A stretch of 64,000 bases of DNA. It comes from Candidatus Eiseniibacteriota bacterium (GTDB lineage: Bacteria; Eisenbacteria; RBG-16-71-46; JABDJR01). This document shows, in pieces, positions 1 through 64,000 of this stretch. The first letter of the stretch is position 1. Every line of letters begins with the position of its first letter. A program made the position numbers and the translations under genes. The notes below the pieces were generated by a model that worked only from the letters and a program-made list of their open reading frames with translations, had not been told where the DNA came from and made no database searches. Location: assembly GCA_942491735.1 (NCBI GenBank), contig CALOCN010000001.1:832040-896039 (forward strand), given 5' to 3'.

Positions 1-953
1 GACCCGTAGTTGGGGCTGTTGTTGGCCATGAACTGCATGGTCAGGGTCGGCTCGTCGATGGAGATGATGGGAAGCGGCTCCGGATTCTGGGGATCGGCGA
101 GGGTGTCCCCGATGTCCACCGTCTCCAGCCCGACCACCGCGCAGATGTCGCCGCACTCGACCGTCTCCACCTCGGTGCGGCCCAGACCGTCAAAGACATA
201 GAGCTGGCGGATGATGGTGGAGCTGGTGGACCCGTCGCGGTGGAGCTGGGTTACCGGATCCTTCCGGTGCAGGCGACCGCGGAAGACGCGGCCGATGCCG
301 ATCCGGCCCACGTAGTCGCTGTGATCCAGGGCGGTGACCAGCATCTGGAGCGGTCCCTCGACCACGGTGGGGGCGGGGATGCGCTCGATGATGGTTTCCA
401 GGAGCGGGGCGAGGTTCTTGCGTTCGTCCTCGACCTCGCGCACCGCCCATCCGTCCCGGCCGGCCGCGTAGACGGTGGGAAAGTCCAGCTGCTCGTCGTT
501 GGCGCCCAGGTCCACGAAGAGCTCGAACACCTCGTCCAGCACCTCGTGGGGGCGGGCACTCTTGCGGTCCACCTTGTTGATGACCACGATGGGACGCAGG
601 TGGAGCTGGAGGGCCTTCTGCAGCACGAACCGGGTCTGCGGCATGGGGCCTTCGAACGCATCCACCAGAAGGAGCACCCCGTCGGCCATCTTGAGCACGC
701 GCTCCACCTCGCCACCGAAGTCCGAGTGGCCGGGGGTGTCGATGAGGTTGATCCGGGTGCCTTCGAACGTCACGGAGAAATTCTTGGACAGGATCGTGAT
801 CCCACGTTCCCGCTCCAGGTCATTGGAATCCATGACCCGCTCGGCCACCTCCTGCCCCTCGCGGAATACCGCGGACTGCTGGAGGATCTGGTCGACCAGG
901 GTGGTCTTTCCATGGTCGACGTGGGCAATGATGGCGACATTACGAAGGGGCAT
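1..953 (-). CDS. typA: Translational GTPase TypA/BipA. N-terminal ~317 aa; the gene continues beyond the window start.
   Basis: The minus-strand translation starts MPLRNVAIIAHVDHGKTTLVDQ. It contains the G1 motif AHVDHGKTT, the G3 motif DTPGH and the G4 motif NKVD, which together are TypA/BipA signature spacing. The ATG lies at 951-953 on the minus strand. Confidence 0.9.
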   Translation of the reverse strand, partial: MPLRNVAIIAHVDHGKTTLVDQILQQSAVFREGQEVAERVMDSNDLERERGITILSKNFSVTFEGTRINLIDTPGHSDFGGEVERVLKMADGVLLLVDAFEGPMPQTRFVLQKALQLHLRPIVVINKVDRKSARPHEVLDEVFELFVDLGANDEQLDFPTVYAAGRDGWAVREVEDERKNLAPLLETIIERIPAPTVVEGPLQMLVTALDHSDYVGRIGIGRVFRGRLHRKDPVTQLHRDGSTSSTIIRQLYVFDGLGRTEVETVECGDICAVVGLETVDIGDTLADPQNPEPLPIISIDEPTLTMQFMANNSPNYG

Positions 954-1073
954 ACGGGTTCCGGTTCCGATAGGGGATGGCTAGACCTGGGAAGTCCAGG
1001 ACGGCAAGGATGATATAGTGCCTGTCAAGGGTCGGCACCCGTTTCCAGCCGGATACGGCATATCGAGACCGCG

Positions 1074-4000
1074 ATGTTCCAGTTCGGAGTTGCCATGCCG
1101 TGCGCACGGTCGTTGTTGGCCATCCTCCTCCTGCTGCCCACACCGGTCCTGGCCGGGTCGGCGCAGGATCCGGTGATCTCGGCCCACGTGGTGGGGAACA
1201 TGTCAAAGGTGGGCCCTCTCTGCGGCTCGGGCGCGGACGCCATCCCTCCCTGCCCGGAGCACGTGACCTCCGCTCCCCGCCAGGAATCGACCGTCTACCT
1301 GATCGGGACCCGGCTTCCCGAGGGAGGCATTACCGAACTCTCCGTGGGTCTCGGGCTTTCCCCCGGTATCAGGGCGTTCGGTTGGACCCTGTGCGCCGAT
1401 TCGCAAGACCCTCGTTCGGGCTGGCCCGAAGGAGGCGCCAACCGGATCTCCTGGGACGCCTGCCAACCGGATCCGGCCATTGCCGGCGCCCTCTACATCT
1501 ACGCGTACGCGGAAGGCACCCTGGCGATCACCTCGCTGGAGTCCGGCCCGGGGGATGCCCCGGGATCGTTGATCGACTGCGCGGGATCCCGGATCGAAGT
1601 TGCCGCGTCCGCATCGGTGGGGTTCTCCGATTCGCTCCGGTTGAAGGGGTGCAACCCCTGCCGGGACAACTGCGCGAGTCTCTGCGGTGTGTGGCCGCGG
1701 CGGCTGGATGCGGGAATCGTCGCGATGGGCGAATGGACGAGGGTGAGGTTCACGGTCTGGAACAACGGAGTGCATCCGGTCGTCGGCGTAGCGACCGTCG
1801 ATTGTCCCGGCTTCGAGGTCGTGGGTCCCACCCCGGAAGGCGGCCCGGTTGGCGCGTTCTCCTTGGGGGAGGGCGAACAGACCGAAGTCGTGGTGCGTTT
1901 TCAGCCGGTCCTGGCCGGGCTCGACACCTGTGTCGTGGACCTGGGGTTCGCCTGTGGGGGAGTGGTCGTTTCGGGGAGGGGGGAAGGGAGCTGCCGTCTC
2001 TCCGCGACCGCGGTGGACTTCGGCCTGGTCCCGGTGGGGGGGACGGTGGTGGAGACGGTGACCGTGGTCAACCCGTCGCTCGAGGACTTCGCGGGGGAGA
2101 TCGCGAGCCCCTGCCCGGCCTTCCGGATTCTCGAGGGAGGAGGACCGTTCGTCCTGGGGCCCGGGGAGTCCCTTCCCCTGGTCATCGCCTATGCCCCCGA
2201 GGTCCAGGGGACGGACTCCTGCCTGATCTCCATCGAGGAGTGCCCCGTTCTGGAGCTTGCCGGGCAGGCGAAACAGTGCAGTCTCCTTCCATCCTCCACC
2301 CTCGTTCTCAGCCCCACCGTACCGGATTCCATTCGATACGGGACGTTCAAGGTGGTCAACACCGGCGTGGTCGACCTGGTGGGGGACATGCGTATCGAGT
2401 CCTGTTTCCCTGGATTCCGCATCGCGCGGGGGGGCGGTCCCTTCACTCTTGCCGCCGCCGGCACCCTTGAGGTCGACGTGGAGGCGGTGCCGGATACGGT
2501 GGGCCGCCTGGTCTGCACGGTCCAGACCGGGACGTCCTGCGGCCCGGTTTCCGTCGTGGTGCAATCCGACCCTCCCTGCCGGGTCACGCCCACCCAACTG
2601 GACTTCGGGGCGGTGCCGGTGGGGGAGGAGGTCAGCCTGACCGTAAAGGTCGACAAGTCGCGATACCTCGCTGTTCTGGAGGGGGATGCGCAGCTCATCG
2701 GGGATTGTCGGGACTACGAGATCATCTCGGGGGGCGGTCCGTTCGTCGTGGGAGGGGCAAGCCACCAGGTCACCGTGCGGTTCAAGCCAACCGGAGAGGG
2801 AGCTTCCGTCTGCACGCTTTCCCTTGGGGAGCGTTGCGACCCGGTCCGCCTCGCCGGAACGGCGAAGGCCTGTCATCTGGTGGATCGCCAGTTGGAGTTC
2901 GGGTCCGTCCCGGTCTTCGAGTCCGCTATCCGAAGCTTCACCCTGCGCAACCTCGGGGAGGGGCCGCTGGTGGGAACGGTCATCCTGGATCCCGCGTCGG
3001 AATCCCACGAGGCCTTCTCGGTCATCGGGAACCCGGATCTCGCTCTTGCACCGGGTGACTCGACCGAAGTGCGGATCGAGTTCCACCCTCGGGACGTCGG
3101 ATACCATGCCAGCCCCATCAGGCTGGTGCCCGATGTGTGCACCGGACAGCTGACCGCCCGGGGTTTCGGGGTCGGGCCCACCCAGCCGAACGCGAAGATC
3201 GCCCTGCACCTGCAAGCCCGGAAATTGCCGAACCCGGGATGCCGGCCGGTGGGTGTGGGTGGGTCGGTCCACGGCACCCTTCCCTGCGTCGACTACGAAA
3301 CCCGGGGACAGCTGGCCGAGCCCTATGACATCTATCTGGTAGTGGCCCAGGGGCGTCCCGGTTTCGGAATCGGCGGGGCAACGATCGGGATCGAGTACAC
3401 CGCGGGCGTCGAGGTGTTCGACTGGACGTCCTGTGCCAACCAGGATCATCAGGGGGCGGGTTGGCCGGGGTCCGGGTCGGGAAACGAGATTACCTTCCGG
3501 GTACCGGGGGATTGTCAGCGCACGGAGGGGCCCGGAAGTGGGGTGGTGGCGGTGCTGGGGTCCTTCTACACCATTGCCTACGGTTCGGGAACATTCGGGA
3601 TCATTCCCACTCCGGGGCTGGGATCCCTCGCCGTTGCCGATTGCGACCACGAGGTGTCGAATCTGGGGGTTGGGGATACCGGGGTGGTGGGGTTCGGGGA
3701 TGCGTCGGGTCGTTCCCCCTGTGCGGATGATCGATCTCCGGCGCGTTTGCAGTCATTCTCCGCGACGCGTCAGGGTTCCACGGCCGAGATCCGTTGGGCC
3801 GTGAGGGATCCCGACCCGGGTCACCACGGTTTCTTTGTCCATCGGGAAAACCCCCTGGGAGTGCGCGACCTCCTGAGTCCCCAGCCGGTGACCGGGGAGG
3901 GGGACTATGCCTACACCGACCCGACGCCTCCGGCGAGCGGGACCGCGTACTGGCTCCGCGAACTCTCTCCCAGCGGCATTCCGACCTGGCATGGACCGGC

Positions 4001-4307
4001 CATGCTCGGTTCGGCTGAGCCCATCCCCCCCGCGCTCCTGGAGGCTGCCTTCTACCCCAATCCCTTCCGCGGCGACACCCGGTTCCGGATCCAACTGCCG
4101 AGTCCGGGGCGGGTCACGTTGCAGGTCTTCGATGCGGCCGGACGTGAACTGGCGCGCCCGGTGTGGCAAGCGTTCCCCGCCGGCATCCACGAGGTGGCCT
4201 GGGATGGGCGCACGCGGTTGGGTCTTGCCCTGGCGCCGGGAGTCCACTTCTACCGTGTGACTTCCCCGGATGGCGTGCTCAACGGAAAACTGGTCCGCCT
4301 CGACTGA
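1074..4307 (+). CDS. Giant secreted protein with a T9SS C-terminal sorting domain. It also carries repeated GGGPF beta-sandwich (choice-of-anchor-D-like) modules and two copies of a ~140-aa Cys-containing domain.
   Basis: The signal peptide is MPCARSLLAILLLLPTPVLAGSA; an alternative ATG lies at 1095. The motif ...GGGPF... recurs (ILEGGGPFVLG, IARGGGPFTL, IISGGGPFVVG). The C-terminus is FYPNPFRGDTRFRIQLPSPGRVTLQVFDAAGREL...GVHFYRVTSPDGVLNGKLVRLD, typical of Por_Secre_tail / FlgD Ig-like. Confidence 0.8.
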   Translation: MFQFGVAMPCARSLLAILLLLPTPVLAGSAQDPVISAHVVGNMSKVGPLCGSGADAIPPCPEHVTSAPRQESTVYLIGTRLPEGGITELSVGLGLSPGIRAFGWTLCADSQDPRSGWPEGGANRISWDACQPDPAIAGALYIYAYAEGTLAITSLESGPGDAPGSLIDCAGSRIEVAASASVGFSDSLRLKGCNPCRDNCASLCGVWPRRLDAGIVAMGEWTRVRFTVWNNGVHPVVGVATVDCPGFEVVGPTPEGGPVGAFSLGEGEQTEVVVRFQPVLAGLDTCVVDLGFACGGVVVSGRGEGSCRLSATAVDFGLVPVGGTVVETVTVVNPSLEDFAGEIASPCPAFRILEGGGPFVLGPGESLPLVIAYAPEVQGTDSCLISIEECPVLELAGQAKQCSLLPSSTLVLSPTVPDSIRYGTFKVVNTGVVDLVGDMRIESCFPGFRIARGGGPFTLAAAGTLEVDVEAVPDTVGRLVCTVQTGTSCGPVSVVVQSDPPCRVTPTQLDFGAVPVGEEVSLTVKVDKSRYLAVLEGDAQLIGDCRDYEIISGGGPFVVGGASHQVTVRFKPTGEGASVCTLSLGERCDPVRLAGTAKACHLVDRQLEFGSVPVFESAIRSFTLRNLGEGPLVGTVILDPASESHEAFSVIGNPDLALAPGDSTEVRIEFHPRDVGYHASPIRLVPDVCTGQLTARGFGVGPTQPNAKIALHLQARKLPNPGCRPVGVGGSVHGTLPCVDYETRGQLAEPYDIYLVVAQGRPGFGIGGATIGIEYTAGVEVFDWTSCANQDHQGAGWPGSGSGNEITFRVPGDCQRTEGPGSGVVAVLGSFYTIAYGSGTFGIIPTPGLGSLAVADCDHEVSNLGVGDTGVVGFGDASGRSPCADDRSPARLQSFSATRQGSTAEIRWAVRDPDPGHHGFFVHRENPLGVRDLLSPQPVTGEGDYAYTDPTPPASGTAYWLRELSPSGIPTWHGPAMLGSAEPIPPALLEAAFYPNPFRGDTRFRIQLPSPGRVTLQVFDAAGRELARPVWQAFPAGIHEVAWDGRTRLGLALAPGVHFYRVTSPDGVLNGKLVRLD

Positions 4308-4405
4308 CCTGTCACGCTTTTCCCGGGAACCCGTACTCCTCCCGCTTCACGCGGGGGTCGTCTTGGTTTGGCCTCCGCCCTGCTCTTACGCCAGGAGGAG
4401 ATCTC

Positions 4406-5815
4406 ATGTCCAGGACGGTCCGCATCGCCGCGGTCTGCTCACTTCTCGCCTTTGCCGTGGTTGGATGCGGAGAGGATGGGGTCGTTGAGCCGACCGGTTC
4501 CGGGTTCACCGAAGGGCTCCAGGAGTCCCGTCTTTCGCCCCAGGCCCACACCTCGCCCCAACTCTACGAAGTCACCATCACCAACCTGACCTACGGTCAG
4601 CCGTTCTCGCCGCCGGTTGCGGCAACCCACCGGGGGGCCATTCAGATGATGCCCCAACGTGGCACGGCCAGTCCCGGCCTGGAAGCGATCGCCGAGGACG
4701 GCAACAACGCCCTCATGCTGTCCACCTTCCAGGGTTCGGCCCATGTCACCGAGGCCCTCGACGTCGCGGCGCCGGTGCACTACAAGGACTCCCCCCACGG
4801 CGCGAACAGCGTGACCTTCATGATCGAGGGGCGTCCCGGGGATCGCTTCTCCTTCGCGGCCATGCTCATCGCGACCAACGACGGTTTTACCGGGGTGCGT
4901 GGGCACATGCTCCCCAGGGACGTCGTCACCTTCGACACCTACGCCTATGACGCGGGGACCGAGGACAACACGGAAGCCAGCAGCGACATCGTCGATGCAG
5001 CCACCGCGATCGGGCCGGTCGCCCTGGCCGGGGACCCCAACGGAAACGAGAACGACGCGGTGGACACGACACCCCACAGCCGCATCAGTCGTCATCCCGG
5101 CATCCAGGGAAGCGGGGACCTGGGCGACGCGCACGACTGGAGTGGCGCGGTGGCCCGGGTGACCCTCCGCAAGGTGGCTGGCCCCATGACCTACCGGGTG
5201 ACGCTCCGCAATCTGTCCGCGTATCAGCCCATCTCCCCCCCGGTGGTCGTCACCCATGCCCAGGGCATGCACCTGTTCCGCACGGGTCACACCGCCTCGC
5301 CCGGGATCGAGGCGATTGCCGAGGATGGCAACGGCGCCCCCCTGATCAGCGCGCTCGACGGCGCCTCCGGGGTGACCGAGGTCGTCGATGTCGGCATGCC
5401 GTTGACCCGCGCCGGGACCTCGGTGGGTGGCTTCATGGACACGGCCGAGATCATGATCACCGCAATGCCCGGGGATCGCCTGTCCCTGGCCGGCATGTTG
5501 ATCTGCACCAACGACGGGTTCGTCGGGGTGGATTCGGCTCCGCTCCCGGTCCACTCGCGGACGCTACGGCTCACCGGGTTGGACGCCGGCACGGAAGAGA
5601 ACACCGAGGCCAGCGCCGACATTGTCGACGCGTGCGGTGCGTTGGGTGCGGTGGCTCTCCCCGCGGACGGCAACGAGAACGCGGCGGTGGATACCCAGCC
5701 GCGGCAACGGATCCGGCGTCATCGGGGTATTCACGGCGCGGGTGATCTCTCGCAGGGACAACACGGATGGAAAGGCACGATCCTGGAAGTGACGGTGGAG
5801 CGGGTGCCGGAGTAG
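4406..5815 (+). CDS. Lipoprotein with two tandem spondin_N-like domains.
   Basis: An RBS (aggagg) precedes the ATG at 4406. The lipobox is LLAFAVVGC. Two repeats follow the spondin_N pattern: YEVTITNLTYGQPFSPPVAATH...ASPGLEAIAEDGN...IATNDGFTGV and YRVTLRNLSAYQPISPPVVVTH...ASPGIEAIAEDGN...ICTNDGFVGV. Confidence 0.7.
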   Translation: MSRTVRIAAVCSLLAFAVVGCGEDGVVEPTGSGFTEGLQESRLSPQAHTSPQLYEVTITNLTYGQPFSPPVAATHRGAIQMMPQRGTASPGLEAIAEDGNNALMLSTFQGSAHVTEALDVAAPVHYKDSPHGANSVTFMIEGRPGDRFSFAAMLIATNDGFTGVRGHMLPRDVVTFDTYAYDAGTEDNTEASSDIVDAATAIGPVALAGDPNGNENDAVDTTPHSRISRHPGIQGSGDLGDAHDWSGAVARVTLRKVAGPMTYRVTLRNLSAYQPISPPVVVTHAQGMHLFRTGHTASPGIEAIAEDGNGAPLISALDGASGVTEVVDVGMPLTRAGTSVGGFMDTAEIMITAMPGDRLSLAGMLICTNDGFVGVDSAPLPVHSRTLRLTGLDAGTEENTEASADIVDACGALGAVALPADGNENAAVDTQPRQRIRRHRGIHGAGDLSQGQHGWKGTILEVTVERVPE

Positions 5816-6010
5816 ATCCCCCTCGCCACATCGAGTAGCCCCATGGGCCGGGGTGACCGGAAACCCGACGGAACCTGTCGACAATCCGGCGCCTCGGCCC
5901 GTTTGTTTGATGTGTGGCGGCCTGTAGCTCCACCGGCGAAACCTGCTACAGTGCCTTTTCGTACGCCGGGACGTACCCCCTCGCCTCCGCAACGATACTG
6001 GGAGGTTTCC

Positions 6011-7282
6011 GTGTCTGATCCGCATTTCCCCCCACACCCTGTTTGCGCGTTCCTTCTGCTTCCATTGATCGGTCTCCTGTCCCCGCTCGCGTTCGCCGAG
6101 GAGTGGAAGGGGACAACCCGCACCGTCGACGGCGTGGAGCAGGTCATGAATCCGGCAGATCCGCTCGAGGAACCGGTCACCCTGGTGCTGGAAGAGTCCT
6201 GGCGTCTGGGCGGCGACAGCGATTCCGATGACGAGTTCTTCGGGGTCATCACCCAGGTGGCTTCGGATGCTGACGGCAACGTCTATCTCCTGGACCAGCA
6301 ACTCAACGAGGTCAAGGTGTTCTCGTCGGAGGGCGACTTCCTGCGTACCTTGGGGCGTGAAGGGGAAGGTCCGGGAGAGTTCCGTCAGCCCCAGGACATG
6401 TTCTTCCTCGACGACGGGACCCTGGTCGTTCTGCAACTCGCCCCGGGTCGCCTGGTGCTCCTGAACCCGGACGGGGAACCGGCTGGAGAGATTCCCATTC
6501 CCACGATCGACGGCGGCACTCCGGCCCTGGTCGGCGGCCAGGGAATGGGCGACGGCGTGATGCTGGTGGTGAGCGCCAACACCCAGCACGAGGGTCGGGT
6601 GGACATCGAGCGCTCCATGGTCCTGGTCGACGGCGAGGGAAACGTGCGCGAGACCATGCTCTCGGAAGTGCGGGAGCTCGAGTTCGTGAACTTCACCTTC
6701 CACGAAACGGCCTGGCGCAGTTTCGACAATCGTTGGCGAGTGGGAAGCGACGGCAATCTCTACGCCGCGCCGGAGTTCGACGCCTACCGGATCGCGGTCT
6801 GGAACCCGGATGGGAGTGCGAAACGGGTCATCTCGCGGGAGTTCACGCCCCGTCAGCGCACCGCGGAGCAGAAGCAGGAGATGTACGACGTCCTGGATGC
6901 GTTGCTCCAGAATCAGCTTCCCACCTACAAGATCGATGTCAGCGGGACCGATCCCGACATCAACCAGGTCTACCCCCGCGACGACGGAACCCTGTGGGTC
7001 CTCAACAGCCGTGGAGCGCACGACGCACCCGATGGAGCACTGGGCACGTTCGATGTGTTCGACCCGGACGGGCGATTCGTGCGCCAGGTCACCCTCATGG
7101 GAGAAGGGGAGGCGTTCGTGGACGGCTACTTCTTCGACAAGGATCGGGTCTTCGTGGTGACCGATCTCCTGGAGGCGAACATGGCCTCGCGCGGGGGACG
7201 CAAGGGTGGGGAGGTCGAGGATGAACCGGAGCCCATCTCGGTCATCTGCTACCGGCTGGAGCTGGGCACAATGGGGTCGTAG
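6011..7282 (+). CDS. Secreted beta-propeller protein, NHL / 6-bladed type.
   Basis: GGAGG precedes a GTG at 6011. A signal-like segment FLLLPLIGLLSPLAFA is followed by repeated ...DGNVYLLD..., ...DGTLVVL..., ...DGNLYAA..., ...DGTLWVLN... blades. Confidence 0.55.
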   Translation: MSDPHFPPHPVCAFLLLPLIGLLSPLAFAEEWKGTTRTVDGVEQVMNPADPLEEPVTLVLEESWRLGGDSDSDDEFFGVITQVASDADGNVYLLDQQLNEVKVFSSEGDFLRTLGREGEGPGEFRQPQDMFFLDDGTLVVLQLAPGRLVLLNPDGEPAGEIPIPTIDGGTPALVGGQGMGDGVMLVVSANTQHEGRVDIERSMVLVDGEGNVRETMLSEVRELEFVNFTFHETAWRSFDNRWRVGSDGNLYAAPEFDAYRIAVWNPDGSAKRVISREFTPRQRTAEQKQEMYDVLDALLQNQLPTYKIDVSGTDPDINQVYPRDDGTLWVLNSRGAHDAPDGALGTFDVFDPDGRFVRQVTLMGEGEAFVDGYFFDKDRVFVVTDLLEANMASRGGRKGGEVEDEPEPISVICYRLELGTMGS

Positions 7283-7288
7283 AACGGC

Positions 7289-9052
7289 CTAGGGCAAACG
7301 CACGACGCGTTGGGTGCGGCGATGCTGCCCCGCCTGCAGACTCAGCAGATAGACGCCGGAGGCCACCGCGCTTCCGGCGTCGTTCGTTCCGTCCCAACGC
7401 ACTTCGTACGAACCGGCCGGCCGCTCGCCGTCCTCGATGAGCCGGACCCGCCGCCCGCGCAGGTCATAGACCGCGAGTTGGACCCGACCCGGCTCCTGGA
7501 CCTGGAACGCGATGGTGGTGGAGCTGCGGAACGGATTGGGGAACCGGGCCAGCTGGAGCTGCGGTGAGTCCGGGGTGTGGGGAGCGGCCAACTGCCCGTC
7601 AATCCGGAAGTCCGCAACAATCGCCGCGTGATCGCTGGCGATTTCGGTGTCTCCGGCGAGGAGCCCGGTTGCCGCGAGAGTGCTGGGGAGCATGGTTCGG
7701 GTCTCCACCACGAAGTGCGCGCCCAGGGTCATGACGCTTCCCGAGTAGACCACCCAATCCAGTTTCCCCGGCGAGAAGGAGCTGCCGTCGTTGCGCCAGG
7801 TGTAGGCGAAGCGGGCGTCGGGGTGCCGTGGGTTGGCGTCCTCGAGGTCGGACCCGTCCCAGTCCGGCGGGGAGTCCGGGCCCCAGGTTCCGTTGTCGGC
7901 AATGTCCCCGGTGAGCAGGGTGACCAGCTGATCCCGCCACCCCACGAGGTTGAAGTCCCCACAGACCACGAGGGGGGTGTTGACCGGAAGATCCAGAACC
8001 CCGCCCGGGGTGCGTGCATCGTCCAGGAAAGCGATCAGGGCATCCGCCTGCCGCTGGCGGTTGGCGTCCGCGGTGCAGCAGCTCCAATGATTGGCCACCA
8101 CAAGCAGGTCGGTCACATAGGAGGGACCGGGGTCCACCAGGGCAGCGGAGAGCCGGTCGCCCGGGTTGATCTCCCAGGAGTCGAGAATAGGAAAGCGGCT
8201 CACGATCACGTTGCCCGCGTCCCGCTTGACCGCGTGCCAGGCCTCGCCGGGGCCGCTGGGGAGCAGCGTTTCCATCTGATTCGCGACCGCCGAGGCACTA
8301 CTGTTCCAGGCCTCGCAGATGACCCAGACGTCCGGATCAACGGCGTCGGCGATACGATTCTGCGCCGCCTCCCGCGAACCCCCGTCAAAGAGACCGTCGT
8401 TCTCCACATTGTAGGATGCGATCCGCAGGTGGGATGGGTCGTTCCGGGCCAGGGAGAGGGAAGGAATGGGTTGGGGAGCTTCGTCGAACGTGTAGGTCGC
8501 AAGGGAAATGACATCTCCGCTCCCCCCATCGCGCAACACGAGCCGGATCGTGGTCTGGGGAAAGAGGGCCGCTCCCGCGGCCGGGGTGGCGGAACGATCC
8601 AGGGACATCTCGAATCGGGTGTCGCTCACCGTGGGGCCGATGACGAAACCAATGTCGTCGTGGCGAATGGTGTATCCGTTTCCGGCGGCGGTGAACGTCC
8701 CCTCCCGTTGCCCGAACTCCCACACCAAATCCGCCCCGATCCCGGACATGGACTGGCCGGTGCCGGCGTTCATGTCCGTATCGATGCCCAGCTCGATGCC
8801 CTGCCCCTCGTCACCCTGGACCTCGGCCGTGGTGTCGAAGAACAGATACAGCCAGTCCGGGTCGTTGGCCACGACCAGCTGGGTGAAATCGATTCCGCTG
8901 GGGCCATGGTCCCCGCTGGCGTCGATCACGCTGACCGGAATGCCGGCCCATTCGTCGAAGTCACCATCGATACGAACAGGCAGGGAGCCCGCGAACACGG
9001 TCGCGGGAATCAGGGCGAGGAGGGTGACCAGGGTGAGGAGCTGATGATGCAT
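7289..9052 (-). CDS. Secreted endonuclease/exonuclease/phosphatase (EEP)-family protein with a T9SS C-terminal sorting domain.
   Basis: The true start is MHHQLLTLVTLLALIPATVFAGS, a signal peptide, at 9052. The track ORF 7289..10258 is over-extended upstream. The EEP core includes VWVICEAWN...VCGDFN...SDHAAIVADF. The C-terminus is ARFPNPFRSSTTIAFQV...GVYLLSLQAGQHRRTQRVVRLP. Confidence 0.75.
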   Translation of the reverse strand: MHHQLLTLVTLLALIPATVFAGSLPVRIDGDFDEWAGIPVSVIDASGDHGPSGIDFTQLVVANDPDWLYLFFDTTAEVQGDEGQGIELGIDTDMNAGTGQSMSGIGADLVWEFGQREGTFTAAGNGYTIRHDDIGFVIGPTVSDTRFEMSLDRSATPAAGAALFPQTTIRLVLRDGGSGDVISLATYTFDEAPQPIPSLSLARNDPSHLRIASYNVENDGLFDGGSREAAQNRIADAVDPDVWVICEAWNSSASAVANQMETLLPSGPGEAWHAVKRDAGNVIVSRFPILDSWEINPGDRLSAALVDPGPSYVTDLLVVANHWSCCTADANRQRQADALIAFLDDARTPGGVLDLPVNTPLVVCGDFNLVGWRDQLVTLLTGDIADNGTWGPDSPPDWDGSDLEDANPRHPDARFAYTWRNDGSSFSPGKLDWVVYSGSVMTLGAHFVVETRTMLPSTLAATGLLAGDTEIASDHAAIVADFRIDGQLAAPHTPDSPQLQLARFPNPFRSSTTIAFQVQEPGRVQLAVYDLRGRRVRLIEDGERPAGSYEVRWDGTNDAGSAVASGVYLLSLQAGQHRRTQRVVRLP

Positions 9053-9253
9053 CGAGAAAGTATAGGGCAGACAAGTCTGCCTTGAGCGAACAATGCCGAG
9101 TGGACCCACCCAGGGGATGGGCTCCGTTCGTTTCCCGGGTTTCTTTCCGTGCCGTTGCACACTCTCGGCGAAGAATCCGCATGTCCCAGTGACCCGCAAG
9201 CCGGCGCGGGCCGACCCGAGGCCGGCTGGACCCTTCCCAGAGAGGCCACTGCC

Positions 9254-10228
9254 ATGCGACACATCACCGTAATCCTCCTTCTTGTATGCGCTTGGGCGTT
9301 CCCTGCGAGTTCCCTGGCCGGAACCGGGGACCTGAGCCTGGACGCCCCTTTTGACAACCTGGCCTTGGGCCCGGTCGGTACGGGGGGGGCCGCCGCGGGC
9401 CAGCCCATCGTGGTCTCGGCCATGACCGCCAACGTGATCGACACCGGATCGTCCTACGCCCTGGAGGCGATTCACACCGCGCTCCTCGTCCCGGGAGGCG
9501 TCTGGTTCGAGTTCATTGGCGACGAGGAGATCACCTCGGGCACCGTCTGCATCTCCTATACCGTCACGTTCCAGGCGCTGGGGATCTACATCTTCACCAT
9601 CTACGAACAGGGGAGTGTGGGAAGCCAGTTCTCCAAGATGACCCTCAATGCGGGTGGACAGATCTCCTTCTTCGATCAGAACAACCTGGTAGGCGCGATC
9701 GCTACCTCGAGCTATCAGGTCGGCGTTCCGCTGGAGGTTCTCTACGAGTACGACCTGGATGCCGGGACCTACGACGTGAGCCTGGGCGGATCGCTTCTGT
9801 TGGACGACGAGGACCACGGCATCACGACCCGGGGAATCGGTCGACTCATGTTCACCAACAACGCGTTCAGTGCCGGTCACTTCGTCCTGGATGACGTCAA
9901 GGTGCAGAAGGGCGGGGCGGCGCTTGCTGCGGGTCCCGGGGTGGTCCCGGGGTTGGGAATGCTGCATGCCCCGCAGCCCAACCCCATGCGGAGCGGCACC
10001 CGGGTGCGGTTCGACCTGGAGCAGGCGGGAGCGGTGCAGGTGTCCGTGTTCGACGCCACCGGGCGGCGGGTCCGTACGTTGATCAACGGGGCGCTGGGGG
10101 TGGGCACCCACGACATCCGATGGGACGGCGCCGATGACCGGGGGATCACGGTTCCGGCCGGGCTCTATTTTGTGCGGCTCCACTCGGGTGGGCAGGCCGT
10201 TGCGCGCAAGGTCATTCGGGTGGACTGA
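9254..10228 (+). CDS. Secreted protein of unknown function with a T9SS C-terminal sorting domain.
   Basis: Start MRHITVILLLVCAWAFPASSLAG, a signal peptide. The C-terminus is QPNPMRSGTRVRFDLEQAGAVQVSVFDATGRRVRTL...GLYFVRLHSGGQAVARKVIRVD. The upstream part of track ORF 9149.. is 5' leader. Confidence 0.7.
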   Translation: MRHITVILLLVCAWAFPASSLAGTGDLSLDAPFDNLALGPVGTGGAAAGQPIVVSAMTANVIDTGSSYALEAIHTALLVPGGVWFEFIGDEEITSGTVCISYTVTFQALGIYIFTIYEQGSVGSQFSKMTLNAGGQISFFDQNNLVGAIATSSYQVGVPLEVLYEYDLDAGTYDVSLGGSLLLDDEDHGITTRGIGRLMFTNNAFSAGHFVLDDVKVQKGGAALAAGPGVVPGLGMLHAPQPNPMRSGTRVRFDLEQAGAVQVSVFDATGRRVRTLINGALGVGTHDIRWDGADDRGITVPAGLYFVRLHSGGQAVARKVIRVD

Positions 10229-10316
10229 TGACCCTCGGGCTTGAGCTTCGTCGATCATTGAACTAGCCTCTCGTTTGAACGTTCATGCGAGAGCCAGTGA
10301 TTCTTCGGAGGTCTTC

Positions 10317-11324
10317 ATGCCCCGCCTGTCCCGCGTCCTGATCTTCCGTTCCGTGGTCACTCTGCTCGGGGTCTTCGCGATCCTGGGCGTCCCCGCCTGC
10401 AGCGAAGCCGACGATCCGCTCCCGTCCTGGACCGGGGCCCCGCGGGAAGCGCTCATGGAGTTCGTCGAGGCGGTGACCACCGAGGGGTCGGCCGATTACG
10501 TGGAGTCGGCGAACCGCATCGCCACCTTCGACAACGATGGGTGTCTGTGGTCGGAGCAGCCTTTCTACTTCCAGTTGGCCTTCACCATGGACCGGATCAA
10601 GGCGCTCGCTCCCGAGCACCCCGAGTGGTCGACCACCGAACCCTACAAATCGGTGCTGGCCGGGGACGTGGCCGGTGCCCTGGGAGCCGGCAAGAAGGCC
10701 CTGATGGAACTCCTGATGGCGGCTCATGCCGGCAATACCAGCGAGGAGTTCACCGCGATCGTGGTCGAATGGCTGGCGAGCGCGAAGCACCCCGTGACCG
10801 GGAGGCCCTATACCGGGATGGTCTATCAGCCCATGCTCGAGCTCCTGGACTACCTGCGGGCCAACGGGTTCAAGACGTTCATCGTCAGCGGTGGGGGAAT
10901 CGAGTTCATGCGCCCCTGGACCGGGAGGGTCTACGGCATTCCGCCCGAGCAGGTAGTCGGGAGCAGCGTCAAGACGGAGTTCGGAATGAGGGACGGCCAG
11001 CCGGTGTTGAATCGTCTGCCCGAGATGAACTTCATCGACGACGGTCCCGGCAAACCGGTGGGGATCCACGAGCACATTGGCCGGCGCCCCATTCTTGCCT
11101 TCGGGAACTCGGACGGCGACCTGCAGATGCTCCAATGGACCGCGGCCGGTCCCGGGCGGAGCTTCATGGGATTGATCCACCACACCGATGCGGATCGCGA
11201 GTGGGCCTACGACCGCGAATCCCACATCGGGAAGCTGGACAAGGCCCTGGACGAGGCGACCCGGCGGGGCTGGACGGTGGTGGACATGAAGGCGAACTGG
11301 AAAACGATCTACCCGGAGAACTGA
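10317..11324 (+). CDS. HAD-superfamily hydrolase, probably a secreted or lipoprotein form.
   Basis: GGAGG precedes the ATG at 10317. An N-terminal hydrophobic segment ends ...ILGVPAC. The HAD motif I-like segment is FDNDGCLW and the motif IV-like segment is FGNSDGDLQML. Confidence 0.65.
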   Translation: MPRLSRVLIFRSVVTLLGVFAILGVPACSEADDPLPSWTGAPREALMEFVEAVTTEGSADYVESANRIATFDNDGCLWSEQPFYFQLAFTMDRIKALAPEHPEWSTTEPYKSVLAGDVAGALGAGKKALMELLMAAHAGNTSEEFTAIVVEWLASAKHPVTGRPYTGMVYQPMLELLDYLRANGFKTFIVSGGGIEFMRPWTGRVYGIPPEQVVGSSVKTEFGMRDGQPVLNRLPEMNFIDDGPGKPVGIHEHIGRRPILAFGNSDGDLQMLQWTAAGPGRSFMGLIHHTDADREWAYDRESHIGKLDKALDEATRRGWTVVDMKANWKTIYPEN

Positions 11325-11370
11325 TGCGGTAGGGTGAGATGGATGCTGCGGGCTTGCGGAAGGAAGTTTC

Positions 11371-11919
11371 ATGATCGCGAGAACGGCTTGTTTGATTGTT
11401 CTCTGCTGCCTCCAACTGCAGACCGCCCACGCGGAAGAACCGGACAGGGATACCGTCGCCCTGGCCGCGTCGGTCGCTGAGCTCCAGCAGGCAGTGGGCA
11501 CCTGGTCCGTGGTTACCGAGTTCCTGAACCCGGACGGCAGCGTGGCACGCTCGGTCGAAGGCACCTACAGCTTCGAGTGGGTGGTGCCGGATCGCGTGGT
11601 GAGCGGGACCTCGACCATTCCGGATCTGGACCAGCAGTCGGCGATCCTGTTCTACGTCAACGAATCCGCACGGACCATCGAGATGGTCTCGGTGGGTGCG
11701 GACGGCAAACTCTGGGTCATGACCGGTGAGCTTGGCGGCAACACGCGCACGACCCCGGAGTTCGAGACCGCGGGAGGGGGGAAAAGCCGTTTGCGGTTCA
11801 CCCGTTCGAATGTCACCCCGGACCGTTTCGAGTCGCGGATGGAATACCTCGATGAGCCCGGAAACTGGGTGCAAGGGAACCACCAGGTGTTTATCCGGTC
11901 CAAACCCCGATCAAAATGA
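11371..11919 (+). CDS. Secreted hypothetical protein, possibly of the DUF1579 type.
   Basis: The signal peptide is MIARTACLIVLCCLQLQTAHA. It is 182 aa, with no recognisable catalytic motif. Confidence 0.45.
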   Translation: MIARTACLIVLCCLQLQTAHAEEPDRDTVALAASVAELQQAVGTWSVVTEFLNPDGSVARSVEGTYSFEWVVPDRVVSGTSTIPDLDQQSAILFYVNESARTIEMVSVGADGKLWVMTGELGGNTRTTPEFETAGGGKSRLRFTRSNVTPDRFESRMEYLDEPGNWVQGNHQVFIRSKPRSK

Positions 11920-11924
11920 ACTAG

Positions 11925-14900
11925 ATGGACACAGGGCGACGGGAGTTTCTTGCCAGTCACCTGCCCCGGTTCTTCGTACGCCGGAGACCGGACCCCGAAG
12001 ACACGCTACCGTTTCGACAGCAGTTCCCGGCGTCACTCCTGTTTGTCGATGTGGCGGGCTTCACCCGGCTGACCCTGCGGCTCTCCGAACGTGGGCCGGT
12101 GGGAGCCGAGCAACTCTCGGGTTTTCTCGATCGCATCTTCGGTCGGATTACCGGAGTCATCCTCGATCACGGTGGCGACGTGCTCGCCTACGCGGGCGAT
12201 GCCGTTCTCGCGTTCTGGCCCGAGCCTTCAGCCAACAGGCCTACGGAAGGATTGAACGCCGCCGCCCGGGCCGCCTTCGCAATCCAGGGGATCCTTGCCG
12301 ATGCGGCCGCATCCGATATGCCGATCCGGCTTCGGGCCACCCTGGGCGCGGGGACGGTGTCCTGGTTGGAAGTGGGCGGCGTGGGCGACTACTGGCCCTT
12401 TCTCGTGGTCGGGGAAGTGTTCAATGAGGTAGCCATCGCTGACGCGGGCGGAGCGTCGGGAACGGTTGTGGTGACCCGGGAGAGTTGGCCTCTCCTCGCG
12501 GCCACCTGGCGTGGAGAGCCACTCCCCTCGGGTGGAGTCAGGTTGATCGGCCTTCCCCCGGGAGAACCGGGACAGTTGTCGGATTCGCTCCCGTCCGGCC
12601 CCGGTCCCGGGATCGACCGCTACGTGCCACCGTTCGTTCGCGACTGCGGGGAGGCGGGGCGCGATTCCTGGGTCCCGGAATTTCGTCACATCAGCGCGTT
12701 GTTCGTGAACCTGCGTGGGGGAGTGGACTGGGATGAGCCGCTTTCCCTGCACCCTGCGATTCGGCTCCTGCAGGAGACCCTCGCGCGATTCGAAGGGTGT
12801 TTCTATCAGGTCCTTTCGGACGACAAGGGTCTGTCGGTGGTCGCGGCATTCGGACTGCCCTCGTATACCCACGAGGATGACGCCGTGCGAGCCGTTCTGG
12901 CTGCGCAGGAGATGACCGCCAATCTGGCGAGTCTCGGGATCGATGCGTCGTGCGGTGTGGCCACGGGGCTCACCTTCTACGGTCTGTGCGGGTTGGAATC
13001 CCGGCAGCAGTTCACCATGGTGGGTCCGGTCATGAACGCGGCGGCCCGGCTCATGCAGGCTGCCGACCACGGCGTCCTTTGCGACACGGAAACGGCGAGG
13101 GCCGCGGAGCATCCCAGGCTCAGATTCCACGCTCAGGAGGCGATCCGGGCCAAGGGGATCGATGATCCCATCCCCGTTAACCGGCCCCAGGTCGTGGAAC
13201 TGGCGCATCGCACGCGGGCCACGACGGCGCGCCCGGACCTGGTCGGACGATCCACGGAACGGGGCGCCCTGCTCGACGTCCTTGACCGCGCATCAGGCGG
13301 TGCGTGTGCCAGGGCGGTGGTTGAAGGCGAGCCGGGTATCGGCAAGTCGGCCCTGTTGGACTTCGCGGTCGCGGAGGCACAAGCCCGCGGGTTTTCCGTC
13401 TTTCGGGGGGCGGGAGACGCGATCGAGAAACACACTCCCTACTTTGCCTGGCGAACCATGATCGCCGGCCTGTTCGGCCTGGATCCCACCGCGCCGATCG
13501 GGGATCAACGTCGGGCCGTGCTCGGGCGTCTCGAGAAGAGTCCGAACCTTGCCCTCTTGGGCGCCCTCGCCAATCGGTTCCTTCCGTTCGAGATCCCCGA
13601 GACCGACGCCACCCGTCAAATGGACGAGGAGTCGCGGGCCGATGCGTCCCATCGTCTGATCCTGCGCCTGATTCAGGACGCGGCTGCCGGCTCCCCGATT
13701 CTCATTGCATTCGAGGACGGCCACTGGCTCGATGCCGCCTCCTGGACCTTGCTCTCCCAGGCCTGGTTCCGCCTGACCCCCATGGCGGCGATCCTTACCA
13801 CCCGGCGGGTGGCGGAGCCAGGTCCAGGAATACGGGACGTGCTCGCCGAGCCGGAACTGAAACACCTGCAGCTGTGCCCGCTCGAGTCGGGAGGCGTGAC
13901 GGAGATGGTGTGTCGGCGGCTCGGTGTGGATCAACTGCCACCGGTGGTGTCCAGAGTGATCGCGGCCCGATCGGGCGGCAACCCCTTCTTCGCCGAGGCG
14001 CTGACCCTCGGTCTGCTCGACGCAGGTCTGATCGAGGTCCACGAAGGGCGCTGTCGTCTGGGTGACGGTGCGGAGACCCCGTCCCTCTCCTTCGACGAGG
14101 CCGTTGAGGCGGCCGGGTTCCCCGGCTCGATACGGGGCGTCCTCGCGGCGAGGCTCGACCGACTGCCTTCAGCGCCACGGCTCACCCTGAAAGTGGCGAG
14201 CGTGTTCGGTCAGCGGGTTCCGGTCGAGGCCCTGCAGGCACTCCATCCCGTTTCCGTGGATCGCCGGAGCCTTGAGGAAAACCTCGGGATCCTTGATCAG
14301 CGTGGGTTGATTCGCATGGATGTGCCGGCAGGTGCATTCGAGTTCGGTCACGCACTGACCCGTGACGTTGCCTATGAGTCCATGGCCTTCGCACAACGCC
14401 GTCCGCTGCATCTTGCGACCGCGCAGTGGATCGAGAAGCGCCACGTGGACGCCCTGTCTCCCCACTACGCTGCGCTCTCTCATCATTGGCGACACGCCCA
14501 GGACCCACAAAGGGCCATGGACTACGCGAACCGCGCCGGACATCTGGCTCTCAAGCACTTCGCCAATACGGAGGCGGTCCGCCACCTGAGGGTTGCCCTG
14601 GAACTGGACGATGAACTCAATGCGGATCCCGACTGGCAGGGAATCGATCCCGCACGTCGGGCCATCTGGGAGTTCCATCTCGGCAAGGCCTACGTGAACG
14701 GATCGGGGTACGGGGAAGGACGCCCCTTCCTTGAGCGCGGCCTGGCGGAACTCGATCGGGCACCTCCCGGGGGTACCCTGCCGAGGATGAGGGGGCTCTT
14801 CGCGGACGTGATGCGTCAGGTCCTGCACCGGGTCCGCCCCGGGAGCTGTCTGGGGCGCCGTCAGATGGACGCGGGACGTCTCCTGGAATCCTCCCGGGCG

Positions 14901-15911
14901 CTGGAGGCCCTGACCGAAATCCACTATATGGGGGACGACATGCTTCCCTGTCTTCACTCGGCGATCCGATCCCTCAACCTGGCCGAGCTGGCCGGCCCGT
15001 CCGAGGAATTGGCTCGGGGGTATGCGTCGGTGGGCGCCATACTCGGATTCATGCGGCTGCGTGGTGCGGCGCGATCCTACGCGGATCGGGCCCTCGCCGT
15101 GGCCCGCGAGGTGGACAGCCCGCGTGCCGAAGCGTATGTCTCCCTGGCCACCGCGGTGTATCTGGCCGGGATCGGCGAGTGGGAAGAAGCGTCGTCGCTC
15201 CTGGGCAACGCCGCGGACATTGCGGCCTCGATGGGGAATCACCGACGCCGTCAGGACGCGGTCCTCCAGTTGGCGGCGATCAGTTTCTACCGGGGTGATT
15301 TCCACGGCACGCTGGAACTCGCCTCGCAGCTGCACGATTCGGCATCCGAAACGCGCCACCTGCGCTACCTGGGTGTCGCCGCGCGTCGGCAAGCCTATTG
15401 CCACTTTGCCCTTGGGCAACTGGAACCGGTTGAAGGGTGCATCCGCACCCTGGAGCAGGGCTCCGGATTCGAAGGGGGGTTCGAGCATCTGGACCTGTAC
15501 GTCATCCGGGCCATGCATCGACTTCGCTCGGGGGATCAGGAGGGGGCGGTCGAATCGGCGACGGCGGCGAGCCGGATCCTGGAGGCCACTTCGCCGGCGC
15601 TGTTCGACATTCTGCACGACTACACCACCCTGGGAGAAGTGTGGTTGGGATTGGACGAGGCGTCATGGCGAGCGTCCGGTCAGGCCGGGCTTTCGCGGGT
15701 CCTGCGATCGCTCAAGTCCTACGGACTCATGTTTCCCATTGGTCGACCGGCGACGTTGAGGCTTCGTGGAGAGTTGGCCCTGCGCCATGGGAAGGCGGGC
15801 CGGGCACGCAGGACGTGGCGCAAGGCGCTGGCTGCCGCCGAGGATCTGGGGATGCCCTTCGAGAAGGCGTTGCTGACCACGTTGTTGACCCGGAACGAGG
15901 AAGTTCAATGA
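11925..15911 (+). CDS. Multidomain signalling protein with two tandem class-III adenylate/guanylate cyclase homology domains. A P-loop NTPase (STAND-like) domain and a TPR-like helical C-terminal region follow.
   Basis: The first cyclase domain has FVDVAGFT...YAGDAVLAFW, so the metal-binding Asp residues are present. The second domain has FVNLRGG, a degenerate metal site. The Walker A motif is GEPGIGKSALLDF. A long alpha-helical TPR-like tail follows. The gene starts 6 nt after the previous stop. Confidence 0.8.
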   Translation: MDTGRREFLASHLPRFFVRRRPDPEDTLPFRQQFPASLLFVDVAGFTRLTLRLSERGPVGAEQLSGFLDRIFGRITGVILDHGGDVLAYAGDAVLAFWPEPSANRPTEGLNAAARAAFAIQGILADAAASDMPIRLRATLGAGTVSWLEVGGVGDYWPFLVVGEVFNEVAIADAGGASGTVVVTRESWPLLAATWRGEPLPSGGVRLIGLPPGEPGQLSDSLPSGPGPGIDRYVPPFVRDCGEAGRDSWVPEFRHISALFVNLRGGVDWDEPLSLHPAIRLLQETLARFEGCFYQVLSDDKGLSVVAAFGLPSYTHEDDAVRAVLAAQEMTANLASLGIDASCGVATGLTFYGLCGLESRQQFTMVGPVMNAAARLMQAADHGVLCDTETARAAEHPRLRFHAQEAIRAKGIDDPIPVNRPQVVELAHRTRATTARPDLVGRSTERGALLDVLDRASGGACARAVVEGEPGIGKSALLDFAVAEAQARGFSVFRGAGDAIEKHTPYFAWRTMIAGLFGLDPTAPIGDQRRAVLGRLEKSPNLALLGALANRFLPFEIPETDATRQMDEESRADASHRLILRLIQDAAAGSPILIAFEDGHWLDAASWTLLSQAWFRLTPMAAILTTRRVAEPGPGIRDVLAEPELKHLQLCPLESGGVTEMVCRRLGVDQLPPVVSRVIAARSGGNPFFAEALTLGLLDAGLIEVHEGRCRLGDGAETPSLSFDEAVEAAGFPGSIRGVLAARLDRLPSAPRLTLKVASVFGQRVPVEALQALHPVSVDRRSLEENLGILDQRGLIRMDVPAGAFEFGHALTRDVAYESMAFAQRRPLHLATAQWIEKRHVDALSPHYAALSHHWRHAQDPQRAMDYANRAGHLALKHFANTEAVRHLRVALELDDELNADPDWQGIDPARRAIWEFHLGKAYVNGSGYGEGRPFLERGLAELDRAPPGGTLPRMRGLFADVMRQVLHRVRPGSCLGRRQMDAGRLLESSRALEALTEIHYMGDDMLPCLHSAIRSLNLAELAGPSEELARGYASVGAILGFMRLRGAARSYADRALAVAREVDSPRAEAYVSLATAVYLAGIGEWEEASSLLGNAADIAASMGNHRRRQDAVLQLAAISFYRGDFHGTLELASQLHDSASETRHLRYLGVAARRQAYCHFALGQLEPVEGCIRTLEQGSGFEGGFEHLDLYVIRAMHRLRSGDQEGAVESATAASRILEATSPALFDILHDYTTLGEVWLGLDEASWRASGQAGLSRVLRSLKSYGLMFPIGRPATLRLRGELALRHGKAGRARRTWRKALAAAEDLGMPFEKALLTTLLTRNEEVQ

Positions 15912-16858
15912 TGCCAGCCGACCCCGAACCACGCCGCTACCTGGAGCACTCGATCCGGCGACTCCGGACAACACTCGAGTCGGACCTTTCTCCGGCCCAC
16001 GAGCCGGTCCTGGAGTGGATCCACGCGCTCTCTCCCACCGCTGCCCCCGAGGATTACTTCCTGCACCCGCGTTCCTATCCGATTCTCCAGCTCCCGGTCT
16101 GGGCCACCCGTGGTGCGTCGGGGGGGCTGGGGGAGGAGGACCTGGAAGCGCTTACCTACTCCACCGTCTGCGGCTACTACGCCATCCGTCTCATGGACGA
16201 CCTCATGGATCGGCCGGATCGCGCCCCGATGCACCTCTTGCCCTCGGTGGCCTTCTTCCTGGGTGAGTTCCAGGCCGTGTATACGCGTTGGTTTCCACCC
16301 GAGCACGTGTTCTGGTCCGAGTTTCGCGAGCTGTGGTACGGGACGCAGGCCTGTGCCATCGCCGATGTCGCGCTCGAAACCATTGATCGTGAGGCGTTCG
16401 AGAGGATTTCGGGGAACAAGATGCGGGCAGGCTTGATACCGGTGTCGGCGGTTCTGCATCGCACCGGACTCGCTGACCGCATCCCCGCCTGGCGTCGTTT
16501 CTGCGATCAGCTGGGGCCGTGGGTGCAGATGATGGACGACCTCTTCGACTGGCATCAGGATCTTCGCGCCGGGAGCCGCACCTACTTCCTGAGCGAGGCC
16601 CAGACCCGGCGTGCCCCGGCCCAGTCCGTGATGGAGTGGGTCGTGCTTGGAGGATTCGACTGGGGCGTGGAAGCACTGAACGTCCGATTGGTAGCCCTGC
16701 GGGAAGCCGCGCGGGGAGTGGGTTCCCCGGATGTGGATGGGCACCTGGACCAGCGTGCGGAGATCCTGGAGGAGTTGAAGGGCCTGGGTCGAGGACTCAC
16801 CGAACTGGGCAGACTGACCAGGATTGTGTGCTACGATGCCGACGACCGACGTCCTTAA
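15908..16858 (+). CDS. Isoprenoid-synthase-fold protein (polyprenyl synthase / ComQ-like) with two DDxxD motifs.
   Basis: The ATG at 15908 overlaps the cyclase stop by ATGA, indicating translational coupling. The motifs are YYAIRLMDDLMDRPD and, about 120 residues later, VQMMDDLFDWHQDL. This spacing resembles the FARM/SARM arrangement of the trans-IPPS fold. The call rests on inference from motifs only. Confidence 0.5.
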   Translation: MMPADPEPRRYLEHSIRRLRTTLESDLSPAHEPVLEWIHALSPTAAPEDYFLHPRSYPILQLPVWATRGASGGLGEEDLEALTYSTVCGYYAIRLMDDLMDRPDRAPMHLLPSVAFFLGEFQAVYTRWFPPEHVFWSEFRELWYGTQACAIADVALETIDREAFERISGNKMRAGLIPVSAVLHRTGLADRIPAWRRFCDQLGPWVQMMDDLFDWHQDLRAGSRTYFLSEAQTRRAPAQSVMEWVVLGGFDWGVEALNVRLVALREAARGVGSPDVDGHLDQRAEILEELKGLGRGLTELGRLTRIVCYDADDRRP

Positions 16859-16886
16859 GACACTCACTCCCACCTAGGAATACGAA

Positions 16887-17093
16887 ATGAATGTCAAGGA
16901 TCTCGTAGACAAGTATATGCACGATTCCGCCTTTCGCAGCGGTCTTCAGAACGACCCCGAAGGCACGCTCCGGGGCGCGGGGGTCAACCCCACTCCGGAA
17001 ATGTTGAATGCCGTCAAGAACGTGGACCACGGATCATTGAAGGCTGTCGCCGACTCCTTCGACCCGTTCGATCCCGGCGGCATCAGCTGCTGA
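16887..17093 (+). CDS. Precursor peptide with an NHLP/Nif11-type leader. It is 68 aa with a Gly-Gly motif and a C-terminal Cys.
   Basis: An RBS (agga) lies 8 nt upstream. The leader is MNVKDLVDKYMHDSAFRSGLQNDPEGTLRGAGVNPTPEMLNAV, matching the D-AF---L--DP---L---GV--P NHLP pattern. The tail is ...SFDPFDPGGISC. The peptide has no Trp and a single Cys, at the C-terminus. Confidence 0.6.
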   Translation: MNVKDLVDKYMHDSAFRSGLQNDPEGTLRGAGVNPTPEMLNAVKNVDHGSLKAVADSFDPFDPGGISC

Positions 17094-17200
17094 TCGGCTG
17101 ACCCTCCCTCCAGGAGGTCGTCCTGCGCTCGACGCTCATTGATGCAGCCCTTTCCCAGGAAGTCCTTGGCATCACGGCCCTGGTCGGGGACCTGCTATGG

Positions 17201-17821
17201 GTGGTGGCGTACTACCTGGTCATCCGCGTCGGCTTTCGGGAGAAGTCCTACGGGATCCCCCTCGTAGCCATCCTGCTCAACCTTTCCTGGGAGCTGATCT
17301 ACACATTCATCTTCCCACCCGAGATGCTGATCAAGCGGGTGTTGTTCGGTGCGTGGTTCGGGATCGACATGCTGGTGTTCTACCAGCTGCTGCGCTACGG
17401 GAAACGTGTCCAGGTCATTCCGGATATTCAACGGCACTTCTATGCCATTGTCTTCCTGACCTTCCTCTGGACCTTTGTCGGTCACTTGACGTTCCGGGTC
17501 ACCTTCTCCGACCTGGGTGGCGTGCGGGTCGCGTTCATGCAGAACATGGTCATGAGCGTCCTCTTCGTGTTCATGCTCTTCTCCCGCCGCGACCTGAGGG
17601 GACTTTCCTACGGCGCGGCCTGGTTCAAGATGATCGGGACCCTGATCATCTCCGTGTCGGACTTCCTCATGGTTCGTGGCTCCCAGGCCGAGTACGGATT
17701 CATGACCTTCCTCTATGTTTCCATTGTCATCTTCGATGCGTTCTACCTGGGGTTGTTCACGCGTGAACGGGCCCGTCTCAAGGCAGGGGAGCCGGACCGG
17801 ATCCATCCCGCCCCTGCCTAG
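17201..17821 (+). CDS. Polytopic (~6 TM) integral membrane protein of unknown function.
   Basis: Track ORF with a GTG start. Hydrophobic helices include IPLVAILLNLSWELIYTFIF and FYAIVFLTFLWTFVGHL. The in-frame region upstream (to 17102) is also hydrophobic, so the true start may lie upstream at a non-canonical codon. The stop overlaps the convergent kinase gene. Confidence 0.55.
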   Translation: MVAYYLVIRVGFREKSYGIPLVAILLNLSWELIYTFIFPPEMLIKRVLFGAWFGIDMLVFYQLLRYGKRVQVIPDIQRHFYAIVFLTFLWTFVGHLTFRVTFSDLGGVRVAFMQNMVMSVLFVFMLFSRRDLRGLSYGAAWFKMIGTLIISVSDFLMVRGSQAEYGFMTFLYVSIVIFDAFYLGLFTRERARLKAGEPDRIHPAPA

Positions 17822-19092
17822 GACCAGGCAACGAGGGTGGCCAGATCCAGGTCGCGTTCCGCCGGATCAAACCGGAGGGCACGATCCAGGAACGCGTGCA
17901 TTTCCGCGCTGATCCCCGTTCCAATGTCCTCGCGCCGAGGCAGCTCGAAGACCGCCTTCTCCCGGATGACCGTCATGAGATCGGTTCCGGAAAACAGAGG
18001 GCGGCCGGCCAGGGCCTCGTAGGCGGTACAGGCCAGGGAGTAGAGATCGGCCCGGGGCCCCACCTCGCTTCCGGAGAGCTGTTCCGGCGGCATGTAGATG
18101 GGGCTACCCAGGAGGGTCCCGGGGAGGGTGTGGGTCACTCCCTGGTCGGGCTCCGGGCGAGCGACCCCGAAGTCCATGAGCCGCGGCCGATCGTTCTCGT
18201 TCACCATGATGTTGCTGGGCTTGAGATCGCGATGCACGATGCCTTGTTCATGGACGTAGCGGAGGGCCTCGGCCAGTCGCCCCATCAGGGTGCGGACCCG
18301 TTTCTCGCCCAGGGCGCCTTCTTCCCGGATGAGTGCGTCCAGGGTACGGCCGGCGCAGAACTCCAGGACCAGGAAGTAGGTATTGAAGGCCCGGAAGCGG
18401 CCGTGGAGTCGCGCGACCCCGGGGTGATCCAGTCCTTGCACGATGTCGGCTTCGCGCCGAAACCGCGCGGTGGCGCCCAGGTGATAGAGAAGCCGGTGGC
18501 TGAGCATCTTGAGCGCGACCCGTTTCCCGGACTCCACATGTTCGGCTTCGTAGACGATGGCCATCCCGCCCCGGCCCAGAACCCGGGTGATGCGATACCC
18601 CTCGAGCACCTTCCCGCCCAGACCATCCCGCGCCCCCGTGCCCAGGCGCTCGGCGACCAGGTTCGTGCAGACCGCGGCCAGGTCGGGATAGCGACGCGCC
18701 ACCCGGTGAAAGGCATCGGATGGGAGCTGGAACGCTCTCCCGGAGGATTCCGCAATGATGGTCGCGGTGCGTGGTTCCTCGGTGACAAGAGCCATTTCCC
18801 CGATGACATCACCGGCACCGAAGCGTCCTACGATGGTCGAATCCTGGGCGGGATCGGCCACCTCGGCACGGGCCGCTCCCTCGAGGAGTACGAGCAGGAA
18901 CTCCGGGGGATCTCCCTGGCGAATGAGGAGTTCGCCCTCATCGAAGTGGAGCTCGGTGGCATTCTCGAGCACCGCGTCCAGCGAGTCCCAGGGTTGCCCG
19001 TGGAACAGCACCGACGCGGCGATCTCATCGCGTAGCGCGGAGGAAGGGGGAACGGAACGCACCATGGATGGCAGTATAGCGAATGTGCCCAT
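17818..19092 (-). CDS. Ser/Thr protein kinase with a cyclic-nucleotide-binding domain.
   Basis: The N-terminal CAP_ED segment has ...GDVIGEMALVTEEPRTATIIA... The kinase domain has GRGGMAIVYEA...VALK, HRDLKPSNIMV and DFGVA. Confidence 0.85.
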   Translation of the reverse strand: MGTFAILPSMVRSVPPSSALRDEIAASVLFHGQPWDSLDAVLENATELHFDEGELLIRQGDPPEFLLVLLEGAARAEVADPAQDSTIVGRFGAGDVIGEMALVTEEPRTATIIAESSGRAFQLPSDAFHRVARRYPDLAAVCTNLVAERLGTGARDGLGGKVLEGYRITRVLGRGGMAIVYEAEHVESGKRVALKMLSHRLLYHLGATARFRREADIVQGLDHPGVARLHGRFRAFNTYFLVLEFCAGRTLDALIREEGALGEKRVRTLMGRLAEALRYVHEQGIVHRDLKPSNIMVNENDRPRLMDFGVARPEPDQGVTHTLPGTLLGSPIYMPPEQLSGSEVGPRADLYSLACTAYEALAGRPLFSGTDLMTVIREKAVFELPRREDIGTGISAEMHAFLDRALRFDPAERDLDLATLVAWS

Positions 19093-19154
19093 GATTCAAG
19101 CGCCTGGGTCGAATCGAGGCGGGGGAAGCGCGCAGGGTGGCCGGCCAGGGTTCC

Positions 19155-22100
19155 CTAGAGAATCAGCTTCATCAGCCCCGCCATGGTCCGCTGCATGCCG
19201 CTGCCGGGAGGGAGTAGTGCGTTGAGGTCGTCCACGGTCTCCACCCACTGGCAAAGCCCCGTCAGCAGCATGAAGTCCAGCATGCCGACAAGGCTTCTCC
19301 AGCCTGCCATGGTGATCATGGCCTCCCCGTCCATCAGCATGCTGTGATAGTCCATGTTCACGCTGCCCACGGTCAGATAGAGCACCATCCGTTCCCGCTC
19401 TTGCGCAGGCGTGTCCGCGAGGAGGTTGGTGACCATTCGTGCAGTCTGTTGCCTGAGGGCGTCGGGAAGTCGCGTGACGTCGGGGTGGGAGTCGCCGCTC
19501 GTCGATCCGAGTTCCGCCAGATAGGTGATGTACTCCTTCAGGATTCCCGCCCATTCGGGCCGGGCGGCGATCCGATCCCAGGCATTCACGGAGGCGAACA
19601 TGTTCGCCTTGAGGTGCATCTTGGGGCTGATCAGCGTGTCCTCCTCGTGGAGATACCGGACCGCGTAGCCCAGGGAGTCGAGTTGCGCGCCCGCGTTCTC
19701 CGCGACGGCAAGGAACTCCGGGCGATCGGGATAGATCTTCTTCTGCCACGGTACCGATGTGGCAACCGCCTGGGCGAACCTGCCGGCCAGATCGCCCACC
19801 CCCACCTTGGGGGCGTAGAGACCCACCTTGAGGAGTCCTCCTTCCCGGGCGATGTAGGAGTCCAGCGCATTGGCGACGACAAGAAGCCTGGCAAGCATCC
19901 CGTTGGCGCGTACCAGCTGCGGGGTCCCCGCGCTCGGAGCGGAACCCGCCGTGGGGGCGATCACGAGGACGCGGCATCCGCGTAGCGCGCTGCCCGAGAG
20001 CAGGGAGGCATAGATGTAGCTTTGCCACAGGGAGTCCGGCACCTTGAGAACGGAACCGGGGGGCATGAGGCTGTAGAGGACCGCCTTGACCGGGTTGATG
20101 GGTTTGGGACGGAACCCGGTCTGGTTGTGGAGCTGCAGGACCGCGGCTTCATCGTCGAACGCCTCCGCGCCCCCGGCGAGGAACTCCCGGACCTGGCTCG
20201 TGTAGTCGTAGCCGAAAGGGCGCGCCCGGAGCGGGGCGGGGATCTCCGACTCCGTGAAGCCCTGGTTCAGGAGGAGTTCGCGGGCGGCGGTTTTTGTTTC
20301 CAGGGCTTCCGGTCCCTCGATCATGACCGCGCGATCCTCCCAGTTCGCCCCCACGTAGTGCTCGCCGATCCCCATGCCGGTGAACATGGCCCGGCCGAGA
20401 TACGGGTCCTCCTCGGTCACGTCGTAGAAGGCGATCTTCCGGTGATCCCGCATCATGTTGTCGGGGATGGGGATGATGCCGACGCTGTGAAAACTGTAGA
20501 ACGACGGGTCGGCCGGATTCGTGATGTTTACATGGACCTTGACCAGGTTCTTCAGCCACTTGTCGCCGAACTGGGAGCGGGCGACATGCAGGGCGGTTGA
20601 GCTGTCGACGGCGGCACGGAGATCCCTCTGCAGTGATCGGAGGTGGTCTTCCCACTCCCGGTAGTCCCCGGGAAGGTTCGCCATCTCGTCCATGGGCTCC
20701 TGCAGGACGCGCAGCCACATTCGCGACTTGTTGAGCTCGAAGTAGTGTTGATCGAGGAAGATCATGTACATGGGCATCGACCCGGTCCTGTCGTAGGCCC
20801 GTGCGTGCTCGATCAGCGCTTCCAGGTAGTTCACCGTGTGTTGATAGGCGATCGCGTCGGGGTTCCCGTTTCCGTTGAGACCACGAATGTCGTGGATCCA
20901 CAGGACGTGGTACTCCTTCGCCTTGCGAACCGACCGCGCGATCTCGAACTGGAACTCCTCGTTCATGACGTACCAGACGCGGTTGCCCGGGGAGAATCGT
21001 TCCTGGGCCGCGCCTTCGATGATGGCGTTGATCTCCTCCTGGGTGTCGTGATCCTCCGGCTTGAGTGCGTACTGGAGCGGCAGCCAGACAAAACGGGTGT
21101 CGCCCCACTGTTTCCGCAGGGTCATGCGGTTCTCGTCCACGATGTCGCACAGCGTGTGGAACACGAGGAATGCCTGTCGGGCCTGGAACGGCGACACGTC
21201 GTTCTCGGAGGTCAACCACGCGCCGAACGCGGTTTTGGCCACGGCGAACGGGGCGCTCAAGCCGTCGTTCGTCTTCCGTTCACCCAGCAGGCTGTTGTAG
21301 CGGAGCAGCACTTCGTTGAGCAGGATCCCGCGGGCCGCGGCGCTTGCCTTGCGCCCGGTTGCACTGCTGTGACCCGTGGCGAAGGGCGTGCCGTCGACAG
21401 CAATGGAGAAAGCCCGGTCCAGCTCCGCGTGATAGACCCTGATCTCCTCGTTGAGGGTGTGGCCCTCCGGAAACAGGGCGTCGGTGGAGTCCATGTGGGT
21501 CACGAGCGTCGCCATGTAGGGAGCCAAGGCCCGGTGCGGATCCGCGTCGGACTTGTCCACCAACGGCTGGCTCAGGCGGGTGATCCAATGCGCACGTTCC
21601 CGCACGCCCGTGAGCGGGTCATCCAGTCGGGGATCCAGATCGACCTCGGCAACGCGGTATGGTTTGCGACTCTCAAGCCGGACTGCATCGTGGGGCGGCC
21701 GTGTCTTGCCCAGGTTCCGTGCCGGGAGCGGGAAGCTCAGCCCCACGCTCAGGGTGTTGTGATAGCCGGGCAGGTAGCGGATATCCAGGGTGGATCCGTT
21801 GCCCAGGATTCCTCCCCGTCGCATGGGGAGGCTCAGTTGCAGCATGAACGAGGCGGCGGTGTCCTTGATGTTGTAGTCGACTCCGAGCCCGAAGTAGAGC
21901 GAGGGGACCTTGAAGTAGGCTCGCCCACCGCCGTCGAGGTCGGCACCGCCGTCGCTGGGATTGGAACTCCTCGCCCCCACGTATCCCTCGAGACCCAGGG
22001 CGGCGATTCCGACCACCGGGCTTCCCAGGCTCTTCCAGACCCCGAGGTTCACGAGGCCGGCGAAGGAATCCAGCTGTCCCGGGCGATACCATTGGCCCTC

Positions 22101-22280
22101 CACGCCCGCGTAGGTGTTGTACACGGCGGGCATTCCCAGGGATCGGGTGATCCCGCCTCTCTGGGGGGTGGCGGTGTCCCTGGCCTCGGCCGGCGGGACC
22201 GGATTCGTGGCGAAGGCCAGGCCGAGGAGCGCGGCGAGGAACCCGGCGGGGCGGCCCCCGCTACGGAACGGAATCGTCAT
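19155..22280 (-). CDS. Large (1041 aa) secreted or outer-membrane protein of unknown function. The N-terminal segment is beta-strand-rich.
   Basis: The signal peptide is MTIPFRSGGRPAGFLAALLGLAFA. The first ~200 aa are Gly/Tyr-rich with alternating strands. The large C-terminal domain has no motif I recognise. Confidence 0.5.
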   Translation of the reverse strand: MTIPFRSGGRPAGFLAALLGLAFATNPVPPAEARDTATPQRGGITRSLGMPAVYNTYAGVEGQWYRPGQLDSFAGLVNLGVWKSLGSPVVGIAALGLEGYVGARSSNPSDGGADLDGGGRAYFKVPSLYFGLGVDYNIKDTAASFMLQLSLPMRRGGILGNGSTLDIRYLPGYHNTLSVGLSFPLPARNLGKTRPPHDAVRLESRKPYRVAEVDLDPRLDDPLTGVRERAHWITRLSQPLVDKSDADPHRALAPYMATLVTHMDSTDALFPEGHTLNEEIRVYHAELDRAFSIAVDGTPFATGHSSATGRKASAAARGILLNEVLLRYNSLLGERKTNDGLSAPFAVAKTAFGAWLTSENDVSPFQARQAFLVFHTLCDIVDENRMTLRKQWGDTRFVWLPLQYALKPEDHDTQEEINAIIEGAAQERFSPGNRVWYVMNEEFQFEIARSVRKAKEYHVLWIHDIRGLNGNGNPDAIAYQHTVNYLEALIEHARAYDRTGSMPMYMIFLDQHYFELNKSRMWLRVLQEPMDEMANLPGDYREWEDHLRSLQRDLRAAVDSSTALHVARSQFGDKWLKNLVKVHVNITNPADPSFYSFHSVGIIPIPDNMMRDHRKIAFYDVTEEDPYLGRAMFTGMGIGEHYVGANWEDRAVMIEGPEALETKTAARELLLNQGFTESEIPAPLRARPFGYDYTSQVREFLAGGAEAFDDEAAVLQLHNQTGFRPKPINPVKAVLYSLMPPGSVLKVPDSLWQSYIYASLLSGSALRGCRVLVIAPTAGSAPSAGTPQLVRANGMLARLLVVANALDSYIAREGGLLKVGLYAPKVGVGDLAGRFAQAVATSVPWQKKIYPDRPEFLAVAENAGAQLDSLGYAVRYLHEEDTLISPKMHLKANMFASVNAWDRIAARPEWAGILKEYITYLAELGSTSGDSHPDVTRLPDALRQQTARMVTNLLADTPAQERERMVLYLTVGSVNMDYHSMLMDGEAMITMAGWRSLVGMLDFMLLTGLCQWVETVDDLNALLPPGSGMQRTMAGLMKLIL

Positions 22281-22415
22281 GATCGGCCTCCGGACAAATC
22301 CGTGCTAACGTCATACCCCGTTTCACGATGGGGGATGGATCCGTCTGGATGGAGGATCCTTCGGGTGTTCTACGGACGGGGAATTCCTGTGAAAAACCGT
22401 GCCTTTGGCGTGCAC

Positions 22416-23504
22416 ATGCGTGCCTCGGACAAGGATACATTGTTGCGGGGGGTGGCGACCGTCATTGCCACGGTGGTTCTTGTGGCGATCAGTGCGCCGG
22501 CGCAGGGACAGAAGACCGATGTGATCAGCCTGCGCAACGGAGACGATGTCACGGGCGAGATCAAGGAGCTGGAGTACGGCCTGCTGCGGTTCAAGACAGA
22601 TGCCATGAAGACGGTCTATGTCCAGTGGCCGAAAGTGGTGCGAGTCTCAACCGACAAGGTTTTCCAGGTCGTGCTCGAGAACGGAACGATCTACGTCGGC
22701 TCCCTCGCGCCCGGGAACGGGGACTCGGTGAGCGTGAATTCGGATAGCCTTTCCGTGGCCATGGCCACCCAGGAGGTGGTTCGACTCACACGGATCAAGC
22801 AGGGCTTCTGGGATGCCCTGGATGGGAACGTGGATCTGGGGTTCGACTTCACCCAGCAGAACAACAAGACCGATCTGACCGTCGACGCGGGAGTCGGGTA
22901 TGTGGCCGGGGCGGGGACGAACAGGGGAGTGAGTTGGCGATCCAGGGGGGCGATCTATACCGACATCAATGTCAACTCAACGCTCAGCCGTCAGGAAGGC
23001 GCCGAGGACATCACGAAGTTCAGCGGAAGCCTCTCCCATGTGCGGCAGTACGGCGGCGGCTGGTTCTTTCTCGGTCTTCTCGCCGGCTCCAGGAACACCC
23101 AGCTTAGCCTGGACTCCCGTCTGAGTGTCGGGGGCGGTGTGGGGCGGGTACTTGTCGAGTCCAACCGGACAGACCTCGCGTTGTGGCTGGCCCCCGCGTA
23201 CTCGCGTGAACAGTATGCGGGTCAGCCTACAACCACATCGATTCCGCTCATCCTCTCCGCGGACTTCCTGTTGTTCATCTGGGATCCACTCGATGTCGAG
23301 ATCTCCGCCTCGTTGGGCGTCTTGCCCGTCCTGAACGAGTCCGGGCGGTGGCGGGTCACCTTCGTCCTGTCGGCCAGCAAGGAGATCGTCAAGAACGTCG
23401 ATTTCAGCCTGGGCGTCGACGAGTACTACGATAGTCGGCCTCCCCTTGACGGGACGAACCAGAACGACTTCAGCCTGACCAGTTCGTTCGGGTGGTCGTT
23501 CTGA
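22416..23504 (+). CDS. DUF481-family outer-membrane beta-barrel protein.
   Basis: The start is MRASDKDTLLRGVATVIATVVLVAISAPAQG; an alternative GTG lies at 22389. It shows the alternating-strand pattern and a C-terminal ...SLTSSFGWSF, ending in an aromatic residue as outer-membrane proteins typically do. Track ORF 20643..23504 is over-extended. Confidence 0.6.
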   Translation: MRASDKDTLLRGVATVIATVVLVAISAPAQGQKTDVISLRNGDDVTGEIKELEYGLLRFKTDAMKTVYVQWPKVVRVSTDKVFQVVLENGTIYVGSLAPGNGDSVSVNSDSLSVAMATQEVVRLTRIKQGFWDALDGNVDLGFDFTQQNNKTDLTVDAGVGYVAGAGTNRGVSWRSRGAIYTDINVNSTLSRQEGAEDITKFSGSLSHVRQYGGGWFFLGLLAGSRNTQLSLDSRLSVGGGVGRVLVESNRTDLALWLAPAYSREQYAGQPTTTSIPLILSADFLLFIWDPLDVEISASLGVLPVLNESGRWRVTFVLSASKEIVKNVDFSLGVDEYYDSRPPLDGTNQNDFSLTSSFGWSF

Positions 23505-23645
23505 TTTGGGCGTGGGGGCGCGTGTGGTGTCAATCAAGGCTGCGGTTGGATCTCTAGTGCAACGTTAGTGAGCCGAGGTTCGCACTGACATTCGATTTGT
23601 TGGAACCCACGCAGACTACGACAACATCGACGCGGAGGCGATCTA

Positions 23646-24872
23646 ATGACAATGAAGCTGATCAAGAGTGAAGACGACTACACACGCGCTCTCGCTCGCC
23701 TCGATGAACTAATGGATGTTGAGGCGGGGTCACTCGAAGGTGACGAGCTTGAACTACTAGTGACCTTGATTGAACTCTATGAGGAGAAAGTTCATCCAAT
23801 CGAGCTGCCGGATCCGTTGGAGGCAATTCGCTTCCGCATGGATCAGTCTGGTCTTAGGCAGCAGGATCTTGTGCCTTTTCTTGGGAGCAGGAGCCGTGTT
23901 TCCGAAGTCCTGAATGGAAAACGGCCTCTTACACTCAAGATGATCCGAGCGCTTCACAATGGGCTAAACATTCCTGCGGAAGTTCTGCTTAGGGAGCCGA
24001 ACGCTTCCCTTCCCCCAGTTGAAGACATTCAATGGGAACGCTTTCCGGTGATCGAGATGGCGAAACGAGGGTGGTTCAGTGGATTCAAAGAGCGTTCATC
24101 TAGGGCGGCGGAGTACGCTGAGGAGTTGATGTTGACCTTCCTGGGAAAAGACGGGTTTGGTCGTGTTGGCCCCGATTTCCTTAAGCAACATGTTCGCTCG
24201 GGCTCCAGCATGGATGAGTATGCACTCGCCGCATGGCGGACCCGTGTTCTTCAGCTTGCTTCTGAACAGTCGGTAGATGATTACGATGTCAAGAAGATCC
24301 AAGAGGACATTCGGCCACTGGTTCAGCTGAGCTACCTTGAGGATGGCCCGAGGTTGGCCCAGGAGTACTTGGCCAAGTGTGGTATCGCATTGGTTGTGCT
24401 TAGTCATCTGCCCCGGACGCACCTTGATGGAGCTGCTCTCTTATCGCCCGACGGTTATCCGGTCGTTGCCCTGACACTGCGTCATGATCGGCTCGACAAC
24501 TTCTGGTTTACGTTAATGCACGAGCTGGGTCATGTTGCCATTCATCTTGATCCTGCGGCTGCCAGCAGCATGTTTGTCGATGATCTCACTCCCGCGACGA
24601 ACGAGTTGGACCAGGTGGAGAAAGAGGCCGATGCTTTCGCGACGAAGAGTTTGATTCCTGACGCAGAATGGAGGGCCTTTGTTGATTGCCAAGATTTCTC
24701 TGCTTCGGGTGCACACCGTCTCGCGGATTCCTTGCGCATTAGCCCGTCGATTGTCGCGGGGCGCATTCGGCGAGAAATGAGTAACTACCGTCTTCTTTCA
24801 CGGGTAGTCGGTTATGGCGTGGTGCGAAAGCATTTCGAGAACCAAGAGGGCTCAGTGGCATACGCGAGTTGA
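23646..24872 (+). CDS. Fusion of a HigA-like XRE-family HTH domain and an ImmA/IrrE-family zinc metallopeptidase.
   Basis: The N-terminal segment is ...LEAIRFRMDQSGLRQQDLVPFLGSRSRVSEVLNGKRPLTLKMIRALHNGLNIP, a HigA/HTH_3 pattern. The C-terminal segment is FTLMHELGHVAIHL, with HExxH. The local GC is clearly lower than the flanks. Confidence 0.7.
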   Translation: MTMKLIKSEDDYTRALARLDELMDVEAGSLEGDELELLVTLIELYEEKVHPIELPDPLEAIRFRMDQSGLRQQDLVPFLGSRSRVSEVLNGKRPLTLKMIRALHNGLNIPAEVLLREPNASLPPVEDIQWERFPVIEMAKRGWFSGFKERSSRAAEYAEELMLTFLGKDGFGRVGPDFLKQHVRSGSSMDEYALAAWRTRVLQLASEQSVDDYDVKKIQEDIRPLVQLSYLEDGPRLAQEYLAKCGIALVVLSHLPRTHLDGAALLSPDGYPVVALTLRHDRLDNFWFTLMHELGHVAIHLDPAAASSMFVDDLTPATNELDQVEKEADAFATKSLIPDAEWRAFVDCQDFSASGAHRLADSLRISPSIVAGRIRREMSNYRLLSRVVGYGVVRKHFENQEGSVAYAS

Positions 24873-24956
24873 GTTGCAGCCTCTCGGGCCTCGATCAGAT
24901 CAGCAACGTCTGGCAGCAAGACCAGGATTTACCACCCGGACCGGGGCGAACAGCCA

Positions 24957-25025
24957 ACCCGCCAACAAGAGCGAAAGTCCCTACCTCACAAGGAGATAGG
25001 GACTCTCAAGGTTGGTAGCGGGGAC
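24957..25025. repeat. Direct repeat copy 1 (69 bp). It is a partial copy of the tRNA-Met 3' end plus the downstream hairpin, and looks like an att-site footprint.
   Basis: The sequence is acccgccaacaagagcgaaagtccctacctcacaaggagatagggactctcaaggttggtagcggggac. It matches 29542..29610 at 64 of 69 positions and contains the 7-bp stem gtcccta/tagggac. Confidence 0.8.
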
Positions 25026-25311
25026 CTGGAGTGAAGTGATGCAGGGGGTGGGGGTTGGGAAGGTTCAGATTATTCACCTGGAGCTTAAGGGGCGACGGAA
25101 CTATCTATTACGGCGCTGACCGAGATGGGCCAGTGCACGGGTTCGTTGCAGGCCTGCACACTCATAGGCAGGAGATGCGTCTCAGGGGAAGCGAGCAGGC
25201 GGAGGGGCGGGTCCGGCTTCATGTAGAATTGCGACCTGTAGTGTTTGGCCGCTTGCCGCGTGGTCTTACGCCTTGGGAAGTGACGCCCCAACTTTCTCGC
25301 GAGGATTCCCC

Positions 25312-27666
25312 ATGCGCCTGATTGCCCTGCTGCTGCTTCTCATTCCAGGGCTGGCCTTCGCGTTCACGCCCGAGATGCACTACCGGCCAGAGTTGGACAG
25401 GGACGGGAACCGCATCGCGGATGACTTGGATCGGGCCCTCGCGTCGGCGATTCAGGCGGGGAGCACCAAGCCGATCCCCATTCTCGTCAGCCTATACGGG
25501 CCCCCGCAGGATGAGCAGCTGGCGGCATTCCGTGGAATGGGTGGGCGCGTAACCCACAGGTTCTCCCATGCGATCTACGGTTTTGCGGGGGATATCCCAC
25601 CCCAGATGATGTCCCTGGCGGCGGAGAAGCTGGGAGGGGATCTGTGCCTGATCGAGGCCGATCGGTTTGAGAAGATGCAGGGGATGGACTCCTCGATCCA
25701 GATGATCCGGGTCAGGCCCCATGTATGGGATACCTACGGGTTGGATGGGGACCCCGGGATTGTTGTGGCGATCGTCGACGGAGGCGTTGACACCACGCAC
25801 GCTGATCTCCTGGGAAAGATGCAGTACTGGTGGGTGAATCCGTTCTTGTCTCCTGCAAGTCATCCTGATCCGGGGGGGCATGGTACCTACATCGCGGGCG
25901 TAATCGCCGGGACCGGCGTGAGTGGTGGTCCATCGATGTCCACCATGACACTGCGATTCGGGAATCCCAATCTGTACAGTGATTTTGACTGGACCCTTCC
26001 ACTGGATGCTCCAATTCCTGGAACCATTGGCTTGGACTTCATATGGCTCACCTCGGGACTGGTCAACTACGAGTTCCTGGACTCCTCCGGGACCTCCCTC
26101 GGAGGGGGCTCCTCAAGTTCCGGGTCAATCTTGGACTCTCGCATCGCGTCCGTCCCTGGCCCTTATTCCATCCATCTGTGGGCTTCGGGTGGAAACTTTA
26201 GCAACCGATCAGGGTTGGCAACCCTGCCTTGGAGTCCGATCAACGACGGTCACAACCAGATGAGGGGTGTCGCCCCGGCTTCAAACCTCGCGTCCTTCAG
26301 GGTATTCGATACCAACGGGTACGCCTTGAACAGCGATATCATTCGTGGTTTTGAAGCTGTGGTTCAAGCTCGTCTTCAGGAAGGGATCAAAGTCGTCAAC
26401 TACAGCGGAGGGACATTCGACTCGGTATCGCCGTCAACCGATCAGGCGGCGGAGAACTGCATGAACGCCGGGGTTGTCTTTGTGGGCATTGCGCAGAACT
26501 TCTTCCCCGATCAGCCCATTCTTAGCCCCGGTCGTGCTCCCAAAATCATTACCACGGGCGCTATCAATGATTTGCAGCAGGCTACGGATTACTCCTGCGT
26601 GGGATCTGCGGGTAGTAACAAGCCCGACATCGTAGCGCCCGGTGGAACTGGGGGGCCGTACTCCTGGGGTGGACGAGGTCGGCTCTTTATGACTGAGAGC
26701 AACCAGGACGACTATGGACTACCGGATCGGCAGCTCAATGACTATCGTGCTAGCGGCTCGGGCACATCGTTCGCGGCCCCCCACGTCGCCGGACTCGCTG
26801 CACTCGTCATTGATGCCATGGCGACATACGAGTCGCATACGTGGTCGTACACTTCTGCGGAGGCGCTGCGGGTCAAGAACATCATCCTCACCACCGCTAC
26901 GGAGACCAACCAACCCCGGGAACTGGGGACAGGGACCGATCCCACCCTGGATCGCGGCGGCCACGACCTGGTGGAGGGCTTTGGGCGAGTCAACGCCGAT
27001 GCGGCGATCGAAACCATCGTGAACCACATGACAGCGGGTTCGGACTCCGTTGTCACGATCAACTATGAGGATCACGAATTTGGTCGCTGGGCTTGGGCCA
27101 CTGAAATCACAGTGTGCGACTCGGCGCAGCAGTCTGTGCTGCTCAGCGTTCCTGCGACGGCAGACCTCGATCTCTTCCTCTACGACCATCAGGGTGATGG
27201 GAACGGTCGTCCCATCCTTCTGGCGTCATCCGTGAATCCGAACCTTGGTGACGATGAGAGCATCACCCTGCCTTCGGTTCCTTCCTGCACCCAGATGATC
27301 CTGGTAGCGAAGCGGGTGTCAGGACATGGTCAGGCGTTCTTGCGGTCGCCATCCATCCTTTCAGCGGACGACCGAGGGCCGACTCCGGTCGCGGTATCCC
27401 TCTCCGCCATTCGCCCCAACCCCATGCGGGGGCAGGCTTCGATTTCCTTCACCGTGGGACAGGCCGGGCCGGTGCAGATGCGCCTCTTCGATGTGTCGGG
27501 CCGTCTGGTCCGGGTGCTGCAGGAAGGTCAGTTGGCGGAGGGTGCGCACGAGATCACCTGGGACGGGCGGAATGATTCGGGTCACAACGTGGGGGCTGGG
27601 ATCTACTTCGTGCGGCTGCGGGGTGGTGGGGTGGAAGAGACGCGGAGGTTGGTAAGGGTTCAGTGA
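25312..27666 (+). CDS. S8-family subtilisin-like serine peptidase with a T9SS C-terminal sorting domain.
   Basis: GAGGA precedes the ATG at 25312. The signal peptide is MRLIALLLLLIPGLAFA. The catalytic triad contexts are VAIVDGGVD, GHGTYIAGVIAG and GTSFAAPHVAGLAAL. The C-terminus is IRPNPMRGQASISFTV...GIYFVRLRGGGVEETRRLVRVQ. Confidence 0.85.
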   Translation: MRLIALLLLLIPGLAFAFTPEMHYRPELDRDGNRIADDLDRALASAIQAGSTKPIPILVSLYGPPQDEQLAAFRGMGGRVTHRFSHAIYGFAGDIPPQMMSLAAEKLGGDLCLIEADRFEKMQGMDSSIQMIRVRPHVWDTYGLDGDPGIVVAIVDGGVDTTHADLLGKMQYWWVNPFLSPASHPDPGGHGTYIAGVIAGTGVSGGPSMSTMTLRFGNPNLYSDFDWTLPLDAPIPGTIGLDFIWLTSGLVNYEFLDSSGTSLGGGSSSSGSILDSRIASVPGPYSIHLWASGGNFSNRSGLATLPWSPINDGHNQMRGVAPASNLASFRVFDTNGYALNSDIIRGFEAVVQARLQEGIKVVNYSGGTFDSVSPSTDQAAENCMNAGVVFVGIAQNFFPDQPILSPGRAPKIITTGAINDLQQATDYSCVGSAGSNKPDIVAPGGTGGPYSWGGRGRLFMTESNQDDYGLPDRQLNDYRASGSGTSFAAPHVAGLAALVIDAMATYESHTWSYTSAEALRVKNIILTTATETNQPRELGTGTDPTLDRGGHDLVEGFGRVNADAAIETIVNHMTAGSDSVVTINYEDHEFGRWAWATEITVCDSAQQSVLLSVPATADLDLFLYDHQGDGNGRPILLASSVNPNLGDDESITLPSVPSCTQMILVAKRVSGHGQAFLRSPSILSADDRGPTPVAVSLSAIRPNPMRGQASISFTVGQAGPVQMRLFDVSGRLVRVLQEGQLAEGAHEITWDGRNDSGHNVGAGIYFVRLRGGGVEETRRLVRVQ

Positions 27667-27740
27667 CTTGTAAGAACTGTCGTCAGACCATGGAGGCGAG
27701 GCATGCAGTGCGGGTCACGGATCCGGATGCGAGCGGCCAG

Positions 27741-28574
27741 CTAGTCGGATCTGAGCGTGGTCCCCGCACCTTTCCATGGCTCACCGGGCAGCTTCGAGAT
27801 CAGCTCCCTGCCCACGAACTCCGCGGCGAGTAGGGGGTCATAGGGGATGCCGGCCGGGATCAGGGGTCGGATGTCTTCCAGGAAGGCATCGCTCTTGAGC
27901 TTCATCGCAAGGTTCGCCTCGTACTGAGCGCGCGAGACAGTCACGTCCTCATGCCCCAGGTAGCGCTGGAAGCATTCGACAATCCGATCACTGTCGGCCG
28001 TGCCGGATTGGAGGGCGATCAGCAGGTCGTAGAGGTCCCGTCCCTTCTTGCGCTGATAGAGTGCGCGCATCTTGGTGCCGAGCAACTCGTCGAGGTGATA
28101 CACCGGGAGATCGGTGGTTCCGCTGAACCACGGATTGTCGACGGCGAACGGACGTTGCGTGATAGGCAGTACGGAAAAGTGCTCGCGGGTGTTGATCTCT
28201 ATCTTCAGCCGCATGGTCGATACGGGAGCAAAGGTCGTCTCGAAGTGGTACGCCAACGTGAATCGTCCCGTGCCTCGCTTCCAGCTCGGATCGCCAAGCC
28301 ATGAGTCGAGAGCTTCTCGGATCGAATCGATGAGCTCGCCGATGGGCCCGGCCCGACGTTGAACGAGATCAATGTCTTCCGAGTAGCGTCTTGATTCGTC
28401 GAGGAAAAGCTTGTGCAGGGCGGTGCCTCCGCGAAAGACAGCTTGGTCGGCCACAAGCTCTTGCGTGAACATGGCGACCAGCGCGCGTGAGAGCGCAAGG
28501 TCCTGCTCGACATGCTCGTTGGATGGCCAGGGAGCCCGGGTGCGCCACGCGGTGATGTTGGCGCGCGGAATCAA
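27741..28574 (-). CDS. Nucleotidyltransferase toxin of the AbiEii/AbiGii family (DUF1814).
   Basis: It has ...FRGGTALHKLFLDESRRYSEDIDL... typical of the AbiEii nucleotidyltransferase family. It overlaps the upstream gene by 4 nt. Confidence 0.7.
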   Translation of the reverse strand: MIPRANITAWRTRAPWPSNEHVEQDLALSRALVAMFTQELVADQAVFRGGTALHKLFLDESRRYSEDIDLVQRRAGPIGELIDSIREALDSWLGDPSWKRGTGRFTLAYHFETTFAPVSTMRLKIEINTREHFSVLPITQRPFAVDNPWFSGTTDLPVYHLDELLGTKMRALYQRKKGRDLYDLLIALQSGTADSDRIVECFQRYLGHEDVTVSRAQYEANLAMKLKSDAFLEDIRPLIPAGIPYDPLLAAEFVGRELISKLPGEPWKGAGTTLRSD

Positions 28575-29407
28575 ACCTCAAGCTCCAGCGCGACATTGGG
28601 CAGGACGTGCCATCGCTCATTGATCTCGACGTTCGCCGGCTCCCCCGGATGTAGTCGAATGGCGCGGAATCTCCTGGACGCAAGCCATTTCGCCAATGGC
28701 GCGCTGAGATCGCCTTCATCCACGGCATCGAGTAGATATCCCAGCCGCTGCACGTCCGGGAGTCTCACCGTTGGCGCGATGCTGACGAGTGCCCGGGCGT
28801 CGATGCGTTCGGCCAACTCGACGAGTACCGTTGCCGCATTGCTCAAATGCCCTGCATCGGCGGGATAACGGACCAAGTCGAACGCAGTCGTTTCGGGCGT
28901 GGCTACGAGCATCGTACCCGTTTCGGTTTGCTTCTCAGTCACCGGCATCTTCTCGACCAAGCTGCTCATTGAAAACCGAATGACGACCTTCCCCGCCCGC
29001 ACTTCGCGGGTAGGCTTGTTGGTGACGACCTGGAACACCATGGGTTGCTGGTGGCTAGCGCCATGAATCGCCGCCGCACTTAGGAGGCCAACGTAGTAGG
29101 GCTGACCGAGGTGTCGCATGAGTTCGTCGATGTACCAGCTCGCGGGTGGCGAGCCGGTCGCTCGGTATTCCGGGGGAACAACGACGTAGAATCCGCGCCG
29201 GGGGGAGACAATCCGCCCCTTCTTCCTCAGCCTTCGCAGAGCCGTTTGAGAGGCGACAAGGGATCGTCCCGTTCCGGATGCTGCTTGGGTGCGCGTGAAG
29301 GTGTAGCAACCTCGGGCCTGGAGCTGCTCCACCCAAGTAGACATCGCCGGCATCGACAACATTTTGGACCGGTTCCCTTTCGTAACCTGCGCGAAAATCA
29401 CTTGCAA
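28571..29407 (-). CDS. Putative AbiEi-family antitoxin / transcriptional regulator.
   Basis: It is ~278 aa, lies immediately upstream of the AbiEii-like gene and is translationally coupled to it (ATGA overlap). The assignment rests mainly on context and size. Confidence 0.5.
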   Translation of the reverse strand: MQVIFAQVTKGNRSKMLSMPAMSTWVEQLQARGCYTFTRTQAASGTGRSLVASQTALRRLRKKGRIVSPRRGFYVVVPPEYRATGSPPASWYIDELMRHLGQPYYVGLLSAAAIHGASHQQPMVFQVVTNKPTREVRAGKVVIRFSMSSLVEKMPVTEKQTETGTMLVATPETTAFDLVRYPADAGHLSNAATVLVELAERIDARALVSIAPTVRLPDVQRLGYLLDAVDEGDLSAPLAKWLASRRFRAIRLHPGEPANVEINERWHVLPNVALELEV

Positions 29408-29541
29408 AAGTTAGCAAATAACACTGGTTTATGCAAGTGAAACGGTTGAGAGTGACGAGCATTGTAATTGCAAAAACTAGCGAAATTCAGTGGTTTCTGT
29501 AAGTGGAGTGTCCGGTGCGACCCCGGGCAGGGTGAGAGCGC

Positions 29542-29597
29542 ACCCGCCAACAAAACAGAGAGTCCCTACCTCACAAGGAGATAGGGACTCTCAAGAT

Positions 29598-29610
<13 letters not shown>
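29542..29610. repeat. Direct repeat copy 2 (69 bp), overlapping the 3' end of the intact tRNA-Met gene.
   Basis: It matches 24957..25025 at 64 of 69 positions. The last 13 nt are the tRNA 3' end, reverse complement of GTCCCCGCTACCA. Confidence 0.8.
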
Positions 29611-29674
<64 letters not shown>

Positions 29675-29732
29675 ACCGAGTCTGTCAAAGAAGGTTGAGT
29701 ACACTAGGGGACGGCCGATTGCCCGTCAACCC

Positions 29733-30179
29733 CTATGGAGAGGTCGTTTCGGGAGTCGCCTCCGCTTCGTCCACCGGCCGCTCCCACCCCGAGGTCCCGT
29801 CCGGCGAAAGGTCCGGCACCAGCTCATCGTCCTCGAACCGGTAGATCAGCTCGTCCTCGTAGGCCATCCAGAACTTCTCCCGCGCGGTCCGCTCCAGGCT
29901 GAGCGGGTCGTTCTCGCGCAGGTTCACCTCGCGCAACAACGCGTCCCGTTCCACGGTGAGCGAGGCGTTGATGGCCGTGACCTGGTTGTACTCCTTGCGG
30001 AGCTCCAACCGGTGCAGCAGCCCCCGGTCACCCCCCACGAACTGGGCGGTGTACAGGACCAGACCGGTCGCGATCAGGCCCCACCGTACACGCGGCCCCA
30101 ACACCGGGGCGTCCGCACGGTACAGGCGGCGCAGATAGCGGTTGTCGGTGAGCGGTGCGCGCGAGCGCTTTGGACCCAC
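29733..30179 (-). CDS. ftsB: Cell division protein FtsB/DivIC (septum formation initiator family).
   Basis: It has an N-terminal TM segment WGLIATGLVLYTAQFV followed by a coiled coil. It lies directly downstream of eno, which is conserved synteny. Confidence 0.65.
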   Translation of the reverse strand: MGPKRSRAPLTDNRYLRRLYRADAPVLGPRVRWGLIATGLVLYTAQFVGGDRGLLHRLELRKEYNQVTAINASLTVERDALLREVNLRENDPLSLERTAREKFWMAYEDELIYRFEDDELVPDLSPDGTSGWERPVDEAEATPETTSP

Positions 30180-30316
30180 ACGACCCTCCTTCGAGTTGGT
30201 CCCACACGACGAGGCAACAATTCCGAATCAGGCAACCACTGTAGCGGGCCGATTAGCGAACGGCAAGACAGCTCGACAAGGCCCCGCGGGAGAAGGGTTC
30301 CGCGCCCCCCGGACGT

Positions 30317-32518
<2,202 letters not shown>

Positions 32519-32522
32519 CGCC

Positions 32523-33152
32523 ATGACCCGCGACGGCTTCCATTTGGACGACGAGGCCCTGAGCCGCTACCTGGAGGGAGACCTGTCCCTCCCGGAGAGC
32601 GGCCCCCTGGACGCCCACCTCTCGGAGTGCGTTGCCTGTCGTCGTGAGCTGTCCATGCACCGGGTCTTCCTGCGCGAGTTGGATCAGCTCGAGGCGCCCG
32701 AACCCCCCCCCGGTTTTGACGCCGCCGTGCTCGCCGCCGTCCTGCCTCGGCCCAACGAGAGCCTGGTTCTGGTCCGCGCCGCCACCCGTCTCTATGGCGG
32801 GATCGCCGCGCTGGCCGCCGCCCTCGTTCTCGCCGTCCTCACCCAGACCGGTCCCGCCCCGGCCGAGCGCGTGCTCGCCAGCGGTATCGCCACCGTGGTG
32901 GGAGGCACCCTCGGTTTCCTCCGCTCCGCCGGGAGTGGATTCGTTGATCTCGTGAAAGCGGGAGGAGAGTTGGTGCCCCTCGCCACCACCATTCGCTCCT
33001 TCTTCAATGGCCTGGAGACTGCCGCCTCGGCCTTGGCACCGCAGGTCTTCCTGGTCGCCCTTCTCGTTTCCACCCTTGCCGTCCTGGTCCTTGTCTGGGC
33101 GAGCTCTCAGGCTCGCCCCCGGGGTGTTCCTCATGTCAGCCTCACGCTCTAA
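32523..33152 (+). CDS. Anti-sigma factor with zf-HC2, followed by a membrane segment.
   Basis: The motif HLSECVACRREL is a putative zinc-binding motif. Hydrophobic C-terminal helices follow. It lies 4 nt downstream of the ECF sigma gene. Confidence 0.7.
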   Translation: MTRDGFHLDDEALSRYLEGDLSLPESGPLDAHLSECVACRRELSMHRVFLRELDQLEAPEPPPGFDAAVLAAVLPRPNESLVLVRAATRLYGGIAALAAALVLAVLTQTGPAPAERVLASGIATVVGGTLGFLRSAGSGFVDLVKAGGELVPLATTIRSFFNGLETAASALAPQVFLVALLVSTLAVLVLVWASSQARPRGVPHVSLTL

Positions 33153-34506
33153 CGCCGCACCTTCCACCCGATCCCGGTGGCCCGGGTTTGCGCCGTGGCT
33201 CGCCGCGCTCGCCCTGGCGGGCCTGTGGGTCGGGTCCGCGCTCGCCCAGGACTCCACGGCGGTGCAGGAGGAATCCAAGGAACCCCGTCGGGTGGTCATT
33301 CGCGACAACGACGACCCGGACCGGGAGCGCGACGCCGACCGTCGTGACCGCCGCGGGCGGATCACCATCGACCTCGACAACGACGAGATTCCACGCGACC
33401 GGCCCCCGCGCCGGGGACGTTCCCGGGCGGACCAGACCACCAAGCACGCGGACTATGTCCGTTTTGGCGAAAGCGTCACCATCGACGCCGACGAGCGGAT
33501 CTCCGGCGACGTGGTGGCCATTGGCGGAACGGTGGTGGTCAACGGGACGGTCCTGGGGGACTGCGTTTCGGTCGGGGGCGAGATCGTCCTGGGTCCCGGG
33601 GCCTACGTCTCCCGGGATGTGGTGAGCATTGGCGGCAACGTGACCCTTCGGGACAGCTCCGAGGTGGGCGGCGACGCGGTCAGCGTGTGGGGGCAGGTGG
33701 ACGTGGATCCCACCGCCGATGTCTACGGTGAGATCGTCGAGAGCGGGGGAGTGACCTTCAACCTGCCCGGCGGCATGTGGATCCCCGGTTCCGGACGCGG
33801 GTTCGGCTGGGATCTCTGGTCCCTCGCCCGGCGCGTGATCTGGGTGCTGGTCATGGTCGGAATCGGCCTGCTCACCTTCAACCTCTTCCCCACCCGGATG
33901 CGCCGCCTTTCCGACACCGCGATGGAGCGTGGCGTGGTCGCCTTCGTGGCCGGTCTTGCCGGTTGGGTCCTGCTCATTCCGGTGTTCGTCATTCTCCTGA
34001 TCACCATCGTGGGCATTCCCCTGGCCATTCTCATGGTCCCGCTCATGCCGATCGTCCTCCTGTTGGGCTACCTCGCCGTGGCGCAGGGCGTTGGATCGCG
34101 GATCCAGTCCCGCTCCGGGAATGCCGAGGGCCTGGTGCGGGCGCTGGTTGTCGGGGTGCTTGCCCTGGAGGCGGCCATCCTTCTGGGCCGGGTGTTCGGA
34201 CTGTTCGGCTCCATCTTCGACGTCATCGCGCTGCTGTTGACCGTGCTTGGGCATGGGATCGTCTTCGTGGCCATTACCACCGGTTTCGGCGCCATCCTGA
34301 TTTCCCGGTTCCGACCCGCCGAGGAGATTCCGATCACCCCGGACTATCCCACCGGTTTCGGCACCGATCCCTCGGGAGCAGCCGGGATGCCGCCGGGCAC
34401 CCTGGCCTCCGCGGAACCGCCCCGGCCGGACGCACCGAGTCCACCGCCGCCGCCCCCCCCTCCCAGCGACTCTCCCTATGACCGAAAGCCGCCGGACCCC
34501 AAGTAG
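33133..34506 (+). CDS. Membrane protein with a periplasmic bactofilin-like (polymer-forming cytoskeletal) repeat domain and a Pro-rich C-terminal tail.
   Basis: The signal peptide is MSASRS...LALAGLWVGSALA. The repeat region GDVVAIGGTVVVNGTVLGDCVSVGGEIVLGPGAYVSRDVVSIGGNVTL has the beta-helix repeat pattern of bactofilin/CcmA. Three long TM regions follow, then PPPPPPPP. Confidence 0.6.
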   Translation: MSASRSNAAPSTRSRWPGFAPWLAALALAGLWVGSALAQDSTAVQEESKEPRRVVIRDNDDPDRERDADRRDRRGRITIDLDNDEIPRDRPPRRGRSRADQTTKHADYVRFGESVTIDADERISGDVVAIGGTVVVNGTVLGDCVSVGGEIVLGPGAYVSRDVVSIGGNVTLRDSSEVGGDAVSVWGQVDVDPTADVYGEIVESGGVTFNLPGGMWIPGSGRGFGWDLWSLARRVIWVLVMVGIGLLTFNLFPTRMRRLSDTAMERGVVAFVAGLAGWVLLIPVFVILLITIVGIPLAILMVPLMPIVLLLGYLAVAQGVGSRIQSRSGNAEGLVRALVVGVLALEAAILLGRVFGLFGSIFDVIALLLTVLGHGIVFVAITTGFGAILISRFRPAEEIPITPDYPTGFGTDPSGAAGMPPGTLASAEPPRPDAPSPPPPPPPPSDSPYDRKPPDPK

Positions 34507-34712
34507 TCCAAGCGGGATCTCCCCCATGGCTTTGGGCAAAATCACCCCGGGGAGCCGGTTTTCCTGGAACGGATCCGGGATATCGAGCCTGGTTGCTTTC
34601 AGCCGATCACATTTAACTTGTTGATATGTAACGAGTTGGTGGAGTCGAATTCCTGTCGCGGAACTTGACGATCGGCCTTCGACGTGGCACGCTGCTTGCC
34701 CTTACTAGGAGC

Positions 34713-35747
34713 ATGTTCATGCCGCGTTCCGGTCTCCTCCATACGGTGTTGCATCGAGGCTTGACGACCTGCGCTGCCCTCGTGGCCAGCGTCCTCCTGG
34801 TTCTGTCCGTATCGCCTGCCGGCGCCTCGATCACCATCCACACCCCCGACGATGTCCTCGACGACTGGACGGTGGAGTCGGGTGGCCGCCTGTTCATGAG
34901 GAGCCCGGAAGGGGACGTGTGGGAGTTCATCACTTCGGTGGACGACGACGCGATCCTCAACAAGGGCCGGGGGGCGTTCTTCCCCGGCTCCGCGGTCGCG
35001 GTCCAGAGCGCGATCGAGTCGATCGGGTTTCCCGTTTCGACCCTCGACGTGACCATCTTCATTCTCCCTTACCCCCGCCGGAACCTGCTGCCGTCCAGCG
35101 CCGGGGCACGGACCATCTATCTCTCTCCCGGCGTCAGCCCCATGTCCGAGAATCAGGTCCATTCCCTGATCGCGCACGAGATGGGGCACCTGGTGCACAA
35201 CCAGCTCATGCCCGACCACGACCCGCGCTGGAACGACTACCGGTCGCTGCGTGGAATCGAAGACCAGAACATCTTCTGCTCCCACGCCCTGCACCGGGAC
35301 CGCCCGCACGAGATCTTCGCCGAGGACTTCCGCTACTTCTTCGGCGGGGATCAGGCCAACTACTCGGGCAGCATCGAGAATCCTTCCCTCGCACTTCCCG
35401 ACCAGGTGCCCGGACTCAAGACCTTCTTCCTGGGGCTTTCCGGTCTCACCGGCATCATCAACGACCTGCCCAAGCCGGGTCGTCTCCACATCTTTCCGAA
35501 CCCCGCCCGCAGCCGGGTGCAGATCGAGTTCGGCGACAACACCGCGTTCCGCGCCGGCGACCCCCTGCAGTTGCAGGTCTACGACGTCCGTGGCCGGCTG
35601 GTCACCGACCGCGTGGTCGGCGCGGGAAGCCTGCTGAGCTGGGAAGGCCGGCTGGATGACGGCACCGAAGCCCCCACCGGGGTCTACTTCCTGCGTCTGT
35701 TCTCCGCCACCCAGCGCTGGAGCGGCAAGGTCCTCATCTCCCGCTGA
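34713..35747 (+). CDS. Secreted putative zinc metalloprotease (HExxH) with a T9SS C-terminal sorting domain.
   Basis: An RBS precedes the ATG at 34713. The signal peptide is ...ALVASVLLVLSVSPAGA. The metal motif is SLIAHEMGHLVHN. The C-terminus is IFPNPARSRVQIEF...GVYFLRLFSATQRWSGKVLISR. Confidence 0.65.
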   Translation: MFMPRSGLLHTVLHRGLTTCAALVASVLLVLSVSPAGASITIHTPDDVLDDWTVESGGRLFMRSPEGDVWEFITSVDDDAILNKGRGAFFPGSAVAVQSAIESIGFPVSTLDVTIFILPYPRRNLLPSSAGARTIYLSPGVSPMSENQVHSLIAHEMGHLVHNQLMPDHDPRWNDYRSLRGIEDQNIFCSHALHRDRPHEIFAEDFRYFFGGDQANYSGSIENPSLALPDQVPGLKTFFLGLSGLTGIINDLPKPGRLHIFPNPARSRVQIEFGDNTAFRAGDPLQLQVYDVRGRLVTDRVVGAGSLLSWEGRLDDGTEAPTGVYFLRLFSATQRWSGKVLISR

Positions 35748-36426
35748 CCGGCCAGGCCAGGAACGGCTCGCTTTGCGCCTCGGCCCGTTTGTCCCCCAGC
35801 CCGCTCAGCTTGATCGACGCGTCCCAGATGAATTTGGGAATCCCCAGGAGCGCCCCGTTGTTGCTCACCGTGCCCGAGAGCCAGCTCTCCATGGTTTCGG
35901 GGTCGTCGAGGTCCATGGGCTTGACCACCGCGGTTACGTGGACCCGGTAGAGCTTCTCCCGCTCCAGGGTCCCGCGCACCGCGACCTCGATCTCGTGCAC
36001 CCGTTCCAGATAGCGGGACAGGGTGGCCCGATCGGCGAGCTCCACCAGGGTGCCCCCCGGCGTGAGCACTTCGTAGGATCCGTCCAGGGCGTCGCGGCGA
36101 AAGCGGTAGGTGAAGGCCACCGCGGCCACGCGCCCGCTGGACCAGAAGGGCTTGTTCGCCTTGCGCAACTCCACCAACAGGGTGACCGTCGCGGCGAGGT
36201 CGTCTCCCAGTCCCGGGTTGTCCTCGGAGAACAGTCCGCGCAGCCGGAAGGCGGCGACCAGGGTGTCGCCGTCGCTGGGGCTGGCGGGCGTCATCCCCCC
36301 GACCCCCGTCGTGTCCCCCGGGAGCGGTTGTCCCGGAGGCGCGACGTCGATGGTGATGCCGTTGGCCCGGGCTCCACTCGCCACGGCGAGCAGGCCCAGC
36401 ACCACGACAACGACCCTCAGCTTCAA
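35734..36426 (-). CDS. Periplasmic hypothetical protein, possibly DUF4390-like.
   Basis: A TTG start gives MKLRVVVVVLGLLAVASGARA, a signal peptide. It is 230 aa and lies next to the Omp85-like barrel and the NtrC/NtrY pair. The track ORF is over-extended upstream. Confidence 0.4.
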   Translation of the reverse strand: MKLRVVVVVLGLLAVASGARANGITIDVAPPGQPLPGDTTGVGGMTPASPSDGDTLVAAFRLRGLFSEDNPGLGDDLAATVTLLVELRKANKPFWSSGRVAAVAFTYRFRRDALDGSYEVLTPGGTLVELADRATLSRYLERVHEIEVAVRGTLEREKLYRVHVTAVVKPMDLDDPETMESWLSGTVSNNGALLGIPKFIWDASIKLSGLGDKRAEAQSEPFLAWPVSGR

Positions 36427-36466
36427 GTTCGGCCCCCCAAGGTTGTCCGGCGCTACGCGCGCCGGG

Positions 36467-37849
36467 TCAGAACGAGTCCTGCAATCGGAATACGGCGCGG
36501 ACGTCGCTGTCGGCGCGATTGATGTTCTTGGCCACGACCAGGCTGATTCCGGTGGAGCCCAGCCGGATACCGGTCCCCATGTCGACCAGGATGCGTTGGT
36601 CGAAGACCGATCCGCTCTCCCAGGCGTTTCCGGCATCGGTCAGGAACAGGGCCTGGAACGAACCACTGATGGCGAAGGCGTACTCGAGGTTGGCCAGGAA
36701 CACCCGGTCGCCGGTGATGCTCTTGAAGTTCTGACCCCGCAGGGTGCCGATCCCACCCAGGGCGTAGCGGCGTTGGGCGGAGAGCTGATCCCCGTTCGGG
36801 CCGGCCGATCCGTCTCCCCAGCCCACCAGCAGACGCCCCCACAGGTGCTGTCGGCGCGCGATGCGGAAATACGTCCGCAGGTCCGCGGTGACCTGCCACT
36901 CGTCGAAGTCCCGGCGCACGGTGGGATCCGAACGGGACCAACTCACCCGGTACCAGTGTTCCACCGTGGACCACGTCTCGCGGGAGAACGGGTCCGACCC
37001 GTGCTGCTTGCGGGGCCGGCTGTCGAAGCTCGCGTTGGCGTAGTAGCCGAAGTAGTCCCCGTCGGTGATGACCGGGTTGGGCCGCACGCCGTCATGCTGG
37101 TTGAACACCGACCAGGTCGTGGCCACGGGGACGGTCTTTTCGATTCCCCCGCGGACCCCGGCGTGCACGGTGACGTAGGGGGATGGATGGAACCCGATGA
37201 AACCGAGACCGCCCTGGTTCTCGTACCAGTCCCGGTACTCCTTCTTGAGGAAGAACATGCTGGCGCTGTTTTCCCCGGAGCTGATGACCTCGTCCCCGTA
37301 GAAGGTGGGGAGGAACCGGCGGTAGCCCTCGGCCCCGATCGTCACCTTGTTCTTGGGAGTGACCGGTTGCTCGAAACCGACCCGGAACATCCCGAACCTT
37401 GAAGCAAAGGCGTAGCCTCCCTCCAAGCGGTAGGCCGGCAGATAGTTCCGGCGGGACATGGAGCGACGCACCCCCAGGTTCAGGGCGATCCCCTCGATCC
37501 GGGTGTAGCGGGCATGGGCGAAGAAGTCCATCTTGGCCCGCCGCGGCCAGCTCAGGAAGTGGAGGTCCCGCGCCCAGCCGCTGTCCCAATCCGTGTCCCA
37601 GTCGTCGTTGTTGCCGTGGATGACCACGCGACGTCCCTTGGACCGGCGGGCCGTGGACGAGTCCGGGAGCATGCTGACCCGCACCCGGGATTCCAGGGAG
37701 GGCGTTTCGGCCCCGCTGGAGTCCCCGGATCCGTCCTGGAATTGAATGTTCGGCGAACGGGGAGGGCGGTCGCCCAGCTCGGCATGAGCGGTCGTGATCC
37801 CCCCGAGCACCACGGTCGCCCATACGACAAGAGCGATGGTGTGTTTCAT
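36467..37849 (-). CDS. Outer-membrane beta-barrel protein with an Omp85/surface-antigen-like C-terminal barrel. No POTRA domains are recognisable.
   Basis: The true start is MKHTIALVVWATVVLGGITTAHA at 37849. The C-terminal part is RYALGGIGTLRGQNFKSITGDRVFLANLEYAF...LFLTDAGNAWESG...RAVFRLQDSF, which resembles the Bac_surface_Ag barrel. Confidence 0.5.
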   Translation of the reverse strand: MKHTIALVVWATVVLGGITTAHAELGDRPPRSPNIQFQDGSGDSSGAETPSLESRVRVSMLPDSSTARRSKGRRVVIHGNNDDWDTDWDSGWARDLHFLSWPRRAKMDFFAHARYTRIEGIALNLGVRRSMSRRNYLPAYRLEGGYAFASRFGMFRVGFEQPVTPKNKVTIGAEGYRRFLPTFYGDEVISSGENSASMFFLKKEYRDWYENQGGLGFIGFHPSPYVTVHAGVRGGIEKTVPVATTWSVFNQHDGVRPNPVITDGDYFGYYANASFDSRPRKQHGSDPFSRETWSTVEHWYRVSWSRSDPTVRRDFDEWQVTADLRTYFRIARRQHLWGRLLVGWGDGSAGPNGDQLSAQRRYALGGIGTLRGQNFKSITGDRVFLANLEYAFAISGSFQALFLTDAGNAWESGSVFDQRILVDMGTGIRLGSTGISLVVAKNINRADSDVRAVFRLQDSF

Positions 37850-38039
37850 GACATGTCCTCGATCGGCCCAAAGCAACAGAGCAGCCCTGCCTTGACTGAG
37901 CAAGGGTCGTTCCAACCGGGGGCGATGAGGCGTCACGGCAAGAGCCCGCTGCGCAAGGGGTTTCGAGGTCGGGAAGGACCGGGCGCCACCGCCGGCCGTT
38001 TCCTGTCGCAGGGGTGCGACACCACGTGTCTTGGGGGAC

Positions 38040-39458
38040 TCACGTTTCGGACCGACGGGACTCGATTCCCAACCGGCGCATCTTCCGGTGAAGGTTGGCC
38101 CGGTCGATGCCAAGGGTCCGCGCAGCCTGGCTGACGTTGCCGGCGGCCCGATCGAGTTCCTGCTGCAGGATTTCCCGCTCGGCCGCCTCCAACATGCGCT
38201 TGAGCAGGCCCTCGGAGGCATCCCCATCCACATCCAGTTCCAGGCTCATGTTCATGCCGGTCCCGCCCGGTTCCTGACCCAGCAGGCTCGCTACCTGCTC
38301 GGGGCCCACCACCGGCGAGGGGGTCATGATGACCAGGCGTTCCATGAGGTTGCGCAGTTCGCGCACGTTGCCGGGCCAGGAGTGGCGTTCCAGGAGGGCC
38401 ATCGCGGGCGGGGTGATCTCCATGTCGGGGCGACCGTATTCCTCGCGGAAGTACCCCAGATAGTGCTCGGCCAGTTGTGCCACATCACCGGCGTGGTCGC
38501 GCAGAGCAGGGACCAGGATGGGGAGGACGTTGAGGCGGTAGAACAGATCCTGGCGGAAGGAGCCGTCGGTGGAGGCCTTCTTGAGATCCTGGTTGGTGGC
38601 GGCGATGATGCGGGCGTCGAAGGCGTGGATCTTGGTGCCCCCCACCCGCTCGAACTCGTTGGACTCGAGCGCCCGCAGCAGCTTGGCCTGGGCTTCCAGG
38701 TTCATGTCGCCGATCTCGTCCAGGAACAGCGTACCGCCGTGGGCCAGTTCCAGCTTGCCCTTCTTGAGCGCATCGGCTCCGGTGAACGCGCCTTTCTCGT
38801 GACCAAAGAGCTCGCTTTCCACCAGGTCGCGGGGGATGGCGGCGCAGTTGAGACGAACAAAAGGCCCGTCCAGCCGGGCGCTCATGTCGTGGATGGCCCG
38901 CGCCACCAGCTCCTTGCCCACGCCGTTCTCCCCCAGGATGAGCACCTTGGCCGGGGTGGGAGCGGCCCGGGTGATCAGGGCGCGCAGTTCCTCCATGGGC
39001 TTGCTGTCCCCGACCAGGCGGTGCAGCGCGCCCGCCTCCTCCTTCAGGGCGAGGTTCTGCCGACGCAGCGAGTGCATCTGCAGGGCCCTCTCCACGGTGA
39101 TCCCCAGGCGTTCCGGGGTGAATCCCTTCTCGAGAAAGTCGAACGCGCCCAGCCGTACCGCTTCGACCGCCAGCTCGATGGTCCCGTGGCCGCTCATCAT
39201 GATGACCGGATGTTCCCGGGTGATGTCCTCGCGCCGTTCCAGGAAGGCGACGCCGTCCTCGCCCGGCATGCGCACGTCCAGGAGGATCACATCCACCGTG
39301 GCGCCGTGCTTGGCCAGCACCTTCTCCGCCTCCGCGGGGTCCTTGCTCTCCAGCACCCGGTACCCCTCGTCGGTGAGGTACCCGGCGAGGGAGCTGCGGA
39401 CGCGGGCCTCATCATCGACGATGAGTACGGTGCGACGGGGTTCGTCCCGCGAGCTCAT
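38040..39458 (-). CDS. Sigma-54-dependent Fis-family response regulator (NtrC-like).
   Basis: The receiver domain has VLIVDDE...D...; the sigma-54 interaction domain has GENGVGKELVARAIH and the GAFTGA motif (EKGAFTGA). The C-terminal Fis HTH is ...QAARTLGIDRANLHRKMRRLGI. Confidence 0.9.
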   Translation of the reverse strand: MSSRDEPRRTVLIVDDEARVRSSLAGYLTDEGYRVLESKDPAEAEKVLAKHGATVDVILLDVRMPGEDGVAFLERREDITREHPVIMMSGHGTIELAVEAVRLGAFDFLEKGFTPERLGITVERALQMHSLRRQNLALKEEAGALHRLVGDSKPMEELRALITRAAPTPAKVLILGENGVGKELVARAIHDMSARLDGPFVRLNCAAIPRDLVESELFGHEKGAFTGADALKKGKLELAHGGTLFLDEIGDMNLEAQAKLLRALESNEFERVGGTKIHAFDARIIAATNQDLKKASTDGSFRQDLFYRLNVLPILVPALRDHAGDVAQLAEHYLGYFREEYGRPDMEITPPAMALLERHSWPGNVRELRNLMERLVIMTPSPVVGPEQVASLLGQEPGGTGMNMSLELDVDGDASEGLLKRMLEAAEREILQQELDRAAGNVSQAARTLGIDRANLHRKMRRLGIESRRSET

Positions 39459-41014
39459 GGGGCCTCCTGGGCAGTGGGGTCGGGGTGTACCGAATCGGGG
39501 CGTTTGCGACGCGGCAGAAGCAGGGTAACCCGCGCGCCCCCCTCTGCGCGATCCTCCAGGAGCAGGGTTCCGGCGTGTTGGAGCATGGTGCGCTGCACAA
39601 GGCTCAGCCCGAGACCGGTTCCGTGTTCCTTCGTGGTGTAGTACGGCTCAAGGCTCAGGTTCGGGTCGGCGTCCGGCCAGCCGGCCCCTTCATCCTCGAT
39701 CCGCACCTGGACCTGATCGGGTCGGCTCTCCACCGTGACCCGGACCGTGCCCTGGGGCGGGCTGGCCTCGGTGGCGTTCTTGAGCAGGTTGGTCAGCGCC
39801 TGGCGCAGCAGGGTGCGGTCGCCGTCGATGGTCAGATCGGTCTTCGGGTCGACCTCGACCTGGATCCGCGGATCCGTCTCCCGGAACCCCGCGGCGGTGG
39901 AGGCCACCAGCTCGCCGAGATCAATCGGGGCGAGCTCGGCCACCGGCAGGCGGGCCAACTCGCTGAACGAGGCGGCCAGCCGCTTGAGCCCTTCCACCTC
40001 GTCCATGACCGTGGACAGGGAGGCCAGGAAACGCTCCCGCTCCGTGTCGGGGAGCGACTCGGTGGCGCGCTTCACCCGGTGCAGGGAGAAGGTGATGGGA
40101 GTCAGTGCATTCTTGATTTCGTGCGCCACCCGCCGGGCCACGTCGCGCCAGGCGGCGAGACGCTCGGCCTGGGCCAGCTCCCGGCGCGAGCGGGCCAACT
40201 CACCGGCCATGGCGTTGAAGGTGTTGGTCAGGTCGCGCATCTCGGCCGGACCCTGGGGCGCCACGTGGACCACGTCATCCCCCTGGGCCAGCTTCTGCAT
40301 GCCGTCCGCCAGGGCGACCACCGGACGACTCACCCGGGCCGCGAGGAGGGTGGCGACCCCGGTCGCGCCCAGACCCAGGACGATCACGATGACCACGACC
40401 AGAAGCATGACCGCCCGTTGGTTCACCTTCTTGAGCGCGGCAACCTGGCTGTAGAGGGTGTAGCCGCGGGAGAGCTGGTCCAGGCGTCCATAGAATCCCT
40501 GGTTGAGATAGATGCCGGTAACCAGCACCTCCTCCTGGCCGGCCGGATCCCCGCGGAGCCCCACGTGGGCCAACAGGTCCAGCGACTTGACCTCGAGAAA
40601 CTCGGCCCGGGCGGGATCGACACCGGCCAGGGGCCCGGGCCCCGCCAGGAGCGGGTCGCGGGTGGTTTCGAAGAGCAGGGTGCCGTCCGTGCTGTAGACC
40701 TGGAGAAAGTCGAGGTTGTACGCGGTGGCCAGACGCTCACGCACCGCCGCCTCCCGGTCCGGGGCGTCCAGGGCGGGATCCGCGGCCAGGAGCTGTCCGC
40801 GCTGGCGAAGATCGTTCTTGGTTCGGGTGACCAGATTGCGCGCGACCTCGAGGCTTCCGGAGAGCGCCGCCTGGACGCTGGGGTTCTCCCACCGGTCGAG
40901 GGCGGAGAGCAGTTGCTGGGTCGCGGCCAGGGTGAGGAGCAGGGAGGGGACGAGGGTCAGGAGCAGAAACAGCAGTCTGAGTTGCGACTTGAGCGTGGCG
41001 AACAGACGGAACAT
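39455..41014 (-). CDS. Sensor histidine kinase (membrane-bound, NtrY-like).
   Basis: It has an N-terminal TM segment and the H-box HEIKNALTPI. The G-box is GTGLGLSLV. It overlaps the response regulator gene by 4 nt. Confidence 0.85.
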   Translation of the reverse strand: MFRLFATLKSQLRLLFLLLTLVPSLLLTLAATQQLLSALDRWENPSVQAALSGSLEVARNLVTRTKNDLRQRGQLLAADPALDAPDREAAVRERLATAYNLDFLQVYSTDGTLLFETTRDPLLAGPGPLAGVDPARAEFLEVKSLDLLAHVGLRGDPAGQEEVLVTGIYLNQGFYGRLDQLSRGYTLYSQVAALKKVNQRAVMLLVVVIVIVLGLGATGVATLLAARVSRPVVALADGMQKLAQGDDVVHVAPQGPAEMRDLTNTFNAMAGELARSRRELAQAERLAAWRDVARRVAHEIKNALTPITFSLHRVKRATESLPDTERERFLASLSTVMDEVEGLKRLAASFSELARLPVAELAPIDLGELVASTAAGFRETDPRIQVEVDPKTDLTIDGDRTLLRQALTNLLKNATEASPPQGTVRVTVESRPDQVQVRIEDEGAGWPDADPNLSLEPYYTTKEHGTGLGLSLVQRTMLQHAGTLLLEDRAEGGARVTLLLPRRKRPDSVHPDPTAQEAP

Positions 41015-41021
41015 GGTGCGG

Positions 41022-42077
41022 TCAGGTCGCGGTCTTGGCCCGCACCTGGTCGTACCCCAGTTGACCGCACGCGGCCAGGATGTCCAGACCCTTGGAATAG
41101 CGCACCGTCACCGTGGTGCGCCGGGACCACAGACGCCGTGCGAAGCGGTCCACCTCGTCCTCGGTGGGGCGCTCGTAGGTGAAGAGCTCCGAGGGGTTGA
41201 AGGGGATCACGTTGACCTTGGAGGGGAACCGCTCGGCGATGTCCCCCAGACGGTCCGCGTCCTCGGGGGTGTCGTTGAGCCCCCGGATCATGACGTACTC
41301 GAGGGTGACCCGGTGCCGCGAGGCCGCGGCGTACTCCTCCAGGGCCGGGAGGACCGCCTCGATGGGGTACTTCCGGTTCACCGGCATGAGTTGGCTACGC
41401 ACCTCGTTGGTGGTGGCGTTGAGGGAGAGCGCCAGGGCCACCCCGGGCCGCTCCCGGGCCAGCCGTTCGATCCCCGGCACGACGCCCACGGTGGAGATGG
41501 TGGTCCGACGCGGCCCGATGTTGAGACCGTGATCGTCGCCCAGGATGTCCAGGGCGGTGAACACCGCGTCCAGGTTGTCCATGGGCTCGCCCATGCCCAT
41601 GGCGACCAGGTTGGTCTGCCGGGTGGTCCGCGTACGTTCCCGGGTGAGGCGATGGATCTGGGCCACGATCTCGCCCGCGGTCAGCTGGCGCAGCCGGCCC
41701 ATACGGGCGGTGATGCAGAACGAGCAACCGAACGCGCAGCCCACCTGGGTGGAGAAACAGATGGTGTCTCCATAGTCGGCCGACATGAGCACGCTCTCGA
41801 TGGTGCGGCCATCGTTCAGCTTGAGGAGGTACTTGGTGGAGCCGTCCTGGGCGCTGGTCAACACCTGTTCGACTTCGGGGCCTCCGAGCCGGAGCAGGGC
41901 CCCCAGGCGGGTCCGCAACTCCTTGGGGAGGTCGGTCATGGTCTCGAAGTCGTTCATCCCATGGCGATACACGTTCACGAACACCTGACGGGCCCGATAG
42001 CGGGGCAGGCCCTGCTCCACGCACCAGGCTTCCAGCGCGGGGAGGGTGAATTCGTGGATGTCGCGGGCTTGGGTCAT
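41022..42077 (-). CDS. rlmN: 23S rRNA (adenine2503-C2)-methyltransferase RlmN (radical SAM).
   Basis: The true start is MTQARDIHEFTLPALEAWCVEQGLPRYRARQVF... The radical SAM motif is CAFGCSFCITA. The downstream Cys context is ...ISTVGV... The track ORF is over-extended upstream. Confidence 0.85.
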   Translation of the reverse strand: MTQARDIHEFTLPALEAWCVEQGLPRYRARQVFVNVYRHGMNDFETMTDLPKELRTRLGALLRLGGPEVEQVLTSAQDGSTKYLLKLNDGRTIESVLMSADYGDTICFSTQVGCAFGCSFCITARMGRLRQLTAGEIVAQIHRLTRERTRTTRQTNLVAMGMGEPMDNLDAVFTALDILGDDHGLNIGPRRTTISTVGVVPGIERLARERPGVALALSLNATTNEVRSQLMPVNRKYPIEAVLPALEEYAAASRHRVTLEYVMIRGLNDTPEDADRLGDIAERFPSKVNVIPFNPSELFTYERPTEDEVDRFARRLWSRRTTVTVRYSKGLDILAACGQLGYDQVRAKTAT

Positions 42078-42243
42078 GGTTGTAACTGGACTCCGGATAG
42101 GGGCTTGTGCAGCATAGCAACCCGGCGGAAGCGGGGCCAGCGCCGGGAACCCCCTTGATCCCGGGCGAGGACAGGTCCAAAATGAACTAATGCATTCACA
42201 TTTGTTGATGTGATTGTGCGGGACTCTTGGCGGGAGACGACGC

Positions 42244-42654
42244 ATGCACCCCAACCGACTCGTTCCCTTGCTCAAGGCGTTGGCCGAGCCCAATCGCCTG
42301 CAGTTGGTACTCCACCTTGCGGACGGGGAATCCGGTCCCGGGGACCTGGCCCACGAGTTGGGGATGAACCAGCCCAGCATTTCCCGCCATGTCCGGATCC
42401 TGCGCGATGCCGGGGTGGTGGTGGAACGACGATCCGGGCGAAACGCTTATTATTCGTTGGAAGACAACGAGTTGGTGGATTCGGTGCTGGACGTTCTGGG
42501 GCACGGTCCCGCGCGAAGGCCGATTCCCCCCGGTCTTGGGGCGACCCGGCCCGACCCCGATGCCTCCGATTCCGTCCCGGAGCCACCGGGTGACGCCGAA
42601 CCCTCGGCCGACACCCCCTCCCGGGATCGGGACATCGAGGAGTGGTTGCTCTGA
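42244..42654 (+). CDS. ArsR/SmtB-family transcriptional regulator.
   Basis: It has LLKALAEPNRLQLVLHLADGESGPGDLAHELGMNQPSISRHVRILRDAGVV, a winged HTH. Confidence 0.75.
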   Translation: MHPNRLVPLLKALAEPNRLQLVLHLADGESGPGDLAHELGMNQPSISRHVRILRDAGVVVERRSGRNAYYSLEDNELVDSVLDVLGHGPARRPIPPGLGATRPDPDASDSVPEPPGDAEPSADTPSRDRDIEEWLL

Positions 42655-42938
42655 AGCCCGCTCGGGGATTCGTTCCTGTGGATACTTCTCTTCAGAAAAG
42701 CGGGCCTTGAGCCTTCCGAATGGGGCCTGCCGGGCCTATACTGGTTGAGACGGTGTTCTGCCCCGGTTGTGCGCGGGCTGGATGCAGGATACCGATCTGC
42801 TCTGAAGGACTTTCCCTATGGTGGTAGGGATCGCGTTCTTTCAATTCACTCAGGCAAAACAGCAGCGCCCAGTCTCGTTCTCGAGTCCGTCCCCCCTGTT
42901 CGAGAAACGGGCAGACTGTCCTTTAAGGAGCGTCTCTC

Positions 42939-43211
42939 ATGAGTTTGAAGCGTTTGGGCACTCTCCTGGCCCTCCTCGCCATGTGCTGGGGAATGATGGG
43001 GGCCTTGGGGGTGATCTACGAATCCGCCGACACTGCGCTGGGGGTAGATGTCGCGTGGGCCGGTGATAACGACCGACCTACCGCGGATGCCCCGGAGAAT
43101 GAGCCACCGGCTGAAGAAGAGGAAGACGAAGGCACGGACACCACCGACGTCACGAATCGCGTGCACGACGCCGTGGAACAGTTCGTACAGCTTCTGTCGG
43201 TCTTCTTCTAG
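42939..43211 (+). CDS. Small secreted acidic protein (90 aa), hypothetical.
   Basis: AAGGAG lies 8 nt upstream. The signal peptide is MSLKRLGTLLALLAMCWGMMGALG. An acidic stretch EEEEDEG follows. Confidence 0.45.
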   Translation: MSLKRLGTLLALLAMCWGMMGALGVIYESADTALGVDVAWAGDNDRPTADAPENEPPAEEEEDEGTDTTDVTNRVHDAVEQFVQLLSVFF

Positions 43212-43288
43212 TCAGGGCTTCGTTCGGAATCGACGAACACTCCAAATCGATTCGCTGTCCCTTCGGAGGTTGGTAGGGGCAGCCGAGG

Positions 43289-46200
43289 ATGAAGATGAAC
43301 GGTTCCAGGAAGACGGAACACCGCGACGATAACGCAAGAGCGCTGTCGGACTCCTGGCAGGAGCTCCCGGATGCGGTGAAGTACGGCGACCTCTGCTATC
43401 AGGCCGAGCGGTACCGTGATGCGCTGGATGCCTACCTCAAGGTTCTCGCGACTCCCAAGGCGGGCATGCCGACCGCCATCGCGGCCCGGCTGCATTATCG
43501 GATCGCCATCTGCTACCAGCGTCGCGCCAATTATCGGCAGGCCCTGGACCATCTGGACAAGGCCCGGCAGGTCCTGCCGCGGCACATCGACAAGGTCCAG
43601 CTGGCTCGCATCTACGGCAGCCGCGGGCAGATCGTCTCGGAGATGGGGCAGTACAAGCGCGCCGAGCGCTACCTGACCTGGGCCAAGAAGCTCCTCAGTC
43701 GCACCACCGAGCACGAGGAGTTGGCCACCGTCGAGAACCGTCTGGGCGTCCTGTACTACCGTTCGGGGCGTCATCAGGAGGCGGCGCAGGCCTACTTCAA
43801 TGCGCTGGCCACCTACCGACGGGTGGGGGATACGCGGGGCGAGGTTCGCTCCCTCAACAACCTCGGTCTGCAACACAAGAACCTCTGCCAGTGGCGCGAG
43901 TCCATCCACTACCTGGATCAGGCGCGCACCCTGGCCGAGAAGATCGGCTACCACGAACTGCTCATCGCCACCAATCTCAACCTGGGCATTGCCCATCTCA
44001 AGATGGGCAAGTGGGAACTGGCCGAGGAGAACCTGGACACCGCCGAGCGGTTCGCCAACGAGTTCGGCGGCACCCTCAACGGGGTACTCATCAACTCGAC
44101 CCGGGGTTGCCTGCGCTTGCGCCGTCGTCAGTGGGACGACGCCGAGGAGATCCTGAGCACGGTCATCCGCACCGCCGAACGCGAAGGGTTCACCCGCGAA
44201 GGCATCATCGCCGAGGAGTTCCTGGGCGAAGTGTATCTGGAGCGGGGTGACCTGGATCGTGCGGCGGAGATCCTCGAGGGGACCCTGACCCGGGCCCGCG
44301 ACGTGGCACCCGAGTCCGACATGGTGGACGAGATCCTGCGCCGGCTGGCCGATGTCCGCCTGCGTCAGGGACGGCATGCCGAGGCGTTGCCACTCGCCCA
44401 GGAGGCCATGAACCTGGTGGAGCACAACGGCGACCGGTACGAACACCCGGTCGCCCTGAAGGTACTGGCGCTCGCGCACCTGGAACTGGGGAACCGGGAA
44501 CGGGGCGAGGCGCTGATGGACGAGGCCCTGGCCGAATTCGCCGAGGTCTCGGACCCGTACAACCGGGGTTGGGCGAACCTGCACTACGGGCAGTACCTGT
44601 CCCGCACCGCGCGGGCCAGTCACGACCCGGACGATTTCGAAAAGGCGCTGCTGCAGCTTCAGCGCGCCTATGGAGCGTTCCTCGACCTGGACGCCCGCAG
44701 CGCCGCCGCGGTGGCGGCCACGGAACGGGCGGAGCTGGAGAGCGCGTTCCAGCGTCTGGAGGAAGCCGCGTCCTATCGCAACAAGGCCCTGCGGATCCTT
44801 CCCCGGGGCACGGACCCGGAACTGGAAGCGCGTCTCCAGCAACTGGGCGTGGATCTCGAGGCCTCCATCACCGAGCGTTGGTCGGCCGGCGGGGACGTCC
44901 TCACGTCGCTGCGGGAGATGAAGCGCCTGTTCCAGGGAGCTTCCGGAACGGACGGCGTCCTGGAAGAGTTGACCCGACTCGTGGTGACCCGGTCCCGGTC
45001 CAGCCGGGGTTGTGTGGCCCATGTCTCGGAAGACGGCATCCGCATTGCCGCCGTGTACGGCTGGGCCGAACGGGAAGCCGAGGGGCTCCTCACCGGCCTG
45101 CAGACCCAGTTGATGCGTTCCAGCGGCGAGAATCGCCCCCTCTGGTCCAACAATCCCAACGAGGATCCGCAGTTCCGGTCCCTGTCCACCGCCTTCGGGA
45201 TCCGCAGCTTCGTGCTCCTTCCGCTCACCCTGACCGAGCAGCGTACCGGCTTTCTCTACGTGGACAAGACCGGCGAGAGCCTGGAAGGCGGGTACCAGGA
45301 GGGCGAGCTCAACCTGCTCACCGTCATGGCCAACCTCGCCGCCCTCACCATCGTGGAGCGGTGGAACCGTGAGCTGGCGGTCGAGAACAAGAAGCTCAAG
45401 GCGCAGATCGGCGACGCGGATGGCGAAACCCGGTTCGTGACCGCCAACTCGGATCTCAAGGAAACCCTGCGTCTGGTTTCCAAGGTGGCCAACAGCCCCG
45501 TCTCCATCCTCATCGAAGGGGAAACCGGGACCGGCAAGGGGCTCCTGTCCCAGGTCATCCACGACGCCTCCAACCGCCGGGATCGCCCGTTCGTGCAGAT
45601 CAACTGCGCCGCGCTTCCCGAGCAGCTCCTGGAGAGCGAACTCTTTGGTCATGTAAAGGGGGCCTTCACCGGCGCCACCTACAACAAGACCGGTCTGTTC
45701 AAGGAGGCCGAGGAAGGCACGCTGTTCCTGGACGAGGTGGACAAGACCAGCCTGGCCGTTCAGGCCAAGTTGCTCCACGTCATGGACGCCAAGGAAGTCC
45801 GGGCGGTGGGTTCGGTGAAGTCGTTCCGGGTCGATACCCGGGTCATCGTGGCCACCAACACCAACCTCATGGAGCGGATCAAGGCGGGCGAGTTCCTCGA
45901 GGACCTCTACTACCGTCTCAACGACTTCATCCTCCACGTGCCCCCCTTGCGGGAGCGTCGCGAGGACATCCCGCTCCTCATCGAGCACTTCCTGCGGAAG
46001 TTCTCCCGCCAGTATGAGCGCCCCGAGGTGCATCTCACTCCGGAGGCGCGTCGGGTGCTGCTGGAGCAGCAGTGGCGGGGCAATGTCCGGGAGCTGGAGA
46101 AGACCATCCGGCGCCTGGTCGTGCTCGCCGACGACGATGTGGCCGCGGGTATCGACCTCCTCCCTGCCGACCTGCTGTCCCCCGGGGCGCAACGCAAGGT

Positions 46201-46378
46201 CTCGGCATCGACCACGCTCCGCGACGAAGTGGCCAAGACGGAGCGTCGCGTGATCAGCGACGCCCTGCGCGCCAACGGGTGGAACAAGGCCCAGGTCGCG
46301 CGCGAGCTGAAGATCTCGTATCCCTGTCTTCTCAAGAAGATCAAGGACTTCGGGCTCGAGAAGCCGACCGTCGCGTAA
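43289..46378 (+). CDS. Sigma-54-dependent transcriptional activator with N-terminal TPR repeats and a GAF-like domain.
   Basis: TPR-like repeats span ~residues 30-500. The sigma-54 AAA+ domain has GETGTGKGLLSQVIH and FGHVKGAFTGA. The C-terminal Fis HTH is ...KAQVARELKISYPCLLKKI. Confidence 0.85.
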   Translation: MKMNGSRKTEHRDDNARALSDSWQELPDAVKYGDLCYQAERYRDALDAYLKVLATPKAGMPTAIAARLHYRIAICYQRRANYRQALDHLDKARQVLPRHIDKVQLARIYGSRGQIVSEMGQYKRAERYLTWAKKLLSRTTEHEELATVENRLGVLYYRSGRHQEAAQAYFNALATYRRVGDTRGEVRSLNNLGLQHKNLCQWRESIHYLDQARTLAEKIGYHELLIATNLNLGIAHLKMGKWELAEENLDTAERFANEFGGTLNGVLINSTRGCLRLRRRQWDDAEEILSTVIRTAEREGFTREGIIAEEFLGEVYLERGDLDRAAEILEGTLTRARDVAPESDMVDEILRRLADVRLRQGRHAEALPLAQEAMNLVEHNGDRYEHPVALKVLALAHLELGNRERGEALMDEALAEFAEVSDPYNRGWANLHYGQYLSRTARASHDPDDFEKALLQLQRAYGAFLDLDARSAAAVAATERAELESAFQRLEEAASYRNKALRILPRGTDPELEARLQQLGVDLEASITERWSAGGDVLTSLREMKRLFQGASGTDGVLEELTRLVVTRSRSSRGCVAHVSEDGIRIAAVYGWAEREAEGLLTGLQTQLMRSSGENRPLWSNNPNEDPQFRSLSTAFGIRSFVLLPLTLTEQRTGFLYVDKTGESLEGGYQEGELNLLTVMANLAALTIVERWNRELAVENKKLKAQIGDADGETRFVTANSDLKETLRLVSKVANSPVSILIEGETGTGKGLLSQVIHDASNRRDRPFVQINCAALPEQLLESELFGHVKGAFTGATYNKTGLFKEAEEGTLFLDEVDKTSLAVQAKLLHVMDAKEVRAVGSVKSFRVDTRVIVATNTNLMERIKAGEFLEDLYYRLNDFILHVPPLRERREDIPLLIEHFLRKFSRQYERPEVHLTPEARRVLLEQQWRGNVRELEKTIRRLVVLADDDVAAGIDLLPADLLSPGAQRKVSASTTLRDEVAKTERRVISDALRANGWNKAQVARELKISYPCLLKKIKDFGLEKPTVA

Positions 46379-46619
46379 CAACCTCCTCACAAACATGACA
46401 ACTGAGCCGGGTTCCGCCGACCCGGCCTATCAATTTGTTTTACAGGGCTAACTGCATACCGGGCCGGTTCTTGTCCGAAATGGCATTTGATGGTGGGAAC
46501 TTGGTTTATACCGCTGGTTCCGCCGCTCCCGGCGACGCACCTCCAGGGAAGCTGAAACCCTTGATCTAGCAGGCTTTCCGCCAACGGCTTAGCGGCTAAC
46601 GGGTGCAATCCCCCGAAAC

Positions 46620-46636
46620 TGGCACAGCCCCTGCAT
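46620..46636 (+). promoter_or_regulatory. Sigma-54 (-24/-12) promoter.
   Basis: The sequence TGGCACagcccCTGCAt has GG and GC elements at the canonical 10-nt spacing, matching the TGGCAC-N5-TTGCW consensus. It lies immediately upstream of the AAA ATPase ORF. Confidence 0.6.
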
Positions 46637-46646
46637 ATACAGGTGC

Positions 46647-48242
46647 GTGGAGGGGGGACCTCCAAAGCCGTCAGCCGTCGGGTTCCAGAGACGACTTGCT
46701 TTGCAGCTCAGTCGACCACCGGATCTGGAACCCGATGGTGCGGCCTTGCACCTCGCAGGGAAAGACAAGGTGATCCTCGTGCGCCGCGAGACACTCCAGG
46801 CTTTCAAAGACCAGTTTGAATACCTCGCCGATTGCTTCGAGCTCATTCGAAAGCGCGGCGACGCGTACAACATCCGCAACGAAGCCACCGAGACCGAACG
46901 CATGGTCCGGTACAGCGAACGCACCGGCTTCGAATCCGAGCGGAGCCACCTGCTCGAGATCTACCACGGCATCGAAGCCGAGGTCCGTCGCAAGGAACGG
47001 GAGATCCGCGCCCGGGTCAAGGAAACCCGATCCGGCGGAACCACGTTCCCCCTGGACGCCTTCGTCGAGCGGCACCGCCTCTCCCCGGAAGAGCTCCAGA
47101 TCCTTCTCGTGCTGCTCTACAACGAGTCGGTGGGCCGCAACCACGCCCGGTTCACCTCGGGCAACGAGATTCTCAACCTGCTTTTCCCCAACCCGGTGAG
47201 CGCGCTCAAGGCGTCGCGGTACCTGGACCTGGGGTCGACCCTGCTCGACGACGAGCTGATCCGCGTCACTTCCGACGACGAAGCGGCGAACTTCCTCCGT
47301 GCGACCTACGAGGTTTCCGAGACCACCCTCCACGAGGTGCTGGGGACCGGAGACCGCGAGACGTTCAAGGCGCGGCAGGCGGCGTCACGATCCGCACAGA
47401 CGACCGAAGGGCCGTTCCGGATCGTCACCCCGCGTGTCACCCTGGACCGCGTCGTCATGGAGGGGAAGCTTCGCGAGGGGATCGAGGAAGTCCTGTGGCA
47501 GGCCGAGGAAGGCGACCGGCTGTTCCGGCACTGGGGTCTGGACCAGGTCCTGGAGAAGGGGAAGGGGACCATCGTCCTCTTCACCGGCCCTCCAGGAACC
47601 GGCAAAACCATGACCGCCGAAGCCATGGCCCAGCACCTGGGGCGTCAGCTCTACATCGCGGACTACGCCGAACTCGAGAGCAAGTGGATCGGCGAGACCG
47701 AGAAGAACATCGTCTCCATCTTTTCCGCGGCGGCCCAGGCGGGCGCGGTCCTGCTTCTCGACGAGGCGGACGCGATCCTCTCCAGCCGTCTGGACGGCGG
47801 GCACTACAACGACCGTGCCTACAACCGTCAGGTGAGCATTCTTCTCACCGAGCTCGAGGCCTACGACGGGGTGGCCATTCTGACCACCAACCGTTCCGTG
47901 TCCCTGGACACCGGTCTCGCGCGACGCATTTCCGCCACCTTCGAGTTCGACGTGCCCACCCCGCAGGAGCGGGCCCGCATCTGGGACGGTCTGTTGCCGG
48001 CCAAGATCGGCCGGGGGCCGGATGTGAACCTCGAGGTATTGGCGAACAAGTTCGAAATGTCGGGCGGCCATATCAAGAACGCGGTGTTGACCGCGGTTCG
48101 CAAGGCGGCCCGTCGGGACGGCAAAGAGGCCGTCCTGTTGCAGAGAGATTTGGTGGAGGCGGCGGCAGCCGAGCAACTGAGCTTCCATCCGTGTTCCCGC
48201 AGGATCGGATTCCGCGAGGCACCCGCCGCTTCCTACTCTTGA
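46647..48242 (+). CDS. AAA+ family ATPase with an N-terminal helical domain. The start codon is uncertain.
   Basis: The Walker A motif is GPPGTGKTMTAEAMA and the Walker B motif is VLLLDEAD. The track GTG start at 46647 abuts the predicted sigma-54 transcription start. A downstream start (GTG ~46770 or ATG 46902) is more likely. Confidence 0.7.
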   Translation: MEGGPPKPSAVGFQRRLALQLSRPPDLEPDGAALHLAGKDKVILVRRETLQAFKDQFEYLADCFELIRKRGDAYNIRNEATETERMVRYSERTGFESERSHLLEIYHGIEAEVRRKEREIRARVKETRSGGTTFPLDAFVERHRLSPEELQILLVLLYNESVGRNHARFTSGNEILNLLFPNPVSALKASRYLDLGSTLLDDELIRVTSDDEAANFLRATYEVSETTLHEVLGTGDRETFKARQAASRSAQTTEGPFRIVTPRVTLDRVVMEGKLREGIEEVLWQAEEGDRLFRHWGLDQVLEKGKGTIVLFTGPPGTGKTMTAEAMAQHLGRQLYIADYAELESKWIGETEKNIVSIFSAAAQAGAVLLLDEADAILSSRLDGGHYNDRAYNRQVSILLTELEAYDGVAILTTNRSVSLDTGLARRISATFEFDVPTPQERARIWDGLLPAKIGRGPDVNLEVLANKFEMSGGHIKNAVLTAVRKAARRDGKEAVLLQRDLVEAAAAEQLSFHPCSRRIGFREAPAASYS

Positions 48243-48757
48243 TCGGGGGCACCGCAGGGTGTCCGCAAACGAAAATACACGGTGGGAGGCTGGGGGTCGC
48301 TCCTCCGGCCTATCCAGGCTCCGCCGGCGACCGGGTTTGTGATCCGGGCAACGGTGGGGCTCCTTCCCTGCGATTCGGGTTTCGACTCGACTCGTTTCGG
48401 TGGAGGTGCAAGTAGGGGACGGGGGTTCTATCGAGCGCAGGCCCCCGTTCCCGCCTTTCCCACTTCGGTTGCGTGAGAAACAACCGGAGACCTGTCGCCG
48501 GTTTTTCAAGATGGTTTTACCGCCGGCAGGGGTCGTTCAGATTCGTTCGGGTGTCGTGAGTTCTCGGCTCACAGACCATATATGGGGGATGTCCAGGCTG
48601 GTGCCAGAACCCTCCCGATACTCGAACTTGGAGGCGGCGTCGGACCCCTTGGCCCGACGCCGTTTCTTGTATGGGCGGTTGCTTGTTAAGGCCGTGTTAG
48701 ATTGGGGATGTTCGCCTCGATCCCACCGAGACCCACCGCCCTTCGAGGAGGACTCGG

Positions 48758-49645
48758 ATGCTGCCCAGGTGTATTTGCCTCATGGCCATCGGACTGCTGC
48801 TCCTTCTCTTCCCATTCCTGATCGGGCCTCTTCCCGCCCAGGCCGGCACCCAGGACGGTGCCGTGGTCGCCCTGCATTCGAAGGCGAGGGCCGCCAAGCC
48901 CACGCTGGTGTGTGCCGGGGATCCGGCCAGCGAGGACCCGGTGACCCAGGGGATCGCGTGTTCCGACTTTGACACGAGTCCCCAACCCTTGGAGACGGGG
49001 CGCGATGTCTATCTGGTGGTCGGCAGAGCCGACCCGGTGCCCGGGATTGCCGGGGTGTCCTGTGGCGTCCTGTACGAGAGCAGCAACGTGGGTGTTTTCG
49101 ACTGGACCCTGTGTGCGGATCTGGAGTTCCCGTCCGGCGGTTGGCCCGCTTCCGGGGCCGGCAATCGGATCACCTGGATTGCCGCCACCAATTGCCAGAC
49201 CACCACGATCGGCACCGATGGGGTACACGCCGTGGCCGGGGCGTTCTACCTGTATGCCTACGGCAATGGGACGTTCGAGGTGGGACCCAATTTCAGCCTG
49301 GGTGGATTCGGTGAGTTCCGGGTCGCAGACTGCGGTGCCGCGGAGTCGGACGTCGTAACTCACGGATCGGTTGTCGGCTTTGGCGATGAGCAAGGATACA
49401 CCCCCTGTTCATTGCACGAGGTGTTTCCCTGCACGGTCCACACCCCGGACGCTCCCAAGCACTGTTGTTGCACGGACGAGTTCCCGCCGTTCGAGTACGA
49501 GTTCGTTTGGGAGCAGTACTGCGAGCATCATGAAGGCACGGTGATCACCGGCACCTGCTCGATGTCCTGTGAACAGATCTGTGCCGGCGCCGTGCCGGTG
49601 GAGCGAACCAGTTGGGGGCTGATCAAGGCGGGCCGAGGAGAGTAG
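48758..49645 (+). CDS. Secreted Cys-rich protein. It carries one copy of the ~140-aa domain shared with the 1074..4307 protein.
   Basis: The signal peptide is MLPRCICLMAIGLLLLLFPFLIGPLPAQA. The domain runs DVYLVVGRADPVPGIAGVSCGVLYESSNVGVFDWTLCADLEFPSGGWPASGAGNRITW...GAFYLYAYGNGTFEVG...VADCGAAESD...VVGFGDEQGYTPC. The C-terminal tail has 12 Cys, including CCC. Confidence 0.6.
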   Translation: MLPRCICLMAIGLLLLLFPFLIGPLPAQAGTQDGAVVALHSKARAAKPTLVCAGDPASEDPVTQGIACSDFDTSPQPLETGRDVYLVVGRADPVPGIAGVSCGVLYESSNVGVFDWTLCADLEFPSGGWPASGAGNRITWIAATNCQTTTIGTDGVHAVAGAFYLYAYGNGTFEVGPNFSLGGFGEFRVADCGAAESDVVTHGSVVGFGDEQGYTPCSLHEVFPCTVHTPDAPKHCCCTDEFPPFEYEFVWEQYCEHHEGTVITGTCSMSCEQICAGAVPVERTSWGLIKAGRGE

Positions 49646-49682
49646 CGCGGTCCCCCCGGGTGGAATCCCTGCCGGGCCACCC

Positions 49683-49702
49683 GACTTTACCCGGGTAAAG
49701 TC
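49683..49702. repeat. Perfect 20-bp palindrome GACTTTACCCGGGTAAAGTC.
   Basis: It lies between the Cys-rich protein gene and the CPBP protease gene. A pyrimidine-rich GCTTCTTCTC follows it. It may be a terminator hairpin or a dimeric-regulator operator. Confidence 0.5.
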
Positions 49703-49744
49703 GCTTCTTCTCAGCCTCCCCGGGGCGACTGCTAGACTCTCCCG

Positions 49745-50662
49745 ATGAGCGACCACCCGGTTCCGCCGCCGCCGGAGCCTGCGGATCTCCTGGATCCACC
49801 GGATCCGCCATCCGTGCCCCCCGCGGCGCCGGCCAAGCCCTTTCCCGGACTTCTCCAGTCCACCGGACTCCTTGTCCTGGTCGCGGTGGTCATGGGCATC
49901 GTCCACGTCTCGCTCCTGCTCGTCCGTGGATCGGACGCCACGGATCGTGACCTTTGGAACCTCGCCTTGGCCAACCTGGTCGGGTTCCTGGTCATTGCCT
50001 GGGCCGGTTGGAAGCGCACCCGTCGCCCGGCGGCGCGGGTGTTTGCCTTGCGGCCCTCCACCCTCCGCCTCCTGCCCCCGCTTCTCGTTGTGTCGGTCAC
50101 CGGCATGTTGGTCACCGCCTTCGGCGTGGATGCCCTGTTCGGTTTTCTTCCCCTTCCCGAGAGCATCAACGACCTGCTGGAAGAGTTCAGCGAGACCCTG
50201 AGCCACATCGTCATCACCGCACTCCCCTCGGCTATTGTCGCCGTGGTGATCGTGGCGCCGCTCTCCGAGGAGTTCTTCTTCCGCGGCCTCGTCCTGGACG
50301 GGTTCCGCAAGCGCTACGGCGACGCCCATGCCGTCGTGTTCAGCGCGTTCCTGTTCGGCTTCTTCCACCTGATTCCCACCCAGGCGGTGTACGCGTTCTT
50401 TGTCGGGCTCTTCCTGGGTTGGCTGCGTCTGCGCACCGGGTCCCTCTACCCGTGCCTCTTCGTCCATGCCGTGGTCAACGGCGTGGCCGTGGCCATCATG
50501 CGTCTGGAAGCCACCCACGAACCGCTGGAGCCCACCGGGTCCAGCCTGCCCGGGATCCTCATGGCGCTGGTCATCCTCCTCCTGGGTGCAAGGTGGCTCA
50601 GCGTCTCGCTGCCCCCCGCGTCGGCCTCGGTCCAGCCCCCGACACATCCCGCCGCCCTGTAG
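49745..50662 (+). CDS. CPBP-family intramembrane metalloprotease (CAAX protease / Abi family).
   Basis: Motif 1 is PLSEEFFFRGLV (EExxxR). Motif 2 is FGFFHL (FxxxH). Motif 3 is HAVVNG (HxxxN). Multiple TM helices are present. Confidence 0.8.
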   Translation: MSDHPVPPPPEPADLLDPPDPPSVPPAAPAKPFPGLLQSTGLLVLVAVVMGIVHVSLLLVRGSDATDRDLWNLALANLVGFLVIAWAGWKRTRRPAARVFALRPSTLRLLPPLLVVSVTGMLVTAFGVDALFGFLPLPESINDLLEEFSETLSHIVITALPSAIVAVVIVAPLSEEFFFRGLVLDGFRKRYGDAHAVVFSAFLFGFFHLIPTQAVYAFFVGLFLGWLRLRTGSLYPCLFVHAVVNGVAVAIMRLEATHEPLEPTGSSLPGILMALVILLLGARWLSVSLPPASASVQPPTHPAAL

Positions 50663-50773
50663 CACCGCTGCGACACACCCGAGGCCCGGCGACTACGGAG
50701 TCCGTCTCATCCAAGGCACGGGCATCCTGCCTACTTTGCTGCACGCCAAGTGCTTAAGGCGATATCCCTCCTT

Positions 50774-50790
50774 TGGCATCGCCCTTGCTC
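50774..50790 (+). promoter_or_regulatory. Sigma-54 (-24/-12) promoter.
   Basis: The sequence TGGCATcgcccTTGCTc has canonical GG/GC spacing. It lies ~65 nt upstream of the ATG at 50855. Confidence 0.55.
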
Positions 50791-50854
50791 TATGTGTTAG
50801 GCGAAGGCGGCACGCGCCGATTCCCGGGTGGTGCCGAAAGTCGAGGATAGAGCG

Positions 50855-51772
50855 ATGACCCACAACAACACCCAACTCCCATTGGCCCCGCGTCGCACGC
50901 GTGCGTCGTGGATCCTTGCCGGACTCGCCGGTCCCTTCCTCTTGTCCGGGTGCACCGAGACCGTGGTGGTCCCCGAGTGCGGCGTCCTGGTTCCTCCGGC
51001 CCAGGTCTACTCGGTCACCGGGGACGAAGAGGTGTGGCTCTACTGGACCCCGGTCCAGCCGGATAAGGTCGTCGAGTACGTGGTGTATCGCTCGTTCGCG
51101 GACCAGGGCCCCTACGAGGAAATCGGGCATACCCGTGGCGACACCTTCGTGGATCGCCAGGTGGTCAACGGAGCGACCTACTTCTACGCGGTGACCTCGT
51201 TGGACAATTGCGGTTTCGAGTCGGAGCTGAGCCCCGAGTCCGTGTTCGACACGCCGCGTCCCGAGGGCTATGGCGCCCAGGTGTTCGACGCCAACAGTTC
51301 CCGCTGGGAGCGCAGCGGCTGGGACTTCAGCACCTTCCGCTCCCTCCCTTGGGATCACCCGGACACCGACGTCTACTTCATCTGGGCGGATGGCGTGCCT
51401 CTCATCGTCGGGCAGGATGTCGACACCGACGTCCAGGATGCGGGCTTCGTGGGCTTCGATGCGGTGGGGTGGGCGCCCGATGGCGGCTGGAGCCCCACCG
51501 GTACCGCGGAAGCCATCTCCGGCCACTGCTACCTGGTCTGGACCCGGGACAACCACTTTGCCAAGGTGCGGGTGCTCGCGGTGAGAGACGACCGGATCAC
51601 CTTCGACTGGGGCTACCAGGTGGACCGCGGCAACCCGGAACTGGCGCCGCGGCCCGGTTTCCCCCGGATTCCCATGGGGGTGACCCCCCGATGGAGCGGG
51701 AGTCCCTCGGCCCGTCCCGCGCCCGCTTCCATGACCCCGACCCCTCGCGAGGGCACAACGAACACACATTGA
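50855..51772 (+). CDS. Lipoprotein with a fibronectin-III-like / beta-sandwich region.
   Basis: GAGGA precedes the ATG at 50855. The lipobox is FLLSGC. The segment ...VTGDEEVWLYWTPVQPDKVVEYVVYRS...GATYFYAVTSLD has an FN3-like pattern. Confidence 0.55.
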   Translation: MTHNNTQLPLAPRRTRASWILAGLAGPFLLSGCTETVVVPECGVLVPPAQVYSVTGDEEVWLYWTPVQPDKVVEYVVYRSFADQGPYEEIGHTRGDTFVDRQVVNGATYFYAVTSLDNCGFESELSPESVFDTPRPEGYGAQVFDANSSRWERSGWDFSTFRSLPWDHPDTDVYFIWADGVPLIVGQDVDTDVQDAGFVGFDAVGWAPDGGWSPTGTAEAISGHCYLVWTRDNHFAKVRVLAVRDDRITFDWGYQVDRGNPELAPRPGFPRIPMGVTPRWSGSPSARPAPASMTPTPREGTTNTH

Positions 51773-51879
51773 CCCCTTGGGGGCCGGCGCCGGTGGGTTT
51801 CTCCCCGGCTACTTCACCGGCACCGGCCCCCAAACACGTTGCTTCGCCGGTGGCAAATCGGCCCCGCCGTCGGCGAGCG

Positions 51880-51908
51880 GGCCCCCCGAACGGGGGGCCT
51901 TTTTTTTT
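51880..51908 (+). terminator. Rho-independent terminator: GC hairpin plus T-run. The T-run is interrupted by the IS insertion.
   Basis: The stem is GGCCCCCC/GGGGGGCC with loop GAAC, followed by T9 (51900-51908). The IS left end begins right after the T-run, and a T8 tract reappears after the IS right end. Confidence 0.65.
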
Positions 51909-53257
51909 GGCTCTTCCGGCTTTCGAGTGGGTGATTTTCTAGGCTGAGCGGGTCGGGTAGCCTCTGGGGAGTTCAACCCTGGAGGTGACTGGTGGACGAC
52001 AAGGCTCTCTACGCGGCGATTCTGGGCATCACGGCTCCCTGGAAGGTCGAGACGGTGGATCTGCAACTGGAGGCGGGCGAGGTCCATGTCTGGGTGGCCC
52101 TGCCCCCCAAGACGCGCTGGGTCTGTCCGGTGTGCGAGGAACGGGCGCCGATCCATGACCACAAGGAGCGCGCCTGGCGCCATCTGGACACCTGCCAGTA
52201 CCGGACGATCCTCCACGCCCGCATCCCTCGCCTGGACTGCGCCACCCACGGGATCAAGCAGCTGGAGGTGCCGTGGGCCGAAGCGGGATCCCGCTTCACC
52301 GCCCTCTTCGAAGCGCTGGTCATCGACTGGCTCGGGAAGGCGACGATCCAGGCCGTGGCGGATCAGCTGCGCCTGACCTGGGACCAGGTGGCCGGCATCC
52401 AGGAGCGCGCCGTACGCCGAGGGCTCGCTCGCCGCGTGCTCGATCCCATCGAGTACCTCGGGGTCGACGAGACCTCGTTCCGCCGCCGGCATCGCTACGT
52501 CACCGTCGTCATCGACGTGAAGAACCCTCGCGTCCTCGATGTCCAGGAGAACCGGAGGCGGGAGAGCCTCGATGCGTTCTGGAGGCAGTGGCCCGAGGCG
52601 CACAAGCAGGCGGTCGTCGCGGTGTCCATGGACATGTACGAACCTTTCATCCTGTCCACGCGGGCGGCCGTTCCCGAGGCCGAGATCGTCTTCGACAAGT
52701 TCCACATTGCCAAGAACCTCGGCGATGCCGTGGATCGCGTGCGACGTGCCGAGCACCGCGACCTGCTCGCCCGCGGCATCCCCTGGCTCAAGAAGACCAA
52801 GTACGACTGGCTGCGACACCCCAGTTCGTTCACCGACGAGCACTGGCAGCGGTTCCTCACGCTCCTGCGCCGAACTCATCTCAAGACCGCACGGGCCTGG
52901 AACCTCAAGGAGGCCTTCATGGCCATCTTCGAGTACAACGATCCGGATCGCATCGAGGAGCGGTTCGCGCACTGGTACCAGTGGGCCCGGAGAAGCCGGC
53001 TGGCTCCCTTCAAGCGCCTGGCCCTCACCCTCCGGCGACACTGGGACAGCATCCGCAGCTACTTCACCCACCGGATCACCAACGCCGCCGCCGAGATGAT
53101 CAACTCCAAGATCCAGAAGGTGAAGACCATGTCCCGCGGCTTCCGCAACCCCCAGCGCTTCCGCGCCGCCATCCTCTTCCACTGCGGCGGACTCGATCTC
53201 TACCCCAGCCAGATCAGCAAACCCTCATGATTCGCCCACACGATTCCCGGAAGAGCC
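51909..53257 (+). mobile_element. ISL3-family insertion sequence, ~1.35 kb, flanked by an 8-bp T-tract target duplication.
   Basis: The left terminal inverted repeat (IRL) is GGCTCTTCCGGctttcgagtgggtgatt. The right inverted repeat (IRR), reverse complemented, is GGCTCTTCCGGgaatcgtgtgggcgaat. The GGCTCTTC end is typical of ISL3-family elements. Flanking duplications are T9 on the left and T8 on the right. One transposase ORF is present. Confidence 0.8.
51992..53230 (+). CDS. ISL3-family transposase.
   Basis: The N-terminal zinc-finger-like segment has CPVCEERAPIHDH...C...H. The DDE_Tnp_ISL3 core has ...YLGVDETSFRRRHRYVTVVIDV... It is 412 aa. Confidence 0.85.
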   Translation: MDDKALYAAILGITAPWKVETVDLQLEAGEVHVWVALPPKTRWVCPVCEERAPIHDHKERAWRHLDTCQYRTILHARIPRLDCATHGIKQLEVPWAEAGSRFTALFEALVIDWLGKATIQAVADQLRLTWDQVAGIQERAVRRGLARRVLDPIEYLGVDETSFRRRHRYVTVVIDVKNPRVLDVQENRRRESLDAFWRQWPEAHKQAVVAVSMDMYEPFILSTRAAVPEAEIVFDKFHIAKNLGDAVDRVRRAEHRDLLARGIPWLKKTKYDWLRHPSSFTDEHWQRFLTLLRRTHLKTARAWNLKEAFMAIFEYNDPDRIEERFAHWYQWARRSRLAPFKRLALTLRRHWDSIRSYFTHRITNAAAEMINSKIQKVKTMSRGFRNPQRFRAAILFHCGGLDLYPSQISKPS

Positions 53258-53465
53258 TTTTTTTTGCCTCGCACCCCGGAGGAGGGGGTGAGATCCTCTG
53301 CGGCCTGCCCATGGCAGGGGGTGGCCGTGCCCCCGAAGGAGCCCGGAAACGGGGAACTTCCAGGGCCCCAGCGGGTCTTATTCGTGTACGAGCCCACCCC
53401 GACGGGGAGCGCAACACTATCCTGTTGCCAAATAACGAGTTACAGCTCAACGCCGAAAGCCGTTT

Positions 53466-56400
53466 ATGACCTCACGTGTTGATTTCCGGGGATGGCTCCG
53501 TCCCATCCTCCTGACCGGACTTATCCTGCTGGTGTGGGGTGGTTCGGTCCTGAGTCCCGGCCTCGTCGGTCCGGTCCTGGCCGAGACCCCGTCGGCGACC
53601 CGCGTGCCCACGCCCTGTTTCGTGCCCCCGCCCCCCCAGAAGCTGGGGTTCCAACCGGGGTCCCAGGCGCCGCTGCCCGGGAGCGAAGCCCGCGCGGCCA
53701 AGGCGCTCGCCCTTGGCGGGCCCGCCTTTGGCTATCGGGACGATCACCTCACCGGACTCCACCACCCGGCGGGGGAGCCGCGTCACTTCAACGTGATCTG
53801 CATCCTGGCCGACTTCGACGATCAGGCCATGGGCTCGGTCCTGGAAGACGCCCCCGAGGGCAAGACGATCCATGACTACTTCAACCGGGTCATGACCCAT
53901 CTGTCCCAGCAGTATTCGCAGATGTCGGACGGCCTGGTCACCATCGACTGGACCCTCACCGACAAGGTCTACCGCCTGCCGGAGCTCATGGCCTACTACG
54001 GCCTGGACGACTCCATCGCGACCCGGGAAGCGGAGCTTTGTCAGGACGCGGTGCAGACCGCGGATCCGGATATCGACTTTCGCCCCTACAACAGCTTCGT
54101 CACCTTCCACGCCGGCGGTGGTCAGGAAGCGGACATCAACGACGATTCCCACGATCAGATCTGGTCGGTGTTCTTCCGTCAGTTCGATTTCAGTTTCTGG
54201 CTGGATGCCGAGGATCGCGAGTTCGGCATTCGGACCATGGACATGGTGGGCGACGATCCGTTCTATGTGACCAGCATGGTCATCATGCCGGAGTACGAAA
54301 CCCAGGACGGATATGAGTTCGGGATGCAGGGGGTGGTGGCACACGAGTACGGGCACTCCTTCGGCATCCCCGATCTGTACGACACCACCGCCCCGGAAGG
54401 GTTCGTCTTTGCCGAGAGCCAGGGGATCGGCACCTTTGGTCTCATGGGGGCGGGCATCTGGAACGCCAACGGGTTCTTCCCGGCCGAGTTCTGTGGATGG
54501 AGCCGTTTTTACGCGGGCTGGTCCGTTCCCACCATCCTGCGCGCGGAGGCGGGTGACGGCGGGTTGGTGGAGGTGAACGCGATCCAGCACGATCGGCGGG
54601 GCGCCCTGGTCCGGATCCCCCTGGGTGGGGACGAGTACTTCCTCATCGAGAACCGCATCCGCGACTACAACGGGGACGGGGAGTTCACCTTCGACGACGC
54701 GGATTCCAGCGGCACCTTCGACTTCTGGGACGACAGCTACGCCACCATCGACGGCAACCAGGCCGAGTTCGACTGGCACCTGCCCCAGGAGTTCGGCGGG
54801 CCCACCGAGAGCCGCCCGGATGGTTCCGGCCTGCTCATCTGGCACGTGGACGAGTCGATCATGTCCACCTATCTCATGTACAACCTGGTCAACGCGGAGC
54901 CGTTGCACAAGGGGTTGGATCTCGAGGAAGCGGACGGGATCCAGGATCTGGACAAGCTGGAGTTCGTGTTCGAGGCCTTCGGGGATCCGCTCGATTCCTG
55001 GTTCGCCCCCAACGCCACCGAGTTCACCCCGGACAGCGAGCCCAACACCGACGGCTACAACGACGCCTACTCCGGGGTGTGGATCACCGACATCTCCGAA
55101 CCCGGTCCCACCATGAGCTTTCGTCTCCGCTTTGCCGATATCGAGGGGCGGGTCGGGGACTTCGTCAGCGGGTGGCCCCTGGACCTCACGGGAACGGTGG
55201 GGGATTTCCAGCCCATCACCGGCGATCTCAATCGTGACGGCATCCAGGAGATCATCATCACCGCCATGGAGACCGAGTCGGTGGGCACGGTCAGTATCTT
55301 CCGCCCGGACGGCACGCCGTACCGTGGCGAGGACGCTGTGGTCTATCGCGGCCAGGTGCGCAGCGAGCCCATCCTGGTACCCCTGGAGGGACCGGGTGAC
55401 GACCAACCCGAAGTGGTGTTCGTGGCCGGCAACGGTCTGTTCGCGATGACCGGCACCGGATCGTGGATCAACAGCCAGGGATTCCAGAGCGGGATCCCCG
55501 TGCCGTTCGCGCAGCTGGAACGGGACCCCGGCCGGGTCGAGATCTCCGCCGGGGATCTGGATCTCGACGGGCGCAACGAGGTCTATGTCGCCACTCCCAC
55601 CGCCAGCCCCATCGAGGAGATCTCCGATTGGAGCAACCTCCGCGCCTACTCGTTGACCGGCGATGGGGTCCGCATGCTGGCCGTCCAGTCCCATCGGGGC
55701 ACCATGCCCCGGGCGGCCTCGGTGGGGGACCTGGACTCGGTGGACCGGGGTCTGGGCGAACTCATCACGGTCGTCGAGGATCGTGGCAGTTCCTACCTTG
55801 CGGTGGGGCTCATCACGGGACAACTGCCCGACGACACCTACGATGTCCAGGAGGCGCGATGGAGCCCCGGCGAGGGGATCCGCCTCACCGCGCCGGTGAT
55901 CGGCGACCTCGACCGCGACGGCGTCGACGACATCATCGTCGCGGACTCCAGGGGATACGTGCATGCGCTCAACATCCGGGTCGCGACCTCGGACGGCGTG
56001 ACCAAGCTTCCCTGTCCTGCCGACGGGAACTGCGATTTCGTGGTGCCCGGTTCGGGGAACCGGCCCGAGCCCTGCTTCCACACCTCCTGCTTCAGCGAGC
56101 TGCCCGGCTGGCCGGTGGAAACCGGTTCCACCGCGGACGACGATCTCAGCCTGGCCGATGTCGACGGCGACGGGTACCTGGAAGTACTCGCCATGGGGCC
56201 CATCGACCGCCTGTGGATGATCAACTACAACGGCACCGTCAACGTGGCCACACCGGTGAACGTTGCTTCGGAGCTGAAGTTCGACGACGGCTATCTCTCC
56301 GCCCTCGTCCTGGACGCGGATCCGGCGGCCGGAGCGGAGATCGTTCTCCCGCTCTACGATGGGCAGGTCCGGGCCCTGGACTCCCGCGGCAAGAGCACCC

Positions 56401-56987
56401 CGGGGTGGTCGTATCTGGGCGGCGGCAACCAGGACAGCTACCCGGTCATCACCGATCTCGACGGGAATGGAACCCTGGAGCTCATCACCCTGGAAGACGT
56501 GACCATCGCCATTCCCGAGGACATCCGGACCGGGGACACGTCCCCCGGTCTCACCCGCAGCGGCCGGGTCATTGTCCGCCAGCTCGCGGAGGGAACCGCC
56601 GAGGGCCCCTGGCCGGTCTACCGGGCCAACCCCCTGCGTAACGGGTATGTGAGCGCTCCTTCGAGCGAAGCCGCCCAGCCGGACGGGGGAACCGCCTCCG
56701 GGGAGGTCTTCGTATTCCCCAACCCGGTGGTGACCCGGACCGCGGGGCTCCACTACACGGTTCGCTCGGACGTGGACCGGGTGCTGATCCGCATTCATGA
56801 TGCGACCGGGACCGAGGTCATCCAGCTCTCGGGCAGCATCGACGAGGGGACCGACAACGTGGTCGATTGGGACCTGACCAACGACCAGGGCAACGCGGTC
56901 GCCCCCGGACTGTACTTTGCCCGCTTCACTTTCGAGGCCTCGGGCAGCTCCGAAGTCAAGATCGCCAAGTTCGTGGTGACCCGATGA
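53466..56987 (+). CDS. Secreted M6-family (immune inhibitor A-like) metalloprotease with FG-GAP/VCBS-like repeats and a T9SS C-terminal sorting domain.
   Basis: The signal peptide is MTSRVDFRGWLRPILLTGLILLVWGGSVLSPGLVGPVLA. The zinc site is VVAHEYGHSFGIPDLYD. Repeated GDLDRDG/DVDGDG/DLDGNG calcium-binding-like loops (FG-GAP) are present. The C-terminus is FVFPNPVVTRTAGLHYTV...GLYFARFTFEASGSSEVKIAKFVVTR. Confidence 0.75.
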   Translation: MTSRVDFRGWLRPILLTGLILLVWGGSVLSPGLVGPVLAETPSATRVPTPCFVPPPPQKLGFQPGSQAPLPGSEARAAKALALGGPAFGYRDDHLTGLHHPAGEPRHFNVICILADFDDQAMGSVLEDAPEGKTIHDYFNRVMTHLSQQYSQMSDGLVTIDWTLTDKVYRLPELMAYYGLDDSIATREAELCQDAVQTADPDIDFRPYNSFVTFHAGGGQEADINDDSHDQIWSVFFRQFDFSFWLDAEDREFGIRTMDMVGDDPFYVTSMVIMPEYETQDGYEFGMQGVVAHEYGHSFGIPDLYDTTAPEGFVFAESQGIGTFGLMGAGIWNANGFFPAEFCGWSRFYAGWSVPTILRAEAGDGGLVEVNAIQHDRRGALVRIPLGGDEYFLIENRIRDYNGDGEFTFDDADSSGTFDFWDDSYATIDGNQAEFDWHLPQEFGGPTESRPDGSGLLIWHVDESIMSTYLMYNLVNAEPLHKGLDLEEADGIQDLDKLEFVFEAFGDPLDSWFAPNATEFTPDSEPNTDGYNDAYSGVWITDISEPGPTMSFRLRFADIEGRVGDFVSGWPLDLTGTVGDFQPITGDLNRDGIQEIIITAMETESVGTVSIFRPDGTPYRGEDAVVYRGQVRSEPILVPLEGPGDDQPEVVFVAGNGLFAMTGTGSWINSQGFQSGIPVPFAQLERDPGRVEISAGDLDLDGRNEVYVATPTASPIEEISDWSNLRAYSLTGDGVRMLAVQSHRGTMPRAASVGDLDSVDRGLGELITVVEDRGSSYLAVGLITGQLPDDTYDVQEARWSPGEGIRLTAPVIGDLDRDGVDDIIVADSRGYVHALNIRVATSDGVTKLPCPADGNCDFVVPGSGNRPEPCFHTSCFSELPGWPVETGSTADDDLSLADVDGDGYLEVLAMGPIDRLWMINYNGTVNVATPVNVASELKFDDGYLSALVLDADPAAGAEIVLPLYDGQVRALDSRGKSTPGWSYLGGGNQDSYPVITDLDGNGTLELITLEDVTIAIPEDIRTGDTSPGLTRSGRVIVRQLAEGTAEGPWPVYRANPLRNGYVSAPSSEAAQPDGGTASGEVFVFPNPVVTRTAGLHYTVRSDVDRVLIRIHDATGTEVIQLSGSIDEGTDNVVDWDLTNDQGNAVAPGLYFARFTFEASGSSEVKIAKFVVTR

Positions 56988-57090
56988 CGTCCCCCCTGCC
57001 TGGCCGGAACCGTTCCCACGGAACGGGACGCCCCGCCCCGGATTCGCGTAGAATGGACGACACCCGTTTGGGGCGTCTGGAGGATCGATC

Positions 57091-58038
57091 ATGAGACGAC
57101 ATGTAGCCGCGGTGACCGCCGCAGCCACCCTGTTCCTGGGGACCACGGCGCAGGCCGCCGAGCCCGGACTCACCGTGCTCAACTTTCTCAAGTTGGGTGC
57201 CGGTGCCCGCCCGGCCGCCATGGGCGGCGCCTACGTGGCTGCCGCGAGCGATGCCAGCGCCACCTATTGGAACCCGGCTGCGCTGCTCCAGATCGAGCGG
57301 TACGACGTCATGGGGTCCCATCTCTCCTGGATCCAGGATCTGCGCCAGGAGTTCGTGGCCTTTGGCGCGCACGTGGGCAAGCATGCCTTCGGCGTGTCGT
57401 TCCTGGGTCTGTTCTCGGACGATATCCAGGGGCGCACCGAGACCGGTGATCTGGCCGGGAACTTCAGCTTTGGCGATGCCTCCTTCTCCGGTTCGTATGC
57501 CTATCAGGTCGGCGAGGTGGGGCTGGGTGGAACGGTCCGCTACGTGCGCGAATCGCTGGGTTCGGTGCCCATCAGCGTGGACGGCACGTCCCAGAGCGAC
57601 TTCACCCTGGACGGATTCGCCTTCGACCTCGGGACCACCTGGCGCCCGGGGTTCATGTCCAGCCTGACCCTCGCCGCGGCGATCCGGAACATGGGGGGCC
57701 AGCTCTCCTACGACTTCACCGACGCCACGTCGTTCGACCTTCCCACCACCCTCCAGGCGGGCGTGGCCTATCGCCACCAGGATGCCAGCGGAGGCGGGTT
57801 GCTCGTGGCCGCCGACGTGGTGGCCGCGCGCGGCGACGACGCGTCGCTTCGGGTCGGTGCCGAGTATGCTTACCGCGGCCAGTTCCTCCTCGATGCGGGG
57901 TACAAGTCCGGGTTCGACAACCAGAACGTGAGCTTCGGGTTGGGCTACCGCAACAAGATCCACGTGCACTACGCCTTCGTTCCGGTCTATGACGACCTCG
58001 GGAACGCGCACCAGATCTCTCTCGGCTACGCCTGGTAG
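57091..58038 (+). CDS. PorV/PorQ-like outer-membrane beta-barrel protein, T9SS-associated.
   Basis: The signal peptide is MRRHVAAVTAAATLFLGTTAQA. The N-terminal motif LNFLKLGAGARPAAMGGAYVAAASDASATYWNPAAL resembles PorV-family proteins. The C-terminus ends ...ISLGYAW. It lies immediately upstream of a giant T9SS-tagged S8 protease. Confidence 0.5.
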   Translation: MRRHVAAVTAAATLFLGTTAQAAEPGLTVLNFLKLGAGARPAAMGGAYVAAASDASATYWNPAALLQIERYDVMGSHLSWIQDLRQEFVAFGAHVGKHAFGVSFLGLFSDDIQGRTETGDLAGNFSFGDASFSGSYAYQVGEVGLGGTVRYVRESLGSVPISVDGTSQSDFTLDGFAFDLGTTWRPGFMSSLTLAAAIRNMGGQLSYDFTDATSFDLPTTLQAGVAYRHQDASGGGLLVAADVVAARGDDASLRVGAEYAYRGQFLLDAGYKSGFDNQNVSFGLGYRNKIHVHYAFVPVYDDLGNAHQISLGYAW

Positions 58039-58041
58039 ACC

Positions 58042-61000
58042 GTGCGTTTCCGGCTCGTGAGCCGGTTGACCGGGGCGTGTTGCGCCGCACTGCTCGCCGG
58101 CACCGCATCGGCACAGGTTCCCCGCGTCACCCCGGGTGAGGTCATTGTTCGGGGCAGCGCCGAGGCCATCGCCCCCAGGTCGGGCGGTCTGGCGCCCCTC
58201 GCCGCAGGCTCCCTGGAATCCCTGATTCGCGTGGCGGGACATGCGGTCCGCGACGTCTCCCGGATCTCGGTCGGCAACGCGTTTCCCGGCGGGGCCTGGG
58301 TGGTGCGCTTCGACAGCGGCGCTTCCCCCGAGGCGATGGCGGCCGAGTTGGCGCGGGATCCCCGCATTGCCTGGGCCACCCCCAACCACGTCCTGTCCCT
58401 GGATCCGGCTCCGGAGTCCCCCGCGGGCGGGTCGGGGATCCCCCTGCCCCAGGATGTGATCTTCGACGATCCCCGTCTGGGTGAGCAGTGGTCCCTGATC
58501 GACGCGCACGTGATGGACGCCTGGGAAACCAGTCTGGGCGAGGGGCGGATCATCGCGGTGATCGACATGGGGGTGGAGATCAGCCACCCGGATCTTCAGG
58601 ACCGCATCCTCATCAACGTGGTGGAACGGGACGGTCTCCCCGGGGTGGACGACGACGGCAACGGGTTCGTGGATGACGTGACCGGCTTTGACTTCACCGA
58701 CGCCCCCAACCTGACCGGAATCCAGGACTACGTGGACCGGGACAACGATCCCAGCGACGAGCATGGTCACGGGACCCAGGTGGCCGGCGTGGCCGCGGCC
58801 ACCTCCAACAACGCCCGGGGCATCGCCGGGGTCGCCCCCAGGGCCTCGATACTTGCCCTGAGAGCCGGTTTCAGTACCGGGTTGCCCTTTGCCAACGCGC
58901 TGCTCCAGGAGGATGACGCGGCGGCGGCCATCGTCTACGCGGCGGATCGTGGGGCGCACATTCTCAACCTGTCCTGGGGAGACCGGATCGAGACGCCGCT
59001 CATCCGCGACGCGGTGGCGTACGCCCGCAGCAAGGGGTGTCTGGTCGTGGCCGCGGCGGGCAACGGGGCGACCAACCGGGCCTTCCTGCCGGCCGCGCAT
59101 CCGGGGGTGCTCTCGGTCGGCGCGTCCTCGCGGGACCGACAGCCGGTGCAGTTCTCGAACTACGGCCACGACCTGGACCTCATGGCGCCGGGGGTGGCGC
59201 TGCTGACCACCGGTCTCAGGGGGAGCTACACGGAGGCTTCCGGCACCTCCTTCAGCGCGCCGCTCGTGGCCGGAGCGGCGGCCCTGGTCTGGAGCCGGAA
59301 CCCCACCTGGAGTGCCGACCAGGTCGCCTGGGCGGTGAGGCTCTCGGCCGACGGGGCGCAGGAAGGCTGGGATCCGCGCACCGGTTGGGGGTACCTGGAC
59401 GCCCGGGCGCTGGTGGCCATGGACGCGGCCCCTCCGGTGCTGTGGATGGACCCCGGCCGCCTCGTGGCGGGGGGGGTCGGGATCGACGGCTCGATCGCCC
59501 ACCCGGCGCTGGTCGACTGGTCCCTCTCCGTCTTCCCGGATCGGGATCAGCTGGAACCCATCGAGGAGATCACCCTCATCCCGTCCTCGACCCGGCAAGC
59601 GGTGGGCTCGGAACTCTCCCGATTCCAGGCGCCCGACCCCACGACCGATCCCACCTGGATCGCGCGGCTCCAGGTGCGGGTGTCCGGTCTGCCGCTTATA
59701 GAGGTCCGCGAACGGCTGCTCCTGCCGGCTCCGGTGCTGGACGCGAGCAACGTTAGGGTCGAACCCCAGGTGGGGCCGCAGGATCTGGACCTGGTCGTGA
59801 CCTGGGAGTCCAGTGCCCGTTACCAGGGAGCGCTGCTTCTGGACGAGGCTTCGGTCTCGGCCGGTTTTGCCGAGGAAATGGGGCTGGCGTTCACCCACGC
59901 GGTGCGGCTTCCCGCACCCAATCGGGGAGGAGAGGTCTCGCTGCAACTGATGGGGCGCCCCGCTCCGTTTGCGGATCTGACTCCGGTAGCCCGCGTCACG
60001 GCAACCCTCCCGCCCGACGTGGCCTTCCTGGCCACCGGGCGGCCGTCTCCCTTTCCCGCGGGGGCTCCGTTCCACCGCACGGTGGATCTGGACGGGGACC
60101 TGCTCCCCGAGGTGCTGGTGGAGACCCCCATCGAGAACGGCCTCTACGGCGGGATCGCCCGCTACGAAATCTCCCCTGACGGCGGCGCCGAGTTCGTCGA
60201 CGCGCCGTTCATCCAGGGCATCCCGGTGGATGTCGGGGACACCGACGCGGACGGGCTGATGGAGATGATCGTGTTTCGCATCGACGGCTGGAAGCTGTTC
60301 GAGTCCCGCGAGGCGCACCGCACCCCGGACCGCACGGTCTACTCCGAAAGCGGAAGCGACACCGTTCCCATCCGGTTCGTGGGGCGCACCATGATGGGGG
60401 TGTCCGGGAACCGTCTGGTGCTCTTCGGCTACGACGTGACGGCGACCATGAACCGGCTGGGCGAGGCCGAGGCGCCGGTCGACTTCCTGCTTCCCGGCGG
60501 TGCCCAGGTCGATGTGGACGGCGACGGTCTTTCCGAGTTCCTGGTCACCGGGAGCGACGGCAATCTCTATGCGTTCGATCTCACGGAGTCGAGCGTGAAC
60601 TACCGTGAGCGTTTCGTCCTACCGGTGCCGGTGACCGGTGATCTTCTGGGTTCGCAGTCCGGGATGAATCTGATCACCCTCGAGAACGATCCCACCCAGC
60701 CCGGAAAACCGGGGGATCTGGATCGCGCGGCGACCCGGCTGCGCACCTGGCGGTTCCAGGAGGGGGTACCGGTGGAGACCGGTTCGCTGGCCTTCTCCGG
60801 TCTGCTGACCGGGGCCGACGTCCAGATGTCCCCGGGTACGAGTCCCCAGGAGCATCTTCTGCTGCGCCGGCGGGGCCGGGTGGATTACGTGTACCTGGAC
60901 GTCGACCGCTCGACGGGCCCGGACGCCATGACGCCTCGGTGGGGGGGGCGCATGCTGGACTCCGACATCGCCGGGTTGGGGGGAGTGGTGGAGGTCTACG

Positions 61001-62139
61001 GGGGCGTTCCCCGACTGTGGGCCGGTTCGTCGCGACAGGGAACCCTCCAGAGCGATCATGTCGAGCTGGAGTTCATTCCCCAGGATCAGCTGGGACCGTT
61101 CCGGGTCACCCGGGTGACCCCGGAAGACGACGGCTACCGGGTGATGTTGGAGTGGCCCCCGGGAGCCGGGTGCAGCCCCCTGCTGACCCGCACGGGGTCC
61201 ATGGATCGTCTGAATGGGGTGGGCGATCACTTCGGGACCGACCTCATCTCCCCCGGCGAAACGGTTCACTACACCCTGGGGGGCAAGTTCTGCCAGCCGA
61301 CGACCCTGACCGTTCGCGGGGGGCCGCCCCAGGATCCCGTGGTGGTCTGGGACGGCGGGGATCTCGTGGTGGATCTCGAGCGGCCGTTGATCGATGTGCC
61401 CCAGGAGATCCGGTTCCTCCCCTCCGGGCACCGACCGTCCTCGGTACACTTCGACCGGGAAGGGCGGCGGCTACGGATTGGCGCCGACGGTTTTCGCCCC
61501 CTGCGAGTCGAGATCACCGGTGCGTGGGACGTGGACGGCCTGCCGCTGGGCGGCGCCGCACGGTCCGAGGCGAGGGTCCCCGACGCACCCGAGGAAGCCC
61601 CCCCCGTCGTCCTGGAGACGGTGGAAGCCTTGGCCGGCGGAACCCGGCTCCGGGCCACGCTCACCGGCATCACCCTGCTTCCGCAGTGCGACACGCCCCT
61701 GTTTCGGCTGTTGCCCCAGGGATGGACCCTCGACGTGGAGAGCCAGGAGCCGGCAGACCTCGAGGACGGTTCCGGGATGCTGGCCACGCTCATCCTCCCC
61801 CAGACCCTGGCCGCCGGCCGCTATCGCCTGGAGTTGGACCCGGTCTGTCTCGGCGCCACCGCCGGTGCCCAAGGTCTGACCCGGGACGTCACGGTGGGGA
61901 TCGGGGTGTTCCCCAATCCCGTCCCACCGGGGGCGACGTTGCGGCTCGAGAACGCCCCCGAGGGGTCTGGGGCGGTCCTGCTGGAGCCTGGAGGTCTGGT
62001 GGCGCGCCGTTGGGATGGCCTTCAGCCGGGAATCCAGTCACTGGCGGTGGACGGTCTGGCTCCAGGGCTCTATCTGTTACGGATCGAGGCCTCGGACGGT
62101 GCCACCCTGGCCATCGAGAAGGTGGTACTCGTTCGCTAG
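58042..62139 (+). CDS. Giant (1365 aa) secreted S8 subtilisin-family peptidase with FG-GAP-like repeats and a T9SS C-terminal sorting domain.
   Basis: A GTG start gives MRFRLVSRLTGACCAALLAGTASA. The catalytic motifs are AVIDMGVE (Asp), HGHGTQVAGVAAAT (His) and GTSFSAPLVAGAAAL (Ser). The C-terminus is VFPNPVPPGATLRLE...GLYLLRIEASDGATLAIEKVVLVR. Confidence 0.8.
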   Translation: MRFRLVSRLTGACCAALLAGTASAQVPRVTPGEVIVRGSAEAIAPRSGGLAPLAAGSLESLIRVAGHAVRDVSRISVGNAFPGGAWVVRFDSGASPEAMAAELARDPRIAWATPNHVLSLDPAPESPAGGSGIPLPQDVIFDDPRLGEQWSLIDAHVMDAWETSLGEGRIIAVIDMGVEISHPDLQDRILINVVERDGLPGVDDDGNGFVDDVTGFDFTDAPNLTGIQDYVDRDNDPSDEHGHGTQVAGVAAATSNNARGIAGVAPRASILALRAGFSTGLPFANALLQEDDAAAAIVYAADRGAHILNLSWGDRIETPLIRDAVAYARSKGCLVVAAAGNGATNRAFLPAAHPGVLSVGASSRDRQPVQFSNYGHDLDLMAPGVALLTTGLRGSYTEASGTSFSAPLVAGAAALVWSRNPTWSADQVAWAVRLSADGAQEGWDPRTGWGYLDARALVAMDAAPPVLWMDPGRLVAGGVGIDGSIAHPALVDWSLSVFPDRDQLEPIEEITLIPSSTRQAVGSELSRFQAPDPTTDPTWIARLQVRVSGLPLIEVRERLLLPAPVLDASNVRVEPQVGPQDLDLVVTWESSARYQGALLLDEASVSAGFAEEMGLAFTHAVRLPAPNRGGEVSLQLMGRPAPFADLTPVARVTATLPPDVAFLATGRPSPFPAGAPFHRTVDLDGDLLPEVLVETPIENGLYGGIARYEISPDGGAEFVDAPFIQGIPVDVGDTDADGLMEMIVFRIDGWKLFESREAHRTPDRTVYSESGSDTVPIRFVGRTMMGVSGNRLVLFGYDVTATMNRLGEAEAPVDFLLPGGAQVDVDGDGLSEFLVTGSDGNLYAFDLTESSVNYRERFVLPVPVTGDLLGSQSGMNLITLENDPTQPGKPGDLDRAATRLRTWRFQEGVPVETGSLAFSGLLTGADVQMSPGTSPQEHLLLRRRGRVDYVYLDVDRSTGPDAMTPRWGGRMLDSDIAGLGGVVEVYGGVPRLWAGSSRQGTLQSDHVELEFIPQDQLGPFRVTRVTPEDDGYRVMLEWPPGAGCSPLLTRTGSMDRLNGVGDHFGTDLISPGETVHYTLGGKFCQPTTLTVRGGPPQDPVVVWDGGDLVVDLERPLIDVPQEIRFLPSGHRPSSVHFDREGRRLRIGADGFRPLRVEITGAWDVDGLPLGGAARSEARVPDAPEEAPPVVLETVEALAGGTRLRATLTGITLLPQCDTPLFRLLPQGWTLDVESQEPADLEDGSGMLATLILPQTLAAGRYRLELDPVCLGATAGAQGLTRDVTVGIGVFPNPVPPGATLRLENAPEGSGAVLLEPGGLVARRWDGLQPGIQSLAVDGLAPGLYLLRIEASDGATLAIEKVVLVR

Positions 62140-62197
62140 CAGTCGGTTACAAGCATTATCATTCGTGGATCTAAATATATAAATACATGTGCATGAG

Positions 62198-63043
62198 TTA
62201 CTTGATTACGTCCCTGGCTGGTTTATCCAGGGGCCATTCCAGGAGGGTGAGGGTCCCATTCTGGAGCCGGGCGCAGGTATACGAGCGGAACCAGTCTCCC
62301 AGAATCATCATTTGCCCGGCTTCCGTGGTGCGGTGCACGGCCACGTGGTGGTGACCCATCAGCACCGCGTCGGCGTCGGTCTCCAAGGCGGGTAGCGCCA
62401 CGTGCTGGTAGATGCTGTCCACGTCGACCTGGTGCCCGGAGGTGTGGTCCCGGCTCACGTTCGAAGACGAGAGCGCGAGGGGGATGCCGAGATCCGGGTG
62501 GATCCAGCGGAAGAGACGAATGGCCAACGGGTTACGAAACACCCGCTTGAGAAACTTGTACCCGTTGTCCCCGGGGCCCAGCCCGTCGCCGTGATAGAGC
62601 TTCAGGCGAAGCCCCTGAGCCCCCATGACCGTGCCGTCTTCCAGGACCTCGATCGCCGTTTCCGATCTGAGGAAGTTCTCCATCCAGAAATCGTGGTTGC
62701 CTCCCACGTACCGGATCGGCGTCCCGGCGCGGGCGCTGGCGTCCAGCCGGGCCAATACATTGAACCCCGCCCGGGGGATCACCGTCTTGTACTCGAACCA
62801 GAAGTCGAACAGGTCCCCCAGGATGTACAGTGAGCCGGATTCGGCCTCGACACGCTCCAGCAGGGTCAGCAGCCGCTCTTCCTTCTCGGTTTCCGAGTCC
62901 CGGGAGGACCCCCCGAGGTGGATATCGCTGACAAAGTACAGGGCGCCGGCCGGGTCCACCCGCAGGTGTTGGGTGGCGGAGGCGGAGGGCGTGATGGGGT
63001 CGGTGGGTGGGGTCATGGGTGGGAAGGCCCGATGGGAATCCAA
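62198..63043 (-). CDS. lpxH: UDP-2,3-diacylglucosamine diphosphatase LpxH-like calcineurin-type metallophosphoesterase.
   Basis: The motifs are YFVSDIHLG, GDLFDFW and GNHD, matching the LpxH/metallophosphoesterase pattern. The start may instead be the internal Met at 63016. Confidence 0.6.
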   Translation of the reverse strand: MDSHRAFPPMTPPTDPITPSASATQHLRVDPAGALYFVSDIHLGGSSRDSETEKEERLLTLLERVEAESGSLYILGDLFDFWFEYKTVIPRAGFNVLARLDASARAGTPIRYVGGNHDFWMENFLRSETAIEVLEDGTVMGAQGLRLKLYHGDGLGPGDNGYKFLKRVFRNPLAIRLFRWIHPDLGIPLALSSSNVSRDHTSGHQVDVDSIYQHVALPALETDADAVLMGHHHVAVHRTTEAGQMMILGDWFRSYTCARLQNGTLTLLEWPLDKPARDVIK

Positions 63044-63171
63044 CGAATGGGTGGAACGCTCTCGGACAGGATCCGTATGATATCGGAAGACGCGGGACCG
63101 TGCCCCCTCGCAACGGGTTCAACGTCCGGCCCCGGGCCATTTCTGGACCCCGACCCCTCGCCGGAGAGGAC

Positions 63172-64000
63172 ATGAACCAAATGCATCGCATCATCCGACA
63201 GGCCAAGACCCTGCTCATCTCGGGGGTTTTGATCGCGTCCGGCCTGATCCTTGGCCTTGGGCTTGCCGCCACCCTGCGTGACGGCCAGCCGTCCGCGTTG
63301 GAGGGGGTGGCCGCCCAGTCCACCGCGTCACGTTCGGCAACCACCCCCCCCGATGTGCCGGGCTCCCTGTGGGAACAGCCCCCGGTGGACCGGACCGGGC
63401 TCGAGAGCCCCTTCACCCGACTGGCCGCCCGGGTGGTTCCGGCGGTGGTCTCGGTCGAGACCCAGCGGGAGTTCCGCCACCCGCGGGTCCGTGGGGGCGA
63501 TCGCCTGCGTCGCATGCTGGGTGACGATGACGAGGATCCCGGGGACGAGGAGATGGAGGTCCCCTCCACCGGGTCGGGATTCATTTTCGACGCCGCCGGC
63601 TACGTCTTCACCAACGACCATGTCGTGGCCGGTTCCGTGCGGCATTCGGTGACCCTGCACGACGGGCGGGTGTTCGAGGCGACCCTCATCGGGACCGATC
63701 CGTTGACCGACGTCGCGGTCCTCCAAATCAACCTGCCGGCCGGTGAGGAACCCCTGCCCACCATTCCCCTGGGAAACTCGGACGCGGTGCGGGTGGGGGA
63801 TTGGGCCATCGCGGTGGGGAACCCGCTGGGCGAGCTGGAAGCAACCCTCACCGTGGGGGTGGTGAGCGCGATGGGACGGCGCAATCTCCGGATCGCCGGG
63901 GGAGGCCCGGTGTACCAGGACTTCTTCCAGACCGATGCCTCCATCAACTTCGGCAACTCCGGCGGACCGTTGGTCAACGTACGCGGCGAGGTCATGGCCA
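63172..64000 (+). CDS. htrA: HtrA/DegP-family trypsin-like serine protease. N-terminal part; the gene continues beyond the window end.
   Basis: GGAGAGGA precedes the ATG at 63172. The signal/TM segment is LLISGVLIASGLILGLGLAA. The catalytic His context is YVFTNDHVVAG, the Asp context is DVAVLQI and the Ser context is GNSGGPLVN. Confidence 0.8.
   Translation, partial: MNQMHRIIRQAKTLLISGVLIASGLILGLGLAATLRDGQPSALEGVAAQSTASRSATTPPDVPGSLWEQPPVDRTGLESPFTRLAARVVPAVVSVETQREFRHPRVRGGDRLRRMLGDDDEDPGDEEMEVPSTGSGFIFDAAGYVFTNDHVVAGSVRHSVTLHDGRVFEATLIGTDPLTDVAVLQINLPAGEEPLPTIPLGNSDAVRVGDWAIAVGNPLGELEATLTVGVVSAMGRRNLRIAGGGPVYQDFFQTDASINFGNSGGPLVNVRGEVMA

Follow-up and report, generated by a model that had tools for sequence, protein, structure and literature searches.

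Sigma-54 activator and the genes around it

The DNA analyzed here is a 64-kb window (64,000 nucleotides; all coordinates are positions within it) from Candidatus Eisenbacteria, an uncultured soil bacterium. It carries a gene for a sigma-54 enhancer-binding protein followed by two -24/-12 elements, which raises the question of whether the genes downstream form one co-regulated module. A first-pass annotation had proposed that they do, with the adjacent activator controlling an envelope module in which a CPBP protease processes a Cys-rich secreted protein. Its four sequence statements (the activator gene, the two elements, and the Cys-rich and CPBP genes between them) all proved correct. The arrangement is better read, with a probability of roughly 0.6, as two neighboring sigma-54 transcription units that are activated independently of each other and separated by variable genes.

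P1 and P2 are conserved sigma-54 promoters

P1 (TGGCAC-N5-CTGCA; TGGCACAGCCCCTGCA) occupies 46620..46635 on the + strand and starts 241 bp past the end of the activator open reading frame, with a predicted transcription start near 46646. P2 (TGGCAT-N5-TTGCT; TGGCATCGCCCTTGCT) lies at 50774..50789, also on the + strand, and ends 65 nt short of the lipoprotein start codon (ATG at 50855), with a predicted transcription start near 50800. On both strands of the 64 kb, the pattern TGGCAY-N5-YTGCW matched only these two sites (0.19 expected), both intergenic and correctly oriented. A scan with a sigma-54 position weight matrix (PWM), whose weights were approximate, ranked P1 and P2 3rd and 4th among ~128,000 positions in the window (14.2 and 13.9 bits), the top-tier placement that the first-pass annotation had said should be checked. 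The score by itself is not decisive, because the best hit in a shuffled 64-kb window averages 13.8 bits. The top four hits are all correctly oriented and lie shortly upstream of genes for secreted proteins; the highest is a third sigma-54 promoter (TGGAACGACCCTTGCT; 37899..37914, - strand), 47 nt upstream of the gene for a signal-peptide protein.

Comparison of orthologous loci, the other check named at the outset, showed that P1 is kept as TGGCAC-N5-[CAG]TGC[AT] in 11 of 11 loci, and that a P2-type site is conserved upstream of lipoprotein homologues in ~25 loci, low-GC phyla included. In these loci both promoters keep their places and their GG-N10-GC core while the flanking DNA diverges. Because the top four hits are rightly placed and oriented and the two sites are conserved, we accept P1 and P2 as real sigma-54 promoters. 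Sequence and conservation together identify P1 as such, and it is presumably active. No rpoN gene was found within the window.

Structured RNAs on both sides of the ATPase gene

The first unit runs from the TPR-GAF activator through two AT-rich dyads (-192 and -126), P1 and a 133-nt structured leader to a WHD-AAA+ ATPase gene, a 3' hairpin and a strong terminator. The ATPase (46779..48242, + strand) combines a WHD (PF22977) with a classical AAA domain (PF00004) in Pfam; it has ~50 orthologues at 52-70% identity, and its nearest solved relatives are the D2 domain of Cdc48/p97. We corrected its start from 46647 to the GTG at 46779, where an ATG or GTG aligns in all 11 orthologues. P1 was said to stand directly in front of the ATPase open reading frame, but this start leaves a conserved leader of 133 nt between them.

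The predicted transcript carries the hairpin GGAGG-GGGGA-CCUCC near position +4 (46649..46663, + strand). Each of the 11 loci has this 15-mer exactly once, unchanged, and no other part of the sequences fetched contains it; being invariant and showing no covariation, it is also compatible with a DNA operator. It is followed by a long imperfect stem of ~25-30 bp (46667..46744, + strand; individual folds and model R1), present as a single copy in each locus. Downstream of the gene, a hairpin whose apex is invariant (CAGACC..AUGGGGGAUGUCCAGGCUGG) and whose outer stems covary (48545..48626, + strand; model R2) was found in 12 loci. In alignments fitted to these models, and hence biased towards structure, 93% of cells were paired in the leader stem, where 15 of 28 pairs had compensatory changes and 0 of 500 shuffles reached as high a value. 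In the 3' hairpin 91% of cells were paired, 13 of 25 pairs had such changes, and all five measures gave 0 of 500 shuffles as high. This covariation demonstrates both RNA structures. Neither matched Rfam, and neither has been described previously. Folding also predicted an intrinsic terminator (48630..48675, + strand) with a 14-bp GC-rich stem (48630-48668) and a U-tract, and the hairpin-then-terminator arrangement follows the ATPase gene in every locus.

In the mechanism we propose, the TPR-GAF activator, sensing a signal probably through its TPR or GAF domains, would bind the two AT-rich dyads ~190 and 125 bp upstream and open P1. The transcript would begin with the invariant 5-bp hairpin and the 25-30 bp stem, which probably govern how stable the mRNA is or how it is translated; the pair could act, for instance, as a protective hairpin at the 5' terminus and a double-strand RNase target or protein-binding platform. 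The encoded protein would be a Cdc48-like AAA+ unfoldase that forms a single ring and has a winged-helix domain at its N-terminus. The transcript would end in the conserved 80-nt hairpin and strong terminator, and this 3' end may be released as a small RNA; a search for targets of this putative small RNA found none.

Different candidate activator sites precede P1 and P2

Pfam assigned TPR, GAF, Sigma54_activat, AAA_lid and HTH_8 (Fis-type HTH) domains to the enhancer-binding protein (43289..46378, + strand), which has Walker A at residue 744 and GAFTGA at residue 791. Its gene is syntenic upstream of the ATPase gene in 10 of 10 loci with a visible upstream region, and it is a plausible regulator of P1. 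The candidate activator site A1, an AT-rich dyad (TATCAATTTGTTTTACA; 46428..46444), lies 192 bp upstream of P1. A degenerate second copy (TGGGAACTTGGTTTATA; 46494..46510), with its right half intact and two mismatches in its left half, lies at -126, where six other loci have a good copy. Searching for T[AG]T[ACT]AA-N5-TT[GAT]A[CT]A with one mismatch allowed, we found that all 10 loci have dyad A near -192 (range -167 to -205) and that six of them also have it at -125/-126, with no further copies in the 10 loci or the window (210 kb). Since it resembles the left half of the IHF consensus (WATCAA), dyad A may be architectural instead of being the activator's binding site.

The second unit consists of a GC-rich dyad, P2, the FN3 lipoprotein gene and a terminator. 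This dyad, candidate activator site B (TGTAGCA-CCGC-TGCGACA; 50658..50675), lies 116 bp upstream of P2. It overlaps the CPBP stop codon here and in the other loci that have a CPBP gene, and is retained in loci without one. TGTNGC-N6-GCNACA occurs twice in the 64 kb (0.05 expected), and the other copy (TGTCGCA-GGGG-TGCGACA; 38004..38021) adjoins the third sigma-54 promoter, 19 nt past the stop of an NtrC-type activator gene. This gene (REC-AAA-HTH; 38040-39458) and that of a HAMP histidine kinase (39455-41014) form an NtrC-type two-component pair by Pfam (38040..41014, - strand), which we propose as the regulator of site B and P2. With up to two mismatches, dyad B is present at -102 to -139 of 15 of 17 P2-type promoters (~0.07 expected per 200 bp), whereas all 10 loci lack a copy upstream of P1. 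REC-type activators are encoded directly upstream of lipoprotein homologues in the distant loci L093, L095 and L096, although the activator cores are all equally alike (37-41% identity to one another), a similarity that does not establish orthology with these proteins. The TPR-GAF protein has ISYPCLLKKIK as its recognition helix, which departs from the IxRxxLxxK pattern common to the REC-type proteins.

Because dyad A is confined to two positions upstream of P1, dyad B precedes nearly all P2-type promoters, REC-type activators adjoin distant lipoprotein genes and the recognition helices differ, the two promoters appear to have different activator sites. Since the only other dyad B adjoins a sigma-54 promoter beside the NtrC-type pair, P2 probably answers to this system and not to the adjacent TPR-GAF activator, although we assigned dyads to activators by proximity and analogy only. 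Dyad B, ~115 bp upstream of P2, would thus recruit an activator other than the TPR-GAF protein, the likeliest being the NtrC-type response regulator whose gene lies 11 kb upstream.

The lipoprotein (50855..51772, + strand) combines an LLSGC lipobox with an FN3 domain and a beta-sandwich at the C-terminus, and its AF2 model (pLDDT 84.8) gave FN3 hits. It belongs to an unnamed family of >500 proteins, and the lipobox Cys is invariant in 46 homologues. A strong intrinsic terminator follows (51879..51900, + strand). In relatives the lipoprotein gene is followed by one for a DUF4384 protein (L002, L003, L103-L105, L108, L089, L093, L095, L097, L112-L114); in its place the window has an ISL3-family transposase gene (51992..53230, + strand; Pfam) and no DUF4384 remnant. 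Unit 2 would therefore drive the FN3 lipoprotein and, in relatives, also the DUF4384 protein, which an ISL3 insertion appears to have replaced here.

Variable genes lie between the two proposed units

The Cys-rich protein (295 aa; 48758..49645, + strand) has no Pfam match and is made up of a cohesin-like domain, a Cys-rich insert of 65 aa found only in the window's copy and a conserved C-terminal VPVExTSWGxIK tail. Its AF2 model (pLDDT 81.5) gave cohesin fold hits with a target-normalized TM-score of ~0.6. The protein belongs to a dispersed multi-copy family, and its gene is not a conserved part of the locus: it occupies this position in the window only, 1 of 11 orthologous loci, and is absent there from L002, L003 and L103-L110. 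After a terminator-like hairpin (49682..49703, + strand) comes the CPBP/Rce1-like intramembrane protease gene (49745..50662, + strand; PF02517, 81 bits against a cut-off of 22.4), whose product carries the reported EExxxR, FxxxH and HxxxN motifs as EEFFFR, FGFFH and HAVVN. This gene is found in 6 of 11 orthologous loci and missing from 5.

No sigma-54-like site precedes the Cys-rich or CPBP gene in any locus (best PWM score 7). Because of this, because the hairpin and terminator close the ATPase unit in every locus, and because the genes between the units differ from locus to locus, we favor two separate units. L105 points the same way: there, a methyltransferase gene is inserted between the lipoprotein and DUF4384 genes, and the latter is preceded by a separate sigma-54 promoter and dyad B. 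Situated between the terminator and dyad B, the genes for the Cys-rich protein and CPBP would then fall outside both conserved units, a placement we hold with the same confidence as the two-unit arrangement. We infer transcription starts, termination efficiency and any read-through into these two genes from the sequence.

Alternative explanations

That the adjacent TPR-GAF activator drives one envelope module of ATPase, Cys-rich, CPBP and lipoprotein genes is very unlikely. The genes do lie on the same strand bracketed by two sigma-54 promoters, the CPBP catalytic motifs are intact, the extreme C-terminal motif of the Cys-rich family could be a processing signal, and L106 has a second copy of the Cys-rich protein's domain near the module. 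However, the two central genes are facultative at this position, sit downstream of a strong conserved terminator without a sigma-54 site and, in the Cys-rich case, come from a dispersed family, and the dyads upstream of P1 and P2 differ. Control of P1 by the TPR-GAF protein stands as plausible; the single module does not. Processing of the Cys-rich protein by the protease found no support, since the protein lacks the C-terminal transmembrane sorting signal on which CPBP-type sortases act and its family is not otherwise seen adjoining CPBP genes. We also consider it unlikely that the TPR-GAF protein controls P1, P2 and the promoter at 37914 through dyad B, with the AT-rich dyads serving as IHF-like bending sites or sites for another factor. 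It is the nearest activator to both promoters, certain activators act on several promoters, and the half-sites of dyad A recall IHF sites. Yet dyad B is missing upstream of P1 in all 10 loci, its sole other copy abuts a REC-type activator gene, distant lipoprotein loci are paired with REC-type and not TPR-GAF activators, and dyad A, in contrast to IHF sites, forms a symmetric palindrome that recurs in tandem at fixed positions.

The elements around the ATPase gene might instead act as DNA, GGAGG-N5-CCTCC at +4 being a repressor operator (e.g., for the syntenic ArsR-family protein) and the long palindromes protein-binding or recombination sites. The invariant 15-mer and the synteny of an ArsR-type gene in most loci would suit this idea, which is nonetheless quite improbable: the long stems are rich in compensatory changes and in G-U pairs (A-C mismatches on the other strand), a canonical same-strand terminator directly follows the 3' hairpin, and L105 and L108 lack the ArsR gene yet keep the 15-mer unchanged. 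Finally, shuffled windows nearly reach the PWM scores of P1 and P2, as expected if both were chance likenesses in a GC-rich genome whose genes use other promoters. This is hardly credible given the excess and placement of strict matches, the retention of GG-N10-GC amid diverged flanks, and the two GAFTGA activators in the window, which imply a working sigma-54 system.

Comparison with known systems

The protease shares PF02517 and its three motifs with CPBP/Rce1-like glutamic intramembrane proteases such as MroQ and the myxosortases. Unlike them, it has no cognate protein with a C-terminal sorting signal nearby and is only facultative at its locus, and it falls below the cut-off of every NCBIfam subfamily (MrtS, 51 bits against 130; MrtJ, 48 against 75; ABC-permease/CPBP fusion, 106 against 435).

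Structured leaders include ompA-type 5'-terminal stabilizing hairpins and the rnc and pnp leaders, with long double-stranded RNase III target stems. The ATPase leader likewise places a hairpin a few nucleotides from the predicted 5' end and then a near-perfect 25-30 bp stem, but its first hairpin is sequence-invariant in loop and stem, which simple stabilizers need not be, and it has no homology to any Rfam family. GlnZ-type small RNAs arise by cleavage at the 3' end of an mRNA that depends on sigma-54. The predicted ATPase mRNA similarly ends in a conserved structured element and terminator, whose invariant single-stranded or apical sequence might serve as a seed; it differs in having no sequence or Rfam relationship to GlnZ and no target found, and its small-RNA status is putative.

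PspF-pspA and RtcR-rtcBA are single-target activator cassettes. Here too the activator gene adjoins the sole unit it is thought to control, an adjacency kept across genomes, but the protein lacks the CARF domain of RtcR, is not domain-less at its N-terminus like PspF, and has a different target gene family; RtcR and PspF models were its best PADLOC matches, which reflect the shared AAA core only. The paradigm is NtrC with glnAp2-type promoters and their tandem upstream activator sites. The GG-N10-GC promoters, the palindromic sites 100-200 bp upstream and the nearby-encoded activator with a GAFTGA AAA+ domain and Fis-type HTH all follow it. The differences are a TPR and GAF sensory module in place of a receiver domain, dyads (TATCAA-N5-TTGATA and TGTNGC-N6-GCNACA) unlike NtrC or NifA sites, two A sites 66 bp apart, an AAA+ unfoldase and an envelope lipoprotein as targets instead of nitrogen genes, and a host from an uncultured phylum in which the system is known from sequence alone. 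Overall, this is ordinary sigma-54 architecture in an unstudied phylum, joined by two new RNA motifs with covariation support.

Two sigma-54 promoter sequences and their conservation

Within a run of plus-strand genes backed by third-position G+C (the window is 65% G+C) and reaching from an ArsR-type regulator (42214-42654) to an M6 peptidase with FG-GAP and FlgD_ig domains (53466-56987), the first-pass annotation had read two -24/-12 motifs, and we found both exactly where it had placed them. P1 (46620-46635) is located 143 nt 5' of the GTG at 46779 that begins an ATPase gene, while P2 (50774-50789) is located 65 nt 5' of the ATG at 50855 that begins a lipoprotein gene. Both are intergenic, correctly oriented and of the TGGCAC-N5-TTGCW type with GG and GC exactly 10 nt apart, and they are the only matches to TGGCAY-N5-YTGCW on either strand of the 64 kb (0.19 expected). 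A PWM scan of the window, which had been proposed as a check on the two motifs, scored P2 and P1 at 14.2 and 13.9 bits (ranks 3 and 4) with weights that only roughly approximate the published sigma-54 compilation. The best match in a shuffled window averaged 13.8 bits, and therefore the PWM score alone proves little. All four top matches are correctly oriented and lie just 5' of genes for exported proteins.

We then compared the window with ten orthologous loci (L002, L003 and L103-L110), each of them Candidatus Eisenbacteria-like. P1 is kept in 11/11 loci as TGGCAC-N5-[C/A/G]TGC[A/T], in intergenic DNA that is otherwise poorly conserved. In about 25 loci from different phyla, lipoprotein homologues have P2-type sites (GG-N10-GC, of the TGGCAC-N5-TTGC type) on their 5' side; these loci include low-GC metagenome contigs and one Zixibacteria genome, and the -12 element reads TTGT or TTGG in some distant loci. 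Conservation in orthologous loci, on which the first-pass annotation had staked its promoter calls, is thus seen for both elements, which argues that P1 and P2 are very probably genuine sigma-54 promoters. The window also encodes two activators with a GAFTGA motif. A search of the window and all fetched loci for rpoN with an RpoN-box regular expression matched only an unrelated deltaproteobacterial locus, and a literature search for Eisenbacteria plus sigma-54 returned nothing.

The remaining two of the four top PWM matches lie elsewhere in the window. The highest-scoring one is a third sigma-54 promoter on the minus strand (37914-37899; hereafter the 37914 promoter), 47 nt 5' of a gene for a 461-aa signal-peptide protein without a Pfam match and just 3' of a gene for an NtrC-type response-regulator activator (38040-39458, minus strand), whose paired histidine kinase is encoded at 39455-41014 on the same strand. 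The other is a sigma-54-like site on the plus strand, TGGCACGCTGCTTGCC (34685-34700), directly 5' of the gene for a Por_Secre_tail (T9SS-type) secreted protein (34713-35747); its predicted transcription start nearly coincides with the first ATG of that gene.

Gene content between the two promoters

The region had been proposed to form one sigma-54 module under a TPR-GAF activator, in which a CPBP protease might process a Cys-rich protein. Comparison across loci contradicted this single-module reading, as gene content between P1 and P2 varies by locus. The Cys-rich gene (48758-49645) occupies this slot only in the window (1/11 loci), and the CPBP gene (49745-50662) is present in 6/11 loci; L105 and L107-L110 lack it, as does the short contig L084. 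After the ATPase gene, every locus carries an 80-nt hairpin followed by a 12-14-bp GC-rich terminator with a U-tract. In no locus did a sigma-54-like site turn up 5' of the CPBP gene or the Cys-rich gene (best score 7). Gene order and promoter content suggest that the region is best read as two adjacent sigma-54 units, each with an activator of its own, and passenger genes lying in between. The earlier interpretation is partly supported: its motifs and promoters stand and its single module does not.

Several features surround these units. Immediately 5' of the TPR-GAF activator gene in all orthologous loci is a gene for a small protein (42939-43211 in the window; 90-125 aa) that has an acidic tail and either a signal peptide or a transmembrane segment. 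This protein could serve the activator as a partner or sensor. In locus L106, five opposite-strand genes (1656-6553; encoding a FlgD_ig protein, a Cys-rich-domain protein, two unknowns and a GT4 glycosyltransferase) are inserted between activator and ATPase, and the dyad, P1 and leader remain with the ATPase despite the insert. On the 3' side, the M6 peptidase, a PorV-like protein and an S8 peptidase make up a T9SS-type cargo cluster (53466-62139) that most orthologous loci keep 3' of the lipoprotein unit; in the window, the M6 peptidase gene has no sigma-54 site on its 5' side.

Candidate activator sites and their assignment

The TPR-GAF protein (43289-46378) matches PF00158 (213 bits) and PF02954 (37 bits) as well as Pfam GAF and TPR domains, and carries Walker A GETGTGK at 744 and GAFTGA at 791, features that place it among the bacterial enhancer-binding proteins of the NtrC family. 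It reached no NCBIfam equivalog cut-off, and its identification as NorR, NifA or RtcR was rejected.

Upstream of P1, we found an AT-rich dyad, T[AG]T[ACT]AA-N5-TT[GAT]A[CT]A (dyad A), near -192 (range -167 to -205) in 10/10 loci. A second copy is present at -125/-126 in 6/10 loci (the window's -126 copy is degenerate), and the dyad occurs nowhere else in the ~210 kb of loci searched. Upstream of P2 is a GC-rich dyad, TGTAGCA-CCGC-TGCGACA (dyad B; 50658-50675). Its general form, TGTNGC-N6-GCNACA, occurs twice in the window against 0.05 expected, and the other copy, TGTCGCA-GGGG-TGCGACA (38004-38021), lies ~100 nt upstream of the 37914 promoter, 19 nt after the end of the NtrC-type activator gene. 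If up to two mismatches are allowed, dyad B is found 102-139 bp upstream of 15/17 P2-type promoters (~0.07 expected per 200 bp), a count that takes in loci without CPBP and an extra promoter ahead of the DUF4384 gene in L105. No dyad B was found upstream of P1. More distant lipoprotein loci have TGTGCG/CGCACA half-sites, and in three loci (L093, L095 and L096) a REC-type activator gene is immediately 5' of the lipoprotein homologue. ISYPCLLKKIK, the recognition helix of the TPR-GAF protein, does not follow the IxRxxLxxK pattern that the REC-type proteins share.

From these pairings, we infer that the TPR-GAF activator would serve P1 and the ATPase, and that the NtrC-type system would act on the 37914 promoter as well as on P2 and the lipoprotein. 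An architectural role, instead of activator binding, is conceivable for dyad A. Pairwise identity of the activator cores is 37-41%, with all equally similar, and was rejected as an uninformative guide to orthology.

Structured elements flanking the ATPase gene

A mechanical ORF call had started the ATPase at 46647, a position that is unconserved across loci and was rejected; the start aligns at GTG 46779, with ATG or GTG in all loci. The resulting 133-nt leader holds an invariant GGAGGGGGGACCTCC at about +4, found once per locus and nowhere else, followed on its 3' side by a 25-30-bp stem that a covariance model detects once in each locus. On the other side of the gene, the 3' hairpin (48545-48626) combines an apex that is the same in all loci, CAGACC..AUGGGGGAUGUCCAGGCUGG, with outer stems whose sequence differs in almost every locus. 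Invariant sequences within the leader and 3' hairpin elements include GGAGGGGGGACCUCC and AUGGGGGAUGUCC. In the leader stem, 93% of cells are paired and 15/28 pairs have compensatory changes, compared with 91% and 13/25 in the 3' hairpin; these pairing figures are inflated because both alignments were fitted to their own models. No shuffle or slid register approached the figures for the leader stem, and for the 3' hairpin 0/500 shuffles reached the observed value on all five measures. Neither element matched Rfam (46300-51100 searched, E up to 5). Chlorobi-1 was rejected as an identity for the 3' region (a chance-level match to the other strand that scored 18 bits, with the threshold at 50).

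The G-U pairs and the same-strand terminator favor RNA over DNA; the invariant 15-mer of the leader could alternatively be a DNA operator. Coding was rejected as an explanation for either element: in the leader, indels shift the frame (lengths not divisible by three) and a start codon is lacking after GGAGG, and in the 3' element, a 1-nt indel is present and the similarity between peptides ends after 5 residues. A screen of RNA-RNA duplex energies between the 3' hairpin apex and the 5' regions of 16 window genes yielded no target beyond the GC-rich background (-29 ± 3.8 kcal/mol). Taking both elements as RNA, one could picture the ATPase unit as a sigma-54 cassette under RNA control that is specific to Candidatus Eisenbacteria and carries two new classes of regulatory RNA, a scenario that we regard as tentative and rather unlikely. 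In such a cassette, for example, the leader (invariant 5' hairpin plus long stem) might respond to a protein or ligand, the 3' hairpin might be freed from the end of the mRNA as a sigma-54-dependent small RNA, and the two could coordinate envelope genes with the neighboring, separately activated lipoprotein unit.

The ATPase, CPBP and Cys-rich proteins

The ATPase (46779-48242) matches PF00004 at 90.8 bits (cut-off 21.2) and the WHD family PF22977 at 65 bits (cut-off 27), and its best PDB matches are to the Cdc48/p97 D2 domain (E about 1e-35). By these profiles it is a classical-clade AAA protein (Cdc48/FtsH clade), with ~50 orthologues at 52-70% identity. The anti-phage ATPase IetA/IteA was rejected, since NCBIfam IteA scored 91 bits against a cut-off of 510 and no IetS-like neighbor is present.

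The earlier assignment of a CPBP-family protease with EExxxR, FxxxH and HxxxN motifs was borne out by PF02517 (81 bits; cut-off 22.4) and by EEFFFR, FGFFH and HAVVN in the protein. It scores below the cut-off of every curated subfamily, which leaves it a generic PF02517 member; the myxosortase-type proteases (MrtS, MrtJ, MrtX and relatives) are among the subfamilies rejected on this basis. The C-terminus of the Cys-rich protein is a soluble motif without the transmembrane helix expected of a myxosortase substrate.

The Cys-rich secreted protein (295 aa) belongs to a multi-copy Eisenbacteria family with seven conserved Cys, within which the window copy alone has a 65-aa Cys-rich insert. It has no sequence-family match. 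The predicted model of its core (pLDDT 81.5) has a cohesin-like fold, with Foldseek cohesin matches at E about 2e-5, target-normalised TM-score about 0.6 and 7-14% identity. Family members share an extreme C-terminal motif, VPVExTTWGxIKxxY (49595-49645 in the window copy), possibly a sorting or processing tag. The 190-aa domain occurs twice more in ORF 1014-4307 (1143-1661 and 3180-3725) and in a 477-aa protein of L106.

The lipoprotein and its DUF4384 partner

The product of 50855-51772 has a lipobox, LLSGC, at residues 29-33, and Cys33 is invariant in 46 homologues, which identifies it as a predicted bacterial lipoprotein. The family that it falls into is unnamed and counts more than 500 proteins, and its own model (pLDDT 84.8) combines an FN3 domain with a beta-sandwich without a clear match. 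In relatives, a DUF4384 gene follows the lipoprotein gene, sometimes 6 nt away; this gene, sometimes with PEGA, is probably co-transcribed with the lipoprotein gene. In L105, a methyltransferase gene separates the two, and the DUF4384 gene then has its own sigma-54 promoter. We found only incidental mentions of DUF4384 in the literature.

In the window, an ISL3 transposase gene (51992-53230) occupies the DUF4384 slot (51772-53466), and no DUF4384 remnant was found. No convincing ISL3 terminal inverted repeats were detected; an inverted repeat with 19-nt arms (51777-51833) and a strong terminator (51879-51900) lie 5' of the transposase gene. In Zixibacteria and other low-GC loci (L093, L095 and L112-L114), the lipoprotein/DUF4384 pair, predicted to be sigma-54-driven, is directly 5' of hrcA-grpE-dnaK, an adjacency that hints at a stress-related envelope role for the pair.

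Significance and relation to known sigma-54 systems

For Candidatus Eisenbacteria, an uncultured phylum that is widespread in soil, these results provide a first sequence-level view of sigma-54 regulation, taking in promoters, two motifs that are candidate activator sites, and proposed pairings of activators with their targets. They tie an unnamed FN3 lipoprotein family with more than 500 members, usually accompanied by DUF4384, to sigma-54 control in several candidate phyla, and the two covariation-supported motifs absent from Rfam are candidates for RNA family collections. They also caution that same-strand neighbors bracketed by two promoters need not form one regulon, and comparative loci separate core genes from passengers. 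The overall architecture is standard for sigma-54 systems, in an unstudied phylum; what the region adds to it are two activator-site motif candidates, a lipoprotein/DUF4384 pair that is under predicted sigma-54 control and conserved across candidate phyla, and two new structured RNA motifs.
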